Shown: piece after piece, positions 1 to 64,000 of the stretch
Position numbering within the stretch: the stretch's first letter is position 1
How the letters are laid out: each line of letters begins with the position of its first letter
Virus record (IMG/VR): IMGVR_UViG_3300025096_000006
Coordinates: 32,001-96,000 of that record
Length of the DNA stretch: 64,000 bases
Direction: 5' to 3' (one strand)
From: a virus
Notes under the pieces: model-generated
What the model was told of the DNA's origin: nothing
The model's database searches: none
What the model saw: only the letters and a program-made list of their open reading frames with translations
Translations under genes and position numbers: made by a program

Positions 1-1668
1 GCGACCATATGTTCTTGTATTACGGGAGCCAGGAGGCACTGCAAGCAATGCAGAATCTTCACCACCGCCCTCGTCACCGCCGGCGTCGGGAGCCGGCATT
101 TCTTCACCACCGCCGATGTCTCCTCCGAGGTCTCCTCCGAGGTCTCCTCCGAGATCACCACCAAGATCTCCTCCGAGATCATCGCCGCCTAAATCACCGC
201 CGGCGCCACCTTCCGCAGCTGCGGCTTCTGCAACTGCCTGAAGTGCCGCGTCATGCTTGCGATCATAGTACATCTCGCGCTGATTGCGCATAAATTCTTC
301 ATGAGACATTCCAAAGATATGTTCTGCGACCCAACGACGGGAGAAGAATCCTTCGGTTGCGCCACCAGCAATATCAAATTTAGACTTCCAATGTTCAATT
401 TCTTGAAGTTCAGCAATCTTTGATGGATTATTTAACGCCAACTTAAATGCCAGCAAATCATCGCCTCTAAATCCTAGCGTGTAAAGATGGATAACTCCAA
501 TTTTTGTAAGCTCAGCTACAACAACTCTTTGTAACCTTTGAATTGTTCTGGCGAACCTAAGATCTTTTTGTGCCAAGGTTGTTTTATCTTCTGCTGCTCC
601 TTCACCCATTGCAAGGTAAGCTTGAGGTATCTTTAATGCAGAAAATAATTTATCGCGAAGATATTTAATATCATCAATCTGTGTCGTGTTTTGCCCACCA
701 GCAAGATTGGTAATTTCCGTAGCAGAGCCAGGACGCACAGGAATAAAATAGTCTTCTTCGATAGACATTGGATTATATCGTAAATCAATTTGTCCGGTTG
801 ATGCGTCTACAACTTGATGTCTTTTAAGCTGTGAGACAATCTTTTGCATATATTGCTCGACTTCGTTTGGAGGTATAGCGCCAACATCGATTTTAAACAA
901 TCTTCTTTCAGAGGATCTAACAATCCTATATGCCATCATAGCGTCCTCCATTAAAACCAGCTGGCGCCAAATACGACGAGCAGGCTCAAGAATAGATGTG
1001 CCGTATGGAGCATACTTGTCATTGCCTAAAACACGAAAATGTGCAACTTGCCAATTTTCGAAAGTCATGCCGGCGCTGTTCCACTGATATTGGACGTAGT
1101 TAGGGTTGGTGGAATCTTGTCCCTCAAGCCTCTCAAGCTCAGAGGGAGGCAGCGCGATTACTGATTGTACGCCGTACTTTTCATCAATATCAAGATACAA
1201 AAAGAAGTCGCCATATTTAGACATCGTGCGACTCCAGCCAAAAAGATTGTACTGAACATTAAGAATGTTGTCAAAAAGGACCTCTAAAACTGCTCTAATC
1301 TCCTCATTAGGACATTTAACATTTAACATAGGGCTAAGACTTGAATGAGTTGTCATCTCGTCAGCGTAAATGTCTAACGTGGAGGCAATCTCGGGTGTAT
1401 ATTCCATCTGATCAAAATCAACATATCTTTCAACGCGCCTTTGATTGGCAATTGCATTTGTGGCAATTGTGTCCAAAGGATTGTAAAGTGCTTTTTTAAA
1501 CTGTTGACCTGAAGCTGATTTAAATCTAGTGCCAAATTTGTCTAAATGCTGTCTTCTGATCTTCCTTCCTGTCTGTGATCGATAATTAACTATTGGTCCG
1601 GAGAATAGTCTAGTTAATGCTTTGAATAAGCCTGATTGATCATTAGAAGGGTTTTTGTTTGGGGGCAT
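1..1668 (-). CDS. Portal protein, T4 gp20-like (3' end runs off the window)
   Basis: Not in the ORF track because no stop falls in the window. Manual translation from ATG at 1668 is open to position 1: MPPNKNPSNDQSGLFKALTRLFSGP...MEYTPEIASTLDIYADE...KYGDFFLYL...YGTSILEPARRIWRQLVLMEDAMMAYRIVRSSERRLFKIDVG...EEDYFIPVR...IDDIKYLRDKLFSALKIP. These are gp20-family motifs, and the gene lies directly downstream of the terminase. Confidence 0.92.
   Translation of the reverse strand, partial: MPPNKNPSNDQSGLFKALTRLFSGPIVNYRSQTGRKIRRQHLDKFGTRFKSASGQQFKKALYNPLDTIATNAIANQRRVERYVDFDQMEYTPEIASTLDIYADEMTTHSSLSPMLNVKCPNEEIRAVLEVLFDNILNVQYNLFGWSRTMSKYGDFFLYLDIDEKYGVQSVIALPPSELERLEGQDSTNPNYVQYQWNSAGMTFENWQVAHFRVLGNDKYAPYGTSILEPARRIWRQLVLMEDAMMAYRIVRSSERRLFKIDVGAIPPNEVEQYMQKIVSQLKRHQVVDASTGQIDLRYNPMSIEEDYFIPVRPGSATEITNLAGGQNTTQIDDIKYLRDKLFSALKIPQAYLAMGEGAAEDKTTLAQKDLRFARTIQRLQRVVVAELTKIGVIHLYTLGFRGDDLLAFKLALNNPSKIAELQEIEHWKSKFDIAGGATEGFFSRRWVAEHIFGMSHEEFMRNQREMYYDRKHDAALQAVAEAAAAEGGAGGDLGGDDLGGDLGGDLGGDLGGDLGGDIGGGEEMPAPDAGGDEGGGEDSALLAVPPGSRNTRTYGR
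110..200 (-). repeat. Imperfect 12-bp tandem repeat encoding (GGDL)n in the portal C-terminal tail
   Basis: tctcctccgagg-like units in tandem; translation GGDLGGDDLGGDLGGDLGGDLGGDLGGDIGG. Confidence 0.85.
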
Positions 1669-1676
1669 TTATTTTC

Positions 1677-3263
1677 TCACTTTATAATCCATTTATATTG
1701 TTCATACATTTTTTCTGCTTCAGTCATTTTATCAAAAATTTCATTGGTTTTGTAGCCATGCTGTCCTTTGATTTGTGTATTAATTTTTGTTCTAGAAGTA
1801 TAAATCGCGCCAACAAAAGCCTTTTGATAATTTAAATCTCGCGCGTTTGCTTGCAGTGCTGTATCTCTTACCCAGCACGCGATGGCTAGCGCCATAATCA
1901 AATCATCATTGTAGCCTTTCATTGCTTGCGGTTTGCCGTTCCTCCAAATAAAAGTCTTCATCTCGCTCACAGTGCGAGAAGAATATATGGTAATTAGTTT
2001 GTTTCTGACAAACTCCTCTAATTTAGCGACGATGAGGGGGCGCGTCTTCATAGAGGTCGTGAAGCCGGGCACTGCAGAATTCATTACTTCGGCTTGATGT
2101 TGCTCAATATATTCGTGCGTAGATTTAATCGAATGATAAACATTGGGATATTGGTAATCATCAATGAGTTTAGTGAGAACAGAATATCCGATGTTATTGT
2201 TTTCCACCACAAGCATACAATTACCGAACTCTTTACCGACACTGTTTAACATATTTGCAAACATATCCAATGTTGGTTTTCCTTGATACTCTCCCACCAC
2301 TTCAAGCGTTTCAAGTTTAACGATATGAAATGTAGAAAAATCGGTGGCGTCTCCGCGGGACACATCTGCAACTAAAAGATAATTGCAAGTTGGATCAAAC
2401 TCTTCCCATATCCAAAAGTTTCTATCAAAGCCAGTTCGATATTTCGGATCGCGAATGGTCGATAACATCCACTCCATACATTCGGGATCAATCACAGTCT
2501 CGCCAGATGTATTGAAGTTGCACTCAAGCTCTTGCGCAATCTGGCGCTTAGACATATTCTTGGTTTCTTTCTTATACCATTCCTGATTCCGATCTGGATG
2601 AACATTCCACGGCAAGGTGGTCAAATGAAAGTTGTTTGCTCCTGATTCTGAATCATTGCATGTTTTATGAAACCAGTTACCAACGCCGTTTGGTGTTGAC
2701 AGTGCAATGCAACGCCCACCAGTTGATAGCGTGGGATACAAACCGGTCCAAAGCTCCTCTAATCCTTCAATGTGGGCGGCCTCATCAAGCACTAAAAGCG
2801 ACAGGGCTTCTGAACGACCAGCATCGCCAGAAGTAGATGCCGCTTTAATTGAAGAGCCATTAGAAAGCTCAAACGAGGTGCGATTGTCAACACTTATTTG
2901 TGCAATTCTCAGCCAATCAGGAACATTGCGCATGATGTGCTTAACTTTCTTAACCAAGTTTCCCGCTGTAGCAAACTTTGTTGCCATAACAAGAATGGAT
3001 TTATCGCGATGAAATAACATCATCCACACAATATAGCCTGCAGTAATAGTTGAAATACCTAGCTGGCGAGCTTTTAAAATAACATTAAAGCGGTAATCAT
3101 TAAAATCTTTGAGAAGCTCATCTTGGAAGTCAAAAGTGTTAAAAAGAATAAGCCCGTGCATCGGATGAGATATTCTTGCATAAGTGTTAAGGAAGTAGGA
3201 GGGATCTTTTCCACACTTAAGTATCTCTTTTACTCTTTGTTGTTTGTCTAATTGGTAACTCAT
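1677..3263 (-). CDS. terL: Terminase large subunit, T4 gp17-like
   Basis: KARQLGIST (Walker A region), LLVLDEAAH (Walker B), STPNG coupling motif, RNase H-like ADVSRG..DFS and DDLIMA; adjacent to portal. Confidence 0.95.
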   Translation of the reverse strand: MSYQLDKQQRVKEILKCGKDPSYFLNTYARISHPMHGLILFNTFDFQDELLKDFNDYRFNVILKARQLGISTITAGYIVWMMLFHRDKSILVMATKFATAGNLVKKVKHIMRNVPDWLRIAQISVDNRTSFELSNGSSIKAASTSGDAGRSEALSLLVLDEAAHIEGLEELWTGLYPTLSTGGRCIALSTPNGVGNWFHKTCNDSESGANNFHLTTLPWNVHPDRNQEWYKKETKNMSKRQIAQELECNFNTSGETVIDPECMEWMLSTIRDPKYRTGFDRNFWIWEEFDPTCNYLLVADVSRGDATDFSTFHIVKLETLEVVGEYQGKPTLDMFANMLNSVGKEFGNCMLVVENNNIGYSVLTKLIDDYQYPNVYHSIKSTHEYIEQHQAEVMNSAVPGFTTSMKTRPLIVAKLEEFVRNKLITIYSSRTVSEMKTFIWRNGKPQAMKGYNDDLIMALAIACWVRDTALQANARDLNYQKAFVGAIYTSRTKINTQIKGQHGYKTNEIFDKMTEAEKMYEQYKWIIK

Positions 3264-3272
3264 TAATCATCT

Positions 3273-3686
3273 TTATTCAAACAGTTCTTCTAAAATTAGC
3301 CTATCATCTGAAGTGGGCAAGGACCAGTCATTTGTAAATCCGGTCCAGTCGATTTCGCATATATATTTTCTTTGACCCCGAAGAAGCGACTCTACCAATC
3401 TATGATACCCATCAACAACGAGAAACTTGTTTTCTTCTTTAATCCACACAACACTTAATGGTCGGTGGGATGATTTGCTTTTAATGCCTTCCGTAAAGTG
3501 ACGATAGGCTGCAAGGATTCCGTAATCAGAATTTCCTTTTTCTACAATCAAATCATTATAATGCAATTCGCAAACTTCAGGGATCTTATCAAAAAGATAT
3601 TTCTCAGATCTCTCTTCTGCCTGTTCTACAGTAAATCTAATTTCTTCTAAAATTAGCTGCCTTAACTTGGATTTAGTAAGGCGCAC
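3273..3686 (-). CDS. KEE-tagged protein with ParB/sulfiredoxin-like domain
   Basis: N-terminus MRLTKSKLRQLILEE; PLSVV...FLVVDGYHRL resembles the ParB-N/Srx DGxHR motif. Confidence 0.6.
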   Translation of the reverse strand: MRLTKSKLRQLILEEIRFTVEQAEERSEKYLFDKIPEVCELHYNDLIVEKGNSDYGILAAYRHFTEGIKSKSSHRPLSVVWIKEENKFLVVDGYHRLVESLLRGQRKYICEIDWTGFTNDWSLPTSDDRLILEELFE

Positions 3687-3689
3687 TTT

Positions 3690-4259
3690 TTAAGATTCCT
3701 TTTTGCGAGTATCGTTTTTTGGTCTCTTTCCTTTCCAGCCGCCTAATTCAACAAACTTTTTCCAAGCTGCTTCATGGCTAGCATGAACCGGATCTACATT
3801 TGCTTCGCCAACTAGTCCGACGCTATCTAATCCACCGATCTTATAGTGACACTTGGCTGTTACCCAGCTTCGAATTCTAGATGAGTTTTCAACCAAAACC
3901 TCTATTTCGCCTTCTTTTGTTAGGCTAACCGATTTACCGGTAATTCTACGATACTCTTTCTTTAAATAAGAAGCAATATCAGCAATTTTTTGCTCAATCT
4001 CGCCTTCAAAGCCGCTATCGTGCACCTCTTTAAGCTGCACTTCTGAATGATACTTAATACACATCATAGGTCCATAAAACGCAACCCCAAATCCATCTAG
4101 AACTCTTTTATCTAAGATAAGATCACCTTCTTCTCTCTTTAACCCAATCTCTAATAGTTCTCCATCTTCAGTATACGCGCCATCATATGCGTTGGCTGCA
4201 GCCTGAGCTAAACCACTTACGATATCTGAGACAGATGCTGCTTCTTGTTTTTTAGCCAT
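3690..4259 (-). CDS. Hypothetical phage protein
   Basis: 189-aa ORF tightly packed with neighbours (TAATG overlap with the upstream gene). Confidence 0.8.
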   Translation of the reverse strand: MAKKQEAASVSDIVSGLAQAAANAYDGAYTEDGELLEIGLKREEGDLILDKRVLDGFGVAFYGPMMCIKYHSEVQLKEVHDSGFEGEIEQKIADIASYLKKEYRRITGKSVSLTKEGEIEVLVENSSRIRSWVTAKCHYKIGGLDSVGLVGEANVDPVHASHEAAWKKFVELGGWKGKRPKNDTRKKES

Positions 4260-4648
4260 TATGACTCTTCTCCTTCATTTGGTCTCCATCCTTTTTGCCA
4301 TCTTTCTTCTCTGCCTTCGACAAATTGAATGTAACACTTATTGCAACAATCAAACTTGACTAAGCAAACATCATCCATAGAACTCTTTGGGAAGAACCCG
4401 CAGACAGGACAACATTTTAAAGATTCTCTATTAAGTAGTTTTTTTGAGATCTTAATACCATTAACATCTACTTTTTCTTGCCACTCGCCAATCTTGTTTT
4501 GTTTTTTGTAAAATTGTTTAGATTGCTTGAGATATTCTTTTTCCTTCGTCTCGTCCCAGTTTCCTTTAGGGTTTTGAACCGCTTCTTTGCCATACTTTTC
4601 TACAATAGCTTTTTCAATTGCTGCAATCTTGTTGAAATCTTTACTCAT
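4259..4648 (-). CDS. Hypothetical protein with C-terminal Cys cluster (CPVC...CCNKC, likely Zn-binding)
   Basis: Start reassigned to MSKDF at 4648, which overlaps the end of the upstream gene. Confidence 0.7.
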   Translation of the reverse strand: MSKDFNKIAAIEKAIVEKYGKEAVQNPKGNWDETKEKEYLKQSKQFYKKQNKIGEWQEKVDVNGIKISKKLLNRESLKCCPVCGFFPKSSMDDVCLVKFDCCNKCYIQFVEGREERWQKGWRPNEGEES

Positions 4649-5057
4649 CAAATGCCCTATATGCGCCATAAGTCGCAGCTGCGCCGGCGGCTATACCGCC
4701 AACAAACCACCACCACTTATTAGAAGGCGCTTGTTTCAACATTGCTTCTTGCAGGGCGACAATTTCAATGTCTTTCTGCTCGATCCGCAAATCATATTCT
4801 TTAGTAAGCGCGTCCAATCGAATCTGAAAATTTTGTCGCTCAAGCTGAAACTCAGTTGCCTGAACATCGATCCGATACTCTACTTCTAAATCGCAATCCA
4901 TCCGATATTCTTCAGGAAGCACCAATAATTCTGCGATACCACGCTTGTTAAACAAAACACCCTCAAAGGGTGCTGGCTCATTCTCTCCAAGAATGGCAAA
5001 TTGCGGAGGCTCACCAGCGTGAGCCACCATCGAAAATAATAGCGCTTTAAGGAACAT
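4641..5057 (-). CDS. Exported coiled-coil protein with C-terminal hydrophobic Gly-rich anchor (possible spanin partner)
   Basis: Signal-peptide-like MFLKALLFSMVAHA|G, heptad-rich middle, C-terminal WWWFVGGIAAGAAATYGAY. Confidence 0.45.
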   Translation of the reverse strand: MFLKALLFSMVAHAGEPPQFAILGENEPAPFEGVLFNKRGIAELLVLPEEYRMDCDLEVEYRIDVQATEFQLERQNFQIRLDALTKEYDLRIEQKDIEIVALQEAMLKQAPSNKWWWFVGGIAAGAAATYGAYRAFDE

Positions 5058-5460
5058 ACTGGAATCCGAATGTATCTGTTACTTGTTCTGCGAGTTCTTC
5101 TTTGTTTTCTGTGAACTGTCTGCGGTTGTCGATCGTTGTTTCAATTTCAACAATTCGTTCTTCAACCACCACTTCAATCTCATCTCTGTCTTGCTCATAT
5201 TGCCTCTCCAATAATTCTAGTGCATCACGATAGGTTTGCAATGCTTGTTCTTTTCTTTGTAATTCTTCTGCATGTATATCTTGTAAACCGTCGATCTGGT
5301 TCTGAAGAGACTGCTGGCTAGTTTGATAGGTGTTCTCAAGTTGTTTATAATCATAGCGCATTTTTCCAATAACTGTAAGCAAAAGAATAACAATTGTTAT
5401 TTCTTTCCAGTTTTTCTTTGCGACGTAAACAACTTTAAGCCAGTCAACTTTAATCATCAA
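5047..5460 (-). CDS. N-terminal TM plus coiled-coil protein (i-spanin/Rz-like)
   Basis: ITIVILLLTVIG hydrophobic helix followed by a long Q/E-rich coiled coil; follows a holin-like gene. Confidence 0.5.
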   Translation of the reverse strand: MMIKVDWLKVVYVAKKNWKEITIVILLLTVIGKMRYDYKQLENTYQTSQQSLQNQIDGLQDIHAEELQRKEQALQTYRDALELLERQYEQDRDEIEVVVEERIVEIETTIDNRRQFTENKEELAEQVTDTFGFQYVP

Positions 5461-5651
5461 ACACCTTTCATTCTAGCAATACCATCGATAACAGCTTGAC
5501 CGCCAATGTAGATTGCAGAGATCATAACCCAATCGCTGGATGCTAAATCATAAAATGCGAATAGACCTGTAGCTGTTAGCCAAACCATAAATTTACGAGA
5601 AATTGCTTTCTCAACTAATCTATCTAATTTTCCTTGTACATAAACCATCAT
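5457..5651 (-). CDS. Putative holin (two TM helices)
   Basis: Start reassigned to ATG-ATG at 5651 after AGGA RBS; SRKF motif followed by two hydrophobic segments; 64 aa. Confidence 0.55.
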   Translation of the reverse strand: MMVYVQGKLDRLVEKAISRKFMVWLTATGLFAFYDLASSDWVMISAIYIGGQAVIDGIARMKGV

Positions 5652-5668
5652 TTGTTTTTCCTTTCTTG

Positions 5669-5676
5669 TAAATAGT
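5669..5676 (-). promoter_or_regulatory. Candidate phage late promoter ACTATTTA
   Basis: Intergenic, 17 nt upstream of the holin ATG; the same 8-mer recurs in other rare intergenic gaps. Confidence 0.5.
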
Positions 5677-5704
5677 TTTTTATTTCTTCCTTGGATTTGG
5701 ATCT

Positions 5705-6805
5705 TCACGGATCCGTAAGCGGGAATCCGCCGCCTGTAGCAGCATATGCGGCTCGTCGCTCTTCTGGAGTTGGGTGGCGCGCGTTGCCGCCAGGACCGCC
5801 TAAGCCGCCGCCGGCGGGACGTGGACCGGCATCGTGTTGTTGAATATTGCCTGTAGTATTTAAATAATTGTAGAAGGCAGCTAGCGCATCCAATATTGTT
5901 TCTTCCTCGTCATTATCTGCCTGAATTGTTTCCATAGCGCTGCGAAGATCTCCTTTGTATTGGCGCCACATATTTTCCAGTTGTTTAATTTGACTAGTCG
6001 TGCGTCTCATTGGATTGGTAATTACGCCATCAACACCCGTCATAGCTTGCTGGCGCAACTCGGCGGGGTCAACATAGTCACCGGCTTCAAACTCTTTCAC
6101 AGTTTCCTTGGCATCCCATGCATCCTCGCGCGTCACAGTAGGATCGCCAGGATCAGCCTCAAGTTTTGCCATAATCTCACGGGCACGGTCGATACTCATG
6201 CCGCGGACTTCGTTTAAAAGTTCGGTACGCATATGTTGCTCAATTAGATAAAGATAATATTCTTCTTGAACAATGTTCTCAGCCACTTGCACATCTTCGG
6301 GATGAGGATCCATTTTTTTCAGCTGAATGGCCATGTTGATAATATCTTCTTGAGAATATCCAGCCTTCAACAAGGCTATTAACATTTTTTCAATTTCATA
6401 GCTCATGTCTCCAATCTGTGCGCGCATTGCCGCGATCTGCCTATCGGGAGCTAGACCTTCCGAAAATTCCCCGTGACCTTCATTAAGCATTTTATTAATT
6501 TCTTCCTTAATAATCTCGGTTAACTCAGCTAAGCTCTCTTTAAATCCCATCACGGGGCGATCGCCTTCGCCGCCTCCAGGCTGATACTCTGTGGGGAACT
6601 CTTCTTCTTCTGGCTCGGGGCTGGGCTCTGAGACATCAGCGTCATACATTTCATCATACACCGCGCCCATAATGTCGCCGGTCACATTTGGTGGAGTGCC
6701 CTGCAGTAGTGCAACAATAGTACGCTGGGCATCTTCGGCGCTCACCTCCTCTTTGATAACTTCCTCGGCTATAATCTCACGTAATCTTTTAAGGGTAATT
6801 TTCAT
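5705..6805 (-). CDS. KEE-tagged acidic protein (putative internal head/prohead cargo)
   Basis: MKITLKRLREIIAEEVIKEE at the N-terminus; internal ELTEIIKEE repeat and LNE sites. Confidence 0.6.
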   Translation of the reverse strand: MKITLKRLREIIAEEVIKEEVSAEDAQRTIVALLQGTPPNVTGDIMGAVYDEMYDADVSEPSPEPEEEEFPTEYQPGGGEGDRPVMGFKESLAELTEIIKEEINKMLNEGHGEFSEGLAPDRQIAAMRAQIGDMSYEIEKMLIALLKAGYSQEDIINMAIQLKKMDPHPEDVQVAENIVQEEYYLYLIEQHMRTELLNEVRGMSIDRAREIMAKLEADPGDPTVTREDAWDAKETVKEFEAGDYVDPAELRQQAMTGVDGVITNPMRRTTSQIKQLENMWRQYKGDLRSAMETIQADNDEEETILDALAAFYNYLNTTGNIQQHDAGPRPAGGGLGGPGGNARHPTPEERRAAYAATGGGFPLTDP

Positions 6806-6806
6806 C

Positions 6807-7037
6807 TTAGTATTTTGCCTGTATTAATTCTGCCACAATACTAGCTAATGCCTCTGGTCCCAAGCCAGAATCTCCAGTAAGGGCTTCAATCTGAGTTCTA
6901 ATATCCTTGGCTAAGGACTGGGCTGCAGCCGGAATTTCTTTTACAGCTTGCATAACTTTTTCGCCCTCTTCTTCTTCTTTAAGTGCCTTAAGTTCTTCTT
7001 TAATAATTTGTTTAAGCTGTGTTTTTGTTATTTTCAT
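6807..7037 (-). CDS. KEE-tagged small protein (76 aa)
   Basis: Start reassigned to ATG 7037 (TAATG overlap); MKITKTQLKQIIKEE. Confidence 0.75.
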   Translation of the reverse strand: MKITKTQLKQIIKEELKALKEEEEGEKVMQAVKEIPAAAQSLAKDIRTQIEALTGDSGLGPEALASIVAELIQAKY

Positions 7038-7267
7038 TATTTGCATCCTTCTGGTAAATGTGATTTTAGCGTCTCTTTGTAAGTATTTAGTGGCGGCTGT
7101 TCCCATTCAATATGTGGGCAATAATCTTTATGATCTTGTTTGTCTTGTAAGTATAGCTCTAATGCTAAAGCATCTCGCTCCATATCATTTAAATCTGATT
7201 TTAATTTATCTATATCAATCGGCAGCACAACAGCAGCAAATAAGATACCCGCAAGAATAACTTTCAT
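7037..7267 (-). CDS. Small membrane-anchored or exported protein
   Basis: Hydrophobic N-terminus MKVILAGILFAAVVLP; start/stop overlaps on both sides. Confidence 0.65.
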   Translation of the reverse strand: MKVILAGILFAAVVLPIDIDKLKSDLNDMERDALALELYLQDKQDHKDYCPHIEWEQPPLNTYKETLKSHLPEGCK

Positions 7268-7521
7268 TGTGTTACTAAGCCCTCAATTCTATCAAGTATA
7301 TCCCTGAGATGTGTAAGCTCGCTCTCGACTCTAATTAATGTTCTCGTTGCTTCTTCCTGTTCGTCAACCTGTTCCTCAAGTTCTGCTACCTGTCGCTCCA
7401 AGTCTCCCATATCATTTCTTAATTGAGATACTTCTACATTTACAGACCACACCCAGCCAGCAAGAGGCATAATAATTGCCCCTAATACAAGTGTAAATAT
7501 TTTCCACATATCTGGTTTCAT
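7264..7521 (-). CDS. Small single-TM coiled-coil protein
   Basis: IFTLVLGAIIMPLAGWVW helix plus heptad repeat; ATGA overlap with the tubulin gene. Confidence 0.7.
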   Translation of the reverse strand: MKPDMWKIFTLVLGAIIMPLAGWVWSVNVEVSQLRNDMGDLERQVAELEEQVDEQEEATRTLIRVESELTHLRDILDRIEGLVTQ

Positions 7522-8657
7522 GTCGCTAATCCATTCATACTTAGTATCGCAATCAATCCAGGCACATTCTTACGCACGTAAACACCAGAGAATAGTGTCT
7601 CGCATCTACCGCCGACATAAGCGATTGCTGACTCAATGTTTTTACTAACTCTTGGATCTGCCACCATTTCCTCAGACGCCACTAAGATTAGGGAGCCGGC
7701 TGCAGCTTTTCCTTTAGGTGGTGGGCAGGCAGACCTATTCATACAGTTGTGTAGGATCACCGATCCAAGCTTTCCAGTATTTGGATCTTTTATCATGGTT
7801 GAGCCGAGAAAAGCTCTCCCGTCGTTGCCCAAGCATGTTTCCAGATCTTTACTATCAAAAGATTGGATCGGTGAATCCTCGGTGGAGAGTTTTAGCACCT
7901 GGGCGAACGACTTAGCAAATTGTGTGTTGGCGACAGGATACATGCCGAGCATGCCGATCCTACCGCGAAGCAAGCGCGTTGCGCGCTCGTTATCTAGAAT
8001 GATGTGTGGGTGCTTGGCAACATCGTTTGCCAATGTCAGCGCATTTCTAGCGATTGTGGGGTTAAGGTTTTCCTGTGCTGTTGGCCAAGAGACAATATAT
8101 ACTACCTTTCCGGAAGACTGAACAGACTTCATATAACGTTCGAATACCGGGTGAAGTGCAGTCACAGAACTACCGGTTCCGCCGCCTCCGCCAGCAAGAA
8201 CAAACAGCCAGTCAACCTTTCCAAGTTTAATGCGCAATGCGTCTTCTACGATTGCACCGTTAGTAGAGAAAACCTCTTTACCGTAATCTACATTCTTCCC
8301 GATGCCGTCACTGTCGGGAATAAGAACAACGTGATCTTCTTCCACGTTCTTCGGGATGTCCTTGCCTGTGGAATTCACAAGCAGAGTCTTATTAAAGCCA
8401 AGCTCTAAGAAAGCATTAGCCATCTTGTTTCCGCCCCCACCAACACCAACAAAGCCTACGTTAATAGACGAAGGAGCAGTGTTTTCTGGAAGGAGATCTT
8501 CATCAGAGTATTCCATCTGTAGTCCGAAGTCCTCAACCATTCCAAAATCTTCTGCTGCGACTTCTTCGTGATAGCTGTCTTTCTCCTGATTAAAGGAGGG
8601 TGGTGGTTCTGCGGGAGGCAAAAAATCAAATTCATTATCGTTGTCTTTATTGCTCAT
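7518..8657 (-). CDS. Tubulin/FtsZ-family GTPase (PhuZ/TubZ-like)
   Basis: VGVGGGGNK (T1 loop), LAGGGGGTGSS (signature loop), ILDNE, FDSKDL (T7-like); acidic ~60-aa N-terminal extension. Confidence 0.92.
   Translation of the reverse strand: MSNKDNDNEFDFLPPAEPPPSFNQEKDSYHEEVAAEDFGMVEDFGLQMEYSDEDLLPENTAPSSINVGFVGVGGGGNKMANAFLELGFNKTLLVNSTGKDIPKNVEEDHVVLIPDSDGIGKNVDYGKEVFSTNGAIVEDALRIKLGKVDWLFVLAGGGGGTGSSVTALHPVFERYMKSVQSSGKVVYIVSWPTAQENLNPTIARNALTLANDVAKHPHIILDNERATRLLRGRIGMLGMYPVANTQFAKSFAQVLKLSTEDSPIQSFDSKDLETCLGNDGRAFLGSTMIKDPNTGKLGSVILHNCMNRSACPPPKGKAAAGSLILVASEEMVADPRVSKNIESAIAYVGGRCETLFSGVYVRKNVPGLIAILSMNGLAT
7520..7546. repeat. 27-bp exact direct repeat, copy 1 (3' end of tubulin gene)
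   Basis: atgtcgctaatccattcatacttagta, identical to 13299-13325. Confidence 0.9.
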
Positions 8658-9202
8658 TGTTGCTCCATTGCAAATTCTTCTTCGGCCTGTGCGAGAAGTC
8701 TATTTTGTCTTTCGTTGTTAGGAGATGCTGTCACTCTCACGCCGGGCATGCCTCTCATAATGCCTTTTACCATATCGATATATTCTCTATCAGGGTCTCT
8801 CTCGGCTTGTCGCTTCTCCCAAGCTTCTCTATCAACATCGCTCATTCCGCCTCCATAACTTTTCTTAGGCTTTTTTCGATACGGAGATGCAATCTCGGGT
8901 TCGCCTTGCGAATCAAAAACAGCGCCATAATCGTGACGACCATAGGACTCTTCAAGCTCTTCTTCAGAAGCAGGTGCACGCTTGAAAAGAGTAGCCAACT
9001 GATTAATCAGAGCAACTCCTGCGGTTCCAATGGTTGCCGCGAGCACTTCGGGCTGTCGAATAAAATGTTGTGCTGCATCGGCCACTAGCTGGAGATTTTC
9101 TGGCGTAACATTTTCAAGCCCTTCGTCCAACTCTCGTGACTCCATGGTCAATTCAAGCTCTTCTTTGATAATCTGTTTAAGTTGGGATTTTGTGATTTTC
9201 AT
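8654..9202 (-). CDS. KEE-tagged protein (182 aa)
   Basis: Start reassigned to ATG 9202 (ATGA overlap); MKITKSQLKQIIKEELE...ELDEG. Confidence 0.75.
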   Translation of the reverse strand: MKITKSQLKQIIKEELELTMESRELDEGLENVTPENLQLVADAAQHFIRQPEVLAATIGTAGVALINQLATLFKRAPASEEELEESYGRHDYGAVFDSQGEPEIASPYRKKPKKSYGGGMSDVDREAWEKRQAERDPDREYIDMVKGIMRGMPGVRVTASPNNERQNRLLAQAEEEFAMEQQ

Positions 9203-9441
9203 TTCTTCTTTTCGCAATAGCCTTTCAAACCTCTAGAGAGATCATAGCTTTTGGATTTGGAGCCTTTAGACTCTTTCGCGTATCTCCATTTTCCACCTTC
9301 GCTTTCGCATTTCTCTATCTTGCCTGGGTCATCTTGACCCGAGGCGCCACCAGCGGGCTGATCGTGTGGATCTGTTGCTTCCAGCACCGCTGCTAGTTCT
9401 TCCTTGATGATCTGTTTAAGGTGTGATTTTGTGACTTTCAT
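9199..9441 (-). CDS. KEE-tagged small protein (80 aa)
   Basis: MKVTKSHLKQIIKEELAAVLEA; TAATG overlap with the SbcCD fusion gene. Confidence 0.75.
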   Translation of the reverse strand: MKVTKSHLKQIIKEELAAVLEATDPHDQPAGGASGQDDPGKIEKCESEGGKWRYAKESKGSKSKSYDLSRGLKGYCEKKK

Positions 9442-12400
9442 TATTGGTTAACCCTTGCGTATCCGCGTTTTTTGTCTATAACAATTTGCATATCAACGCA
9501 GTCTTTGAGCGAATCAAGGTGAGAGATAAGCAAAACGTTCTTAAAATACACTTTAATTAGTTCCAAGATTCGAATAAAACCCTCCATATTTTCTTCGTCT
9601 AGTGCTGTTCCTGGCTCATCAAGAATGAATAAGTCACTCTTGGGTAACGAAGACACAGACAGAAGTGCCAACCTGATAGCCATCGCTGCCATTGTTTTTT
9701 CGGCGCCTGACGCCATTTCAATCGGGCGCTCATCATATTGCGGGTGCTTGATAAAAATGTCAAACTTGTTGCCAGAGCTTTCAAAGAAAATCTCAAACTC
9801 TACAATGTTAGCGAGCACCTTAGCAATCTCTTGATTGATTACTGGAATTTTCTTCTTGATAACATCGTAAGCGATTCCGTTAGGGTGCATGCACCGCATA
9901 AACAAGTCGTATGCCGCAAATGATGATCTAAGATCGTGGTATTCTTGCTTTTGCTCTCGCAGTGTTTCTACACGTTGTTCGTAGGATCCCACAAGTTTAA
10001 CAAGGTCGAGTGTCTCTTCTTCGCAAGATGTAATCTTCTTGTTCTTGCTCTTGATGCTTTTCTCCAGATCGCGCTGCTCTCCTAAGAGCTTCTCAAGGTT
10101 TTCGATAGCTTCCTTGTTGTCTTCATACTCGGTAATTTTTAATGAGATATCCTTAAGGGCTAGCTCGATTTTTGACCTCACGGTCTTATTGCGCTCGCGT
10201 TCTAAATCAAGCTGTGTTATTTCTGCTTCAAGCTTGGCAACCATGCCTGTTATACGCGTGTGTTCCATAAGCTGTGTAAACACATCCGATGGATTTAATG
10301 CTGCTAAATCAACCACCGTGTTCTGTAATTCATACTGAACCAGTTCTTTGCTGGCTACAGCTAAATTAGCCTCTCTAACAAACTTATTGTCAGAGCAAAA
10401 TTTGCAATCCGGATCGTATTCGTGATCATGAAGTAATGCTTCTTTTTTTGCAATTTCATTCAGCTCTTCATTAAGTTTCTTTTCTTTTTCGTTAAGCAGT
10501 TCGATCTCGCGTTGAAGCTTCATAAGTTTAGTGATATTTACGTGTTCAAGCTTGCCTCTACAATTTTTAAGCACACGCTTCTTTCTTTCAATTTCTTTTG
10601 ATTGCTCTTTGATCTGTTCCATAAGCGTTGCGGCTTTTTTAGTTTTGCCTTTCTGCTCTTCGCGAAGCTTGGCAATATCAATAAGTTCATTAGGAATTGC
10701 TGAGATTTGCGCATCTAGGGCACCGAGGGTATCCTGGAGCATAGTCAACTCTTCTCTAAGTTCAGCGCAGAAATACTTATTAGTCTTTACACTGTCTCGA
10801 TGATCTTCAAGTGTTTCTGTCGCAGCTTCGATCTCCTCGTTATAGTCTCTGTCTTCGTGTTTCTTTAGCATCACCTTCGCTTCAACAGAATCATCCTTTG
10901 CCATTCGAAACTTCTTCTCAAATACTTCAAGGTCCAAGAACTTAGCGATAATCTCCTTGCGCCTAGTTGAACCTTCATCAATAAACGCCAGGGCGCCGTG
11001 TTGTGAAGCCAGCGAAGAAACCATAAAATCGTCAATCGTTCCAAAGTGCTTGCGAATGTTTGCGTCTGTTTCGTTACGAGTTGTGCCATTCAGAGAAATT
11101 ATCTCATCAGTGATGTGATCGCGCTTCTCAAAATTTAAATCAGTCTTGGCTTCAAGTGTTTCAACACCCTTCAATCGCTTTGTATATTTTGTAGATTCTC
11201 GGCTAATTGTATACGTGGCATTGTTGGCTTCAATCGTAAGTCTTCCTCTTCCACTATCTCTATTCTGGTTAATGACATTGAGGTTCTTTCGTTCATTTTT
11301 TGAAGTTGTATTAAAAAGAGTATACAAAGCAGCATCGATAATAGAACTTTTGCCGCTGAAATTCTTTCCGAAAATGCCAACAATACCATTAAGCCTATCA
11401 AAATTGACAGCATTCTTTTCCCCATAATTAAAAAGATTATCGAACTCAAATGACTTTAGTCTCCAATTTACATTGCGCGCTATCTCTTCTTTCTCTTCGA
11501 TAATTTTGTTGTAAGTGCGATTAAGTTCATAAACTTTTTCCATAGTATCAGAAGGCGCCTGGAAGTCTTTAAGATACTCTGAAATGAGTTCCTCTTGGAT
11601 CTTTGGATCTCGCAAGTTCTCTGACTGCAGTCCGTTGGTAATATCCTCTACATTTCCGCGTTGACCGCTGGCACGATTCAGAAACGAAATGCTTTCTGGC
11701 TTGAAGCGGTGTTTGGCAATATCCATCGCTCTGCGCATTACATCGAGCGGTAAGTTGTTGTTACTCACAAGGCGAAGTCTTGCGCCAGTTGGCACGTCAA
11801 TCTTGCGAGGCATGCGCCCCTTTAACGTAAGCGGGATTGTGAAGAACGGCTTTGGATTCTTGAGCACAATCGGCTCAATATCCCAATCATCCTTTGATTT
11901 GATGTCCCATATAAGAATGCCCTTGTCGTTAGTCTCGCCGTGATTCTGCTGAACAGTTGAGCCTGCGTACCATACGCGACCCTCTTCGTCCAAGAACTGA
12001 CGCCTGTGAATATCACCAAGCATTGAGAAGTCGTGGTCATCAAAGATTGTGATCGTGTCTTCGCCGTTAACCATTGTCCAGCCAACATCAGTTTTGCAGT
12101 TGCTGATTGAGCCATGGTAAAGTGCGATGTTGATCTTGTCGGGATTGGTTGGCTTAATCCATTGCTCACGATCAAACACAGAAAGCACGTTCAAACAAAA
12201 CTTGTCATCCAAATGTGTTTCACCGGAGTCTTTTAGCAGATGCAGAGCTGGCAAGTTTAGCGCATCTACAATCGGCGTAAGCGCATCTTGGCGGCTGCTG
12301 TTTTTTAGATTGCCGTCATGGTTGCCCAAGATAATATATGTGGGCGCAATCGTCGCTAAGTTACGGAAGAAGTCAGAACACATCTCCACAAACTCTGGTG

Positions 12401-12557
12401 AGATTTGTGTTTTGGTGTGCGCGATGTCGCCGCAGTGAACAATGTAGTCGACTTCTTGTTCTCGTAATGTTTCGTATAATTGCTCAAAAACAATTCTATA
12501 CTCGTAATGATACTTCAAATTTTTGATATGAGTATCGCTTATGTGTGCAAACTTCAA
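9441..12557 (-). CDS. Fused Mre11/SbcD nuclease and Rad50/SbcC ATPase (T4 gp47+gp46 equivalent)
   Basis: Phosphoesterase motifs SDTH, GD, GNHD, YHG, GDIH; Walker A GKNFSGKS; coiled coil with CKFC Zn hook; ASGAE signature, FILDEP Walker B, ISH loop; TTG start after GGAGGG. Confidence 0.95.
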   Translation of the reverse strand: MKFAHISDTHIKNLKYHYEYRIVFEQLYETLREQEVDYIVHCGDIAHTKTQISPEFVEMCSDFFRNLATIAPTYIILGNHDGNLKNSSRQDALTPIVDALNLPALHLLKDSGETHLDDKFCLNVLSVFDREQWIKPTNPDKINIALYHGSISNCKTDVGWTMVNGEDTITIFDDHDFSMLGDIHRRQFLDEEGRVWYAGSTVQQNHGETNDKGILIWDIKSKDDWDIEPIVLKNPKPFFTIPLTLKGRMPRKIDVPTGARLRLVSNNNLPLDVMRRAMDIAKHRFKPESISFLNRASGQRGNVEDITNGLQSENLRDPKIQEELISEYLKDFQAPSDTMEKVYELNRTYNKIIEEKEEIARNVNWRLKSFEFDNLFNYGEKNAVNFDRLNGIVGIFGKNFSGKSSIIDAALYTLFNTTSKNERKNLNVINQNRDSGRGRLTIEANNATYTISRESTKYTKRLKGVETLEAKTDLNFEKRDHITDEIISLNGTTRNETDANIRKHFGTIDDFMVSSLASQHGALAFIDEGSTRRKEIIAKFLDLEVFEKKFRMAKDDSVEAKVMLKKHEDRDYNEEIEAATETLEDHRDSVKTNKYFCAELREELTMLQDTLGALDAQISAIPNELIDIAKLREEQKGKTKKAATLMEQIKEQSKEIERKKRVLKNCRGKLEHVNITKLMKLQREIELLNEKEKKLNEELNEIAKKEALLHDHEYDPDCKFCSDNKFVREANLAVASKELVQYELQNTVVDLAALNPSDVFTQLMEHTRITGMVAKLEAEITQLDLERERNKTVRSKIELALKDISLKITEYEDNKEAIENLEKLLGEQRDLEKSIKSKNKKITSCEEETLDLVKLVGSYEQRVETLREQKQEYHDLRSSFAAYDLFMRCMHPNGIAYDVIKKKIPVINQEIAKVLANIVEFEIFFESSGNKFDIFIKHPQYDERPIEMASGAEKTMAAMAIRLALLSVSSLPKSDLFILDEPGTALDEENMEGFIRILELIKVYFKNVLLISHLDSLKDCVDMQIVIDKKRGYARVNQ

Positions 12558-12590
12558 GTTCCCTCCAGACGTAGTTATGCCGTTAGTATT

Positions 12591-12619
12591 ATAATACCCT
12601 ATGCGGGATCTGTTGTCAA
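12591..12619 (-). promoter_or_regulatory. Sigma70-type promoter upstream of the Mre11-Rad50 gene
   Basis: Minus strand TTGACA-N17-TATTAT (-35 at 12619-12614, -10 at 12596-12591) in an intergenic gap. Confidence 0.75.
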
Positions 12620-12626
12620 GACTTTT

Positions 12627-12767
12627 TTATAGAAAGAGTGCCCCGATCGCTCCATAAAGCATCATTCCCATAACAAACGCGCCCATTCCAAGAATCCCCA
12701 ATATCTTTAAAAGCTCTAAATCGCTTATGCCTTTCTTAAAAAGATATCGTGAGAGTTTTCTTAACAT
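12627..12767 (-). CDS. Small single-TM membrane protein (46 aa, below the ORF-track cutoff)
   Basis: Manual translation MLRKLSRYLFKKGISDLELLKILGILGMGAFVMGMMLYGAIGALFL*; fills the gap directly after the upstream stop. Confidence 0.6.
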   Translation of the reverse strand: MLRKLSRYLFKKGISDLELLKILGILGMGAFVMGMMLYGAIGALFL

Positions 12768-12769
12768 TA

Positions 12770-13285
12770 TTATCTTCTTGACATACTCTTGCTATAGCCG
12801 CTACGGGCTGGTGCGCCTTCATATCCGCCGGCGCGTTGACCAGATGGGGCAAGATTCCCTATTGCGTCAATCACCAGGGCGACTTTCTTGTCTATCCATT
12901 TGGGAGCGGTGACCATTAGATTTCCAATAGTTTGAGTAATTGTGTTGGTGACTCCTTCAGCTTCGAGTGCATCACCTTTACTATCCCAGTAATCCTCAAT
13001 ATCTCCCATATTCATAGCTTGTTTCAGAGCATGTCCCATATTAGAATCCAGAAGCTCCGCAAAATCCGTTCCTTCTAAAGATGATGGTGTATAATTACCG
13101 TCTCTTATATCTGCCATATAGTGCTGAAGAAATTTCATACCATCTCCACCCATCTCAAAATTGGTCCGATCGTCTCCTCTTGGTTTTCCCACCATGGTGC
13201 GCATCGTATCCATAAAACCTTCGTCTAGGCTTTTTTCAATCTCTTCTTTGATGATCTGCTTAAGTTGTTTCTTTGTGATTTTCAC
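12770..13285 (-). CDS. KEE-tagged protein (171 aa)
   Basis: Start reassigned to GTG 13285 with AAGGA RBS; (M)KITKKQLKQIIKEEIEKSLDEG. Confidence 0.75.
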   Translation of the reverse strand: MKITKKQLKQIIKEEIEKSLDEGFMDTMRTMVGKPRGDDRTNFEMGGDGMKFLQHYMADIRDGNYTPSSLEGTDFAELLDSNMGHALKQAMNMGDIEDYWDSKGDALEAEGVTNTITQTIGNLMVTAPKWIDKKVALVIDAIGNLAPSGQRAGGYEGAPARSGYSKSMSRR

Positions 13286-13298
13286 TTCATTATTCCTT

Positions 13299-13325
13299 AT
13301 GTCGCTAATCCATTCATACTTAGTA
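13299..13325. repeat. 27-bp exact direct repeat, copy 2 (orphan copy of the tubulin 3' end)
   Basis: Identical to 7520-7546; occupies the spacer between two KEE-tagged genes. Confidence 0.9.
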
Positions 13326-13601
13326 CTCTTCTTCTTCTCGATACAGAAGGGGTCCCTGCGGACTAAGCATCGTATCCCAGAATTGAGCCACATCACCGCG
13401 GTCTCCCTTGGTGTTAATAGCGTCCACTATCATGTCATAAGCTTCTTTGCCTGAGAGCGCACCGGGGCCCATTGAATTCATGATCTCGCTGACTTCCTGC
13501 GCCATTTCCATAGCATCGCCACGTTCGCGGATGCTTTCAATGCTGTAGGCATCATACTCTTCCTTGATAATCTGTTTAAGTTGTGATTTTGTGATTTTCA
13601 T
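13320..13601 (-). CDS. KEE-tagged small protein (93 aa)
   Basis: MKITKSQLKQIIKEE; AGGAG RBS. Confidence 0.8.
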   Translation of the reverse strand: MKITKSQLKQIIKEEYDAYSIESIRERGDAMEMAQEVSEIMNSMGPGALSGKEAYDMIVDAINTKGDRGDVAQFWDTMLSPQGPLLYREEEEY

Positions 13602-13620
13602 TCAGTTACTCCTGGGTCGA

Positions 13621-14031
13621 TTACCTGCGCTGAGTTTGTCGCACTTGTTTAACTGTGCCGCGTTCATCTTTAGGAACTCTCGGATTAACGAGCGCCACGA
13701 GGACTTTTCCCAAGGCGCGCATGTCTACTCCCATCGAAGTATCCATACCGGCTTTTTTTAAAATCTCGGATGTAACCTGCACGAAGGTGCCACCTTCCAG
13801 TTGAGCATTTTGACCAGATGCGTGCTGTAGAAAAACTTGAAATGGCTTTTGTGCTATGATTAGCTTCTGTACATTTTTAGGAACCATGAGGTTCGCCCGC
13901 TCCCCGTCAATAAACCAGACATTATTGGTAAATTTGGTGTATGCGTCCGCTCGGACCTCATCTAATCTTTCCTGTTTCTCGTCCATAAAATAACGAGGAT
14001 CAATAAATTTTGTGTTTTTTCTTCTAGCCAT
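13621..14031 (-). CDS. Hypothetical protein with basic leader and LDE site
   Basis: GGAGA RBS; MARRKNTKFIDPRYFMDEKQERLDE. Confidence 0.7.
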   Translation of the reverse strand: MARRKNTKFIDPRYFMDEKQERLDEVRADAYTKFTNNVWFIDGERANLMVPKNVQKLIIAQKPFQVFLQHASGQNAQLEGGTFVQVTSEILKKAGMDTSMGVDMRALGKVLVALVNPRVPKDERGTVKQVRQTQRR

Positions 14032-14041
14032 GGTGTTCTCC

Positions 14042-14980
14042 TTAGATAGCCGATAGCAAATCTAACAATAAATAGTTGTCTCTGTCGATAAAGGTTGCTT
14101 TTTGCTTTCTTTCCTCAAACACATCTTTTGGCATAGAGCCTACGTCTTCATAACCGCTTACATCTATCTTGTATAATTCCACATCATACTTTAACAAAGT
14201 CTTGATTATTTTCCGTTCTTTTTCTGCTGCATCAGGATCCAAGGCGACATAGACTGGCGTGTCGTTGAAAACAATTTTTTTGATGAGCGAAGAATCAGTG
14301 CGTAACGTCGAACCCAATATTGGGACAGAATTTCCTGCGTTGATTGCATCGAATACCCCCTCTACAAGAATCAGGTCTTCGTTCCAATTAACATACAATT
14401 CGTTAAACACGATGTTTTTGGAGGCACGTGGATTCTTGTATTTGTAAGTATCACCATTGTAACTTCTTGCCACAAAATAACTAACATTTCCGTCATCATT
14501 GAAAGAAGGCACAACAATTCTGTTACGGTATTCTCCGCTAAAGCAGTATCCTATCTTCCATTTTAGAATCTCAGAATTAGTAATTCCGCGTGATTTCAAA
14601 TAGTTGCGAGCATATATACCGGTCTTCGGTATGTTGTCGTGGCAGAGACTTACGAATTCTTCCGGTAAATCAACTGTCTGTTCGTCTCTCTCCACGCTTC
14701 TCTCAGCAAAGAGATCATCAAATCTTTCCAGATCTTCCCTACCGAATATCGCGTCCCATTTCTGTAATTGAGTATAGGAACCAAAAGACCTAATAACACG
14801 CCTAACAGAGCGGCCCCGATAATCACAAATCCAACACTTAAATACATTTTTATCAATGTTAACAGAAAGCTTAGATTTGTGGTGATTGCACTTCGGGCAT
14901 TTGAAAAGAATTTCCGAACCATGATCATAGCCGCGCCCAAGCGCTTCATTCAGTATCTTCTTCGCTGCTACTTTGTTCAA
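14042..14980 (-). CDS. DNA primase (Zn finger + TOPRIM; DnaG/T4 gp61-like)
   Basis: CPKCNHH...CWIC zinc-binding domain, RIVVP, YKNP, LVEGVFDA and LDPDA TOPRIM motifs. Confidence 0.9.
   Translation of the reverse strand: MNKVAAKKILNEALGRGYDHGSEILFKCPKCNHHKSKLSVNIDKNVFKCWICDYRGRSVRRVIRSFGSYTQLQKWDAIFGREDLERFDDLFAERSVERDEQTVDLPEEFVSLCHDNIPKTGIYARNYLKSRGITNSEILKWKIGYCFSGEYRNRIVVPSFNDDGNVSYFVARSYNGDTYKYKNPRASKNIVFNELYVNWNEDLILVEGVFDAINAGNSVPILGSTLRTDSSLIKKIVFNDTPVYVALDPDAAEKERKIIKTLLKYDVELYKIDVSGYEDVGSMPKDVFEERKQKATFIDRDNYLLLDLLSAI
14069..14076 (-). promoter_or_regulatory. Candidate late promoter ACTATTTA
   Basis: In the last codons of the primase, 37 nt upstream of the 14031 ATG that heads a tagged-gene cluster. 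Confidence 0.4.
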
Positions 14981-15530
14981 TCGCCCACCCGGCTTTTGCT
15001 ACCACAATTGCGTCAGCGCGGTCATACGATTCAGGTTTCGGATTTCCATGCTTTGTATATTCTATCTTGAAAGCAGGTTCGTTGTCAAGTAAATATTGTA
15101 AAACAACCTGTTTTGCTTTTTGCCCTCTCGGAACTTTAATGCCGGCGTGCTTGCGTGCGGATGTGGCGGCGATATATTTCGGCTCCATCTCAAACATCTC
15201 ATAGATTAGCCACGAAACAATACCGTTAAAGCGAGTAAGAGTTGAAAGTGTTTTGGCTGACGATTTACCGCCCATAAACATATGAAGAGATTGTTCAATA
15301 TAAATATGGTTTATCTTGTTTTCTCTATCTTGATCTACTTCCATCCAGTGATCTTCTCTATCAAACTGATAGTTATCAAAGATTTTAAAAATTGCTTCTT
15401 TTATTCTTTCTGCTTTTTCAAATAAGTTTTTGTACTTGCGAAGATCTACTGAGTCGTAAAATACGATTTCGTCTTCGGCCACAACAGCAAAACCAGTTAT
15501 ACTGGTTGAAATATCTATTCCAAGAATCAT
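14946..15530 (-). CDS. RuvC-like Holliday junction resolvase
   Basis: MILGIDIS..TG, IYIEQ and DRADAI give the RNase H-fold D/E/D/D catalytic pattern. Confidence 0.85.
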   Translation of the reverse strand: MILGIDISTSITGFAVVAEDEIVFYDSVDLRKYKNLFEKAERIKEAIFKIFDNYQFDREDHWMEVDQDRENKINHIYIEQSLHMFMGGKSSAKTLSTLTRFNGIVSWLIYEMFEMEPKYIAATSARKHAGIKVPRGQKAKQVVLQYLLDNEPAFKIEYTKHGNPKPESYDRADAIVVAKAGWAIEQSSSEEDTE

Positions 15531-15542
15531 ATTGTTATTATA

Positions 15543-17876
15543 CTATATGTCTAGTTTTAACTTAAATGTTAAATCTTGATCTTCTTTCTTGAGAATTGGG
15601 TTGGATAATGACGCAACACCAATTAAGTTCTTATTTTCATCATATATTCCAATTTTAGAAATATATACTTGCCTGTTAAAAGAAGCCGAATGCCCCTCAA
15701 AGCTAGAGCTAACAATATTTTTTATTCTTAATTTAGGATTTTCCTGATATATGACTGACGAAGTTAGCTGCAAGCGATCTTGACCATATTCTATAGAAGT
15801 AACATTATTAGAATAATTGGTTTCGCCGCGACGAGCATGCGCATGCATGGTCATAACCTGTGTCTCAGTTGTCCCTTCAAAAGATAAATCAAAGGACATA
15901 GATATGAATCTAGTGCCAGTGTTAGAGGTGCCTCCTCCTACTGTGCTTTGGGTTAGACCATCTTCTGCGCCGGCTCCAAAATATTTCCACTTTGGATAAT
16001 CCCACTCTTCAGTATCTTTAATTAATGGCATTGAACCGGTTGCTCCTAGCTGCCAATTGCCAGTCAATAGCAATATTCCTTCTTCATACAAAGCAACACC
16101 AGCCACACTACCGGAGCCCGTTTGAGCATCTGGTCCATCCATGGCTCCAGATACCTGAATAAGCTCTCCATTTTGTTTAAGATCTCTAAGTTCACCTATT
16201 AAAGTTCCAGTCACAAACATTTTTAATGAAAGCGATCCTGGTTTGATTTCCGAACCATAAAAGATAGACGGAATCATTATTGCATTAATTTGTTGGCGAT
16301 CCTTGTCCCAACCAACATCTGTCCCTCCATCTGCATATGCTGCTAAACTTGAACTAACTGCGTAATGCTCACTTCTTGTTCTATAAAGCTCCAATGAGTT
16401 TCGAAGCGCATGGTAGTGAGGGTGCACTGCGGTGCCTTTTGCGCACTCTACAGAAGTATCATCGCGGTATACCGTTTTGGCATCGTGAGCATCGCCATCG
16501 TCTTCATCGTGCGTTGGCAAGCGCTGTGCCGCATAATGTCCGCATTTTCCATCGGTAAAGGTAGAGCTTCCAGTCCAATATTCTCTGCTAATAGAAGCAG
16601 ACATAGGATAGTTTCCATAAAATATGGTACCATCTTCTATGGCGCGCCAGTTATCTAGTTGGCTACCAGTAAAAGCGCTTCTGAATATAGCTCTATCGCT
16701 GCTTTTTACTAGAAAAGGATAAATAAATTCATTTGTAGTTTCGGCGTTAGCATCGGTAGTAGTAGCACCGGCAAAGGCAGTAGCAGTAATCCCTCCATTA
16801 ACTCTTATATCCGATAAATTTCCATTTGTGATAGCTGCGATCGTAGTATTGCCTGCAATGCCAGGAGTGACTTGAGTAACAGTCAATGTATCATTTGTAG
16901 CGGTATGTGTGCTAAGTACGGCAGTCAATTTTCCGCTGTGCCCGGCAGAACCCTCAATGGCTTCCTTAAACTTAGTCGCAATCTCTCCTTGATCACTGCA
17001 TGCAGCAATATTAACGCGGATTGTTGTGCCGCTAACCACGGCACCATTTGCATAAGAGCCGCCATTTTGGAACGCATAAGTTCTTTCCGTTCCATCGCTA
17101 GAAGTTAGCGTAATTGAAGGAGGCGAGCCGTCATCAATACCACCAGAGCCGCCAACTGCATGATTTACAACTCTGATAGTGGCTGTGGAGCCTCCACCGG
17201 CGCCTTCAGCGGCTCCTCCAGTAAAAGCAGTAGCAGTAATGCCGGCATTTACCGTTATATCCGACGTATCACCGTTTGTCACAGCCGCAATTTCGGTGTT
17301 GCCAGCAATACCATCTGTTGCCTGAGTTAAGGTCATTGTATCATTTGTGGCAGTGACCGTACTTAAAACAACAGTAATCTTTCCATTATGCCCAGCGCTG
17401 CCTTCAATAGCTTCTTTAAATTTAGCTGCAATTTCTCCTTGATCGCTGCATGCAGCAATATTGACACGAATTGTTGTACCGCTAACCACGGCGCCATTTG
17501 CATAAGAACCACCATTCTGAAATGCATAGGTTCTCTCTGTTCCGTCACTAGAAGTTAGTACGATAGAGGGCGGCGAACCATCATCAATACCGCCGGATCC
17601 TCCGACTGCATGATTTACAATTTTAATTGTAGCTGTTGCGCCCCCTGCATCAATATTGGCAGCATGTCGAACATAGCCAGTTCCTTTATCTATATTGTAT
17701 TCATATAGACTAATATGTCCTGGACCTACATTTCTAACATTGTGACTAAAGGCGCCAGACTGTTCAGCTCTCTGGTTGTAGTAAACAGTTCCGTCATAAA
17801 TGAAAAACTCACTTTTTGGGTGAGCTTTCATTGTGTTAATCAGAAGATCGTTTTCTCCAAACTTTTTAATAGACAT
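15543..17876 (-). CDS. Virion structural (baseplate/tail-associated) protein with a duplicated inserted domain
   Basis: C-terminus YISKIGIYDENKNLIGVASLSNPILK..KLDI is paralogous to the 17892 gene; two ~142-aa internal repeats. Confidence 0.65.
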   Translation of the reverse strand: MSIKKFGENDLLINTMKAHPKSEFFIYDGTVYYNQRAEQSGAFSHNVRNVGPGHISLYEYNIDKGTGYVRHAANIDAGGATATIKIVNHAVGGSGGIDDGSPPSIVLTSSDGTERTYAFQNGGSYANGAVVSGTTIRVNIAACSDQGEIAAKFKEAIEGSAGHNGKITVVLSTVTATNDTMTLTQATDGIAGNTEIAAVTNGDTSDITVNAGITATAFTGGAAEGAGGGSTATIRVVNHAVGGSGGIDDGSPPSITLTSSDGTERTYAFQNGGSYANGAVVSGTTIRVNIAACSDQGEIATKFKEAIEGSAGHSGKLTAVLSTHTATNDTLTVTQVTPGIAGNTTIAAITNGNLSDIRVNGGITATAFAGATTTDANAETTNEFIYPFLVKSSDRAIFRSAFTGSQLDNWRAIEDGTIFYGNYPMSASISREYWTGSSTFTDGKCGHYAAQRLPTHDEDDGDAHDAKTVYRDDTSVECAKGTAVHPHYHALRNSLELYRTRSEHYAVSSSLAAYADGGTDVGWDKDRQQINAIMIPSIFYGSEIKPGSLSLKMFVTGTLIGELRDLKQNGELIQVSGAMDGPDAQTGSGSVAGVALYEEGILLLTGNWQLGATGSMPLIKDTEEWDYPKWKYFGAGAEDGLTQSTVGGGTSNTGTRFISMSFDLSFEGTTETQVMTMHAHARRGETNYSNNVTSIEYGQDRLQLTSSVIYQENPKLRIKNIVSSSFEGHSASFNRQVYISKIGIYDENKNLIGVASLSNPILKKEDQDLTFKLKLDI
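16764..17639 (-). repeat. Intragenic tandem duplication, 450-nt period (17214-17639 and 16764-17189)
   Basis: Both copies contain VNHAVGGSGGIDDGSPPSI.LTSSDGTERTYAFQNGGSYANGAVVSGTTIRVNIAACSDQGEIA, with many synonymous differences. Confidence 0.95.
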
Positions 17877-17891
17877 AGTTAGTGCATTTTT

Positions 17892-18986
17892 TTAGTAGTC
17901 TAATCTAACGCGAATTGTCATATCAACTTCAGGAGTTTTCTTGAGAGGTTCTGACAATTTCGCAACCGCTAGCAATTCGTTAGCAGCGCTATACAAGCCG
18001 ACTGTTGTGATATACGATATCGGCGGATCAGAAGCCACACTTTTAACTCTCATTTTGCTGGCGGACACATATGTTGGATTAGTGCTGTAATTAAATTTAT
18101 TGTGCGGAACTCTACAGAAATAAATTGTTGAGTTAATCTCAGTAGTATTCTGAAAAGAAACATTTACAAATCTAGCTCTGATGGCATCGCAGTTACCGGA
18201 AATAGAAGAGCCGGTAAATGAAGCGGATACGCCATCAAGCTGTTTTCCATTGGTGGCGAGACTGCCACTAACAAACCTGGGGTTTCCATCCCATATTGAC
18301 GAAGTAAGCGCCACCACACCAGCTTCATAAAAGATCACGCCATAACCTGTGCCATCTTTTGCAACATCGTTATATAAGACAGCCATCTTGCCGCCTTGAG
18401 TAGCAAGTGTTCCTTCTCCAGAAACAGTTCCGGACGGATCTGATAAGACAATCTTGCTTCCATTGGGGTATGCTGCGCCGGCATCACTATCAGAATTAGA
18501 GATCGGCCAAGAACCAGAGAACATCGTAAGACTAAACGATCCAGGTTTGATCTGGTCTTTGTAAAGCAGACGACTAAAATTCAAGAAAACGCACGAATCC
18601 ATAGATCCGGTGCCATCTAGTTTAAGATCGCTTTCAAATTTTCTAATTACACCAGAGCCGGTAACTCCAAGAAGCACCAAAGCTTCTTGATCGTACATAT
18701 TTCGTTTCTTTGCATTTTGTGTGCTACTAGAAGCCGAAAAAGCTGAATCAACAGAATACCCAATAGATATATCAAGGATATGGTTTGCAGATGAGCTTAG
18801 ATACGGATAGTCGTACACTGACTGAAACATTCCGTGTGAATAATCCTTAATATTGAAGGACGTACCATCTGGACTATCATATGTTCCAGACACAATCGTA
18901 CCGCTTAGAGGCAGAGACTCATGAAGTAAAGTTTTTGTAGTTGTAACATCCGTGCTAGGATTTAAAGGTTCATAATTTCGTGGCAT
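17892..18986 (-). CDS. Virion structural (baseplate/tail-associated) protein
   Basis: IKPGSFSL, GVIFYEAG, FNYSTNPT and YITTVGLY..ELLAVAKLS.PLKK..RLDY are shared with the 15543 gene. Confidence 0.65.
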   Translation of the reverse strand: MPRNYEPLNPSTDVTTTKTLLHESLPLSGTIVSGTYDSPDGTSFNIKDYSHGMFQSVYDYPYLSSSANHILDISIGYSVDSAFSASSSTQNAKKRNMYDQEALVLLGVTGSGVIRKFESDLKLDGTGSMDSCVFLNFSRLLYKDQIKPGSFSLTMFSGSWPISNSDSDAGAAYPNGSKIVLSDPSGTVSGEGTLATQGGKMAVLYNDVAKDGTGYGVIFYEAGVVALTSSIWDGNPRFVSGSLATNGKQLDGVSASFTGSSISGNCDAIRARFVNVSFQNTTEINSTIYFCRVPHNKFNYSTNPTYVSASKMRVKSVASDPPISYITTVGLYSAANELLAVAKLSEPLKKTPEVDMTIRVRLDY

Positions 18987-19008
18987 TTATTTTCTCCATG
19001 TCCATAAT

Positions 19009-19995
19009 TTAAGTACCGGCATATCTAATAATTCTTACTGGTATTTGAATGCGTGCGGAAGTTGTAGTTCCCTCGCAATAAACCGTTGAATCGATATAAT
19101 CATATTTTTTGCTTCCACCAAATAACGCTTCAGACTGAACTCCATAAAGCGCATATTTAGTGTCAGAAACTCCGGTTGAGGTTGATGTTAGTTCTTGTGG
19201 AATGTTAAGGTTTAGTGCAGTGGCTGAAGATTTGCATCCTCGAATAGCCGTATACGAAGAAACATCAACTGACGCATGTTCTGTTATGTTATTTGGCACA
19301 CAGTTAATTACGTGGGCACTATAATTTTTAACTGCGAACGAAACAGATGTTGTTGATGACTGCATGAGGCTTCCAAAATTTACTTTAACTTTACCGGCAT
19401 TAGTATTTGTAAATATTGCAGTCTTAGGTGGACCCATAACAGTATTTATAAAACGATGATCAGTAAAAACATACATACTCTTATCAAGCAAATTTGTATT
19501 AGCAAGATAAGTTCTTGAGTTTTCTAAAGTCTGTGCAATATCTGGACTGTCAATACCCATTTCAAGAATAACTTTTGTCGAGGTGGGTGAGCCAGCATTT
19601 AAGAAATAGTTGTCCGAACCAAAAGTCGATTTAAGCTCATCAGCTGTTTCTTGATTAGCAGCAAGATAGTGAACGCTACCAGTCACTAGACTAGATTCAT
19701 TTAGGTGCGGGTTTACTTTAACCTCTGGCATATATAATAAATCGGTTCGTGCGTATGATGAAAGCCCATACGCGATACCAAGATCTGATGCCTCTTTGAT
19801 TGGCGTCTGCAGAATCTCTAAGTCAAAGTAGGGACTGCCTGAAACGTGTGTTAGGTTGTATAGCTCATAATTTATCTCATCGTCTCCAAGTGCAAACTTA
19901 GTAACTCTAAATCTGCCTTGAGCCATCCTTTTTCTACCAGCGCTAGTTAGGATAGCATCTAAAATTATGTCGCCTGAATTGTCTAAAAAAGCCAT
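19009..19995 (-). CDS. Virion structural protein (tail-collar/baseplate-like N-terminus)
   Basis: ILTSAGRKRMA..VTKFALGDDEINY resembles the N-terminus of DUF3751-type tail-collar proteins; GAGGAG RBS. Confidence 0.55.
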   Translation of the reverse strand: MAFLDNSGDIILDAILTSAGRKRMAQGRFRVTKFALGDDEINYELYNLTHVSGSPYFDLEILQTPIKEASDLGIAYGLSSYARTDLLYMPEVKVNPHLNESSLVTGSVHYLAANQETADELKSTFGSDNYFLNAGSPTSTKVILEMGIDSPDIAQTLENSRTYLANTNLLDKSMYVFTDHRFINTVMGPPKTAIFTNTNAGKVKVNFGSLMQSSTTSVSFAVKNYSAHVINCVPNNITEHASVDVSSYTAIRGCKSSATALNLNIPQELTSTSTGVSDTKYALYGVQSEALFGGSKKYDYIDSTVYCEGTTTSARIQIPVRIIRYAGT

Positions 19996-20014
19996 TTATT
20001 AACTCCTCTCTTGA

Positions 20015-20022
20015 TAAATAGT
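20015..20022 (-). promoter_or_regulatory. Candidate late promoter ACTATTTA
   Basis: Intergenic, 19 nt upstream of ATG 19995. Confidence 0.55.
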
Positions 20023-20041
20023 TGTATTTTTTTATCTTTCA

Positions 20042-22942
20042 CTATTGATTTACATTTTTATAAGTAATATTAATATCCATTTTTTTACCGGTTTTCTTTG
20101 ATGTCAATCTTAGTTTAAAAGTATTTCCCCAAATTGTCTCCTCAAGATTGTCTGCTCCAATCGTCACATTTTGCATTTCTTCATGTGATTCGTTTGAAAT
20201 ATCAGCATCTGTATCATCTATTATTGTTTGGTTTATGTTGGGTTTTATCATAAATAGTTTTTTAAATGATTTTGAGGGTTCTGTGTAATGAGTGAGAGTC
20301 GGATCTAAATCTTCCTCACAATAAGCTTCAAAGATAGAATATTTGAAAGCTCCATCATCAACTAATTCAGCTTCGTATATTTCAGATTCAAAGCCGGGTA
20401 TTCCGGCCTCATTTACGGCTCTAAATAAATAATAATATTTTCTATTAGTTGCAATCTTATCATAAAATATTGTTTGCGATAAGGTATTTTTTGAATTTTC
20501 TATTTTTAAGTCTATTCTTGAGATAATTTGATTATCAAAATCCGCAATAGATCGTGGTTTTTCGGACACTCTATACACTTCAATAGCAGCTTGTCTAGAC
20601 ACGGATATTCGATTGACCTGATCTTCAACAGCATTATCTATATCAATCATATCAAGAGAATGAATATAAGAACCTCTAATATCATAATCATCATCCATAA
20701 TGGGAGAAGGGGGCAAATAATGCGTAGTAAAGTCATCATATTTAATATCAAATCCAATTATTTGCGAATTATCCATCAGTTGGAACGGCGAAACATCAAC
20801 TATGTTTGGGGGGTTATCTAACGCTTTTAAAACTTTAGTAGCAATTGGTATTTCTATTATTTTAGCAGAGGCTTCAAAATTTAAATAAAAATCTGCTAGG
20901 TATTGGTAGTTTTTAGATATACTCTGAGTGCTATCGATAAAAGTATTAATTCCTAGCAAGGCGTTATCTTCGTCTGTTTCATATAATTGCGTTTCTGGTC
21001 CTGCAGTTAAAGGGTCATACCACTGAATACAATACCACCCTTCGTAATCAGCAGCTTCTTCCCCAACTATTCCGGAAGGTCTGCCTAAACGAACAGTATC
21101 TACTGAATATTTGCTGCCACACACAAGGACATAAGCATAAACATTATACGTATAATCTTGATCATATTTTATTTGGCTATCATATAATAAAATATCATCT
21201 CCCTCTTTGCCTTCAGCGATCCAAAAATCTTGTAATACGCCCAATGATCCACCGGTAGCAACATTGCCACCTATTTTTTCAACCCTGTAGGCTATTGTTT
21301 CTAAATATTTATGCTGATCACCTCCTACAGATACGGGACCGGCATAATAAGAAGTTGGATTAACTATAGCATCTAAAATTAATTCTTCAGAGGCGCCTGT
21401 GCCGGCGCGGCTGTATGTTGAAAGAGCAGCTTTATCTAAAGAATAAGCTAGTGTAGTATTAGATAATTCTTCAAAATCTTTTACAAAATGAGCTATATTA
21501 ATTGAATTATAGTGAGCGTATAAAAGAGTTGATTCCTTTGCAGACAGTCGATCAATATTTGGAGCACCTATAAAATAACAATCAGACGATGGGTTCACTG
21601 CTGCTTCGCTAGCCTGCTGAGAAGAGATATTATTAATTGCAGAATAGTTAATGAATTCCGCAAAATCCAGCGTTCTGTACGTTTCACTGTTTGTTTCAGT
21701 TAGATCCTCTGAGCCCTCTAGCGAAGCGGATGTATACATTTTTTCGACCATGAAGGTCATATCCTCCAGCCGACTAGGTTCTGCAGAAATTTGTCCAAAT
21801 AAATCTTTTAAATCTTTCATAAACTTGCTACTAAGATTGTGCTCAGTTATTAAATCTCTTACATAGCTCAAGCCTGCAAAAGATTCACTTCCAAAATTAG
21901 ACAGATATGCTGAATTTAATGATTGGAAATCAATTTTAATATAAAAAGGTATTTTACTAATGTTGTCAACAATAGATTTACATTCTTCAGATACTGCATT
22001 TTGATCAAATATCACATTGCGCATAGCCGAATCAATACTGTTTATTGTACTTTGCGAGAGAGGATACCTTAATAAAGATGCAGAATAATAATTTCTCAAG
22101 TTTAAATCAATATCTTCAAATTGAGGAGTAGGAAATCCAGCGCCGGCGCCGGCATCCGCAGTTTCATCCCACGAATCTGCAGAATAAAATGGCGGCAAAT
22201 AAGTGCTAATTAAGACAGGATCTAACAAGCTATCTGGCTCTACTGATGTTAAGTCTGGATATGCATTTTCTAATGTTATAAATCTAAGTATTGCGTCTGC
22301 GTATCCGTATGTCGGCTCTGGAGTATCTTCAATTGTCTGAAATAAATATGCATTTGGAAGAACGCGCTCTGACGCAACCCCATTAGTATAGTCTAAATAC
22401 TCCGAATAATGTCTGTTATAGCTAGGGGTTATCGATATTGTATTGTTTCCCTGAGCGGCGGCGGCATTATGATCTATTATATTAGAGTCATATTTGTGAT
22501 ATGGCAATTGCAAATACCTAATGGAGTGGTCTCCGAATACCGTATTGTGTTGAGACAGCGGTCCTACATATGATTTATCTGAATATTCTCCACCCATTAT
22601 ATAGGCTTCCCACCATAGATAATTGTCAAACCCAAAACTAGTATCTTCATAAATTCGACAAGGCACTCTATAGCTATTAAAAAAAGATAAATTATTTATT
22701 TCTTCCATAAGATCAAAATTTGGAATAATCGCATGCATTCCTTCTTGCTCTGGAACATATTGAACTCCTAATTCATCAAATGTATACTCAGTTCCAAACA
22801 AGGAGTAAGAGAAGTACTCTTCATCATCCGAAATTTCTTCAACTGATATAAAGGCGCCCATGGCTGTTCTGAAAGGATCAGAACCGCTTATAATATCTAA
22901 ATTTGCTAAGCTTAATGCAATGGCGGGGTATTCAGTACTCAT
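20042..22942 (-). CDS. Large acidic hypothetical protein, probably virion structural (FN3-like strands near the C-terminus)
   Basis: 966 aa within the structural operon; IEVYR...YYYLFRAVNEAG resembles an FN3 pattern. Confidence 0.55.
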   Translation of the reverse strand: MSTEYPAIALSLANLDIISGSDPFRTAMGAFISVEEISDDEEYFSYSLFGTEYTFDELGVQYVPEQEGMHAIIPNFDLMEEINNLSFFNSYRVPCRIYEDTSFGFDNYLWWEAYIMGGEYSDKSYVGPLSQHNTVFGDHSIRYLQLPYHKYDSNIIDHNAAAAQGNNTISITPSYNRHYSEYLDYTNGVASERVLPNAYLFQTIEDTPEPTYGYADAILRFITLENAYPDLTSVEPDSLLDPVLISTYLPPFYSADSWDETADAGAGAGFPTPQFEDIDLNLRNYYSASLLRYPLSQSTINSIDSAMRNVIFDQNAVSEECKSIVDNISKIPFYIKIDFQSLNSAYLSNFGSESFAGLSYVRDLITEHNLSSKFMKDLKDLFGQISAEPSRLEDMTFMVEKMYTSASLEGSEDLTETNSETYRTLDFAEFINYSAINNISSQQASEAAVNPSSDCYFIGAPNIDRLSAKESTLLYAHYNSINIAHFVKDFEELSNTTLAYSLDKAALSTYSRAGTGASEELILDAIVNPTSYYAGPVSVGGDQHKYLETIAYRVEKIGGNVATGGSLGVLQDFWIAEGKEGDDILLYDSQIKYDQDYTYNVYAYVLVCGSKYSVDTVRLGRPSGIVGEEAADYEGWYCIQWYDPLTAGPETQLYETDEDNALLGINTFIDSTQSISKNYQYLADFYLNFEASAKIIEIPIATKVLKALDNPPNIVDVSPFQLMDNSQIIGFDIKYDDFTTHYLPPSPIMDDDYDIRGSYIHSLDMIDIDNAVEDQVNRISVSRQAAIEVYRVSEKPRSIADFDNQIISRIDLKIENSKNTLSQTIFYDKIATNRKYYYLFRAVNEAGIPGFESEIYEAELVDDGAFKYSIFEAYCEEDLDPTLTHYTEPSKSFKKLFMIKPNINQTIIDDTDADISNESHEEMQNVTIGADNLEETIWGNTFKLRLTSKKTGKKMDINITYKNVNQ

Positions 22943-22954
22943 ATTGCGCTCTCT

Positions 22955-24262
22955 TTAGTAAGTAGTAGAAGTGCCGGATGGGTTTCCTGCAAATATCATT
23001 AGATCAGATTCTTCGGTTGCTATTTCGGCGCCGAGGGCTAAAGAAGTAAAATTACCAAACTTAAATATATCATATTTTCGACTTCTAAACTCGTCACTAG
23101 TTTCATAGCTGCGTGCTATTAATTCATCATATAGCGATGAAATGGTATTGTCTAATATTTCTGACCATGTATTATCTGAGCCAAATCTTTCCTTGAGAGC
23201 CGCTAGTTCACCCGAATAATATTCAACATACGTGGCACCTTCAGCATATTGTTCTTCATCAGTTGGCTCTTCTTCTCCATCATAATACGTATGAGAAAAC
23301 ATCGGCGCATAATCACTACTATTCATAAAATCCCAATATATTTGTCGTTCTTCTCCCCACAAATCTTCAAAAGATGTATATGCTATCTCCATAACTTGGC
23401 CGGCTTCAAATCTATCAGTATAATTAACGCTGTCAAAATCAAAATCAGATTCAAATTCAGCAGCAATTGAGCCTAGGGCGGCGCGCATAAGTATGCTTCC
23501 TTCTACTTCATTTTCCCAGTCGTCTGTATTGGGAGCAATGATGTCTATAAGTCCTATTCTGTTCTCACGTTCTTCAAAATCTGATCCCAAAGCCAATTCC
23601 GGGAGTCCGTTTTCGCACGGTTTATCTCCGCTAGTTGAATATTCAGTTTCTTGTTCAGGCGCAGCGTCCTCACCAGTATCGGGATCTGCTGAGTCAGCGG
23701 CTTGGCTAGCAACTTGACCGAATGGATCCTGATCTGCTGCCAGCTCGCCAGCTCCTCCTTGCGGATCTTGTTTAGTGTCAGATACATAGGCTCCACCGCC
23801 GCGGGTTCTAGATTGCCATAGGGATCCAACTTCTTTTGGTCCACGGGTTCGATCTCCTGCTTCTCCACCGCCGCGGGTTCTAGATTGCCATAGGGATCCA
23901 ACTTCTTTTGGTCCACGGGTTCGATCTCCTGCTTCTTCTTCTTCAGGGGTGGGTATGCCGAATTTTGGATCCGAAACTTCTTTTTCAAGCGGAGATCCGT
24001 ATAAGGTAGCCCAGCTAGACTGGGCGCCGCCGGCGGATTGAATCATATAGCCTATGCTCATTGTTCCAAGAGATTCGTGAATAATAACATCTTCATCTGG
24101 ATCGCCATATACTCTGGAACCACCTCCAGAAAACCAATCATCCTCTTCGTCTGGTGGCTCTTCGATAACGCATTGCCCCAGGTCCCAAGACCACACATAA
24201 GGTTCGCCATATAAATCTTTACATTCTTGATCTAAGCGTTCAGTTTCTTCATCAGTGGGCAT
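22955..24262 (-). CDS. Acidic hypothetical protein with a 24-aa tandem duplication
   Basis: 435-aa ORF with AAGGA RBS. Confidence 0.7.
   Translation of the reverse strand: MPTDEETERLDQECKDLYGEPYVWSWDLGQCVIEEPPDEEDDWFSGGGSRVYGDPDEDVIIHESLGTMSIGYMIQSAGGAQSSWATLYGSPLEKEVSDPKFGIPTPEEEEAGDRTRGPKEVGSLWQSRTRGGGEAGDRTRGPKEVGSLWQSRTRGGGAYVSDTKQDPQGGAGELAADQDPFGQVASQAADSADPDTGEDAAPEQETEYSTSGDKPCENGLPELALGSDFEERENRIGLIDIIAPNTDDWENEVEGSILMRAALGSIAAEFESDFDFDSVNYTDRFEAGQVMEIAYTSFEDLWGEERQIYWDFMNSSDYAPMFSHTYYDGEEEPTDEEQYAEGATYVEYYSGELAALKERFGSDNTWSEILDNTISSLYDELIARSYETSDEFRSRKYDIFKFGNFTSLALGAEIATEESDLMIFAGNPSGTSTTY
23791..23936. repeat. Perfect in-frame 72-bp tandem duplication
   Basis: 23791-23862 equals 23863-23934; encodes EAGDRTRGPKEVGSLWQSRTRGGG twice. 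Confidence 0.95.
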
Positions 24263-24284
24263 AAAAATATATTTCCTTAATTAT

Positions 24285-24995
24285 TTAAGTAAGTTGTTTT
24301 AATGGAGTGCTAGGCATTTCGCGTAAAATTTGAGCTGATTTATTAGCGTCAACGGCGCCAGCATCCATGCTAAACACTACCTGATCGCCATTGGGGCTAT
24401 TCGTATTGTTGCCGCGATTATTGTTTTTATTAACGGCTCTATTAGTATTATTATTAGAGCTGCCAATATCACTCATCAGGACGCTAATATTTTTATTCTG
24501 TTGTATTTGTTTTGAGCTATTGCGTTTTCGCTTGTCATTTTCGTTTCGTTTATTTTGAGGAATATCATCATCCAAACAGTAAAATGGATCATTTGGATTA
24601 GCAAAATTCTTTTTTGCATCTCTTTGTTTGTTTTTCATATTTTTTGTCGATTGTTCATCAATTATATTTGGGTTATCTACAGTTTCTTTATCGGTTTGCT
24701 GTAGTAATAGCGAATAATCATATTTTTCATCACTAATGTCACAGCCCAGTGAAAATAACAATTTAGTAGAGATTTCTGCGGTGTTGCCGTTCGACTCATA
24801 GGCGCCTGCAATTCTTTTTGCTTTCATGATGGCTAAAGATTTTTGAATATTGGCTACTCTTGTTCTTCTTTTGTCAGTAACTTTGCCGTTTATTAAAAAC
24901 TTATTTTTTGTTGCAATAATTCGGTTTAAAGCTCTATCTTCGACTATTTCTCTAGTTAGCATTCGACTGCTTGCGCCGCGTTTACGTTTTGCCAA
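24285..24995 (-). CDS. Basic, Asn-rich low-complexity hypothetical protein
   Basis: TTG start after GGAGA; K/R-rich N-terminus and N-rich C-terminus. Confidence 0.65.
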   Translation of the reverse strand: MAKRKRGASSRMLTREIVEDRALNRIIATKNKFLINGKVTDKRRTRVANIQKSLAIMKAKRIAGAYESNGNTAEISTKLLFSLGCDISDEKYDYSLLLQQTDKETVDNPNIIDEQSTKNMKNKQRDAKKNFANPNDPFYCLDDDIPQNKRNENDKRKRNSSKQIQQNKNISVLMSDIGSSNNNTNRAVNKNNNRGNNTNSPNGDQVVFSMDAGAVDANKSAQILREMPSTPLKQLT

Positions 24996-25028
24996 AATAA
25001 TTCTCCATTTTTTAATATAATCTCATGA

Positions 25029-25036
25029 TAAATAGT
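25029..25036 (-). promoter_or_regulatory. Candidate late promoter ACTATTTA
   Basis: Intergenic, 33 nt upstream of the 24995 start. Confidence 0.5.
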
Positions 25037-25048
25037 GCACATATGATT

Positions 25049-27874
25049 TTAAAACCCGCCGGGAAGTTCGGAGGGGTCGCCGCCCTCGTCATCGGTTTCG
25101 AGTTCTGGATCCTCGCGTCCATAGTCTCGCTCGAATTTATCCATAATCTCCACTATATCAAAAAGCTCATCGTCTCCAAGTTTATCCGTACCGCCAAAGC
25201 CTCCGCGCCTCCAGCCGCCACCGGATCCTTCTTCAGCTGGCGGGTCTTCTTCAACAGTCGGCTCACCGCCCAATGTTGTAACAATGTCTGCTGTATAAAC
25301 AATAGGAGGAAAACATTCTAAAACGCCTTCGAACTGCATATCTATTGGATCTGTGCCCCATTCATTTATAAAAGCGGCGAAAGGCTTCAGGTCCCGGTGA
25401 ACGGTGTCTCGAGCGTGGACGTAGACCGCAGCTTCATCTAGTGAATCAACGCCGGCATAAAGTTCAGCGATTGCTTGAATTCCTTCCAATAAAAACACAA
25501 CAGAATCTAGCGTTCCGGTTTCAGGATGCACCATTGTCATTAGTGAGTTTGTATTAAGAACAAGATCTACCCTGCTTCCTTGAAATGTAAAATATAGCAT
25601 TTCTCTATGAATATTAAAAATTAATGGCGCCAAAATCCATGGCTCAGAGCCGGGTGTATAACGCTCAACCATAGCTTGTGCAAAAAAAGAATTAAACTTA
25701 TCATCAATAGCGTTATATGAGCAAGCTTCTTTAGCATATTCGCCGTATTCTACAAAATCGTCAACGATTTTTAAAAAGGATTCTATTAGTTTAACAACGG
25801 CAGCTAACGAATGATCTTCAATATGAAAAACGGTATGATAATATTCAGTAGAAATTTCTTCATCTATTTGAAAATATCCTCCTTCTTTTTCTCGACCAAC
25901 GTCGGTTGCCCACTCCCACGAATAATAATCTTCAAACGACATGCACAGTAATCTATAATTATCGTAAGCATTATAAAAAGTTGATGTATTTAAGACGTCA
26001 AAATTTCTTGGTATTACGTAAGAATATACCATATTGTCATCTTCTGATAGTTCTTCAATGTAATATCCATCACTTTCTGAGTCTATTGAAAATCTATAAT
26101 CGGTTTCCAGCACAGCATGTCCAGAAGGAGATTCATAATCTGTGTAAGCTAAATTTTGATGAGTCATATACTTTACTTTTGGATACGAGTAATCTTCATC
26201 AAAGGCGATCCAAAACTCTTTGATTGGCTTATCAAAGATTGGGGCGCCGTCCAGCTGGACTTCTTCTAATTCTATTTTTGAATTATATCTGGTTAACGAA
26301 AGTGTTTTTTCCTTAATCAAAGAGTTGGTAAATTCTTTTCCGAAAACAGCTTCAACACCTTTCACATGATAAACCCTAGACATTAGCAAATAATCATTAA
26401 CTATTCTTTCATAATCGATAAAATAATATCCTTTGTTTAAGATATCCTCAAATCCAGACTCAATTACATCAGATACATCATCAACTTCAATTGGATTAAG
26501 ATTTACACCAACTCGATGCATAAAATAGTTGTTATAAATTACATAATGTTCGTACTCTGTATCCACATAGAAGCCTGTGTAAGGATACTCAGCACCATCT
26601 CCAGTGTAAAATGCGCGCTCCTCGGCTGTTGGTACGTTAGCAGAACCAAAAAAGCTTGAGTTTACTTCTGACCAAGTTGCCGCGTCCATGGAAGCATTTG
26701 ATCTTCTATCTAAAATTTTATTATTATATATTAGTCTTTTATGAAGAAGATGTTCGTCGATTAATGAATTATTAAACTTGTGAATCATATTTCTATATCC
26801 ACGATAAAAACGACCCATAGATGTTCCTGGAGTTTTTATTGGCCAAGTCCTTCTTAATTGATTAAGTTGAACAAGTAACTCTGGTTTTCTACCATAAACC
26901 GATTGAATGTATTTAATACTATTTATAATTTCTAATAATTCTTCTGATATCCTACCTGTGTCTATAGAATCTTGATACTGTTCATAAAAAACTTCTAATG
27001 CAATATGAATTTCATCATGAGTTACAGCCTCTTGTGTATAATATCTGCCATTGATACCTTGTATGGGGACATCATTATATGTTGATTCTGTAGTTTTTGA
27101 TCCGCCTACAAACTGCTCTTGCGGTTCGTCATTTAAAATTCCATCTTTAAAAACATGCTCATATGAGGCGTCTGATACTGTAATCTCTGATATTGTTTGA
27201 TCAAAGTATATTCTATTATATCGGTCTTCTGGGCTATCTACATATTCCGCCGTGTCCTTATCGACCGTAGTGCTAAACGCATATAAAAATAAGTTGCTAT
27301 AGTCGTCAGACATCATAGTAAAAATATGAAACGGGTCTTCAAATGGGTCGTTTTCGCTAAAGCTCCATATATGAACACCCACGGACTCTTCGGCGCCGTA
27401 GAAGTCTTCAACACCATAATTATACCACGACAAGTCTATATCAACTTCAGTAGTCAGCTTATAGTGTAAAGTTGTAGTATCATACCAGTCCTCTACTGGT
27501 TCCGAGTCGCTAAAATCTGCATACCAAAAATTTCCATGATGACCGCCTAAAGTAGACATTACATTAGCGCCGAAGAAATCAATCGTGCTATTTTCACGCA
27601 ATTCTGCAGAGCTTGACATCATAGTCAACACATTAATATCATTATTTAGAAATCTTTCATGGTATTTTTGTGAAAGCCCACACATCACATAAAAGTTTAA
27701 GTTATCCACCATATATTCAATAAGTTCAGTGGGCGCATTATAATCGTAATCGCCGCCTACCTTAATAGACACTTGAGCTGTAATTTTTTCATCATATACT
27801 GTAATTTTTTCTATGAATGGTGTTGGAAGCCATCTGCCATAGCGATTTAATTTATCTAGGTTTGCTATTGACAT
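25049..27874 (-). CDS. Large acidic, Tyr-rich hypothetical protein (structural module)
   Basis: 941-aa ORF overlapping the upstream gene end; no family recognised. Confidence 0.6.
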   Translation of the reverse strand: MSIANLDKLNRYGRWLPTPFIEKITVYDEKITAQVSIKVGGDYDYNAPTELIEYMVDNLNFYVMCGLSQKYHERFLNNDINVLTMMSSSAELRENSTIDFFGANVMSTLGGHHGNFWYADFSDSEPVEDWYDTTTLHYKLTTEVDIDLSWYNYGVEDFYGAEESVGVHIWSFSENDPFEDPFHIFTMMSDDYSNLFLYAFSTTVDKDTAEYVDSPEDRYNRIYFDQTISEITVSDASYEHVFKDGILNDEPQEQFVGGSKTTESTYNDVPIQGINGRYYTQEAVTHDEIHIALEVFYEQYQDSIDTGRISEELLEIINSIKYIQSVYGRKPELLVQLNQLRRTWPIKTPGTSMGRFYRGYRNMIHKFNNSLIDEHLLHKRLIYNNKILDRRSNASMDAATWSEVNSSFFGSANVPTAEERAFYTGDGAEYPYTGFYVDTEYEHYVIYNNYFMHRVGVNLNPIEVDDVSDVIESGFEDILNKGYYFIDYERIVNDYLLMSRVYHVKGVEAVFGKEFTNSLIKEKTLSLTRYNSKIELEEVQLDGAPIFDKPIKEFWIAFDEDYSYPKVKYMTHQNLAYTDYESPSGHAVLETDYRFSIDSESDGYYIEELSEDDNMVYSYVIPRNFDVLNTSTFYNAYDNYRLLCMSFEDYYSWEWATDVGREKEGGYFQIDEEISTEYYHTVFHIEDHSLAAVVKLIESFLKIVDDFVEYGEYAKEACSYNAIDDKFNSFFAQAMVERYTPGSEPWILAPLIFNIHREMLYFTFQGSRVDLVLNTNSLMTMVHPETGTLDSVVFLLEGIQAIAELYAGVDSLDEAAVYVHARDTVHRDLKPFAAFINEWGTDPIDMQFEGVLECFPPIVYTADIVTTLGGEPTVEEDPPAEEGSGGGWRRGGFGGTDKLGDDELFDIVEIMDKFERDYGREDPELETDDEGGDPSELPGGF

Positions 27875-29394
27875 ATTTCAGGCTCCGTTGCTCTTCCATA
27901 AATATCAAAGTAAATAGCCTCTTCTGATTGAGTTTTGCAATCGAAATCTAAATCAACATAATAGGATTGCTTATTGAATGTTTCTGCGCCTTTACATGCC
28001 AATTCATTATCAATTTCATGATCCACCAATATATCAAAATAATATTCGACGCTGGCAGTAGTATAATTTGTCGATGGAATTGTTACTGGCTGATTAGCAA
28101 CCATATATCCATCTTGAACATTGTTATATTCTTTTTTGAAATATTTTCTCTTATAGCGAACGTACTCATCCTTACCGCCTGCCCAAGAATCAAGTATCCA
28201 CGCCGATTCATCATCAACAGTTAAACTAATTTCGCCATCATTAGAGCGCTCGCCACAAGTAGCTGAAACCAACACTATACTAAGATCAGATGTTAAGTCA
28301 TATAAATTTCCTTCCTGCACACCTTCGATATCTAATTCAGTTCCAAAGTTATCTATTGCTTCAAGTAAATAAAGCAACAGTTCGGCGCCTCTTGATTGTT
28401 CGGTAACTCCAGCAAGCGATTCCTCTTCGGTATAACTATCCAATAATACCGTTGCGGTTCCGGTGCCGGCACCTCCGTCTGCTATAGTATCTTCTTTTGT
28501 GTTTATTACAAAGCCAGATGCAGGACCGCCAGATGCAGAGTCTTTAATTGTAATAGTTACAGTATAATTATTATGATTAATAGTGAGGATATCGCCGCTT
28601 GTGACCCCAGTCCAGCCATGGTTGCCGCCAAAGTCCTCATAAAGACCAATCCGACCATTGGCCGCAGTGCACGAAGTAACCGTTTCTTTTTGAAACACTT
28701 CAATGTCGAAATTTTCTACCAGGAGCGCGGTATTTACCTCCTCCATGTATATCAAAGCATCGTCAGCCTTTAATCCGACCGTGTGCAAATCGGCAAAAAC
28801 CCTACTGGAGCCTATTATATCGTTTACAGAATCAGGTAGCAGATCCTGATCAAGACGAGCAATTTGTTTTTCATATTCCAAAGTTATATTAATTTGAGGT
28901 ATGTCCGAAAGGGTTACAGAATCTCTATTCGCTGATGATGATATTTTATTTTGTAAAGCAACAACCTTCCATGCTGGTGCGTAATTATTTGAATCTGAAT
29001 CTAAAACCGCATCGCCAATTGACTTTTCAAATCTGAACATTTCTGCGCGAGCTATTTGCTGCTGCGGGGTGGCATCAACATATTGAGTTTCGCCAGGATT
29101 TTGAATTTGTTCGTCATGGCGCTCAATATCCGTGAACAAAATTGGGGACTCAAGATATGCAGTGCTCTGCTTAATTCTTTTGTGAATATCATTTTGTGGC
29201 TCAGGAAGCGCAGTGGTCTCAACTGTGGTTCCATGGAGCACATCACCTGTACAGTATCTTTTATCATATAAAATATTATCATCAAAAAATGCATAATAAA
29301 CAGGCTGCAGCTTTCCAATAGACATTAAATATCTACCATATGTTGTTAACTGGATATCAAAAACTTGCTCTTTTTTGTTTAAAAACTTAGCCAT
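27865..29394 (-). CDS. Virion structural protein, N-terminus paralogous to the 19009 gene, with an inserted domain
   Basis: DIQLTTYGRYLMSIG....YAFFDDNILY aligns with DAILTSAGRKRMAQG....FALGDDEINY. Confidence 0.55.
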   Translation of the reverse strand: MAKFLNKKEQVFDIQLTTYGRYLMSIGKLQPVYYAFFDDNILYDKRYCTGDVLHGTTVETTALPEPQNDIHKRIKQSTAYLESPILFTDIERHDEQIQNPGETQYVDATPQQQIARAEMFRFEKSIGDAVLDSDSNNYAPAWKVVALQNKISSSANRDSVTLSDIPQINITLEYEKQIARLDQDLLPDSVNDIIGSSRVFADLHTVGLKADDALIYMEEVNTALLVENFDIEVFQKETVTSCTAANGRIGLYEDFGGNHGWTGVTSGDILTINHNNYTVTITIKDSASGGPASGFVINTKEDTIADGGAGTGTATVLLDSYTEEESLAGVTEQSRGAELLLYLLEAIDNFGTELDIEGVQEGNLYDLTSDLSIVLVSATCGERSNDGEISLTVDDESAWILDSWAGGKDEYVRYKRKYFKKEYNNVQDGYMVANQPVTIPSTNYTTASVEYYFDILVDHEIDNELACKGAETFNKQSYYVDLDFDCKTQSEEAIYFDIYGRATEPEICQ

Positions 29395-32300
29395 TAATAA
29401 CCTTTTCCCTTTCTTTTAGGGCTTCGTTTAATTTTGGAGTCCAGGTCTGGAGGGTCACCTGCCAGCCCTTCTACGCGGGAGGCAAAATCATTTTTCTTTT
29501 CTTGCCATTCGGTATTGCGCTTAGAACCAAAACTACTTGGCATCCCATTCGTCAGTTCTTCTACGCGGGAGGCAAAATCTAGATCTGTGATTTCTGCTCT
29601 AATGGGACCTGACCCCATTATTGGATTTTTTTCATCAGCGCCAGAAAAAGTTGGACCTATAAGTTCAACAAGCTCAGGATCTCTATATAAAACTTCTGCA
29701 TCTACTTTAATCAATTCAACAAAAGACAAGTAATCATAAGGCCAATTATACATTATCTTATATCCTTCAGAATCCTCGTTAAAAGTAAATAGATCTTTTG
29801 TTGATTCCCCAAGCTGTGCGGTGATTAAATCAGAATAGTCAACTTGAGATTTCTGCTTGACTTTGAACACCATCCATCGCAGATTTTCACTTTCGCAAAG
29901 ATCATCTGCAGACAATAACTCGTTAATGTCCAAAGTGTGGGCAATTGATTGATGCTGGCTTGTTATTTTTTTATAATCTCTAGGTGCTAAATTTTGCCAC
30001 ATGTAAGATAAATCGTCTTTATCAAATTCATATTCAAATTCAAAAATATACATAACTAAAGGATCAGTATCTGGATTATTTATAAAATCAAATTGTGGCG
30101 GTAAAACATAGCGCTGCATTTTTTGAATCATTTTTCTTATAGAAACTCCAGCAGCTGATAATGAGTCACCTAAAGCCGTTCCTGATTGTGCCAGCGCTGC
30201 CTCAACTCTTATCTGAGGGATTTCAAAAAATCTTTTTCTTGTGGTAGCAAATTCGCCGCACTTGTCTTTCTTTGATACATCTACACTTTCTATAGTATAT
30301 GGAACTGCCACTATCGCCTCTCTAATAATTAAACTTTCACGCAATTCTCCCAATCTTTTTGTTGTCTCTTTAGTCTCGAATCCCATTAAATCAGTTAAAG
30401 ATTGCATTGTTCGGTGAAGTTTTAAGCCAGTATCGGCTGCATCAGAATTATTATAAACAGTATTATTATTGACAACATCATAATGAAACTTTAATGTTTC
30501 AATAGGAATATCTCCAATTTCCATAAAAATTCCTGTAGAAGAATCTGTTGGCAGCAATCCAAATTGGTGCCACATTCCGCGCGGGACAGACCCTGACGCA
30601 AATATTGGTAGTGTTGGGTCGACAGCTCGAACTGTATTGTCCGCAAAATTCATCATTGGAGTTTCAAATTTAGGTTGAATGACCCAGCGCTGTCCTGCGG
30701 TTGTATTTTCAATCATTTCTGGGTTGCCTAGCTCGTCTTTTCTTTGTGTCAATATTCTTTCAACGCCTAATAAGTTTAAGCTAGCGCTAATTTGCATTGC
30801 ATTGCTGTTAATATTATAGCCAGAATAAGGACGTGTTTTACTCTGGGCGTCTGCCGCATATGGAAGCGCGGAAATTAATATTGGTCCGTGAGAGTTTGGA
30901 GCTGTTGATGCTGTTATAAATCCGGGATCAGCTCTCCAATAAACCATATTTATTTCTGATAATATGGTTTCTAGATCGTAGCTTCTTGTGTGAGATGGTC
31001 TGAAAACAATATCGCACCATGCCTCACCATTGGTATATGGAGGAGTATATGCCCAATTAAATCCATTTATACTGTCCATGGGCGCCGTATTTAACGCATA
31101 ACTAGTAGCTGCAACGCCTTCTGCAGGTCTTCCTGAAAACGGAGGACCAAATGCGGTTGGTCTTGAATACATTGTAAAGGTTTCTCTAAATCCGTCTTCA
31201 TTCTGTCTAGGATCTTGTGGTATTGGAAACTCTGCTTTTTGAAAAGCCGAAGCACTATAGAGCTGGGCTCCAAATACCCCATACCCAGTATTATCACCCA
31301 TACTGCTTGATTCATCTTGATAAGTTCGGGGTCCGGTGTGACTTCTTCTCAATTTAATTCTCGCGCCGTATACACTTCCCGCTTTAAAATTCAAGTCATC
31401 GGTAATTATACCTGATTTTAGTTGCGTATAATTTGACTCTTTTAAGAAAAAATTACCAACTTCGCCTAAAAAGTTACTAACCATTAGAGAATATGTCTCA
31501 TCAGCTGGAGCACCACAAGAAGAAGAGGCATATAAAGAAGCTGATAAATGTGGCTCCATGTCAATTGGTCGCACCTTGCTAAGATATTTATCAGGCTTAA
31601 GGATTGCCTCAAATGGCACTCTTAAATCAAAAAGTTCGCCACCTTGATAACCAGTAGCAGCCTTGCGATCAACTTGAAAAGTGCCACTAACTGCTGTTAG
31701 CATCCAGTTTCCTGGGGTAGCTCCAGGGTTATCTACTCCATAAAAAGAAGCACTTAGTTTAAGAGGATCTGTTATTATAGGATAATCAACGGCTAGTCCC
31801 GACTTAATAGAGTTAAAAAGAATTCCTGGCGAGTATAGCGTCTGCATTAAAGGTCTTAATAGTCCACCATGGCTTTCTACAAGAGTTTTTCCATAATATG
31901 GGAAAACATTTGCCCCTATAGCCGAAGCGCCAACCAAGCCATTGCCGTAAGATTTAGAAAATTGACTTACTATATCTATTGTTCGCTGAGCTGGATAGAA
32001 ACCTTTGTACGGATTAAATCTTATAGCTGCACTAACTGTCAATCTTATTTCATGAGGCTGTAGTAAAGTGTCTTCTTTAATGTTCATAAAGTCGCGTAAG
32101 AATTCTGAATTTGAATAATCTTTATAGAAAGATTGAGTGACGCTAGATATGTTAGTACCGGGAATTTCAAATGTATTTTGCTTTCCTCTATTGTTTAATC
32201 CAACTTCAATATAGTCTTGAACATGCTCACTTATTCTAAATTCTGGCACAATTACATGATCTTTGAATATTTTATTTAGCTCAAATTTAAAATCGTTGTA

Positions 32301-35300
32301 CTCATCAAACCATGGCTCGGATGACTTAGATACGAAAACAATTGTTGAACCAGATTTTTCTAAAATACCGGCTTCAGATCCCGCTTCCCATAAAGCCTCG
32401 CCGCCAAATATATCAATTTGAGTTTTTGGATGAAATGGCGATACGGGACCATACGGCTTAAGACTTCCAGTAGCCGATATAAGCGGACCAGTTGGCGCCA
32501 CAACAGAATAAGGCGAACTTAATCCGTGCTTACGTGAATATAAGCCAGCTGGCACTAGGTTTCGTGGAGCTGCAGCATTTCCTTGCGATACACCATTGTG
32601 AAAGTGAAAATAGTTATTTTGAAGCTCGCCGGCACCACCGGACGCTATTAGATCGTCTAAAGATGTGGCATGAGCTGCTGGTGCTTTCGTTCTTGTTAGA
32701 AAATCACATTGTGGATCAAGCACCCAACAACTTTGAGAAATTGATCTATTAACATTAAATGAAGTTTTTAGTGCATTTCCTACCGTGCATCTTTCGTCTC
32801 TAGAGTCTCTCCAGAACAAATTGTCATAATCCGTTCTCGATCGAGATGAAGAAATCATTTCTCTTCGGGCTGACGGGAATATATTTTCCGAGTACACAAC
32901 CCAGTTTAAGTTATACATGCTATTGTTTTTAGCTATTGTGGTAATATAATCTAGCGGTGTCGAAATTATAGACAAGTCCATCATAATTTTATTATTTAAA
33001 GCGGTTTCATTAAAATAGATTTTTTCATTATTATGAGTAACTTGAAGCGTTGTATCGTCCCTATCAACATTAAAATTGATTTTAGCTGGTCGACCTCGAA
33101 ACGATACTGGGGGTAAATCATATTTTGTAATAGTTCTATTACTGTTTACTATAGAAAGCTGATTTTTTTGATGTTCATCGGCTATAATTGGGTGATAAGT
33201 TGGATGTAGTCTTCTCCAGTTCCATCCAAAAACATCTTTTCTTCTTGTTAGCAGCAGATTAAAATAATCTGTACTGCCCGAAATAAATCCACCCATCTGC
33301 ATTTCACTAAGAATATCATTATTTATGTAAGAAGTATTCGGTGCATCGAAACTAAATCCAAGAACATTATCCTCACCAGAGCCAGTTAAAGAATCCAACG
33401 TTAATGTGTTGAGTCTTTCAGTAGGCTGATAAAAACTCCGAGTTAATTCCGGAACAACCGAACTTGCGCTAACCCAAGCGCCATCATAATATGACACGTA
33501 GCCGCTAGAGCTTGAAAAAAGACCAACATTATGACCATACATGGGGGCGTGTCCATAATATCTAAATTGACTTGATGAAATTAAACTGTTTCCTATCCAG
33601 GAATATTGCTTATCTGATCTTGGTATAGGGTTTCCTATAAAATAATTGTCATGTAGCGATTTAGTAACAACAGCCAGAGTTGAAGGGTCGAATATATCCC
33701 CATCGTTAGATATATCTAAAACATATTTTACATTTCTTTGATTCTTAAACATGCTCGGAAATTGATCTGTTGAAGCTCCCGGTCCGCCTGCAGTGGTTGC
33801 TGGTCCATCAATTTTGGATGTTGTTCCTGTAATGAATGCAGAATTGCGACCAAATCTAGCAGAATGGCGTGCAAGATGCGATCGCAATCCATAATCTTTA
33901 CCAACACCAGTAGCCGGATCAATACACACATCGGAAACTCTAATTCCTGTTGTGGTTGAGCCAGTAGCTTCCGAAGTGGTACCAGAAGAGCCTTGAGAAG
34001 GCTTGATTACTGTAAGGTTTCTATAATTTAAACTGTTATAGACAGAGTATTCTGAAGCTCTAAAGTCTTGATAGCCATAAGTTTGAGTTTCGATGCCTCC
34101 TGGAGCACTAAATCTATTCACAAAAACTGTTTTGTTTGTAGAGCCGCTTAGAAGATATCCAACACTATACTCTGATACAAGCTGAGTATGACTATCGTCG
34201 TCTCTTCGAATATCAAGAATAGAACGGACATGTGTTCCTATGGAGCTAGTGGCTGCATCCCAAATTATCTCACTCGGCAAAGAAGGTTGATAATTCATAA
34301 ATTGTCTTGGGGTCGCAAATGCTCCAAACGTATTTACCACCTGATAATTTCGTTGATAATTGCCCAGCACAACAAGTCCATCGCCAGTTGAACCGGTATT
34401 ACATTCTATATTTCTAATATTTACTGGTCGTTTTGCAACAAAATCTCTATATAGCCAAGCTTTATGCGAGGCTGTCATGGGATATGGAACCACATCCGGC
34501 TCATTTGCCTCAGGCCAAGGGTAATCAGCAGAAGCCATGGCTAAAGCACCGCTATATGCCGGATCTATTACTGGATAATCAGTATAATCGCCCAAAAGAA
34601 GTTTCCAAGCCTCTGGACGGTTTGTGTAATCGTCACCTCCCGTAAGATTAAATTTAACGTGTCTCGACTGGTGTCCTCCAACCGTCTGATTAGTAAATGG
34701 ACCCTGCATTGGCTTCTCCATTAGAGAGCCGTAAGTATCATTATGTAAATTAGTTATCTCAAGGCCATCGCCAATCTGTTGTGTCACGTATCTATTATAG
34801 CCAGATTTAACAGAAGAACTCATTAAATTAAACGGAAAAGCAAAACTTGTTTCTGTGTTGGCATACGTGCCCTCGGCCCAGTTTCGACCTCTGTCGACTC
34901 TAAAATATCTTTTTGTTTTTTGCTCTGGCTTGCTTAAATCATCTAAATGCGTTTCTGCAAGGGCTTCCATTTCAGAAGACCAGCCCACCAAAACATTTTC
35001 AGGTATAAATAAACCATCAGATACATCAACTGGACCTGCTGGTCTCAAGGCATTATAGGTAAAATCAATATTTTTATTTTGATTAAAGTTAACGCCGCCC
35101 TTGACAGAATGAAAACTAGAAGAAAAAACAGGCTTACTTATACTGACGCTTGCTAACTTTGAAAAATTTCTACGAGCATAAGTTTTAAGTTGATAAGATG
35201 CTCCTTCTGATGTATATAATACTGGCAAGCTTTGACTTAGAGTCGGCGTAGACCATATAATATCTTTAAGCTTTTGCCTCTGTGAATCTAGCGTTGCGTC

Positions 35301-38300
35301 ATCAGATGTTAATTCTGTTGAATTGGCTTTCGCTCGCCGACGCCAGAAAAATGAATTAATATTTGTAGCTCTTGGAGAAGATGGCGTTGGAGAATGACCC
35401 TTTGGCCAAGGATAGCTGCTTAGCTCTGCGCCAGCCATGGCTTGGTTTAAGTCAGTTTCCATAAACTCTATAGTTGGAAACTGAGATTGATATTTGTTTC
35501 TTTCTAATACATGAGATTCTACAACATTTAAAATATCCTCAGAAAATCTTGATGAGCCGGGTATTAATTGGGAGATTATTGTTGCTAAAGATTCATCAAA
35601 CCACTTATAATAATCTAAGAATTTTTCAACTTCTTGAACATCAGTAACCTTTCTAAAAAATGTTTCCCTTAGTTTCTCAAGGTCTTTATACCTTGAACGA
35701 TACCTATGAACTGGGTGCCCTATTGCATTATGAAAATCTATAGCACCAGCAAAAAAGTCCAACATTTGCTTGGTGACTGCCCCATAAAAGCTTTTTTCTA
35801 AAGACATGTGATAGCTTGGTGCTTCTTCAACAATTCCATATACTTTATCGTCGTCTGATAAAATCTTAATCATATCAGAAGAAACCACCTGTTCGGGATG
35901 AATAAATTCAAATGTATTAGAATCTTGCTTAACCTTAACGTTATCAGAGGAAGCTGCAAACCCATAGCCATACCCTGTATGCTGATATCCTCCAATTTTT
36001 CCAAGCCAGCCGTAGTTATTTCTTATTTCTACAGAGCCGGTGCTGGCATCATTGATATGAAATTGCCCGTCAGCTGCGGAGGCAGTTATGTTTTCAAAAT
36101 TCCAATTTAAAAATAAATAATTTTGATTAGTAACATCATATTGAGTATTTGCCTCATCTCTATGTGATGCATTTTCATACGCACCAGATACTCCAATATT
36201 ATTATAGTCTTTTGCATGAAATAAAATTTCACTATCAGTTAAAGATTTACCCCAATATCGCAATCCATTTATTCGAACATCTGAGGAATTTATAAGGGTG
36301 CCAGTAATATTTGTTCTTTCTGCTCCAGCATATAGTCTTTTAGAGCCTGTTGCAAAATTAATACCAAGACCGGATCCGGTAATTGAAGCAGTCAAAGTAA
36401 AAGAATTTAAAACTTCATTAAGCTGTGTATTGATTCCCTTAAAAATTAATTTATAATCCAAATCAGGCCCAAAAGAAGAACCTGAAACAAATCCAGTATA
36501 TGGGTACCCCTTTGGTTCTAATCGAACAGAAATATTCCACCTATTATTGCCATAAACGTTCTTAAATACACTTGAAGTAAGTTCTGGAAAGGGATAAGGG
36601 TGATTTGAAGAAGAGATTCTAAAATATACGTTTTTGGAATTACTTGACTCCCTTATGGCATGTACTTGGAAATTTGAAGTATCTGGTCCAACTTCTGAAT
36701 CTCCAAAATTTGTAACCCAAGTAGTTTCAGTACCAACAAGATGAGCAGAGCTGGCTGTGCCGGCTGTATACATTCCAAAAAGAGAGCAGCTCAAAAAAGA
36801 ACGATCAATATTACCTATGTTGCGATAAAATCTTGGAAACACAATATCTGCTTCAGCGGTAAACCCATATCGATCTTCATATCCGTAGCCATCAAAGCCG
36901 GGCTGGACTGAATTAGCAGTCTCTGTCTTTCCTTCGCCATGGCTTCCAGATATATATCCACGCTGCTCATTGGGACTTGTAGAAACAGCACCATCGACCG
37001 CTTGGTATATAACAGCGGAAGTATTATCTTCATTGTTGAAATTGATTTCTGTTGTTTTTACAAGAGATTGTTTGAGTTTATTAGAAAGAGTATACTCAGT
37101 ATTTTTTGCATTTGTTCTTAATGAAACTATATCATCGTTCATATAAAAACATCGAAAAACGTTTTTGACCGCTCTTTCTGTGCCCTTCGTTTTGTATATA
37201 TTTGTTAAGTTATTATATAGATTTACGTAAATTAAGTTTTTAATCTCGGTCAAATCTCCTTCAAAAGAGCTTGTTAGTGTTTTATTTAAAAATCTTTCAG
37301 TTATTTCAGAATCAACAAGTATTTCAGGAGTGTATAATCCTAGCGATTGAGGAAGATGTTGCGCAAATGGCATTGGCTTATATGAAGAACTTACATAATT
37401 GGCATTTTTAATATTTGACAATTCTGTAATTTGTATATGCATTTTGTCAAAATAAGTTCCTACTATGTGCGTCATTTTTCTTAAGTCTGAAAACCACGGA
37501 TCGGTTTCAGAATTGTTTTCATCCTCTTCGATAATCCAAGAGGGCAGCATGCTTAAAATATTTGAATTATTCTGCCTATCGTGATAAGAGCCACTGTTTC
37601 GCAAATTGGTTTGTAAAGTGGACACGTCAGGATGACTAGAATAAATAATTGGATCTAAGTACTCACTTTTAGCATGTCCAGATTCAACCATTGCCGAACC
37701 AGTATTCCGAGAAGAGGCGTCATATCCAACCCATACGCCATTACAAAGTCTGCCGCCATAGTCTAAAACAGTGTCATCAACAGCCGTATCGCCAGTTATA
37801 CCCTCATTAAATTTATAATACATGCCAAGGGTTGTATTAGAAATATCTGTGTTTACACCGCCTCGTATCTGTGTAAACCAATTTAGTCCAATCTCGCGAC
37901 CAGTTCGGGCGACTTTCCAAAAACGAAATTCATCAATAGAGGCGCTAAGTTTACCACCACCGGCAATATTGCCTTCTTGTGGCCAAATTTCAGAACTTGG
38001 GTTTGGTTGAGACGCAGTTATGAGCGATCCAAGGCGCCCCATTAAGTCTTTTTGATCTAGCTCATTAAAGTTTTTTGATGATACTTTCTCAATATCATCT
38101 AAATGCCCATTAAGGTATAGTTTAATATCAAAGTCGCTTCCGCTATTCTGTAGAGTAATTGCATAATGATTCCAATCTTGAATACTGGTGAGAGTTGTAT
38201 TAGTTCCCACTGCTTGCTCATAAACATTAGTTGAGCCACTCTGAACGGTAACATAAAATGGTGTGGCAGATGAACCCACTGTTCCATCTAAAAATATAGT

Positions 38301-39032
38301 TATTCTTCCATAATCGTGATCTCCAACTGCACTGTTATTCCATAAGTCAAAAATTACTTCTTTTTCGGTCTGAGTGCTTGTGTTGGCAAAAGCAGCCTTT
38401 TTGAGCCAAAACTCAGCTGTAACACCTCTTTCAAAGTCAGATTTTAAATTTGACTCTCTAGAACCAGATGCCCAATCTGATGGCAAGCCGGCATTGCGAT
38501 ATATATCAGTGTCATAAATATTTGAATATTGAAACTTGCTACTCATCGGATCAGGGTTTAACGCTGTAAGCGTATCGCCTGATCCAGTTCCAGGTCCGCC
38601 TTTAAACTCGATATATTCTTGGCTAGCTGCATAGCCATAACCATTGGTTATAGCGCCTGTTTTTGAGCCCCATCCATCAGCGCTAAGCAAGCCGTAGCCA
38701 TTAGTGCGAGGATAAAGATTATCTAAAATATAACGGTCTATGTCTAGTGACTTATTATAGAACTCGTTTATTTCCGCATCAGAACCATCATAAGGATAAT
38801 AATCGAGAATTCTCTGGACAGCTGAATCATAGTACAAATATGCAGAACCAAACTTTGCAAATGTGTTTGGTTTTTTATAATCTATCACTTGAGGAACATG
38901 TGTAGATTGCTTTTGTTTTATTGCTCTGAGATTTTTAGAAGATTCTATATCCTCAAAAGCATCTTTATTGTTTTTTGGAGACAGGACTTTAGTAGAAGGA
39001 TCCCGGTTTCCGAAAAGTTTTTTAATACTCAT
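29394..39032 (-). CDS. Giant (3212 aa) baseplate wedge-like protein with LamG/concanavalin A-like domains
   Basis: TAEFWLK..WNHYAIT..LYLNG..IDEFRFWKVART LamG motifs, a second degenerate copy (RWNISV..GLRYWGKSL), and YKTKGTERAV typical of gp7/P2 gpI-like wedge proteins. Confidence 0.7.
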   Translation of the reverse strand: MSIKKLFGNRDPSTKVLSPKNNKDAFEDIESSKNLRAIKQKQSTHVPQVIDYKKPNTFAKFGSAYLYYDSAVQRILDYYPYDGSDAEINEFYNKSLDIDRYILDNLYPRTNGYGLLSADGWGSKTGAITNGYGYAASQEYIEFKGGPGTGSGDTLTALNPDPMSSKFQYSNIYDTDIYRNAGLPSDWASGSRESNLKSDFERGVTAEFWLKKAAFANTSTQTEKEVIFDLWNNSAVGDHDYGRITIFLDGTVGSSATPFYVTVQSGSTNVYEQAVGTNTTLTSIQDWNHYAITLQNSGSDFDIKLYLNGHLDDIEKVSSKNFNELDQKDLMGRLGSLITASQPNPSSEIWPQEGNIAGGGKLSASIDEFRFWKVARTGREIGLNWFTQIRGGVNTDISNTTLGMYYKFNEGITGDTAVDDTVLDYGGRLCNGVWVGYDASSRNTGSAMVESGHAKSEYLDPIIYSSHPDVSTLQTNLRNSGSYHDRQNNSNILSMLPSWIIEEDENNSETDPWFSDLRKMTHIVGTYFDKMHIQITELSNIKNANYVSSSYKPMPFAQHLPQSLGLYTPEILVDSEITERFLNKTLTSSFEGDLTEIKNLIYVNLYNNLTNIYKTKGTERAVKNVFRCFYMNDDIVSLRTNAKNTEYTLSNKLKQSLVKTTEINFNNEDNTSAVIYQAVDGAVSTSPNEQRGYISGSHGEGKTETANSVQPGFDGYGYEDRYGFTAEADIVFPRFYRNIGNIDRSFLSCSLFGMYTAGTASSAHLVGTETTWVTNFGDSEVGPDTSNFQVHAIRESSNSKNVYFRISSSNHPYPFPELTSSVFKNVYGNNRWNISVRLEPKGYPYTGFVSGSSFGPDLDYKLIFKGINTQLNEVLNSFTLTASITGSGLGINFATGSKRLYAGAERTNITGTLINSSDVRINGLRYWGKSLTDSEILFHAKDYNNIGVSGAYENASHRDEANTQYDVTNQNYLFLNWNFENITASAADGQFHINDASTGSVEIRNNYGWLGKIGGYQHTGYGYGFAASSDNVKVKQDSNTFEFIHPEQVVSSDMIKILSDDDKVYGIVEEAPSYHMSLEKSFYGAVTKQMLDFFAGAIDFHNAIGHPVHRYRSRYKDLEKLRETFFRKVTDVQEVEKFLDYYKWFDESLATIISQLIPGSSRFSEDILNVVESHVLERNKYQSQFPTIEFMETDLNQAMAGAELSSYPWPKGHSPTPSSPRATNINSFFWRRRAKANSTELTSDDATLDSQRQKLKDIIWSTPTLSQSLPVLYTSEGASYQLKTYARRNFSKLASVSISKPVFSSSFHSVKGGVNFNQNKNIDFTYNALRPAGPVDVSDGLFIPENVLVGWSSEMEALAETHLDDLSKPEQKTKRYFRVDRGRNWAEGTYANTETSFAFPFNLMSSSVKSGYNRYVTQQIGDGLEITNLHNDTYGSLMEKPMQGPFTNQTVGGHQSRHVKFNLTGGDDYTNRPEAWKLLLGDYTDYPVIDPAYSGALAMASADYPWPEANEPDVVPYPMTASHKAWLYRDFVAKRPVNIRNIECNTGSTGDGLVVLGNYQRNYQVVNTFGAFATPRQFMNYQPSLPSEIIWDAATSSIGTHVRSILDIRRDDDSHTQLVSEYSVGYLLSGSTNKTVFVNRFSAPGGIETQTYGYQDFRASEYSVYNSLNYRNLTVIKPSQGSSGTTSEATGSTTTGIRVSDVCIDPATGVGKDYGLRSHLARHSARFGRNSAFITGTTSKIDGPATTAGGPGASTDQFPSMFKNQRNVKYVLDISNDGDIFDPSTLAVVTKSLHDNYFIGNPIPRSDKQYSWIGNSLISSSQFRYYGHAPMYGHNVGLFSSSSGYVSYYDGAWVSASSVVPELTRSFYQPTERLNTLTLDSLTGSGEDNVLGFSFDAPNTSYINNDILSEMQMGGFISGSTDYFNLLLTRRKDVFGWNWRRLHPTYHPIIADEHQKNQLSIVNSNRTITKYDLPPVSFRGRPAKINFNVDRDDTTLQVTHNNEKIYFNETALNNKIMMDLSIISTPLDYITTIAKNNSMYNLNWVVYSENIFPSARREMISSSRSRTDYDNLFWRDSRDERCTVGNALKTSFNVNRSISQSCWVLDPQCDFLTRTKAPAAHATSLDDLIASGGAGELQNNYFHFHNGVSQGNAAAPRNLVPAGLYSRKHGLSSPYSVVAPTGPLISATGSLKPYGPVSPFHPKTQIDIFGGEALWEAGSEAGILEKSGSTIVFVSKSSEPWFDEYNDFKFELNKIFKDHVIVPEFRISEHVQDYIEVGLNNRGKQNTFEIPGTNISSVTQSFYKDYSNSEFLRDFMNIKEDTLLQPHEIRLTVSAAIRFNPYKGFYPAQRTIDIVSQFSKSYGNGLVGASAIGANVFPYYGKTLVESHGGLLRPLMQTLYSPGILFNSIKSGLAVDYPIITDPLKLSASFYGVDNPGATPGNWMLTAVSGTFQVDRKAATGYQGGELFDLRVPFEAILKPDKYLSKVRPIDMEPHLSASLYASSSCGAPADETYSLMVSNFLGEVGNFFLKESNYTQLKSGIITDDLNFKAGSVYGARIKLRRSHTGPRTYQDESSSMGDNTGYGVFGAQLYSASAFQKAEFPIPQDPRQNEDGFRETFTMYSRPTAFGPPFSGRPAEGVAATSYALNTAPMDSINGFNWAYTPPYTNGEAWCDIVFRPSHTRSYDLETILSEINMVYWRADPGFITASTAPNSHGPILISALPYAADAQSKTRPYSGYNINSNAMQISASLNLLGVERILTQRKDELGNPEMIENTTAGQRWVIQPKFETPMMNFADNTVRAVDPTLPIFASGSVPRGMWHQFGLLPTDSSTGIFMEIGDIPIETLKFHYDVVNNNTVYNNSDAADTGLKLHRTMQSLTDLMGFETKETTKRLGELRESLIIREAIVAVPYTIESVDVSKKDKCGEFATTRKRFFEIPQIRVEAALAQSGTALGDSLSAAGVSIRKMIQKMQRYVLPPQFDFINNPDTDPLVMYIFEFEYEFDKDDLSYMWQNLAPRDYKKITSQHQSIAHTLDINELLSADDLCESENLRWMVFKVKQKSQVDYSDLITAQLGESTKDLFTFNEDSEGYKIMYNWPYDYLSFVELIKVDAEVLYRDPELVELIGPTFSGADEKNPIMGSGPIRAEITDLDFASRVEELTNGMPSSFGSKRNTEWQEKKNDFASRVEGLAGDPPDLDSKIKRSPKRKGKGY

Positions 39033-41145
39033 AATCCTCTACTCTAAATTTAAAGACATACGGCTGCTCTTTCCAGCTGCTTAATGTATTATCGTAAAAG
39101 GCAAACTTAAAACCATATTCATATCCAGCTTCTAACAGACTCATATCAAAATCAAAATAATTGCCAGAAACATCATACGAAAGAGCCGTATACATATCAC
39201 TACCGGTGCCATATGGTACACACTCATATCCATCAAGTACTCTAAAAACACGATAAGATGCACTTTGTATGCTTGTAGTTTCAACCTCTTTGGTTGCTTT
39301 ACTATAAATAGTTGGCGACCAGCCTTTTTCTCTAACATATAGTTCGAATCGAGACGTCTCATCATTTCTATATTTGTCTTGTAAGTTTGTAATATTCATA
39401 TAATATGTTGGTCTTGATTTAATTTGACTAGCAACTAAAGTTTCTGGAATTATTGAGCCAGTGTGAAACCTAGTTGCGCTATCAGAAAACGAAGCTAAAG
39501 TTTGTAATGAGCCTGTAAACCAAACATCATACAACCTTGTAAGATCAGCAGAGCCCGTAAAGGCAAAGGAACAAGAATAAACACCTGTGGAGACAATTCC
39601 GCCAGTTGCAACTAGTCTATTAGCAGAATTAACATATGGTCCCTGACCGTCGACGGACAGCGTTTGACACGCGCCCGAAGCGTATCCAAGACCAGCATCT
39701 CCAGATGCAGAAATAGCATTATTATCTAAGTTTCCGGAAAATATACTAACATAAATTTCTTTTTTATATCCAGCAGAAGGTCCAAAGTTCGGAAGATCTT
39801 TTAATTCGCCACGAACATAATTGTAAAAATAAATTGTATTCATATTGTCATATCGATCAGCAAGAGAGCTACTATAGAAGAAATTACCTCTATTGTCTCT
39901 TTTTGAATCATCCCAGCGCGCTTCGATAGTTGGTCTTTTAAAGAAATATTGACTTCCTCTTCCGAAAAATCTCTTAATATAATATGACACAGTAGATCCG
40001 CTAGGATTATAGATTACACCACCATCGCCCTCAGTATCTGATGAAACAGGATACACTTCCCCTGGAGATCTTGGGTGAGAGCCATCTGCTGAAGCTGAGG
40101 AATATGCTTCATAGCTAGCGCTTAACATAACCCCAACACCATAATTTGAATATGTTCCCGCCATCCATTGCTCAACAAGTGGCGTAATATCAACTTCTAA
40201 GTCTTCTAATCCAGTTGAAAAATCTTTAGTAAAAATATGCTGTTCTTGATCAAAACTGTTAGGATCTGCTGCTTTGATGCTTGATGTATGATAAGAGCCA
40301 CCAGCCAAAACAGTTCCATGAATATCTGACCAATAACCAACAGTTGGAGTCGATGCCGACCATTGAGAGGTGGCTGTAATTATACTATCTGTAATTGCGG
40401 TACCCGCTATATCTGTAACACGATTTCCTGCAATGCTAGTAGAAGTCATAGTAAGAGCAACAGTTGCAGAGGAGGCTGTAGCTGTAATATTTAACGTTCC
40501 AGCGGTGCTGGCAGCGTTAACTGCAGCCGCAATGTTAGTAGCAAACTGTGCTGCATTACTGCTTGCATTTCCAAAAGCTATTTTTGTAGCAGTTGAGGTA
40601 GTAAGGATATTATCAATAGTAAATGTAACTGCATTGCCTTCCACATCAGTAATAATAAGAGTTCTTGTATTCGCTTGTCCTGCTGTTTTGCTGAGAGCAG
40701 TTAACGTTGCGGTGGCGCCGACATTCTCAGTATTAGAAGCAGACATCCAATGAGAGCCAACGTTTCCATATGTCTCATCCTTATATCCCTCTAAATCTAT
40801 TCCATATCCTTCTTGCCAAGATTGTGAAACAGCCATAATTGTCATTGTATAATCGCCCGGTACAGTTTTAGAGTGTGGTGCGTTATACATTTTTAGATAA
40901 AAACTAACACTGCCGCTAGCGGGAACAGTTCCGTTAGTTCGATCGGTAGATATATCAGTTATTGGAAACTTTATTAATGTACGAGCTAATTCAGCCGAAC
41001 TTGTACTTTGGCGGCCATAGATAGAGAAAACATCCAATATGTCTGCAGAGCCGGCATTTGATCCAGTAGCCCGAGTTTCTAAGTCGCTTTGATACACATT
41101 AGTTATTGTGTTATCTGCGTCTGCTATATATTTTTTAATAGCCAT
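39022..41145 (-). CDS. Virion structural protein with DNRLRE-like N-terminal domain and inserted module
   Basis: ADADNTI..N.G..ARTLIKF..LKMY..VSQSW.EG..VDITPLVEQW..NYG..RPTIE pattern; lies between gp6-like and gp7-like genes. Confidence 0.55.
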   Translation of the reverse strand: MAIKKYIADADNTITNVYQSDLETRATGSNAGSADILDVFSIYGRQSTSSAELARTLIKFPITDISTDRTNGTVPASGSVSFYLKMYNAPHSKTVPGDYTMTIMAVSQSWQEGYGIDLEGYKDETYGNVGSHWMSASNTENVGATATLTALSKTAGQANTRTLIITDVEGNAVTFTIDNILTTSTATKIAFGNASSNAAQFATNIAAAVNAASTAGTLNITATASSATVALTMTSTSIAGNRVTDIAGTAITDSIITATSQWSASTPTVGYWSDIHGTVLAGGSYHTSSIKAADPNSFDQEQHIFTKDFSTGLEDLEVDITPLVEQWMAGTYSNYGVGVMLSASYEAYSSASADGSHPRSPGEVYPVSSDTEGDGGVIYNPSGSTVSYYIKRFFGRGSQYFFKRPTIEARWDDSKRDNRGNFFYSSSLADRYDNMNTIYFYNYVRGELKDLPNFGPSAGYKKEIYVSIFSGNLDNNAISASGDAGLGYASGACQTLSVDGQGPYVNSANRLVATGGIVSTGVYSCSFAFTGSADLTRLYDVWFTGSLQTLASFSDSATRFHTGSIIPETLVASQIKSRPTYYMNITNLQDKYRNDETSRFELYVREKGWSPTIYSKATKEVETTSIQSASYRVFRVLDGYECVPYGTGSDMYTALSYDVSGNYFDFDMSLLEAGYEYGFKFAFYDNTLSSWKEQPYVFKFRVEDYEY

Positions 41146-42941
41146 TATACAATTTTACCTGATATATCGCCGGCTGGAAATTTAAGTTCAAATATTGCAT
41201 TCTTTGGGCAAACAACATAAGCGCCGTCCGGAGAAAGATTTTTGTTTATATCAAACGTAACGCTGGAGTAATCGCTCCCACTTTTATTGGTTATTTTAAC
41301 CTTTAGAACATCTAGCACTCCAGTAACTTCTTTTAGTGACTGATAAATATTGCTTATAATAAGGTGTTCTCCTATAAAAAACTTTTCTGAGTATAAATCA
41401 GATAATTCTGTTATACATGAATCTAATACATCGTATGGATCTGCTGCAGCCTTTTTCTTTACAACAAACTCAATTCCTACATTGATGATATAAGGATCCA
41501 ATATATCAATTGTATCATTTATCATTTTATAATGAGTTAACCAAGTTTTTAAATTATTTTTAATTGTAGAGTTTGTAGCTATAAGATATCCAACATCATC
41601 TTCAGACATTACGTATAAATTAAGATTTCTTTTAATTGAGCTAGGATCTCTTTGTACGCTGCAGCGCAAAATTTGTCCAAACTTCTTAGGCATCCTATAA
41701 ACTAAATTTTCATAATCAGCCTGCGTAACAGCGCGGTCCTGTGTTGGAAAAGTGTCATAAATTCTTCGTTTAACTTCTGCAGCACTTAAAGAAGAAACAC
41801 TTCCCATAATCGGCGCCTCGTTCATAACTTCTATTGATGAATTGATATCAACTATCGTACTGCCAGCCAGCAAGGTTTCATCTTTAAATTCTAAAGCTGC
41901 CGAATTAACGCTGCTTAAGGCTCCTGCTCTTACATTAGAATTAGTAGGATCTGTCGATCTATAAACAATTGTCAGTGTAGTATTTACCGGCACAATACCC
42001 AAAGTTTGTGCTCGCGATAATCTAGTTGGATCAAATGTAGTATCTGTAATATATGCCTTGCCGAAAGAATTTAACGCTACGTTTTGCGGATTTGCAACAG
42101 TGTCTGACGATGCAGATTCACCACTTCCAAATTGAAGAGTTGTAGATGTTAGGGTTTGTTCCGCAACAAACTTTCTGGATACCAGCATAGGCTTTAAGAT
42201 TGAAGCAACATTGTCATCTCTAAAGTCTCTGTTGGCGACCTCTCTATAAATCATGTCTTGAGAAAGATGTTCGACTTGGTAGTATTCATTTCCTTCGGAG
42301 TCAATAACAGAAATAATTTCTGAAACATTTTGTTTGGACATTTGTACTCTTAAAAATCTTTGGTACGATCCTATCTCGATTGCTTCTGAATTGAATTGTC
42401 CAGATACAACATTACCGTATGCTTTGACTGCATAATGAGTTGGGGCGCCCGTAGATTCATCTACTCGCGAAACTACTATGCGATTTGTTGGAACTGAGAA
42501 GTCAACATTTTCAGTTAACATGAAAATCGTACCATTTTGGGTAGAGAATTGAGAACCTCTTTTTAAAACAGGAAGATATGCTTTGTCGGGTCCGACAGCA
42601 GTGCTGGATGCCGGTATCTGAAGGTATAAAGCTACCTCACCATATAACGATGGCCTTCCGGTATACTTGTAGCCCATAATTCTACCGTGCCTAATAATGT
42701 TTGAAAATTGATATGCAGTATCTAAAAACATTTCATTTACATTATAGTCTAAATAAAATGAAAGTTGATCGCCCACATAAGCAATTGTGTCAACCATTAA
42801 GGCACCAAAAGAGCCTTCACTAAAGTCTCTAAAAGTGTCAGGATAGTATCTTTCTGCTATTCCAACTAGCTCATCGCGAATAGTCTCATAGTCTCTGGCA
42901 GTGTAGTCAATTGAAACTGATTTATTATCTTTTTTGGGCAT
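41145..42941 (-). CDS. Baseplate wedge subunit, T4 gp6-like
   Basis: IDYTARDYETIR, DFSEGS.G, LSFYLD, E.FLDTA, LQFGSG, QDRAVTQADY. Confidence 0.88.
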   Translation of the reverse strand: MPKKDNKSVSIDYTARDYETIRDELVGIAERYYPDTFRDFSEGSFGALMVDTIAYVGDQLSFYLDYNVNEMFLDTAYQFSNIIRHGRIMGYKYTGRPSLYGEVALYLQIPASSTAVGPDKAYLPVLKRGSQFSTQNGTIFMLTENVDFSVPTNRIVVSRVDESTGAPTHYAVKAYGNVVSGQFNSEAIEIGSYQRFLRVQMSKQNVSEIISVIDSEGNEYYQVEHLSQDMIYREVANRDFRDDNVASILKPMLVSRKFVAEQTLTSTTLQFGSGESASSDTVANPQNVALNSFGKAYITDTTFDPTRLSRAQTLGIVPVNTTLTIVYRSTDPTNSNVRAGALSSVNSAALEFKDETLLAGSTIVDINSSIEVMNEAPIMGSVSSLSAAEVKRRIYDTFPTQDRAVTQADYENLVYRMPKKFGQILRCSVQRDPSSIKRNLNLYVMSEDDVGYLIATNSTIKNNLKTWLTHYKMINDTIDILDPYIINVGIEFVVKKKAAADPYDVLDSCITELSDLYSEKFFIGEHLIISNIYQSLKEVTGVLDVLKVKITNKSGSDYSSVTFDINKNLSPDGAYVVCPKNAIFELKFPAGDISGKIV

Positions 42942-42955
42942 CTAAAAAACCTCTT

Positions 42956-43324
42956 TTATATATCTAATGCTAATCGTTCTGTGATACCCACGCCAGGTAT
43001 TGAATATGTTAACACTACTCCTAAATAATTATGATCTGGATCTGCATATGGAAATTCTATGTTAAGTATTTGAATTCCTGGCATCCATTTACCAACTTGA
43101 GTACGAATTCGATCTTGAATGGCAGCATAACTAGTTTGATTAAAATTAGAAAAGAAAAATTGTTTTAAACCAACGCCGTAATCCGGCACCATGACTCGTT
43201 CGCCGGGAGTTGTTAACATTAACATCTTTAAATTTTGTTTTGTTTGCGTTACAAAATCTTTTATCATTGTAAAGCCGTCCACTGAATCTGTGGATAATGG
43301 TAATAATACTGCTATGGAAGACAC
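42956..43324 (-). CDS. Baseplate wedge subunit, gp25/GPW-like
   Basis: QNLKMLMLTTPGERVMVPDYGVGL matches the gp25 GER..PxxG motif. Confidence 0.9.
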   Translation of the reverse strand: MSSIAVLLPLSTDSVDGFTMIKDFVTQTKQNLKMLMLTTPGERVMVPDYGVGLKQFFFSNFNQTSYAAIQDRIRTQVGKWMPGIQILNIEFPYADPDHNYLGVVLTYSIPGVGITERLALDI

Positions 43325-43351
43325 GTTATATTTCCTTTACTATAAATATGC

Positions 43352-46300
43352 CTATTCATCACTTTTTTCACATAATTGACCGTTCAAATCATAAGGATTA
43401 TCTCTTAATCTCCTTTTCTTCCATCTCGGCAAAAGTCTTTCGCCCGGTTTTGGTCGCATTGCATCTCTCAAATTTTTCATTACAATCTCTCCAGGACGGG
43501 GCTTTGACCAGCCATCAAAACTCCAATCTCTAAAATGATAATACTTTTTAAATCTTCTTTTTAGTTTAAGTTTTGTTCTTTTTAATAAGACCTTATCCCA
43601 ATCATCCCACTCTCTAACATACAAAGTACCAATACTAGCAGCCTGTCTCTCCGCGGCGCTTGCCCAGCCGGCATTTCCACTAGTTTCTATGGATGCTATT
43701 TTACCGGCGCCATCTTTTGTTATCTCAGCAAAAACTCCCGGCTTTGTATCTTGGCTAGCATCGATTCCTATGGTATCGCCGGTGCTAACCGTCCATTCTC
43801 CAATTGAAGGAAGAAAAGCCATATCGCAATATATTGCTATTGTAGACAATATTTTATTTAACGGAAAAATATATTTGGTAAATAATTTAAAATTATCATC
43901 TTCTTTTAACATATTAACCAGACATAAAAGCAGTTTACTATTATCTTCTAAGGGTGCTACATTGTTTATTTTATAGTCCAAAGCATCAACCTCTACGGTT
44001 GTTAATGTAATTTTCTGATCGTTAATCATTATAGAAAATTCTAAACCATGCCTAATTCCCAACTCACCAGTTAATCCGATAACCTGACCACTACCATAAG
44101 GATCTAAAACCTGCTCAAGCGATCCTGGATATAAATCAGATATATTAGGCATAGTTTCAGTACTGTAGGTTGAAGCTATTGTAGACAATTCATCCATAGC
44201 TGTGCTAACAGAATACTTGATACCATCAATACTCATGTATTTTTCTACCATAAATATTTTTGTAATATCGTAAGTTGTAGCTGTACCATAGTCACTTATG
44301 CTCCCAATTGGCACTATTACCTTACTAGCTGTAGGCTGTAAAATGTCGTGTGCTTCCTCTGTGTGAAACTCGCCAGCCATATAGATCATTGCTCCATCAG
44401 TGTCTTCGTGAATGTGATAATATCCTACATAATCTTCTCCAGAAGACGAAGCTAGTTCTCCGCCAGATGAATAATATGGACCTGGATATTCATAACCTTG
44501 CTCACCTGGATCGGGCTCATCTTTGGTTGGTAATCCTACAATTTCTTCTTTAATTTTCTTATTTAATTCTAAGTTCGATCCGTGTGTTAATTTCATAAGA
44601 ACATAATCTGCTAAATCAGAATAATATTCTCCCTCTTCAGGACCCATTTCGACTAATGACAAGTTATTTGTTAGTTTTTCCCCCATCTTATTTAATTCTT
44701 CAACAATTAAATGTCTTAATACCACTTTAGCGTCATCTGAAGAAGCCTGAACAGCTTCAAGATTTTCATTATATCGGTATGTTTTTATTGAACGTACCCG
44801 AGGCTCTTGTTTTAAATCTTTAGCAACTTGTAAACTATTGGCGTTGGGTCCCTCTGGGGATTTAGCGTTTGGAGATAGAGAAGGCTCTTTCATAGGATAC
44901 ATGCTTTTGTATGTTTCTTGAAAATTATTTAGGTTTGACATTGCAGTCAAAACGTTTTGAGGAGGTTCTAAAGTTGTTCCCTCGTCAAGCTTTCTACCAT
45001 ACATTTGAACCACTTGTTCTAAAAATGAAAACCAAAATTCGTCATCTTTAAAAGGATTAAGCGCTTCGGATCCGGGGCCCTGTGCATCTCTAAAAGACTG
45101 TTCCATTTCTTCAACAATATATGCTGCATATGCAGAACTAAACACCTCTGAAACTAATGGTTTAAATTTAGAAATTACGGGAATTATTTTTATTAAATGA
45201 GTGCATGCATAAATTCTACATGCTGCGGTGATAAGCCCTTCTATTCCAGAAGCCGAAGCTCTTTCTAAAATTCTATTGTAAGGCAGCTCATAAACACAAT
45301 CTGGATCTGCTTTTAATCTTTGGTCCTCGGGAATTGATGGATAAGACTCCTTCACCTGATCTTCAATTTCTTCAAAATCTACAAGATCTGTTCTGTTTGG
45401 TTTACACGGACTTAAATCGGGAAACAACACATCAATAAGACCAAGCCAGCCTTTATTAGGCATTGGCTTTATATAAAGAGGCGGATTCTTATAGCTACCT
45501 CCAAATTCCATAGGATCTAAATAAAATACTCTAGTTTTTTCAGGAGTTCCGGCCTCGATATTATCCCACATATCTCGACTTATTCCTAAAATTGCATCAC
45601 TGTTTCTAATTTTACGCTGTCCGCCTGATGCATCTTCATCTTCAATTTCGCCTTTAGAATATAGCTCACCTTCATTAATGTATCCTTGCGGAACAAGGTA
45701 ATCTATACCTGCCCTTGTTAAATCATCATATTTGGCGCCATATTGAAAGGCTATATTGGGATTATCAGAATCTCCAGCAATATCAGAGACCAACATCTTA
45801 AATAAAGTTTGCATTTTCTCGTTATAAAAACTTTTTGCTGTTGTTGTATCTACGCCTGTAATTTCAGACAACAGCACCACTTGAGGAGCATATTCAGAAA
45901 TAGGTTCATCGGCATCTTCAGATCCTTCAAATAGCACATTATAATTAGGATATTGTGTAAAGTTTAAATCAAGCCCCGAATACCATCCGTCATCAGATAC
46001 AAATTCATATAATAATTCTTCACCAACTGAATCAGAATCTCCGGATCCGTCCGGTTCAGCGCCGCCCTCTTCAATATCTAAATGTGCAGCTATAGATGGA
46101 ACCATCGCATCAGGATTTTTTAGTTCAGTAATCATAATTCTCATATTATCACTGCGGCGATTTGTTATTGTACCAGTTACTCCATTTTTCTCTAGATCGG
46201 ACAAAAACATCTCTATTCTAAACCCTTCAGAAAAACTAGTTCCATACAGGGCTCTAAATCCTCTACCGTTATCTCTAAAGTCCAACGCAATATCGGGAGT

Positions 46301-49300
46301 GGCTTTCCTGCCCACTCTTCTAAAAACAATTTTTTCATTTTGATAGTCAGTAAACATAGAAGTATTGTATTCAACGTTAGGTACTCTAATAAGTTTAACT
46401 TTTGTTACACCAAAAATATTTTCACTAAATTTAAAATTCTCAAATGGCATTGAATAATATTCTGTATCTATCCAATCATTATTTGAATTAAACCCTGCAT
46501 CTAAACTATTTGCCAAGTCTGTTGCATTGCCTCCAATTGGATCGTCTCCTTGAAGCTGATACTGCAGCCATTCAGCCATATATAGCGGGAAGGCACCTCT
46601 TTGAATTTGCATTGGCACATTTAAAAGCGCGCTACCATCGCTTCCAAAAAGAGGTTCTGCCTTGGTATAAAAATCAACATAAGAGGGATCATTGTAAGAT
46701 TTTCTATAATGAGCGGTTAATGGCTTCCCCATTGTGTCCGACATGATCATATTAATCATCCCCCATCTAGATTCGCCAGGGCCGTTTCCTAGCATATCAA
46801 TTGAAAATGCTGTTTTTAAATCCTCCATATCTCCTGCAAGAATTGCTACGGTGGCAGCAGCAACTGCAGGAGAATCATGAGGCAGCAGTCCATTGTCGCA
46901 CCCAGGATCGGAAATTACAGGAGGTAGGTTCTTCTGTATGTATTCTGGCAAGCCTTGCAATACATCGGATAAATCTCCTAAATCATTTAGAAAGTCAGAA
47001 TTATCACACAAAGCTAAAGCCTGAGCTGGAGTGGCTCTACCGCTATCTACCAGAAGTGCGGTTCTTAATTCGCAAAAATCTTCTATTTCTTCTGGAGATG
47101 CACAAATTGATGGGTTTGACGGAAGACCATCATCTGGTAGATTTTTTAAAAAGTTTTCCAAATCATTTTTAAAGTTTGCTGGAAAAACATTTCCACAATT
47201 TTTAAAGAATGCGCCAACATCATTCTTGTTTGATATGCCATCTCTAAAGTCTGGATATTTATTCTCAAGCAAATTATCTACAACTAATAAAAATTCGCTT
47301 GAAGGACCGCCTAAAAATGCATTAATCAATTCTGTAGCCGTAGTTGCCGATGAAACATCTGCAGCAAAATTAGAAACCTGTTGCTGATCTGATAGCGCAG
47401 CCGTTCCTACTCCCAGAGCAGCCAGCATTTCAGCAATAGTATCTTCAACTTGTTCGTCGTCTGCGTCACTGCCGCAGATAGCCTCTTTAACTATATCATT
47501 AAAAGTAGTTCTTCCGGTGACGAGATCTGGCAACCCAGCTGCTAAAGCACCAACAGTTTCTAGTGCTTTACAAACTGCTTTTCCTAGCAATTCGCATAAT
47601 TTTGCCATTATCTTAAACAATATAGAGACAATAATATCTTTTAATGCTTCAATTGCAGCATCAATAAGTGCTTTTGTAAGATCCTTCAGTTCTGGAATCC
47701 AAGCAAATGGATTGTCTAATCTTGGAATTACCAGATCGCCAGTGGAGCGACAAAATGGAAGCTCTATACTTTTAATAAAATCCATTATTGTAGGATCAAA
47801 CTGGGGAGGCCCTGGACAGTCAGCAGCTACAATAATTTTTGTTATAAGGGCTACTCCGGGAAATTTATTTAAATGGTCCACAAGGCTTAGTAAATCTCCT
47901 TTGTATACTTCGATCATTGCAAGAATATAAGCTTGAAGTACAATATCAGGACTTAATTGATTTGAGGCTTTTCGATTGTCGTATGTCTGCGCTAAAGTTC
48001 TTTCTACTCGTTGACCATCAATTTCCTCTGGCTCATCATCATCAGCGCCGTAAACGTCCTCAGCTAATCTTCTATTTTTCCAGGGAGCAGCCCATTTTAC
48101 TTTTCCTTGTGCTTCTTCTTTCAAGCGCACATTAAAGCTTTCCAAGTCTCCGTTTATAGCATCTGACATTTGCTGGGGATTTGAGTCGGAAGCAAAGAGA
48201 TTTCCACTTTCAATCTTTTGCGCAACAAGATTCGAAATCTTTTCTTGTTTTTCTGGTGGTAGTCCGACAAATAACTTTTCAAAATTATCTATTTCTAATG
48301 CGCGCATAGCCGACATTAAAATTTTAGACAAGCCAGCTTCTAAAGTCAGCCCTCCAAATAAACACTTTATTCCGTCCATGAGCATATCGGTTAAACCACA
48401 AATTTTAATTTGCTCAAAAGAGTCGCGCCAGACAGATCTTAAATCCTTACCGCCGTGCTCACCCTTGCCTTTTGGCGCCAGCGCCATGCACATCATACCA
48501 AAAGGATCGCCTTCCTCTTCTAATTGTTTATATGCCTGTACTGCTGCTATTTTGGTTATGTGTTCCGACTGTCTGTAATTTGCATCATAATCAAATCCAA
48601 GTCTTCGATCAAACTCAACATTTTCATCCGGCTCCATGCACAATCGTTTATTAAATTCCCAAGCTAAAATATCAGCTAACCCAAAAACATCGTCCATGAT
48701 ATCTTGACCTAGTTGCTTAGCCTCTTGTTCTAATCGTCCAGCGATACAAGAGCCGACTGTAGCAGCTGGATCAGATTGATTTGCGGGATATCCAAATGTC
48801 TCCGTAATCAAAGGGTAGGTATGTTCTACCAAAAATTCTATCCACGGCTTTGGTTCTCTAGCTGTTAGATCGGTTACCATGTCATCTAATTTGGTTAAGT
48901 AAGCCATGGCTGTTTTGTCTTTAAAACTGTCACTATTATTGAGAGACTCTATCTGATCTTTTTTGAAGACAGTTGGATTTTCACCACAAGCAATAGTCCA
49001 AATTTTAAGTTTTTTTAACGTATATTCAGAGTCAAATCTTAATAGAAATTTAGTTATTCTATCTTTAAGAAAAGCCGGTCGAGAGCCGATGCCGGCTATA
49101 TTATATCCTTTAGTGTTTAAAAACCTATCTAAATCTCTTATGGTATCACCTAAAGTAGAATTTCGACCACCATAATTCTCTAAATTAAAGATATTTCCGC
49201 CTTCTTCAAAAACTAAATTTCCATTTTCAAGACCTCTAAAAACTTTTAAATATCTGTTGTAGAGCTTTAGTCCTTTTCGTACTTGTATAAGCTTTTCTGT

Positions 49301-49843
49301 GAAGTCTTCAGGCTCATAAACTACAGTTATATCGGAAGATTCTTCATCTTCGTTATCATCAGGCTCAGGCGGTGCTGGATCTAATTCGTCTATAACACTA
49401 TAATCTATAGAAAATAATAACTTTAATCTACTAGTAGGTCTTACGTCAAGGTAGTAGCTTGTTTTTTCAAGAGCCGATCGAACTGCTTGCACAGAATCAG
49501 CTGAGCCGTCTTTAGAAAATCCTTTTATTAAGCTTTCAGCAGCTGTTTGCATATATTCAGAAAAAACACTTTGAAGAGCCTCTTCAGCTTCTTCTTCTGT
49601 TGCATTTTCAGGCGCATTTGTACTTTCGTATGAGGTAACAACTGTTATTTGATATTTGCAAAGCTTTCCATTAAAATAAGGATCATCTTGTGTAAGTTCT
49701 TTCCAAGAAGGAACCATAGCAAACGGATTTGGTCTGCATTCCGGACAATATTTGGTTTCTTCAACATCAATTATTTCTTCACAAACATCAATTAATGAAT
49801 CACCATTTTTGTCCTGATACTGTAAAAATTTAGATTCTGCCAT
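43352..49843 (-). CDS. Very large (2163 aa) acidic hypothetical protein in the baseplate hub region
   Basis: Uninterrupted ORF between spike-like and gp25-like genes; N-terminal DKNGDSLID loop. Confidence 0.6.
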   Translation of the reverse strand: MAESKFLQYQDKNGDSLIDVCEEIIDVEETKYCPECRPNPFAMVPSWKELTQDDPYFNGKLCKYQITVVTSYESTNAPENATEEEAEEALQSVFSEYMQTAAESLIKGFSKDGSADSVQAVRSALEKTSYYLDVRPTSRLKLLFSIDYSVIDELDPAPPEPDDNEDEESSDITVVYEPEDFTEKLIQVRKGLKLYNRYLKVFRGLENGNLVFEEGGNIFNLENYGGRNSTLGDTIRDLDRFLNTKGYNIAGIGSRPAFLKDRITKFLLRFDSEYTLKKLKIWTIACGENPTVFKKDQIESLNNSDSFKDKTAMAYLTKLDDMVTDLTAREPKPWIEFLVEHTYPLITETFGYPANQSDPAATVGSCIAGRLEQEAKQLGQDIMDDVFGLADILAWEFNKRLCMEPDENVEFDRRLGFDYDANYRQSEHITKIAAVQAYKQLEEEGDPFGMMCMALAPKGKGEHGGKDLRSVWRDSFEQIKICGLTDMLMDGIKCLFGGLTLEAGLSKILMSAMRALEIDNFEKLFVGLPPEKQEKISNLVAQKIESGNLFASDSNPQQMSDAINGDLESFNVRLKEEAQGKVKWAAPWKNRRLAEDVYGADDDEPEEIDGQRVERTLAQTYDNRKASNQLSPDIVLQAYILAMIEVYKGDLLSLVDHLNKFPGVALITKIIVAADCPGPPQFDPTIMDFIKSIELPFCRSTGDLVIPRLDNPFAWIPELKDLTKALIDAAIEALKDIIVSILFKIMAKLCELLGKAVCKALETVGALAAGLPDLVTGRTTFNDIVKEAICGSDADDEQVEDTIAEMLAALGVGTAALSDQQQVSNFAADVSSATTATELINAFLGGPSSEFLLVVDNLLENKYPDFRDGISNKNDVGAFFKNCGNVFPANFKNDLENFLKNLPDDGLPSNPSICASPEEIEDFCELRTALLVDSGRATPAQALALCDNSDFLNDLGDLSDVLQGLPEYIQKNLPPVISDPGCDNGLLPHDSPAVAAATVAILAGDMEDLKTAFSIDMLGNGPGESRWGMINMIMSDTMGKPLTAHYRKSYNDPSYVDFYTKAEPLFGSDGSALLNVPMQIQRGAFPLYMAEWLQYQLQGDDPIGGNATDLANSLDAGFNSNNDWIDTEYYSMPFENFKFSENIFGVTKVKLIRVPNVEYNTSMFTDYQNEKIVFRRVGRKATPDIALDFRDNGRGFRALYGTSFSEGFRIEMFLSDLEKNGVTGTITNRRSDNMRIMITELKNPDAMVPSIAAHLDIEEGGAEPDGSGDSDSVGEELLYEFVSDDGWYSGLDLNFTQYPNYNVLFEGSEDADEPISEYAPQVVLLSEITGVDTTTAKSFYNEKMQTLFKMLVSDIAGDSDNPNIAFQYGAKYDDLTRAGIDYLVPQGYINEGELYSKGEIEDEDASGGQRKIRNSDAILGISRDMWDNIEAGTPEKTRVFYLDPMEFGGSYKNPPLYIKPMPNKGWLGLIDVLFPDLSPCKPNRTDLVDFEEIEDQVKESYPSIPEDQRLKADPDCVYELPYNRILERASASGIEGLITAACRIYACTHLIKIIPVISKFKPLVSEVFSSAYAAYIVEEMEQSFRDAQGPGSEALNPFKDDEFWFSFLEQVVQMYGRKLDEGTTLEPPQNVLTAMSNLNNFQETYKSMYPMKEPSLSPNAKSPEGPNANSLQVAKDLKQEPRVRSIKTYRYNENLEAVQASSDDAKVVLRHLIVEELNKMGEKLTNNLSLVEMGPEEGEYYSDLADYVLMKLTHGSNLELNKKIKEEIVGLPTKDEPDPGEQGYEYPGPYYSSGGELASSSGEDYVGYYHIHEDTDGAMIYMAGEFHTEEAHDILQPTASKVIVPIGSISDYGTATTYDITKIFMVEKYMSIDGIKYSVSTAMDELSTIASTYSTETMPNISDLYPGSLEQVLDPYGSGQVIGLTGELGIRHGLEFSIMINDQKITLTTVEVDALDYKINNVAPLEDNSKLLLCLVNMLKEDDNFKLFTKYIFPLNKILSTIAIYCDMAFLPSIGEWTVSTGDTIGIDASQDTKPGVFAEITKDGAGKIASIETSGNAGWASAAERQAASIGTLYVREWDDWDKVLLKRTKLKLKRRFKKYYHFRDWSFDGWSKPRPGEIVMKNLRDAMRPKPGERLLPRWKKRRLRDNPYDLNGQLCEKSDE

Positions 49844-49852
49844 TTATAAGTC

Positions 49853-50899
49853 CTATGTTATGCTAACATTTGAGCTGCATATTCTCTTGTGTGAAAATGG
49901 TTGCTGATAGTTCATTTGCCACATAAATAAATTAATTTTTGTCTGCCATACATTATTAATTACCTTATCCACTAATTGTGGGCACGTTTGAGAGGTGGCA
50001 GCTGCCACCCATGGACGCAACGGGTCTATCCCAATAATTACATTATGAATTGTTTGTATAGCCGACATCATCAGCAGGGCGCCGGCGATAGCATCTACTG
50101 AGGCTACTAATTCTTGAAGCGCATCTAAAAGATTGTCTCCCAGCACTGCTGGTTGTAGTGTTTCAATCTTCATTGTTTGTGTTTTCCTTTTGCCGGACTT
50201 GGCATCGGTGTAGCTGTAGCTTATAACCTTGGGCTCTGTATTGTTGCCGGCAATCAGTTCAATTTTTCCAGCTACTGGAAGCTTTCCGCCGCGAGAATTT
50301 AGCTCGCCATCTTTTCCAAAGCCTCTAAATTGTCCTTTTCCGGTGACTATTTTAATGCCCTCTCTTCCAATAACGCGAACGTGATCCGCTTTTATTCCTA
50401 TTCCTGAACGCGCCATACTGGCGTTTTTTAAATCTCTATCGGCTCTTCCTTTGGCTATGGAAAAGTTTTTATCTATATTTGTTAATTGGCTAATGTGTAT
50501 TCTGGCGGCGTCTGCTCCAAAATGATTATGAATCATTTTTCTGGGTTTTGGTCCCTTTCCTTTTCTTGCAGAAGCCATGCGACCCACAACTAAATCAATT
50601 GATGCCGCTTTTTGTGCACCAATGCCACCATAACCTGAAAGGCAGTGGGTCGGGCGGTCTCTTCCCAATACAATAGAGGCGCCACCGATTGTTATTGGCG
50701 GCTTCTCACCTTTGCATTCTTTAAATCGTGGAAGAGACTCTTCAACATGAGTTCCAAAAAGACCACTGTGTCCCGGCGTAAAATTAATATTATAGCCCTG
50801 ATCTAAAATGGTTTTAGTAGATTTTATACGACTTTTAAGTTGTGGGTCAAACTGACTGTTTTCGCCGCCTTCAAATATATATCCTTTTTTTATGGACAT
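49853..50899 (-). CDS. Putative baseplate central spike-related protein (gp5-C/gpV-like)
   Basis: Gly/Ile-rich beta-strand repeats (GIGIKADHVRVIGREGIKIVTG) and QPAVLGDNL; follows the M23 hub gene. Confidence 0.45.
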   Translation of the reverse strand: MSIKKGYIFEGGENSQFDPQLKSRIKSTKTILDQGYNINFTPGHSGLFGTHVEESLPRFKECKGEKPPITIGGASIVLGRDRPTHCLSGYGGIGAQKAASIDLVVGRMASARKGKGPKPRKMIHNHFGADAARIHISQLTNIDKNFSIAKGRADRDLKNASMARSGIGIKADHVRVIGREGIKIVTGKGQFRGFGKDGELNSRGGKLPVAGKIELIAGNNTEPKVISYSYTDAKSGKRKTQTMKIETLQPAVLGDNLLDALQELVASVDAIAGALLMMSAIQTIHNVIIGIDPLRPWVAAATSQTCPQLVDKVINNVWQTKINLFMWQMNYQQPFSHKRICSSNVSIT

Positions 50900-50927
50900 A
50901 GTTTTACCTTATTTCCTTGTTATTAAA

Positions 50928-52289
50928 TTATCGCGCCCACTCAAGATATTTTTTGTACTTAGCTAAACTTTTTGATGGAAGTTTGCAGATGGGCGCACTA
51001 TCTGTACCGGCGCTAGCTCGTCGACCAAGCCAATGCAGACTGCCATATACATTGCACATGCCAAATTTATTTCCTTCATTTTGAATGCCTAATGACTGAA
51101 TTGGATCGCAGTTTGATCCATATTGATTGTAAACTTCAAAATGCAAATGATTACCGGTAGAACATCCGGTGGTTCCCATAATAGCAATATTTTGACCCAT
51201 TTTTACTGAGTCTCCTTTTTTAAGATCAGGGTGTACTTTGTGTATGTGCATATACTTTGTGCGTTTAATATTTTTGAGACCTGGGTGACTTATTGATATA
51301 ATAGTGCCGCCTCCGCCGGGTTTTGGTTTACAGCCTCCGTTTGGATTTAAATTGATGGACTCAACCACGCCATCTGCGATTGCATAGATGCCTGTTCCCT
51401 TAGTACTATTGGCCATATCTATGCCGGCATGCTTGCTGATTGTTCCCTTTTTTGGGTGTACACGGGCAGGGCTCCATGCGGAGGTAAACCTTCCCTCGCA
51501 AGGTACAACGATAGATTCGCCGGGCCCCAGGAGGAGTGGAAAATAAGGAGTCGGCGCGGAGCCGGCTGGGGCTGGGGAGCCAGAACCATAATGTATATTG
51601 ATACTATCTCCTTCAAAAATCATATTGTCTAAGCAGTCTTTATAATCATCTTTGCATTTTTTCTCTTGAACATCAAAAAGATTACTTAAAACAACACACT
51701 CGCTTCGAGAGCGATCTTCTACATGAACAACGTTTCCGCTGGAGTCGGTAGTTCGCTTACCGGAGATTGTAGAGTCAGATACAACTTCTAAAAAAGTCCC
51801 TACTTGTAAATTGTACGAAAATACATTTCCTTGCAATTCAACACGTACCTTGTCACCTACTTTTGGCTTTGTATACTCTCCACCTGAAGTAAGTTCTTGC
51901 TGAGTAGATGATACAAATGTTGTATGAAGCGCAATAATTTCCATGGCTGCAGTTATTTGCTCATCGTCATTCGTATTAATTTCCAAATCACAAGGATCTG
52001 GTATAAATTCATGTGGAGTGGGCATGCCGGGTTCGTCTAATATTCGACCCTTAAACATAAATCTTGAGATTCTATCTGCGCCGGTCTTGGCAACTGGACC
52101 TTTATAGTTTAAATCTAACTCAGACAACACCACAGGCGTGGTCAACACCACGGCATTAAAAATAGTTTTACCCTCATATGCGTTGTAAATAAGGCTTTGA
52201 CGAACAGCATTAGATAACAAATCGAAAGCATTCTTAGATGTTGAATAGACTGTAGGATCAATATATTGTCGATGTTTGTTAGAACCCAT
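50928..52289 (-). CDS. Baseplate hub-like protein with M23 peptidoglycan endopeptidase domain
   Basis: HAGID (HxxxD), YMH and GCSTGNHLHFEV (HxH) M23 motifs; N-terminal PKVGDKVRV resembles the gp5 OB-fold. Confidence 0.8.
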   Translation of the reverse strand: MGSNKHRQYIDPTVYSTSKNAFDLLSNAVRQSLIYNAYEGKTIFNAVVLTTPVVLSELDLNYKGPVAKTGADRISRFMFKGRILDEPGMPTPHEFIPDPCDLEINTNDDEQITAAMEIIALHTTFVSSTQQELTSGGEYTKPKVGDKVRVELQGNVFSYNLQVGTFLEVVSDSTISGKRTTDSSGNVVHVEDRSRSECVVLSNLFDVQEKKCKDDYKDCLDNMIFEGDSINIHYGSGSPAPAGSAPTPYFPLLLGPGESIVVPCEGRFTSAWSPARVHPKKGTISKHAGIDMANSTKGTGIYAIADGVVESINLNPNGGCKPKPGGGGTIISISHPGLKNIKRTKYMHIHKVHPDLKKGDSVKMGQNIAIMGTTGCSTGNHLHFEVYNQYGSNCDPIQSLGIQNEGNKFGMCNVYGSLHWLGRRASAGTDSAPICKLPSKSLAKYKKYLEWAR

Positions 52290-52290
52290 T

Positions 52291-52578
52291 TTATTTCTCC
52301 TGAATTAAATCAAATAAATTATTTTTATCTTCTTCGGAAAGCTCAACTGAATTTGATTGACCTTTTTGGCGAAGTCCTATTAATTTAACTAGTTGTTCAT
52401 TAGATCTTTGAAGAGTCTCTATATGTTTGGCAGCAACTGGACTTAGGTACTTATTTTGTTCAGCATCTGTGGCTATTTGGTTGGCGATTTCATTTAAAAA
52501 TTCACGAGCTACTTTTCTATCGCTACGTATATTGCCGAGCGCCTCTTCAATTAAAGATTCTAAGTCTTTTTTGCTCAT
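52291..52578 (-). CDS. Small helical protein (possible terminase small subunit)
   Basis: Start reassigned to MSKK at 52578 (ATGA overlap with the sigma gene); two long amphipathic helices. Confidence 0.3.
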   Translation of the reverse strand: MSKKDLESLIEEALGNIRSDRKVAREFLNEIANQIATDAEQNKYLSPVAAKHIETLQRSNEQLVKLIGLRQKGQSNSVELSEEDKNNLFDLIQEK

Positions 52579-53291
52579 AAATCGCCACTTTCCCAATCTT
52601 GTTTAAATAAATAATATTTCTTGCGAAATTTCTTTAGTGAGTTGACAATCTGTTTTGTATTCAATCCGGTAATTTCGCGAAGATATAAGTAAATAGCTTT
52701 TTTATTAAAAATATCTATGTCTTCTTTTGACTCAAAAAGTATTATAATTGCTTTATAAACCCGAAGATCGTTGTCTTTCATTGGCGACGTGTCCCAAGAT
52801 TTTAATTCAGTATAAAATGAACTCCAAAATTCATCTTGTTCTCGTTGTGTCAAATATGATTCATTGGTTGATAAATATTCTTCTTCGAATTTTTTAGATA
52901 TATTATCGTAATCAATTTCGCGCTTATTCTTCTTTTGTTGTCTTTTGACTTTGTGAATAAACCAGTTTTTTGTAATCACTGAAAAATAAGAAAAGGCTTT
53001 GGAGCCTTTTGTGGGATCATATTTGTCTAAGATAGTCATTAGCCAAATCTTACATTCATCTCGCAGAACATCACAATTTGGCAAATTTGTAAATTTATAA
53101 GTAAAAACAATTTTATCAACCATTTCATCAAATGCTGGTTGAATCCATTTTACATAAAGTTCTGTTCGTTCTCTTATACAGTTTGTATTGCTGTATCGTA
53201 TAATCGCGTCTTCATGTTCGTGTGTAAAATAATGATTTTTTTTACGGGCTCGTCGTCTCTTCTTCGGCTTCGGGATATTCTCCGTCGTCAT
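52575..53291 (-). CDS. Phage RNA polymerase sigma factor, T4 gp55-like (late)
   Basis: KNHYF at the N-terminus and LDKYDPTKGSKAFSYFSVITKNWF as sigma region 2. Confidence 0.8.
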   Translation of the reverse strand: MTTENIPKPKKRRRARKKNHYFTHEHEDAIIRYSNTNCIRERTELYVKWIQPAFDEMVDKIVFTYKFTNLPNCDVLRDECKIWLMTILDKYDPTKGSKAFSYFSVITKNWFIHKVKRQQKKNKREIDYDNISKKFEEEYLSTNESYLTQREQDEFWSSFYTELKSWDTSPMKDNDLRVYKAIIILFESKEDIDIFNKKAIYLYLREITGLNTKQIVNSLKKFRKKYYLFKQDWESGDL

Positions 53292-53589
53292 CTATGCGGT
53301 CTCCTTCTTCAGTTAGTGAATATATAAATTCAAATGTGTCCAATTGTTCATTAAAGGATATCGCATGTTGCAATAATGCATTTAAAGTTTCATCGCCATA
53401 AAAAGATTCTAATTCATATACAGTCTTTAGGTGACCAGCAAAAGAATTTATCATATTTTGCAAATCTCCTAACTCCTCTGATACAAATAAAAGACGAGAT
53501 ACTACAGCACGAGCATAAATAAACACTCCAATATTGAACAAGATTGAAACAAACAAAATTGCAAACAATATTATTTCAAGTCGATTCAT
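53242..53589 (-). CDS. Single-TM membrane protein
   Basis: IILFAILFVSILFNIGVFIYA hydrophobic helix. Confidence 0.7.
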   Translation of the reverse strand: MNRLEIILFAILFVSILFNIGVFIYARAVVSRLLFVSEELGDLQNMINSFAGHLKTVYELESFYGDETLNALLQHAISFNEQLDTFEFIYSLTEEGDRIDDDGEYPEAEEETTSP

Positions 53590-53836
53590 CTTCTTTTAAA
53601 TCCTTTTTAAATTGTTTTAAAATCTCGCGGTTTTCTTCTATATATTCTTTTGTTAATTCACCTATTTTGTCTTGCTTAATTTCGATGTCGTCTTTTATTA
53701 TTATAGGCGTTGACAACAACTTTCGCATGCTCTGAGATGCTCCGCACTCCTGACAATCTACTAGCACCTCATTGATGCTGTGAATTGTTGTAAAGGTGAG
53801 AGTGCACTCTTCGCACATATATCTATATCTAGGCAT
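53576..53836 (-). CDS. FmdB-family zinc-ribbon protein
   Basis: MPRYRYMCEEC...CQECG. Confidence 0.8.
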   Translation of the reverse strand: MPRYRYMCEECTLTFTTIHSINEVLVDCQECGASQSMRKLLSTPIIIKDDIEIKQDKIGELTKEYIEENREILKQFKKDLKEDEST

Positions 53837-54044
53837 CCTGTGATTTAGCCATGTTTCCTAAATCATCGTCTGTAATTTCACTATTGTCGGTAAATCTTAC
53901 AGTGGGAGGATTGAGAACGACTAGACCGTCCGCGGAGTTTTCTAACTTCCATCCTTGAATTACTGGCACTATGTCTGTTTGGTGCAGCAACGATTCTTGA
54001 AGGGCCATCATAATAGCTCCGATTGCTTGGTTTGATAATTGCAT
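53829..54044 (-). CDS. Hypothetical protein
   Basis: 71 aa with AGGAG RBS, tightly packed. Confidence 0.7.
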   Translation of the reverse strand: MQLSNQAIGAIMMALQESLLHQTDIVPVIQGWKLENSADGLVVLNPPTVRFTDNSEITDDDLGNMAKSQDA

Positions 54045-54053
54045 TTTTTCTCC

Positions 54054-55004
54054 TTACCATTTAAAATTATGCTTATAGTATTGAACTATTGATCCGATCT
54101 CTACATCGAATTCCTTTTCTGGCTTCCATCCTAAAGATCGCAATTTATCGTCATTCAGAGCATAACGAATATCTTGCCCCTCTCTTACGTGAGTAAGATC
54201 GAGAAAACGACTCCAGTCTCTTTGTTCACCAAAATATTTTCTTAAAATTTTGTTTACTGTTACGATATTCTTTTGTTCAAAGCCGCCGGCAACATTATAA
54301 ATTTCATTATAGGTTCCGGACTCAACTAATGCAATAACTGCAGAAGCTGTATCGTCTGCATGTAGCCAATTTCTAATCGGCTCTCCTTTGTTGTGAAGTT
54401 TAATTTTTTTATTTCGTTTTAAAAGCTTAACAGTAACTGGAATTAGCTTTTCTGGGTACTGTCCAATTCCATAATTGTTGGTCGGACGTAAAATCAAATA
54501 TTTAATTCCATAAGTCCTAGCCCACGCAAGAACCAACATATCGGCTGCTGCCTTAGATGCAGAATATGGATTGCTTGGCTTTAAGATATCAGTCTCAATA
54601 TGTTCGCCTTCGGTAATATCTCCATATACTTCATCCGTACTAAAGTGAAAAAAGATTGGGCGATCGCTAACATTTTCCTGTTTGTTGCGAATAAGATCTA
54701 AAAGATTTTTGACGCCAACAATGTTAGATTCAATAAAATCTGTACTGTCAACAATACTATTCCCAACATGAGACTCTGCCGCTATATTAATAACATAATC
54801 GCAGTCTGGTAAGTACTTTAGCGTTGCTATATTTTCTTTTACAAAGGTAAAATTTTTATAGCGACCAAACTCATCTAAAAATTGCATGTTTGCTGCATAA
54901 GTGCAACAATCAATTCCGTATACTTTCCAGCCTAGTGTCAAGCATTGTCGAGTTACATGAGAACCAATTAGCCCCAGGCACCCAGTTATTGTTACTAGTT
55001 TCAT
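54054..55004 (-). CDS. rfbB: dTDP-glucose 4,6-dehydratase (RmlB/RfbB-like)
   Basis: TGCLGLIG, TYA, AAESHV, STDEVYG, PYSASK, NNYG.GQYPEKLIP, RNWLH; start reassigned to 55004 (ATGA overlap). Confidence 0.88.
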   Translation of the reverse strand: MKLVTITGCLGLIGSHVTRQCLTLGWKVYGIDCCTYAANMQFLDEFGRYKNFTFVKENIATLKYLPDCDYVINIAAESHVGNSIVDSTDFIESNIVGVKNLLDLIRNKQENVSDRPIFFHFSTDEVYGDITEGEHIETDILKPSNPYSASKAAADMLVLAWARTYGIKYLILRPTNNYGIGQYPEKLIPVTVKLLKRNKKIKLHNKGEPIRNWLHADDTASAVIALVESGTYNEIYNVAGGFEQKNIVTVNKILRKYFGEQRDWSRFLDLTHVREGQDIRYALNDDKLRSLGWKPEKEFDVEIGSIVQYYKHNFKW

Positions 55005-56056
55005 AGCGTGCCCCACTTAACACTGGGCAAGCCAATACTGTCTTCCTCGCCTGCTTCTTTTCTTTTTACTCTTTCAGCAATCCACGAATATGTTTTTTGC
55101 ATGCCATCTATAAGAGGCTGCGAGACTGACCATCCAATTTCTTCCTTATATAAAGTATTGTCAGAATTTCTTCCGTTTACTCCAACAGGGCAACGATGTC
55201 CATATTTGGCTTTAAACTCTTCTCCATCAATATTGTGGATTTTTAAATCTTTTTCTGAAATGCCTATTACCATTTGCGCAAAATCATTCATTGAAATCAT
55301 CTCTTCAGATCCAATATTAACAGGACCAGCAAAATCTGATTGCATTAGACGATAGGTAGCCTCAACACATTCATCTACATATAAAAATGATCTAGTCTGG
55401 GTACCTGGACCCCAAATTTCAACAGTGCCGCCTTCAGGTGCCTCCGCTACCTTGCGACAAAACGCAGCAGGAGCTTTTTCTCTGCCGCCGGTCCATGTGC
55501 CATATGGTCCAAAAATATTATGATAGCGCCCAATACAGACTTCTAAACCCTTATTTCTCATAAAAGATAAAAACATGCGTTCAGAAAAAAGCTTTTCCCA
55601 GCCATATTCTGAGTCTGGATTTGCAGGATACGCAGAATCTTCTACGCAATTAGGGTTGTTAGGATCCAGTTGGTTGTGCTCAGGATACATGCACGCCGAC
55701 GATGAGTAGAAAACTTTTCCTACATTTTTTTTAACTGCTTCATGTGCAATATTTAAATTAATTAACGCAGAATTATGCATAATATCAGCATCATTCTCAC
55801 CCGTAAATACAAACCCGGCGCCGCCCATATCAGCAGCTAGTTGATAAATCTCATCCATTTCATCATCGATAACGGACGCAACCACTAAAGGATCGCGAAG
55901 ATCGCCAATTACAAAATTATCTGCCGCTTTGTGGACGGCATGAAACTCGTTATACTTTAAATCAACGCCGCGGACCCAATATCCGCGAGCCTTCAAAAAC
56001 TTTACAAGGTGGCCACCAATAAACCCACCCGCACCACAAACCAGCGCTTTTTTCAT
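55001..56056 (-). CDS. GDP-mannose 3',5'-epimerase (GME)-like SDR enzyme
   Basis: GAGGFIG, LAADMGG.GF, YSSSACMYP, DSEYGWEKL and GGREKAPAAFCRK are characteristic of the GME subfamily. Confidence 0.85.
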   Translation of the reverse strand: MKKALVCGAGGFIGGHLVKFLKARGYWVRGVDLKYNEFHAVHKAADNFVIGDLRDPLVVASVIDDEMDEIYQLAADMGGAGFVFTGENDADIMHNSALINLNIAHEAVKKNVGKVFYSSSACMYPEHNQLDPNNPNCVEDSAYPANPDSEYGWEKLFSERMFLSFMRNKGLEVCIGRYHNIFGPYGTWTGGREKAPAAFCRKVAEAPEGGTVEIWGPGTQTRSFLYVDECVEATYRLMQSDFAGPVNIGSEEMISMNDFAQMVIGISEKDLKIHNIDGEEFKAKYGHRCPVGVNGRNSDNTLYKEEIGWSVSQPLIDGMQKTYSWIAERVKRKEAGEEDSIGLPSVKWGTL

Positions 56057-57168
56057 TATTCTCTACTCCTATATTCAAAAATATCACCATACATTTCTTT
56101 TACCTGCTCAATTACCGAATCTCTTTCTTTTATAATAACTCTGTATCCTGCGTCTGCTAAACTTTTAGCAAATAAAAGCTGTTGGGATTCAACAAGCATA
56201 GTAGATTGTGGCTTGTATGAGATATAATCAAATTCTACTGCATCGGCAACAGAATTGTTTAGTTTAAATAATTGTACCTGATATTCGAGATGTTGTTCAT
56301 TACTTTTATCTGAAGCCTTGCTTATGAGCGCATTTACACCAATATCATTTGCGTAAATAGCCAAAGCCCTGTTATCTCTTGGAAAACATGGTCCGCCATA
56401 TCCATAACCATAGCCTAAATATTTTGAACCAATTCTAGAATCAGAACCAATCGCAGACAGTACCTTGTGCGGATCTCCACCAACAAAAGAAACTATATCG
56501 CCAATCATATTTGCAAAAGAAATCTTTGTGGTTAAAAAACAATTTAAACTTATTTTTGCTATTTCTGCTTCTATTCTAGACATCCTGTGAATTTTTGGCT
56601 CGTTAGAGGTCATCTTTTCATACATCTGCTGCAAAATATCTCCACACGCAGTAGAGCCTTCACCAATGAGCACTAAATTTGGATTAGCTTGGTCTTTTAA
56701 TATTGTTCCTTGAGCTATAAATTCTGGGTTATAGCTGACTGTAAAGTTGTACTTATATTCTTCAAGAACTTGTTGTAGGTGATCACAATATCCCGGCATT
56801 GTTGTAGAGCAGATAACAAGATCTTTATTTTCCTCCATGCCAAGGTTATAACTAATCATAGTATTGATAACAAAATCAATTTGCGAATGATCGTATCTAC
56901 CATTTTGCAGCGATGGAGTTGCTACGACTATAAATAATATATCAGAAAACTCAACTGCTTTACGCAAATCAGTAGTTGCTCTAAAATTTTTAGATTGCTG
57001 TAAGTAATTTTCTACGTTTTCTTCGTCGCTCTTAAAAGTTTTATTGTTAATTTGTTCAACGTAATCTGGAAACAGATCTACTCCTAGTACATCATAGCCG
57101 GCCCTTTCTAAAGTTAATGCAAAACAAAGTCCAAGTTTTCCAATGCCAATAACAGATACTTTTTTCAT
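56056..57168 (-). CDS. UDP-glucose/GDP-mannose 6-dehydrogenase family protein
   Basis: IGIGKLG, VATP, YNPEF, KISFAN, catalytic GYGGPCFPRD; C-terminal domain looks shortened. Confidence 0.88.
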   Translation of the reverse strand: MKKVSVIGIGKLGLCFALTLERAGYDVLGVDLFPDYVEQINNKTFKSDEENVENYLQQSKNFRATTDLRKAVEFSDILFIVVATPSLQNGRYDHSQIDFVINTMISYNLGMEENKDLVICSTTMPGYCDHLQQVLEEYKYNFTVSYNPEFIAQGTILKDQANPNLVLIGEGSTACGDILQQMYEKMTSNEPKIHRMSRIEAEIAKISLNCFLTTKISFANMIGDIVSFVGGDPHKVLSAIGSDSRIGSKYLGYGYGYGGPCFPRDNRALAIYANDIGVNALISKASDKSNEQHLEYQVQLFKLNNSVADAVEFDYISYKPQSTMLVESQQLLFAKSLADAGYRVIIKERDSVIEQVKEMYGDIFEYRSRE

Positions 57169-57202
57169 TTTTTACTCCCTAATATAATATTTCTAAACTC
57201 TT

Positions 57203-58078
57203 TCATACTATCTTCCAGTCATTTGGATAAAATCCATATTTAACTCTTCCATCATCAGGTACTGTATAATTTTTAGGAGCGATGACAATCTTATTTGGAT
57301 TTTCATTAAGAAACGCAGCCCACCATCCAAAAGAAGTCATATGTGTTGTAAGGTTGTGATCGCAATTTTTCATTATAGCAAAGTCTTGTATATCTGAATT
57401 TCCTTCGCAAAATACAAATCTATCGCCATCTAAATTATTTTTACACCAATCAATATCTGATTGATTATGGCTCATTCCTTTTCTAGTTCCGCCAGAAAAA
57501 ACCAAAAATTTATATTTTTTATCATTAAAATTCTCCATGGCTTTAAAAAAATACTGACCAAAGATGCTGTCTCTAGACAATGTATCTTCTCTACCATAGT
57601 AATTGCTATATTCAGATGATGTTCCATCGGTATTATCGCCTCTTCTAAAATGTAAGCTTACTATTTCTTCATTTCCTGATTTAATATCGCTAATATATTT
57701 TTCTGCATATTCTTTTAAAGAATCATTAAGTCTAAAATCAGCACGTATTTCTTTCTCGTATTTAGAAAAATATTGATAATTCTGAAAAAAGCCGTACAAA
57801 TCAGTATTATCTGATACTTCAAATACATTCTTGTGAAAAAGCGTATGGTCAGATTCAATATATCTGTTTGCTATTTTATAGTAATCTTTATGATCTAAAA
57901 AATCACACTCAATACTAAATTTATTTAACAAACATTGTTGGTTGTGCCAGACAACCCCATCAAAATTTGGTATTTTTAGCTCATATCCCGTTTCAAGAGA
58001 TACCGCGCGAACAACTGCATATTGAAACAATTGATTTCCCAATCTTCCTAGTTTTCCCAGCTGGGTGAACGTAATCAT
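57203..58078 (-). CDS. GT11 alpha-1,2-fucosyltransferase-like glycosyltransferase
   Basis: GRLGNQLFQYA, GFFQ, HFRRGD, SFGWWAAFL. Confidence 0.9.
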   Translation of the reverse strand: MITFTQLGKLGRLGNQLFQYAVVRAVSLETGYELKIPNFDGVVWHNQQCLLNKFSIECDFLDHKDYYKIANRYIESDHTLFHKNVFEVSDNTDLYGFFQNYQYFSKYEKEIRADFRLNDSLKEYAEKYISDIKSGNEEIVSLHFRRGDNTDGTSSEYSNYYGREDTLSRDSIFGQYFFKAMENFNDKKYKFLVFSGGTRKGMSHNQSDIDWCKNNLDGDRFVFCEGNSDIQDFAIMKNCDHNLTTHMTSFGWWAAFLNENPNKIVIAPKNYTVPDDGRVKYGFYPNDWKIV

Positions 58079-58689
58079 TTTGCCATCTCCACATCTTTAA
58101 ACAAATCAAATTCTCTCAAATCTCTATAAAACGGCTCTTCTGGAATATCTTCCATATAATCTGGATAATTCTGCATAAGCATTAATCCTCTGGCTGCTTG
58201 CTCAGGGCTCATATATGCATTCCAGCCATTAATGCTAATATTATCTTCGTGATACATTACTTCGCCGCGGCCTTCATAGCGACCTTTTCTAAACCACTTA
58301 GCAGCCTCTTCATTGTCAGTTAAAATCATACCCCCCTTACCTATCTTCAAATGTTTTTTGATGTGGAAGGAAAGGCACATAAAGCTTCCTGGGATATACA
58401 TATTGCTTGTTAGGCGCTTGGCTGCGTCATAAATCGGATAAGGCTCAAGTTGATAGACGCCTTTCCATCTATAATCGCGAAACTTAAGTGTTCCGCCGGC
58501 ATGCAAAATTGATTGTGGAACCGACAAGTATGTGCGTGCTGGAATTATAACTTCATCAACATTTAGATATTGACAACACAACAATAATGCATCTGTGCAA
58601 TTATCAGTCGACACAGCATACTTTGAGCCGCAATAATCGGCTACAGTCTCTTCGAACATTTTTACGATTTTATATGGGTTATGTCTCAT
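58075..58689 (-). CDS. Compact DegT/DnrJ/EryC1/StrS PLP-dependent sugar aminotransferase
   Basis: FEETVADY.G.KYAV...CTDAL, YDAA, SFHIKKHL (PLP Lys), GGMILT; only 204 aa. Confidence 0.8.
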   Translation of the reverse strand: MRHNPYKIVKMFEETVADYCGSKYAVSTDNCTDALLLCCQYLNVDEVIIPARTYLSVPQSILHAGGTLKFRDYRWKGVYQLEPYPIYDAAKRLTSNMYIPGSFMCLSFHIKKHLKIGKGGMILTDNEEAAKWFRKGRYEGRGEVMYHEDNISINGWNAYMSPEQAARGLMLMQNYPDYMEDIPEEPFYRDLREFDLFKDVEMAK

Positions 58690-59638
58690 TAATATTCTCT
58701 TTAAAATAATCCATTGTAAAAGGATTCATAATTCTTTCAAAATTATCATAATAATATGCGTATGTAAGCATTTCGGGCTCTGCGGGAAGCTCCTGCATAT
58801 GAATTACCTCATTATGTTCAAAAGCTATTATTCTTTTTTTTGAAATTATTGTAACGCATGCGTTGGGAATTGAAAATACAGCATTTATTGGGGACCGACC
58901 GGTCATTGCTCTAAGATATGGCAGCAATTTCCATGCATCTCCATTGTATCCAATCATATCTGTTTCAGGTAATCTGGAATCATGATGATTCCATGAGATT
59001 TCATGCCAGTGGAGGCGTTTTTTTTCAGCTGGCGATATCACTGTATTTAAGATTTTTTTGTACTCTTCTTCTAAAACTAATTGTGACGGCTCCCAACGTG
59101 GACAAGTATCATGTAAAATTATAAACCCATCATCATTTAAAATTTTCAAACTTTCAATAACCTCATTCCATATAAACTCAGATAAATGCATGCCATCAAT
59201 AAAAATAATATCATATTTTTGGTTAAAAAATCTTTTATTCATTACAAAAAATAATTGCGATGTCATTTTATGTGTAATATTTTTACAAGCGCCATATGGG
59301 TCAACGCCATGTTTTAAACTAACATTTTCAACATTATTAAATGTATTTCCTTGATCCACTCCAATTTCCAAATAATGTATATTTTTTTTACCACTGGTTA
59401 AAATATTTATAACATCGACTGGTTCGTAATCATAATGACATCCATGAGAAATAAAAGCCGGACCAGTTAATAAAGCTTCATCTAGGTGAGCTGGTATGGG
59501 AATCTCAGGGTCTGGAGTTCCCTGGTTTTTACTAAAAACAAACCCCGGAAGGTGTGGCGGTAAATTAGGATTTTTAAATGGCGTTGGGTAAAACGCATAT
59601 TTAAGTTTAAATTCTAAGTTTGGTTCATTTTCATTCAT
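58679..59638 (-). CDS. Class I SAM-dependent methyltransferase
   Basis: YLEIGVDQG, GVDP, YDIIFIDGMH, GFIILHD. Confidence 0.82.
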   Translation of the reverse strand: MNENEPNLEFKLKYAFYPTPFKNPNLPPHLPGFVFSKNQGTPDPEIPIPAHLDEALLTGPAFISHGCHYDYEPVDVINILTSGKKNIHYLEIGVDQGNTFNNVENVSLKHGVDPYGACKNITHKMTSQLFFVMNKRFFNQKYDIIFIDGMHLSEFIWNEVIESLKILNDDGFIILHDTCPRWEPSQLVLEEEYKKILNTVISPAEKKRLHWHEISWNHHDSRLPETDMIGYNGDAWKLLPYLRAMTGRSPINAVFSIPNACVTIISKKRIIAFEHNEVIHMQELPAEPEMLTYAYYYDNFERIMNPFTMDYFKENINET

Positions 59639-60385
59639 TTAATAAATTTTCTCCAGATCTGAATGTATGCCGGTACTTGGATCAAAATGCTTAATTGTAT
59701 TTTCAGATACAAGCTTATAACTTTTATTAACACAAACCATACTGGATTCGCTTAATGGATATCGCCATACGTGCATATATTGACCAATATGTTTTTGTAA
59801 ATTTTTTATTGCGTTTGAATCGCTAGGATGATTATGAATTTCCATCGCAATTATTCCAATATTAGACAAATCTTTTCCATTCATAAATGAATATTCCGAG
59901 CCTTCTATATCCATCTTCATATAATCAATATAATCATAGTCAATAAGTTTAAAAATATCTTCTAATGAGATGGTTAAACAATTATCATATTCTAAAAGAT
60001 TCATATCATTTGTTTCAAGCAAAGAGTTGTCTCCGGGATGCCCACTTTTTGATTTATAAATTTTTGTTATTTGCCCAGTTTTATCTGAGGCTGCTAACCT
60101 ATTAATGATTACATTTTCAAGCCCAAGCGCGCTTATTTTATGACTAGCAATTGAAGATAAAAAGGGTACCGGCTCAAAAGCATGCACATGTTTAAAAGAT
60201 TTGGCTACTTTTATAGAAAACAATCCTATATTTGCACCAAGATCTACGGCTACATTTCTTTTAAAGTCAGGAATCAAGTTTTCTATATTGTCAATAGGAT
60301 ATGAATCATTAACCTCTATAGAAAGTTTGTCTATCCATTTTTTAATAGATTCTTGAGTGTTATATAGATCTTTATAAGATATCAC
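59639..60385 (-). CDS. FkbM-family methyltransferase
   Basis: VDLGANIG, HAFEP, MKMDIEGSE. Confidence 0.88.
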   Translation of the reverse strand: MISYKDLYNTQESIKKWIDKLSIEVNDSYPIDNIENLIPDFKRNVAVDLGANIGLFSIKVAKSFKHVHAFEPVPFLSSIASHKISALGLENVIINRLAASDKTGQITKIYKSKSGHPGDNSLLETNDMNLLEYDNCLTISLEDIFKLIDYDYIDYMKMDIEGSEYSFMNGKDLSNIGIIAMEIHNHPSDSNAIKNLQKHIGQYMHVWRYPLSESSMVCVNKSYKLVSENTIKHFDPSTGIHSDLEKIY

Positions 60386-61730
60386 TTTGGATAACCTTTT
60401 TTATGTTTAAATCGTAATCTTGAATAAGTTCACTGATAACAGTGTCCCACTTCTTAGTAATTCTATCAAAGTTGTGGTGTTTTTCAACACCAGCAGGGCA
60501 TTTTTTTGAAATTTCTTCAAGATTGGAACTTCTTAATAGTTCTAAGGCGCGGTCTGCCATCTCTACAGTATTGATTCCATTTATAATGTATCCATTTTCT
60601 CCATTAGTAATAATATCTAATGCTACCGATCTATCAAATGCAACTACTGGACACTCATTGCGCATGCTTTCAGATACCATCATTGGACCAGCATCGGATA
60701 TTGTTGTACATAAAGCAATATCAGACATTTTGTAAATCTGGGCCATACCCTGACGACTTTGTACATAGTCTGTTCTTATTGTATTAAAGCGCTGGGTGTT
60801 CTGTAGTGGGATTGGTGGACGAGGGCCTACATTTAAAACAGCTATATTCTTTTTTTCTTCTGTGGTGCACCGGTGCCAGATATGATTTAACGCTTCATTG
60901 GCAAGATACAATCCCTTTCTAAGGTTATGGGGTTGCGTGGTTCCCCATAAAATTATTTTTAAATCAGTAGGGAACCCGTACTGCTCTCTTAATTCTTGTT
61001 TTGAAGAAGAACAATATGGAATATCGTTTGGAATTGGAAGTAATTTTGTTTTTTTATCTTTAAATAATGAACTATTTTTTACAATAGATAAACTAAAATT
61101 AGAAACTCCAGCAACTATTATTGGCAAGTCAGACAAATACTTTTTCTTTGCTTCAAAAATTTGTCTTGATTTATCATTTTCAATGTTGCTATTTAACTGT
61201 GGGCAATTACCGCAATTTTTAATATATCCATCGCATGCAATATTTCTAGGATCTAAATACATTTCTTTTGGTAACTTAATGCTTCCATCTAAAAACCAAG
61301 AATTTCCACTATATGTACCGTCTGGATGACGCGGATCATATTTAACCTTAACCAAGTCTGGAGCAGCTGGGTAAGCACACCCGCCAGATAGAAAATCATG
61401 AGTCATTAATACTCTAATAATGTTGCATTTGTGTTTGTTATAAATTGCTTTTATTTGTTCTGGAGTGTAGTCTTCTCCATACATAATTAATACTTTATGA
61501 TTTGGCAACTCGTTAGCAATCTGTTCTGGACTTTTATTTCTTATATCAAGTATAAAAGTCTTATCATCTTTAAATGATTTACCCTGATGAATAACCATGT
61601 GCGAATCATGATTTAGATTTCTCAAAGCATTAAAAACAATATAATTTCCACTTTCATGCGTGCGATCGTATGCATCGTAACCTGCAACATGCAGCACATC
61701 TGTTTTTTCTGGTATATTATTAATTGTCAT
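60372..61730 (-). CDS. GT4 glycosyltransferase (WcaC-like)
   Basis: THDFLSGGC.Y...C..CPQL, RKG, ESM..ECPVVAFD, I..GENGY. Confidence 0.8.
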   Translation of the reverse strand: MTINNIPEKTDVLHVAGYDAYDRTHESGNYIVFNALRNLNHDSHMVIHQGKSFKDDKTFILDIRNKSPEQIANELPNHKVLIMYGEDYTPEQIKAIYNKHKCNIIRVLMTHDFLSGGCAYPAAPDLVKVKYDPRHPDGTYSGNSWFLDGSIKLPKEMYLDPRNIACDGYIKNCGNCPQLNSNIENDKSRQIFEAKKKYLSDLPIIVAGVSNFSLSIVKNSSLFKDKKTKLLPIPNDIPYCSSSKQELREQYGFPTDLKIILWGTTQPHNLRKGLYLANEALNHIWHRCTTEEKKNIAVLNVGPRPPIPLQNTQRFNTIRTDYVQSRQGMAQIYKMSDIALCTTISDAGPMMVSESMRNECPVVAFDRSVALDIITNGENGYIINGINTVEMADRALELLRSSNLEEISKKCPAGVEKHHNFDRITKKWDTVISELIQDYDLNIKKVIQSDIL

Positions 61731-62608
61731 CAGGCAAATCTTGTTCTGAATTTTCTAAGCGGCAACAGTTCTTCTTTAGTTTCATTATCAAGTAAAGAAG
61801 TGACTTTTATCAATCCAGTTCCGCAAATTACAATAGGAAAAATTCCTTCTTTATATAAAACTTTTCCGGGAGTTCTATTTTCAATTTTTTGATCTTTTAC
61901 AATTTCAACTTCTGGCAGTCTTGCAAGCCGATTATTTACTAATGAACTTGCATTATTATAAGGAAATCCTAAAGAATCTACAAATCTTTTTATATAACTT
62001 GAGCTTTTGGACCAATCAATTCTGTAATCTTCGCCATCTCTCCAAACACTATAAGTGGCATCCTCATCATTTTGAGGGATGCCTTTTATAGGTTTATTGT
62101 TTTGAATATTGTTTACAATATTACTTACTAATTGTACATAACATTGTGCTATTTTGTCAATAGCTTTTTGTAATTTTATTGGATATTTTATCTCGATGGG
62201 CTTTTGATCAATAATATCTCCGCAATCAAATTTTTCAGAAGCAAATAAAGCAGTAACTCCTATAATTTTTTCTTCATTAAGTAAACAAGAGACCAAGGGA
62301 TTAAAGCCTCTATATTTTGGCAACAGCGAATCATGAAAAATTATAACCTTCACGTCTTCTAAGAACAGTAGCCATCTCCAAGCAATAGCAAAAGCATATT
62401 TCGTCTGTATAGAGTACTCTTGTTTTCTGTTAAAAAACGGTATTTCATTGTCAATACATAGTTGTTTTATCTCGTCATAATAGTCTTCTTGAATACTTTT
62501 GTCTTCTGCAGATACAACTGTTCCAATTAGATTCTTATGTTTTTGAATCATAAATTTTAATACTTCGCAGCCCTTTTGTCCCATGATAAGAAAAGAAATT
62601 TTATTCAT
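61730..62608 (-). CDS. Sugar N-formyltransferase (Fmt-like fold)
   Basis: FHDSLLPKYRGFNP, GVTA, FDCGDII, IDWS; sits in the sugar cluster. Confidence 0.85.
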   Translation of the reverse strand: MNKISFLIMGQKGCEVLKFMIQKHKNLIGTVVSAEDKSIQEDYYDEIKQLCIDNEIPFFNRKQEYSIQTKYAFAIAWRWLLFLEDVKVIIFHDSLLPKYRGFNPLVSCLLNEEKIIGVTALFASEKFDCGDIIDQKPIEIKYPIKLQKAIDKIAQCYVQLVSNIVNNIQNNKPIKGIPQNDEDATYSVWRDGEDYRIDWSKSSSYIKRFVDSLGFPYNNASSLVNNRLARLPEVEIVKDQKIENRTPGKVLYKEGIFPIVICGTGLIKVTSLLDNETKEELLPLRKFRTRFA

Positions 62609-62999
62609 ACTGTTTCTCTAGCAAATAAAACTTTTTCTTAAATCCACATTTTTCAAATAGTTTTAGGCTAGCCTCGTTATCTATCTTAACTTTGGCGTGT
62701 GCAAAAGGATTTATCTTAGTTATTTCAGTAATCATAAAAGCTCCAACACCTTTACCTTGGAAATCGGGATGTGTGGCCACACGAATATCGTTATCTATAA
62801 CTCCTACATAACCGACAGGTGTTTCATCTATAAGACAAACCCAATAATCATTATTATGCTTAAGCATGTATCTTGCTTGTTCTATTGGATCTATTTCTTG
62901 TTGATTTACAAATCCTTGACGAACTCCATCCATATTTCTTAATTTTCTAATAAATTCCCAGTATTGAGGATCATTTTTTACGAGAGTTGGCTTTACCAT
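62601..62999 (-). CDS. GNAT-family N-acetyltransferase
   Basis: HPDFQGKGVG acetyl-CoA motif; NEASLKLFEKCGF. Confidence 0.88.
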   Translation of the reverse strand: MVKPTLVKNDPQYWEFIRKLRNMDGVRQGFVNQQEIDPIEQARYMLKHNNDYWVCLIDETPVGYVGVIDNDIRVATHPDFQGKGVGAFMITEITKINPFAHAKVKIDNEASLKLFEKCGFKKKFYLLEKQYE

Positions 63000-63787
63000 T
63001 CGTCCACCTGAGAACCAAAATGATTACCACTGTTAAGCCAATAATGTGTAAGATAGCCTCTGGTATATTTCCATCCTTCTAGATTAAGGAGAGGATTAAG
63101 GCAGCTGCCAATATCCATATAAGTATTGCTTGGTGCCTCTTTATAATTTTCATAAATTACAAAGTTACTTAATGACGCTGCAGAACACAAAATCAAATGA
63201 TCATTAACGTTATTTTTTGCAATATATTCTTTTACTTCTTCAACAATGTGATAATCATTCACCATGCAATCAGAGCCTATTTCAAAGGCTTTTTTTACTT
63301 TAAACGGAAGGCGAGATATATCGGCTAATTTATTAACAACATATATTATTTCTCTATCAACGAACAGAGGAACCATTTCTTCTATGAATCTACGATAATT
63401 TGCATTAATTAAAAGATTTGAAAAAGTAAGATTTTCCTCTTCTTCTCCCAACAAGTTAATCTGCCAATCAAAGTTCTGTCTTCCTAAGTGTGGATCTGTT
63501 CCAGTACAAATACCTTTAAAATAATTGTGTTGCTTGTGTTTAAAGCACTCTATTACTTTCTGTCTGTAAAATTGATGCTTTTCGGGTATGAATTGCTTCT
63601 GCTCTTCTTCAGTATAAATATTAGGACCTTTTATATCGCCCGTTACATAGTGATTATCTGCAAGTATAATAGTTTTATTCTGCATGATGAAAAGTTCACC
63701 ATCAGAAAATCGAGAAAATGCAAAATTTTCTTTTCTTTTTAGCATTGCTAATATTTTATCAAATTCTTCTTTGAAATTTTTAGACAT
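62993..63787 (-). CDS. GT-D fold (DUF1792-like) glycosyltransferase
   Basis: FSRFSDGE near the N-terminus and MDIGS near the C-terminus. Confidence 0.65.
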   Translation of the reverse strand: MSKNFKEEFDKILAMLKRKENFAFSRFSDGELFIMQNKTIILADNHYVTGDIKGPNIYTEEEQKQFIPEKHQFYRQKVIECFKHKQHNYFKGICTGTDPHLGRQNFDWQINLLGEEEENLTFSNLLINANYRRFIEEMVPLFVDREIIYVVNKLADISRLPFKVKKAFEIGSDCMVNDYHIVEEVKEYIAKNNVNDHLILCSAASLSNFVIYENYKEAPSNTYMDIGSCLNPLLNLEGWKYTRGYLTHYWLNSGNHFGSQVDEW

Positions 63788-63999
63788 TATTCACTCCATT
63801 TTGGATAAGGGCTATCATTTGCTATTTTAAACGCTTTTATAAATTTATCAGGCCAATGTTCTTTTACAATGCCATCAATAGGAGTACGAGGAGGAAGATA
63901 GACGCATAGATCATTTGCCAAACAATATCTTAAAATTTCAATCGTCTTATAAGAATCTGTATGCTTAGAGATTCTAATATCCCATTTGGTATTTTCTTT
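63787..63999 (-). CDS. 3' end of a partial gene (start lies beyond the window)
   Basis: Open frame KENTKWDIRISK...PYPKWSE* ending in a TAATG overlap with the next gene. Confidence 0.65.
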   Translation of the reverse strand, partial: KENTKWDIRISKHTDSYKTIEILRYCLANDLCVYLPPRTPIDGIVKEHWPDKFIKAFKIANDSPYPKWSE

Positions 64000-64000
64000 A

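Follow-up and report, generated by a model that had tools for sequence, protein, structure and literature searches.

Introduction

In phage T4, a short N-terminal capsid-targeting sequence (CTS) is carried by the internal proteins IPI, IPII and IPIII and by Alt, and is removed from them by the prohead protease gp21 (PMC9026906, PMC3012670). The T4 CTS reads MKTYQEFIAE (PMC8442874), the protease follows the rule L/I-x-E, and the internal proteins are described as basic (PMC9026906). Across the T-even phages the internal proteins are diverse and the CTS alone is conserved (PMC3012670), and their loci have been reported as polymorphic (Repoila et al., 1994, as cited in PMC3012670). In the giant phages phiKZ, 201phi2-1 and SPN3US, ejection or inner-body proteins have long N-terminal propeptides that are cut after Glu by gp21-like proteases; paralogous head proteins in these phages have identical N-terminal 15-mers, and a propeptide may contain several cut sites (PMC5694885).

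Here we describe seven genes of an uncultured marine T4-like phage, known from a contig of 108,230 bp, whose products share an N-terminal 15-mer. The window analysed is a 64,000-nt part of this contig (positions 32,001 to 96,000 of IMG/VR record IMGVR_UViG_3300025096_000006).

Results

All seven tagged starts, each with a leader resembling MK[IV]TKxQLKQIIKEE, are present on the minus strand as described in the original prediction (Table 1), and the ORF list does over-extend three of them (6807-7106, 8654-9217 and 12770-13396). A six-frame fuzzy scan of the full contig returned only these seven tags and a weaker copy inside the 366-aa protein; as all copies lie on start codons, they are not explicable by chance. 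Just outside the window, two more divergent tag-like starts adjoin the protease gene, on a 762-aa (MDKKTLRRIIEEE) and a 135-aa (MKKSDLKELIKPLVKE) protein.

Table 1. Features of the tagged locus. Positions refer to the window except where the contig is named; positions after a leader are those of its codons.
Feature	Position	Strand	Length	Leader or motif	Remarks
Portal (gp20-like)	1..1668	-			Truncated by window edge
TerL (T4 gp17-type large terminase)	1677..3263	-			Directly downstream of tagged gene 1
Tagged gene 1	3273..3686	-	137 aa	MRLTKSKLRQLILEE (3642-3686)	GTG start; divergent leader
Tagged gene 2	5705..6805	-	366 aa	MKITLKRLREIIAEE (6761-6805)	
Second tag-like copy in tagged gene 2	about 6500-6541			LAELTEIIKEEINK	Internal, in-frame, weaker
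Tagged gene 3	6807..7037	-	76 aa	MKITKTQLKQIIKEE (6993-7037)	
Junction motif, second copy	7520..7545	-	26 nt		Codes last codons of tubulin-like gene (..ILSMNGLAT, stop)
Tagged gene 4	8654..9202	-	182 aa	MKITKSQLKQIIKEE (9158-9202)	Leader followed by two shuffled body modules
Tagged gene 5	9199..9441	-	80 aa	MKVTKSHLKQIIKEE (9397-9441)	
Tagged gene 6	12770..13285	-	171 aa	(M)KITKKQLKQIIKEE (13241-13285)	GTG start
Junction motif	13299..13324	-	26 nt	ACTAAGTATGAATGGATTAGCGACAT	Contains gene 7 stop; 18 nt before gene 6 start
Tagged gene 7	13320..13601	-	93 aa	MKITKSQLKQIIKEE (13557-13601)	
gp21-type prohead protease	contig 29467-29919				Downstream of portal; 2 kb outside window

The bodies behind the leader are unrelated and do not form one domain family, as had been claimed: no pair among the seven is significantly similar (best E 0.24), none of the seven matched a Pfam or PHROG family, and the bodies of tagged proteins sort into 193 BLAST clusters, with modules shuffled among the bodies. 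That they are mostly acidic holds for six of the seven beyond residue 14 (pI 4.05-5.03) and fails for the 80-aa protein (pI 8.0); at related loci tagged bodies are also mostly acidic (median pI 4.9). Tagged gene 1 has a DGYHR motif in its body, and its AF2 model (pLDDT 37) is too low in confidence to use. The product of tagged gene 2 ends in a tail (RPAGGGLGGPGG..PTPEE) whose motif is common to other tagged proteins, and the body of tagged gene 3 belongs to a 5-member BLAST cluster of tagged proteins. The start of tagged gene 5 overlaps the stop of the Mre11-Rad50 gene, and relatives of tagged gene 6 have ATG at the same position, preceded by the same upstream motif. A YkuD-type peptidoglycan enzyme that lacks a signal peptide makes up one of the tagged bodies, and ejection could bring its substrate within reach. 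The cleavage motif [LI]-x-E is modestly avoided in non-redundant bodies by a register-specific test picked post hoc (OR 0.76, CI 0.64-0.89; 1.02 for untagged small proteins), and a between-set depletion was gone after de-replication (OR 0.87, p 0.2).

The leader is strictly placed and strongly conserved. In related IMG/VR loci it lies on the start codon in 325 of 329 copies, with K2, T4, K5, L8, I11 and I12 invariant or nearly so; among 312 copies, position 8 is L in 310, position 12 is I in 302 and position 14 is E in 310, and position 13 is variable. The I12-x-E14 ending matches the gp21 cleavage motif L/I-x-E, which the ILE and IAE variants in the window retain. AF2 predicts an amphipathic helix and, after it, a flexible linker, seen in tagged gene 4 as a helix at residues 5-22 and a low-confidence linker at 23-29 (mean pLDDT 63). 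With E15 and a hydrophobic residue 16 also conserved and the helix reaching about residue 22, the conserved unit reaches past the proposed cut site. In some proteins tags recur in frame, two to four in each; of the 165 internal copies, 63 have no Met. A Sec or Tat signal peptide was considered and rejected, as charged residues (K2, K5, K9, K13, E14, E15) alternate with hydrophobic ones and there is no hydrophobic run.

Tags of identical peptide sequence differ between loci by an average of 5.1 silent changes in 13 codons, copies within a locus are closer (2.9), and all six Leu codons are in use at L8. Since silent sites are free to vary and the peptide is fixed, it is the peptide that is under selection, not the mRNA.

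A profile of the tag matches 13,522 clusters among 1.84 billion representative proteins and has no match among 185,579 cellular genomes searched. The tag was found in no deposited phage and no cultured phage carries it; the lineage bearing it is that of abundant, uncultured marine T4-like myoviruses. Relatives also have a second, unrelated leader, MxKLFENWRKHLNE, which lies on the start codon in 28 of 29 copies and likewise ends in [LIV(T)]-x-E at residues 12-14. The leader is portable, being exchanged or missing on homologous bodies: these are found behind either leader 1 or leader 2, and two homologues of tagged gene 1 (P0348 and P0349; bodies 50-55% identical) start at about residue 18, without the leader.

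The neighbours TerL, tubulin/FtsZ-family protein, fused Mre11-Rad50 and primase were confirmed, and the window's supposed 'lysis trio' genes gave no family match. TerL is 46% identical to that of Flavobacterium phage immuto and 32-33% identical to cyanomyovirus TerL; among 117 related loci, 71 have TerL less than 5 kb from a tag. Replication genes (Mre11-Rad50, primase) share operons with several tagged genes, the gene that follows tubulin often bears a tag, and a T4-type late promoter (TATAAATA) precedes none of 283 tagged genes. The phage also encodes its own ribosomal protein bS21.

Two further expectations of the original prediction, that the tag would co-occur with a gp21-like protease and that its motif would recur in head proteins, were borne out. 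The protease gene on this contig encodes a Peptidase_S77 (PF03420, E 1.8e-31) with 34% identity to T4 gp21 across the GELxHP and SSRGxGS blocks and a conserved N-terminal LL[RQ]E that resembles LIE-9 of T4. Of 10 large tag-bearing contigs, all of them only 50-79% complete, 8 carry such a gene, a co-occurrence that is phylogenetically trivial because every T4-like phage has such a protease. The gene lies 5-20 kb from a tag in five contigs, is flanked at one locus (L123) by a tag-variant gene and a leader-2 gene, and is followed directly by the gene for a conserved 129-139-aa protein with a tag-like start; no other conserved enzyme was seen adjoining tags in the 117 loci. The contig also encodes a gp23-type capsid protein, in which LRE/S aligns with the T4 gp23 maturation site LTE/A, and an acidic scaffold-like protein that begins MSSLL[KQ]E/A. 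The specificity of the protease is probably conserved relative to T4 gp21.

A conserved 26-nt junction motif precedes many tagged cassettes. Its second copy in the window abuts the start of an 85-aa membrane protein, and its 70 copies in relatives each lie 3-25 nt upstream of a gene start. Many tagged genes begin 3 nt past the motif, which holds a 6-codon mini-ORF overlapping the start; it forms no strong hairpin, and neither a sigma-70 nor a T4 late promoter consensus is evident in it.

Discussion

As the leader ends in the cutting motif of the head protease that the phage itself encodes and stands at the front of about 13,500 families, it is most likely a label by which proteins are loaded and then clipped. 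On balance, we lean towards reading the 15-mer as a capsid-targeting propeptide of the T4 type whose cargo is hypervariable and mostly acidic. Residues 2-13 would, as an amphipathic helix, dock the new protein onto the scaffolding core during prohead assembly, and the gp21-type serine protease would cut after E14 (P3 = I12, P1 = E14), freeing the variable body inside the head. The freed body might remain with the DNA and be ejected into the next host, or might be expelled in the manner of scaffold fragments. In this reading the cargo genes are short hypervariable cassettes that occupy a plastic region, immediately upstream of the block of terminase, portal and protease genes, and are shuffled between phages along with the leader and, often, the junction motif. 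The proposal that the tag is a capsid-targeting label agrees with each of its testable sequence-level predictions (the protease, L/I-x-E, tag-like starts in the head module, portability) and departs from the T4 model in its acidic cargo. Also counting against capsid loading are the conservation past E14, the internal tags, the operons shared with replication genes and the lack of a late promoter.

Several of these same features would suit a leader whose helix docks or oligomerises with a partner in the cytoplasm, so that effectors are co-localised in the infected cell with neither capsid loading nor cleavage, a reading that we regard as unlikely. Possible partners are a hub protein of the host and a machine of the phage, for instance the replisome or the tubulin-like filament. 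It is favoured by the amphipathic helix with its flexible linker, the conservation that runs on to E15 and L16, the tag copies internal to long proteins, the tubulin-like, Mre11-Rad50 and primase genes adjoining tagged genes (with the post-tubulin gene often tagged) and the acidity of bodies that in this respect are unlike the T4 internal proteins. However, it leaves unexplained why two unrelated leaders end in [LIV]-x-E exactly at residue 14, why the position is so nearly constant at the extreme N-terminus and why head-module proteins beside the protease gene have tag-like starts; moreover, since the tag is missing from all cellular genomes searched, it is not a borrowed host interaction motif. 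That the leader instead sets protein amount or lifetime, by enhancing the start of translation or by acting as an N-terminal signal for degradation or timing, seems quite improbable. The A-rich first codons (AAA ATH ACA AAA), the phage-encoded bS21 and the many starts 3 nt after the junction motif with its overlapping mini-ORF would fit such a role, but the peptide is fixed while silent sites vary freely, and 15 residues with an invariant Glu and an exact protease motif exceed the needs of an enhancer. To our knowledge, the leader matches no known class of degron.

We would give very little weight to the idea that the conserved 45 nt and the junction motif are mainly a DNA recombination anchor for cassettes exchanged between co-infecting phages, with a functionless peptide. 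The lower silent divergence within loci than between them, the junction motif ahead of many cassettes and the shuffling of leaders and body modules all speak for recombination, yet between loci nearly every silent site has diverged around an identical peptide, every Leu codon is used at L8, and an anchor made of DNA needs neither an exact ATG start nor a reading frame. As the cause of the conservation, recombination is less likely than as a by-product or helper. One leader on thousands of unrelated small proteins also recalls the pattern of one maturase with many precursors, and the leader might then, like a RiPP leader, be the sequence that a modifying enzyme recognises; this we find scarcely credible, as radical-SAM (PF04055) is absent from this contig and present in one of five large tag-bearing contigs (all incomplete), and the head protease is the sole conserved enzyme seen adjoining tags across the 117 loci.

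A bolder extension of the capsid-targeting reading, which we put forward tentatively and with some doubt, is programmable delivery, in which one or two interchangeable 14-residue labels load more than 13,000 mostly acidic families of unknown fold into the capsid, among them multi-tag polyproteins, each of which the head protease would split into several units of cargo. If true, this would be by far the largest known repertoire of injected phage effectors, possibly rich in DNA mimics or other anti-defence proteins; the anti-defence or takeover role given to the cargo in the original prediction is purely conjectural.

Comparison with known systems

T4-type phages have mobile promoter/stem-loop regulatory cassettes. 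The junction motif resembles these in being a short conserved non-coding element before many small accessory genes, which could mediate shuffling; it differs in its sequence and in overlapping the upstream stop and a 6-codon mini-ORF. As in the T-even internal-protein loci, insofar as these are described in the work citing Repoila et al. (1994), phages of one lineage differ in small genes that have the leader alone in common, a pattern read there as an arms-race repertoire; here, in contrast, the cassettes are spread across a 10-kb region among packaging, tubulin and replication genes, many with the junction motif. The giant phages likewise use a gp21-family protease with Glu at P1, although their motif is S/A/G-x-E, their propeptides are usually longer than 100 residues and mass spectrometry detected their proteins in virions (PMC5694885), whereas the tagged proteins here are predicted from genes.

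The closest likeness is to the T4 CTS system: a short, portable N-terminal peptide ending in L/I-x-E stands on unrelated proteins, a gp21-type protease is encoded, and the cargo comes from accessory genes that are hypervariable among related phages. Compared by eye, the tag and the T4 CTS have only the initial M-K and the terminal hydrophobic-x-E in common, and the tag would thus, if the capsid-targeting reading is right, be an analogue and not a homologue. The putative propeptide would have 14 residues and not 10, with packaging and cleavage predicted, and the cargo is mostly acidic, in about 13,500 families, whereas that of T4 is basic and comprises a handful. Finally, the T4 CTS has been demonstrated to work at the N-terminus only, whereas here tags are also internal, some proteins carry several in-frame, and a second, interchangeable leader is in use.

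The tagged genes and their phage

All seven starts of the 15-residue N-terminal tag MK[IV]TKxQLKQIIKEE (leader 1) that had been read from the window were found, on the minus strand, and a six-frame fuzzy scan of the whole IMG/VR record (108,230 bp, linear, estimated to be 59% complete, with the window spanning bases 32001-96000) returned only these seven and one weaker in-frame copy within the 366-aa protein. The start codon is GTG at 3686 and 13285, and relatives of the latter have ATG at the equivalent position. The claim that over-extended reading frames mask three of the starts is true of the mechanical ORF list. The bodies (the protein parts downstream of the tag) are mutually unrelated and mostly acidic, as proposed: no pairwise similarity among the seven was significant (best E 0.24), and six of the seven are acidic without their first 14 residues. 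None of the seven matched a Pfam or PHROGs family.

The AF2 model of the 137-aa protein that starts at 3686 has a pLDDT of 37, and a profile search of PDB sequences with this protein gave no match. A ParB-like reading of its DGYHR motif was dropped because only a PHROG match at E 0.07 lay behind it. The model of the 182-aa tagged protein (mean pLDDT 63) has a helix at residues 5-22 followed by a low-confidence linker at residues 23-29. Searching the ESM Atlas returned unnamed viral clusters only. Several of the window's tagged genes abut or overlap replication genes. The window also encodes Mre11 and Rad50 fused in a single protein. Several tagged proteins that otherwise differ have in common a C-terminal tail ending in PTPEE, apparently a second module that is shuffled.

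All 89 genes lie on a single strand. The gp17-like TerL is 46% identical to that of Flavobacterium phage immuto and 32-33% identical to those of cyanomyoviruses. Outside the window, the order in the direction of transcription is portal, three small genes, protease, a 762-aa protein, a 135-aa protein (starting MKKSDLKELIKPLVKE), a homologue of ribosomal protein bS21, giant fibre-like genes, an acidic scaffold-like protein and a gp23-type capsid protein. The protease is encoded at contig 29413-30021 and the scaffold at contig 16064-17194. The 762-aa protein, in which PGTSEQAPYEDEE and AETVKGGPGA are repeated in tandem and a single hydrophobic segment occurs, is missing from the corresponding position in three relatives. 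The bS21 gene belongs to the head module and lies two genes past that of the protease, a position kept in three relatives. The giant fibre-like genes form an insertion that separates the protease block from the scaffold-capsid genes.

The prohead protease belongs to Peptidase_S77 (E 1.8e-31) and shares 34% identity with T4 gp21 over the GELxHP and SSRGxGS blocks. In T4, the prohead protease follows the rule L/I-X-E (PMC9026906). When our capsid protein is aligned with T4 gp23, the T4 maturation cut LTE↓A lies opposite LRE↓S; the protease carries LL[RQ]E at its N-terminus, kept in four relatives, for which the T4 gp21 counterpart is LIE-9 (PMC9026906); and members of the scaffold family begin with MSSLL[KQ]E↓A where T4 gp22 begins with MLKEQLIAE↓A. 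Judging from these three sites, the L/I-X-E rule is probably valid in this lineage.

Coordinates of features in the window, in the whole record (contig) and in IMG/VR loci (L) and metagenome proteins (P)
Feature	Position	Strand	Remarks
Copies of the 26-nt junction motif	window 13299-13324 and 7520-7545	minus
Tail RPAGGGLGGPGG-x-AR-x-PTPEE	window 5705-5830; P0001, P0009, P0030, L097:3513-4019, L108:3246-3701		C-terminus of the 366-aa protein (window 5705-6805)
Tubulin/FtsZ-family GTPase	window 7518-8657	minus	Pfam E 2.8e-7, just below the curated cut-off
Mre11 (Metallophos)-Rad50 (SMC_N) fusion	window 9441-12557	minus	1038 aa
762-aa protein	contig 27092-29380 = L003:9092-11380	minus	directly after the protease gene; tag-like start MDKKTLRRIIEEE
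bS21 homologue	contig 26431-26673 = L003:8431-8673	minus	outside the window; Pfam E 4e-9
Giant fibre-like proteins, both repetitive (about 1570 and 1190 aa)	contig 17269-25931	minus	outside the window; repeated AGTAAHVGIQWDADG modules
Tagged YkuD protein	L038:6258-7055	minus	tag, then L,D-transpeptidase domain (IHGT...SGGCIRL)

Spread and conservation of the tag

A homologue search with the 182-aa protein gave 63 metagenome proteins, nearly all of which carry MKITKSQLKQIIKEEL or a near variant, mostly from the first residue. Scanning IMG/VR with a degenerate DNA pattern revealed at least 117 loci (about 1 Mb). Among the matches listed, these 117 loci hold 329 tag copies with up to four substitutions, a start codon being present in 325, and the tagged proteins have a median length of 112 aa. 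BLAST clustering divided the bodies of the listed matches into 193 clusters, 162 of them singletons, instead of the one homologous domain family that had been named as the case against an address label. Furthermore, a profile built from the first 30 residues matched 13,522 of 1.84 billion representative proteins (E <= 0.001). There was no tag copy in 185,579 bacterial and archaeal species (one genome each), and tblastn and blastn searches of a deposited phage collection with the tag gave no real match. Searching the literature for the peptide strings found no paper naming the tag, and a search on capsid-targeting leaders in T4-like metagenomes found nothing on the subject.

Among 149 long tagged proteins, Pfam identified one YkuD and one FliG_C domain. 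The YkuD enzyme, a single case, is without a signal peptide and could get to the peptidoglycan via ejection. The best 150 profile matches gave weak S_100/EF-hand matches only; these fall on the tag helix and were taken as a chance likeness of amphipathic helices.

Conservation acts on the peptide rather than on the DNA. The upstream DNA is unlike among the seven window copies and their codons vary at silent positions; across 287 unique tagged genes on related contigs all synonymous codon families are in use, and the invariant L8 is encoded by all six Leu codons. Between loci, pairs among 146 tags of identical peptide show 5.1 silent changes per 13 codons. Copies within a locus are more alike (2.9 changes), and so local duplication or recombination also contributes. 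Over 312 copies, L8 and E14 are each present in 310 and M1 in 300; K2, T4, K5, I11, I12 and E15 each occur in over 90%, and positions 6, 10 and 13 are variable. Conservation extends to E15 and a hydrophobic residue 16, that is, past the proposed cut after E14.

A second leader, multi-tag proteins and a junction motif

Relatives also carry an unrelated leader, M-x-K-L-F-E-N-W-R-K-H-L-N-E (leader 2), in 29 copies, 28 with a start codon; the window's contig has none. It ends in [LIV, rarely T]-x-E at residues 12-14 and, outside the window, stands before unrelated bodies (L011, L012, L030, L047, L121 and other loci). The two leaders are unrelated yet have the same length and ending, and two peptides thus converge. 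One body occurs behind either leader (43% identical over its full length), and one module, 85% identical, follows leader 1 directly or forms the C-terminal part of a leader-2 protein. Two homologues of the 137-aa window protein, 50-55% identical, begin at about its residue 18 and are leaderless. On such comparisons of sequence, the leaders are interchangeable and dispensable.

The best-scoring profile matches contain two to four in-frame tags, about 144 residues apart (P0191-P0340), and 63 of 165 internal copies are without Met. In the window, the 366-aa protein shows this in mild form. It is possible that multi-tag proteins are polyproteins of several cargo units; a repeated docking helix fits equally.

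A motif of 26 nt, ACTAAGYATGAATGGATTAGCRACAT, is conserved at 3-25 nt upstream of gene starts, with 70 copies in loci L009-L121 among the matches listed. It stands before tagged genes, leader-2 genes, the MA(R/I)RKNxKxIDPRYF and MNWLLKLWNWLVSKF families and tubulin genes, and holds the stop (TAA) of the preceding gene and a six-codon mini-ORF, MNGLAT, with a stop of its own that overlaps the following ATG. In roughly half the cases the motif is simply the 3' end of the tubulin gene. It may act as a cassette junction, in translational coupling or as a promoter. The T4 late promoter TATAAATA occurs in none of 283 upstream regions of tagged genes, and in the window's contig it is not positioned before starts. 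The tubulin/FtsZ-family GTPase is encoded here in a T4-like phage; among the matches listed, its gene lies within 5 kb of tags at 29 related loci.

Fit to the prohead protease

Residues I12-x-E14 of the tag form an L/I-x-E site, which the divergent window copies (LILEE, IIAEE) retain. A further L-x-E stands near residues 20-22 in about 40% of copies, and multiple such cuts are known from giant-phage propeptides (PMC5694885). At L123 the protease gene is flanked by a tag-variant gene, MIMQINKARLKEIILEEL, directly after it, and by a leader-2 gene on its upstream side. In L122, L123, L124 and the window's contig, the next gene after the protease gene, or the next but one where a gene is inserted, encodes a conserved protein of 129-139 aa whose start is tag-like. 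In five contigs, canonical tags are found at 5-20 kb from the protease gene. The commonest genes within 5 kb of tags include TerL (71 of 117 loci) and portal (56 of 117), among the matches listed. Of 10 large tag-bearing contigs, between 50 and 79% complete, 8 showed the expected co-occurrence with a gp21-like protease; this adds little because any T4-like phage should have one.

Bodies exposed to an L/I-x-E protease should avoid its motif. The raw comparison between sets gave an odds ratio (OR) of 0.64 (p 9e-10) for [LI]-x-E, a value inflated by redundancy, and unrelated residue pairs deviated equally strongly; with one protein per BLAST cluster the OR was 0.87 (p 0.2). A within-protein contrast, chosen post hoc, set Glu against Asp at +2 after L/I, relative to the same preference at +1, +3 and +4. 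It gave an OR of 0.76 (CI 0.64-0.89) for tagged bodies and 1.02 (CI 0.84-1.23) for untagged small proteins, a ratio of 0.74 (P = 0.009). This agrees with the predicted direction, and is weak support only, because the contrast was chosen after the data were seen. It also echoes the finding that Asp at P1 blocks processing in T4 (PMC9026906).

Weighing the explanations

We consider it slightly favoured by the balance of evidence that the tag is a T4-type head-loading propeptide, cut by the gp21-type prohead protease after E14. The original prediction of a capsid address label stands in its sequence-level likeness to the capsid targeting sequence (CTS) of T4 internal proteins. Against it are the multi-tag proteins, the contact of several window genes with replication genes, the missing late promoter, the conservation of E15 and hydrophobic 16 beyond the proposed cut, and the acidic cargo (median pI 4.9; pI below 6 in 80% versus 54% of background ORFs), since T4 internal proteins are described as basic (PMC9026906). 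The main alternative is a cytoplasmic docking helix. Internal repeated tags suit such a helix, but it leaves unexplained both the strict N-terminal placement and the [LIV]-x-E14 ending shared by two unrelated leaders, and we regard it as unlikely.

The remaining explanations are weaker still. An expression or turnover signal would not need such conservation of the peptide and is improbable. Recombination clearly aids the spread of cassettes, but the divergence at silent sites contradicts a pure DNA recombination anchor, which is very improbable. Finally, a RiPP-like leader for a radical-SAM enzyme would call for a maturase, but the window's contig has no gene for one and only one of five large relatives does; this we find hardly credible.

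Implications and comparison with T4

If the head-loading reading is true, a three-protein curiosity of T4 becomes a general, massively expanded strategy of ocean phages. Thousands of function-unknown proteins would then be candidate cargo that enters the host together with the DNA as infection begins, the stage at which anti-defence and takeover functions are to be expected, and a second, sequence-distinct address label would be at hand for loading proteins into capsids. With the conserved tag, such cargo can readily be mined from metagenomes and looked up in viral-particle proteomes. Should the reading be wrong, the presence of an ultra-conserved 15-mer on about 13,500 families would still call for an explanation.

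Among known systems the T4 CTS, MKTYQEFIAE (PMC8442874), comes closest, and the present tag is not homologous to it. In T4 IPIII, the first 10 residues are enough for packaging, with residues 4 and 7 mattering to targeting and 8 and 10 to processing (PMC9026906), and PMC3012670 (citing Repoila 1994) describes T-even internal proteins as a highly diverse set in which the CTS alone is conserved. The marine system differs in its peptide, its second, interchangeable leader, its acidic cargo, its multi-tag proteins and its junction motif, and its repertoire is three to four orders of magnitude larger. The tag resembles the CTS on all sequence-level criteria, and is a candidate member of the same functional class.
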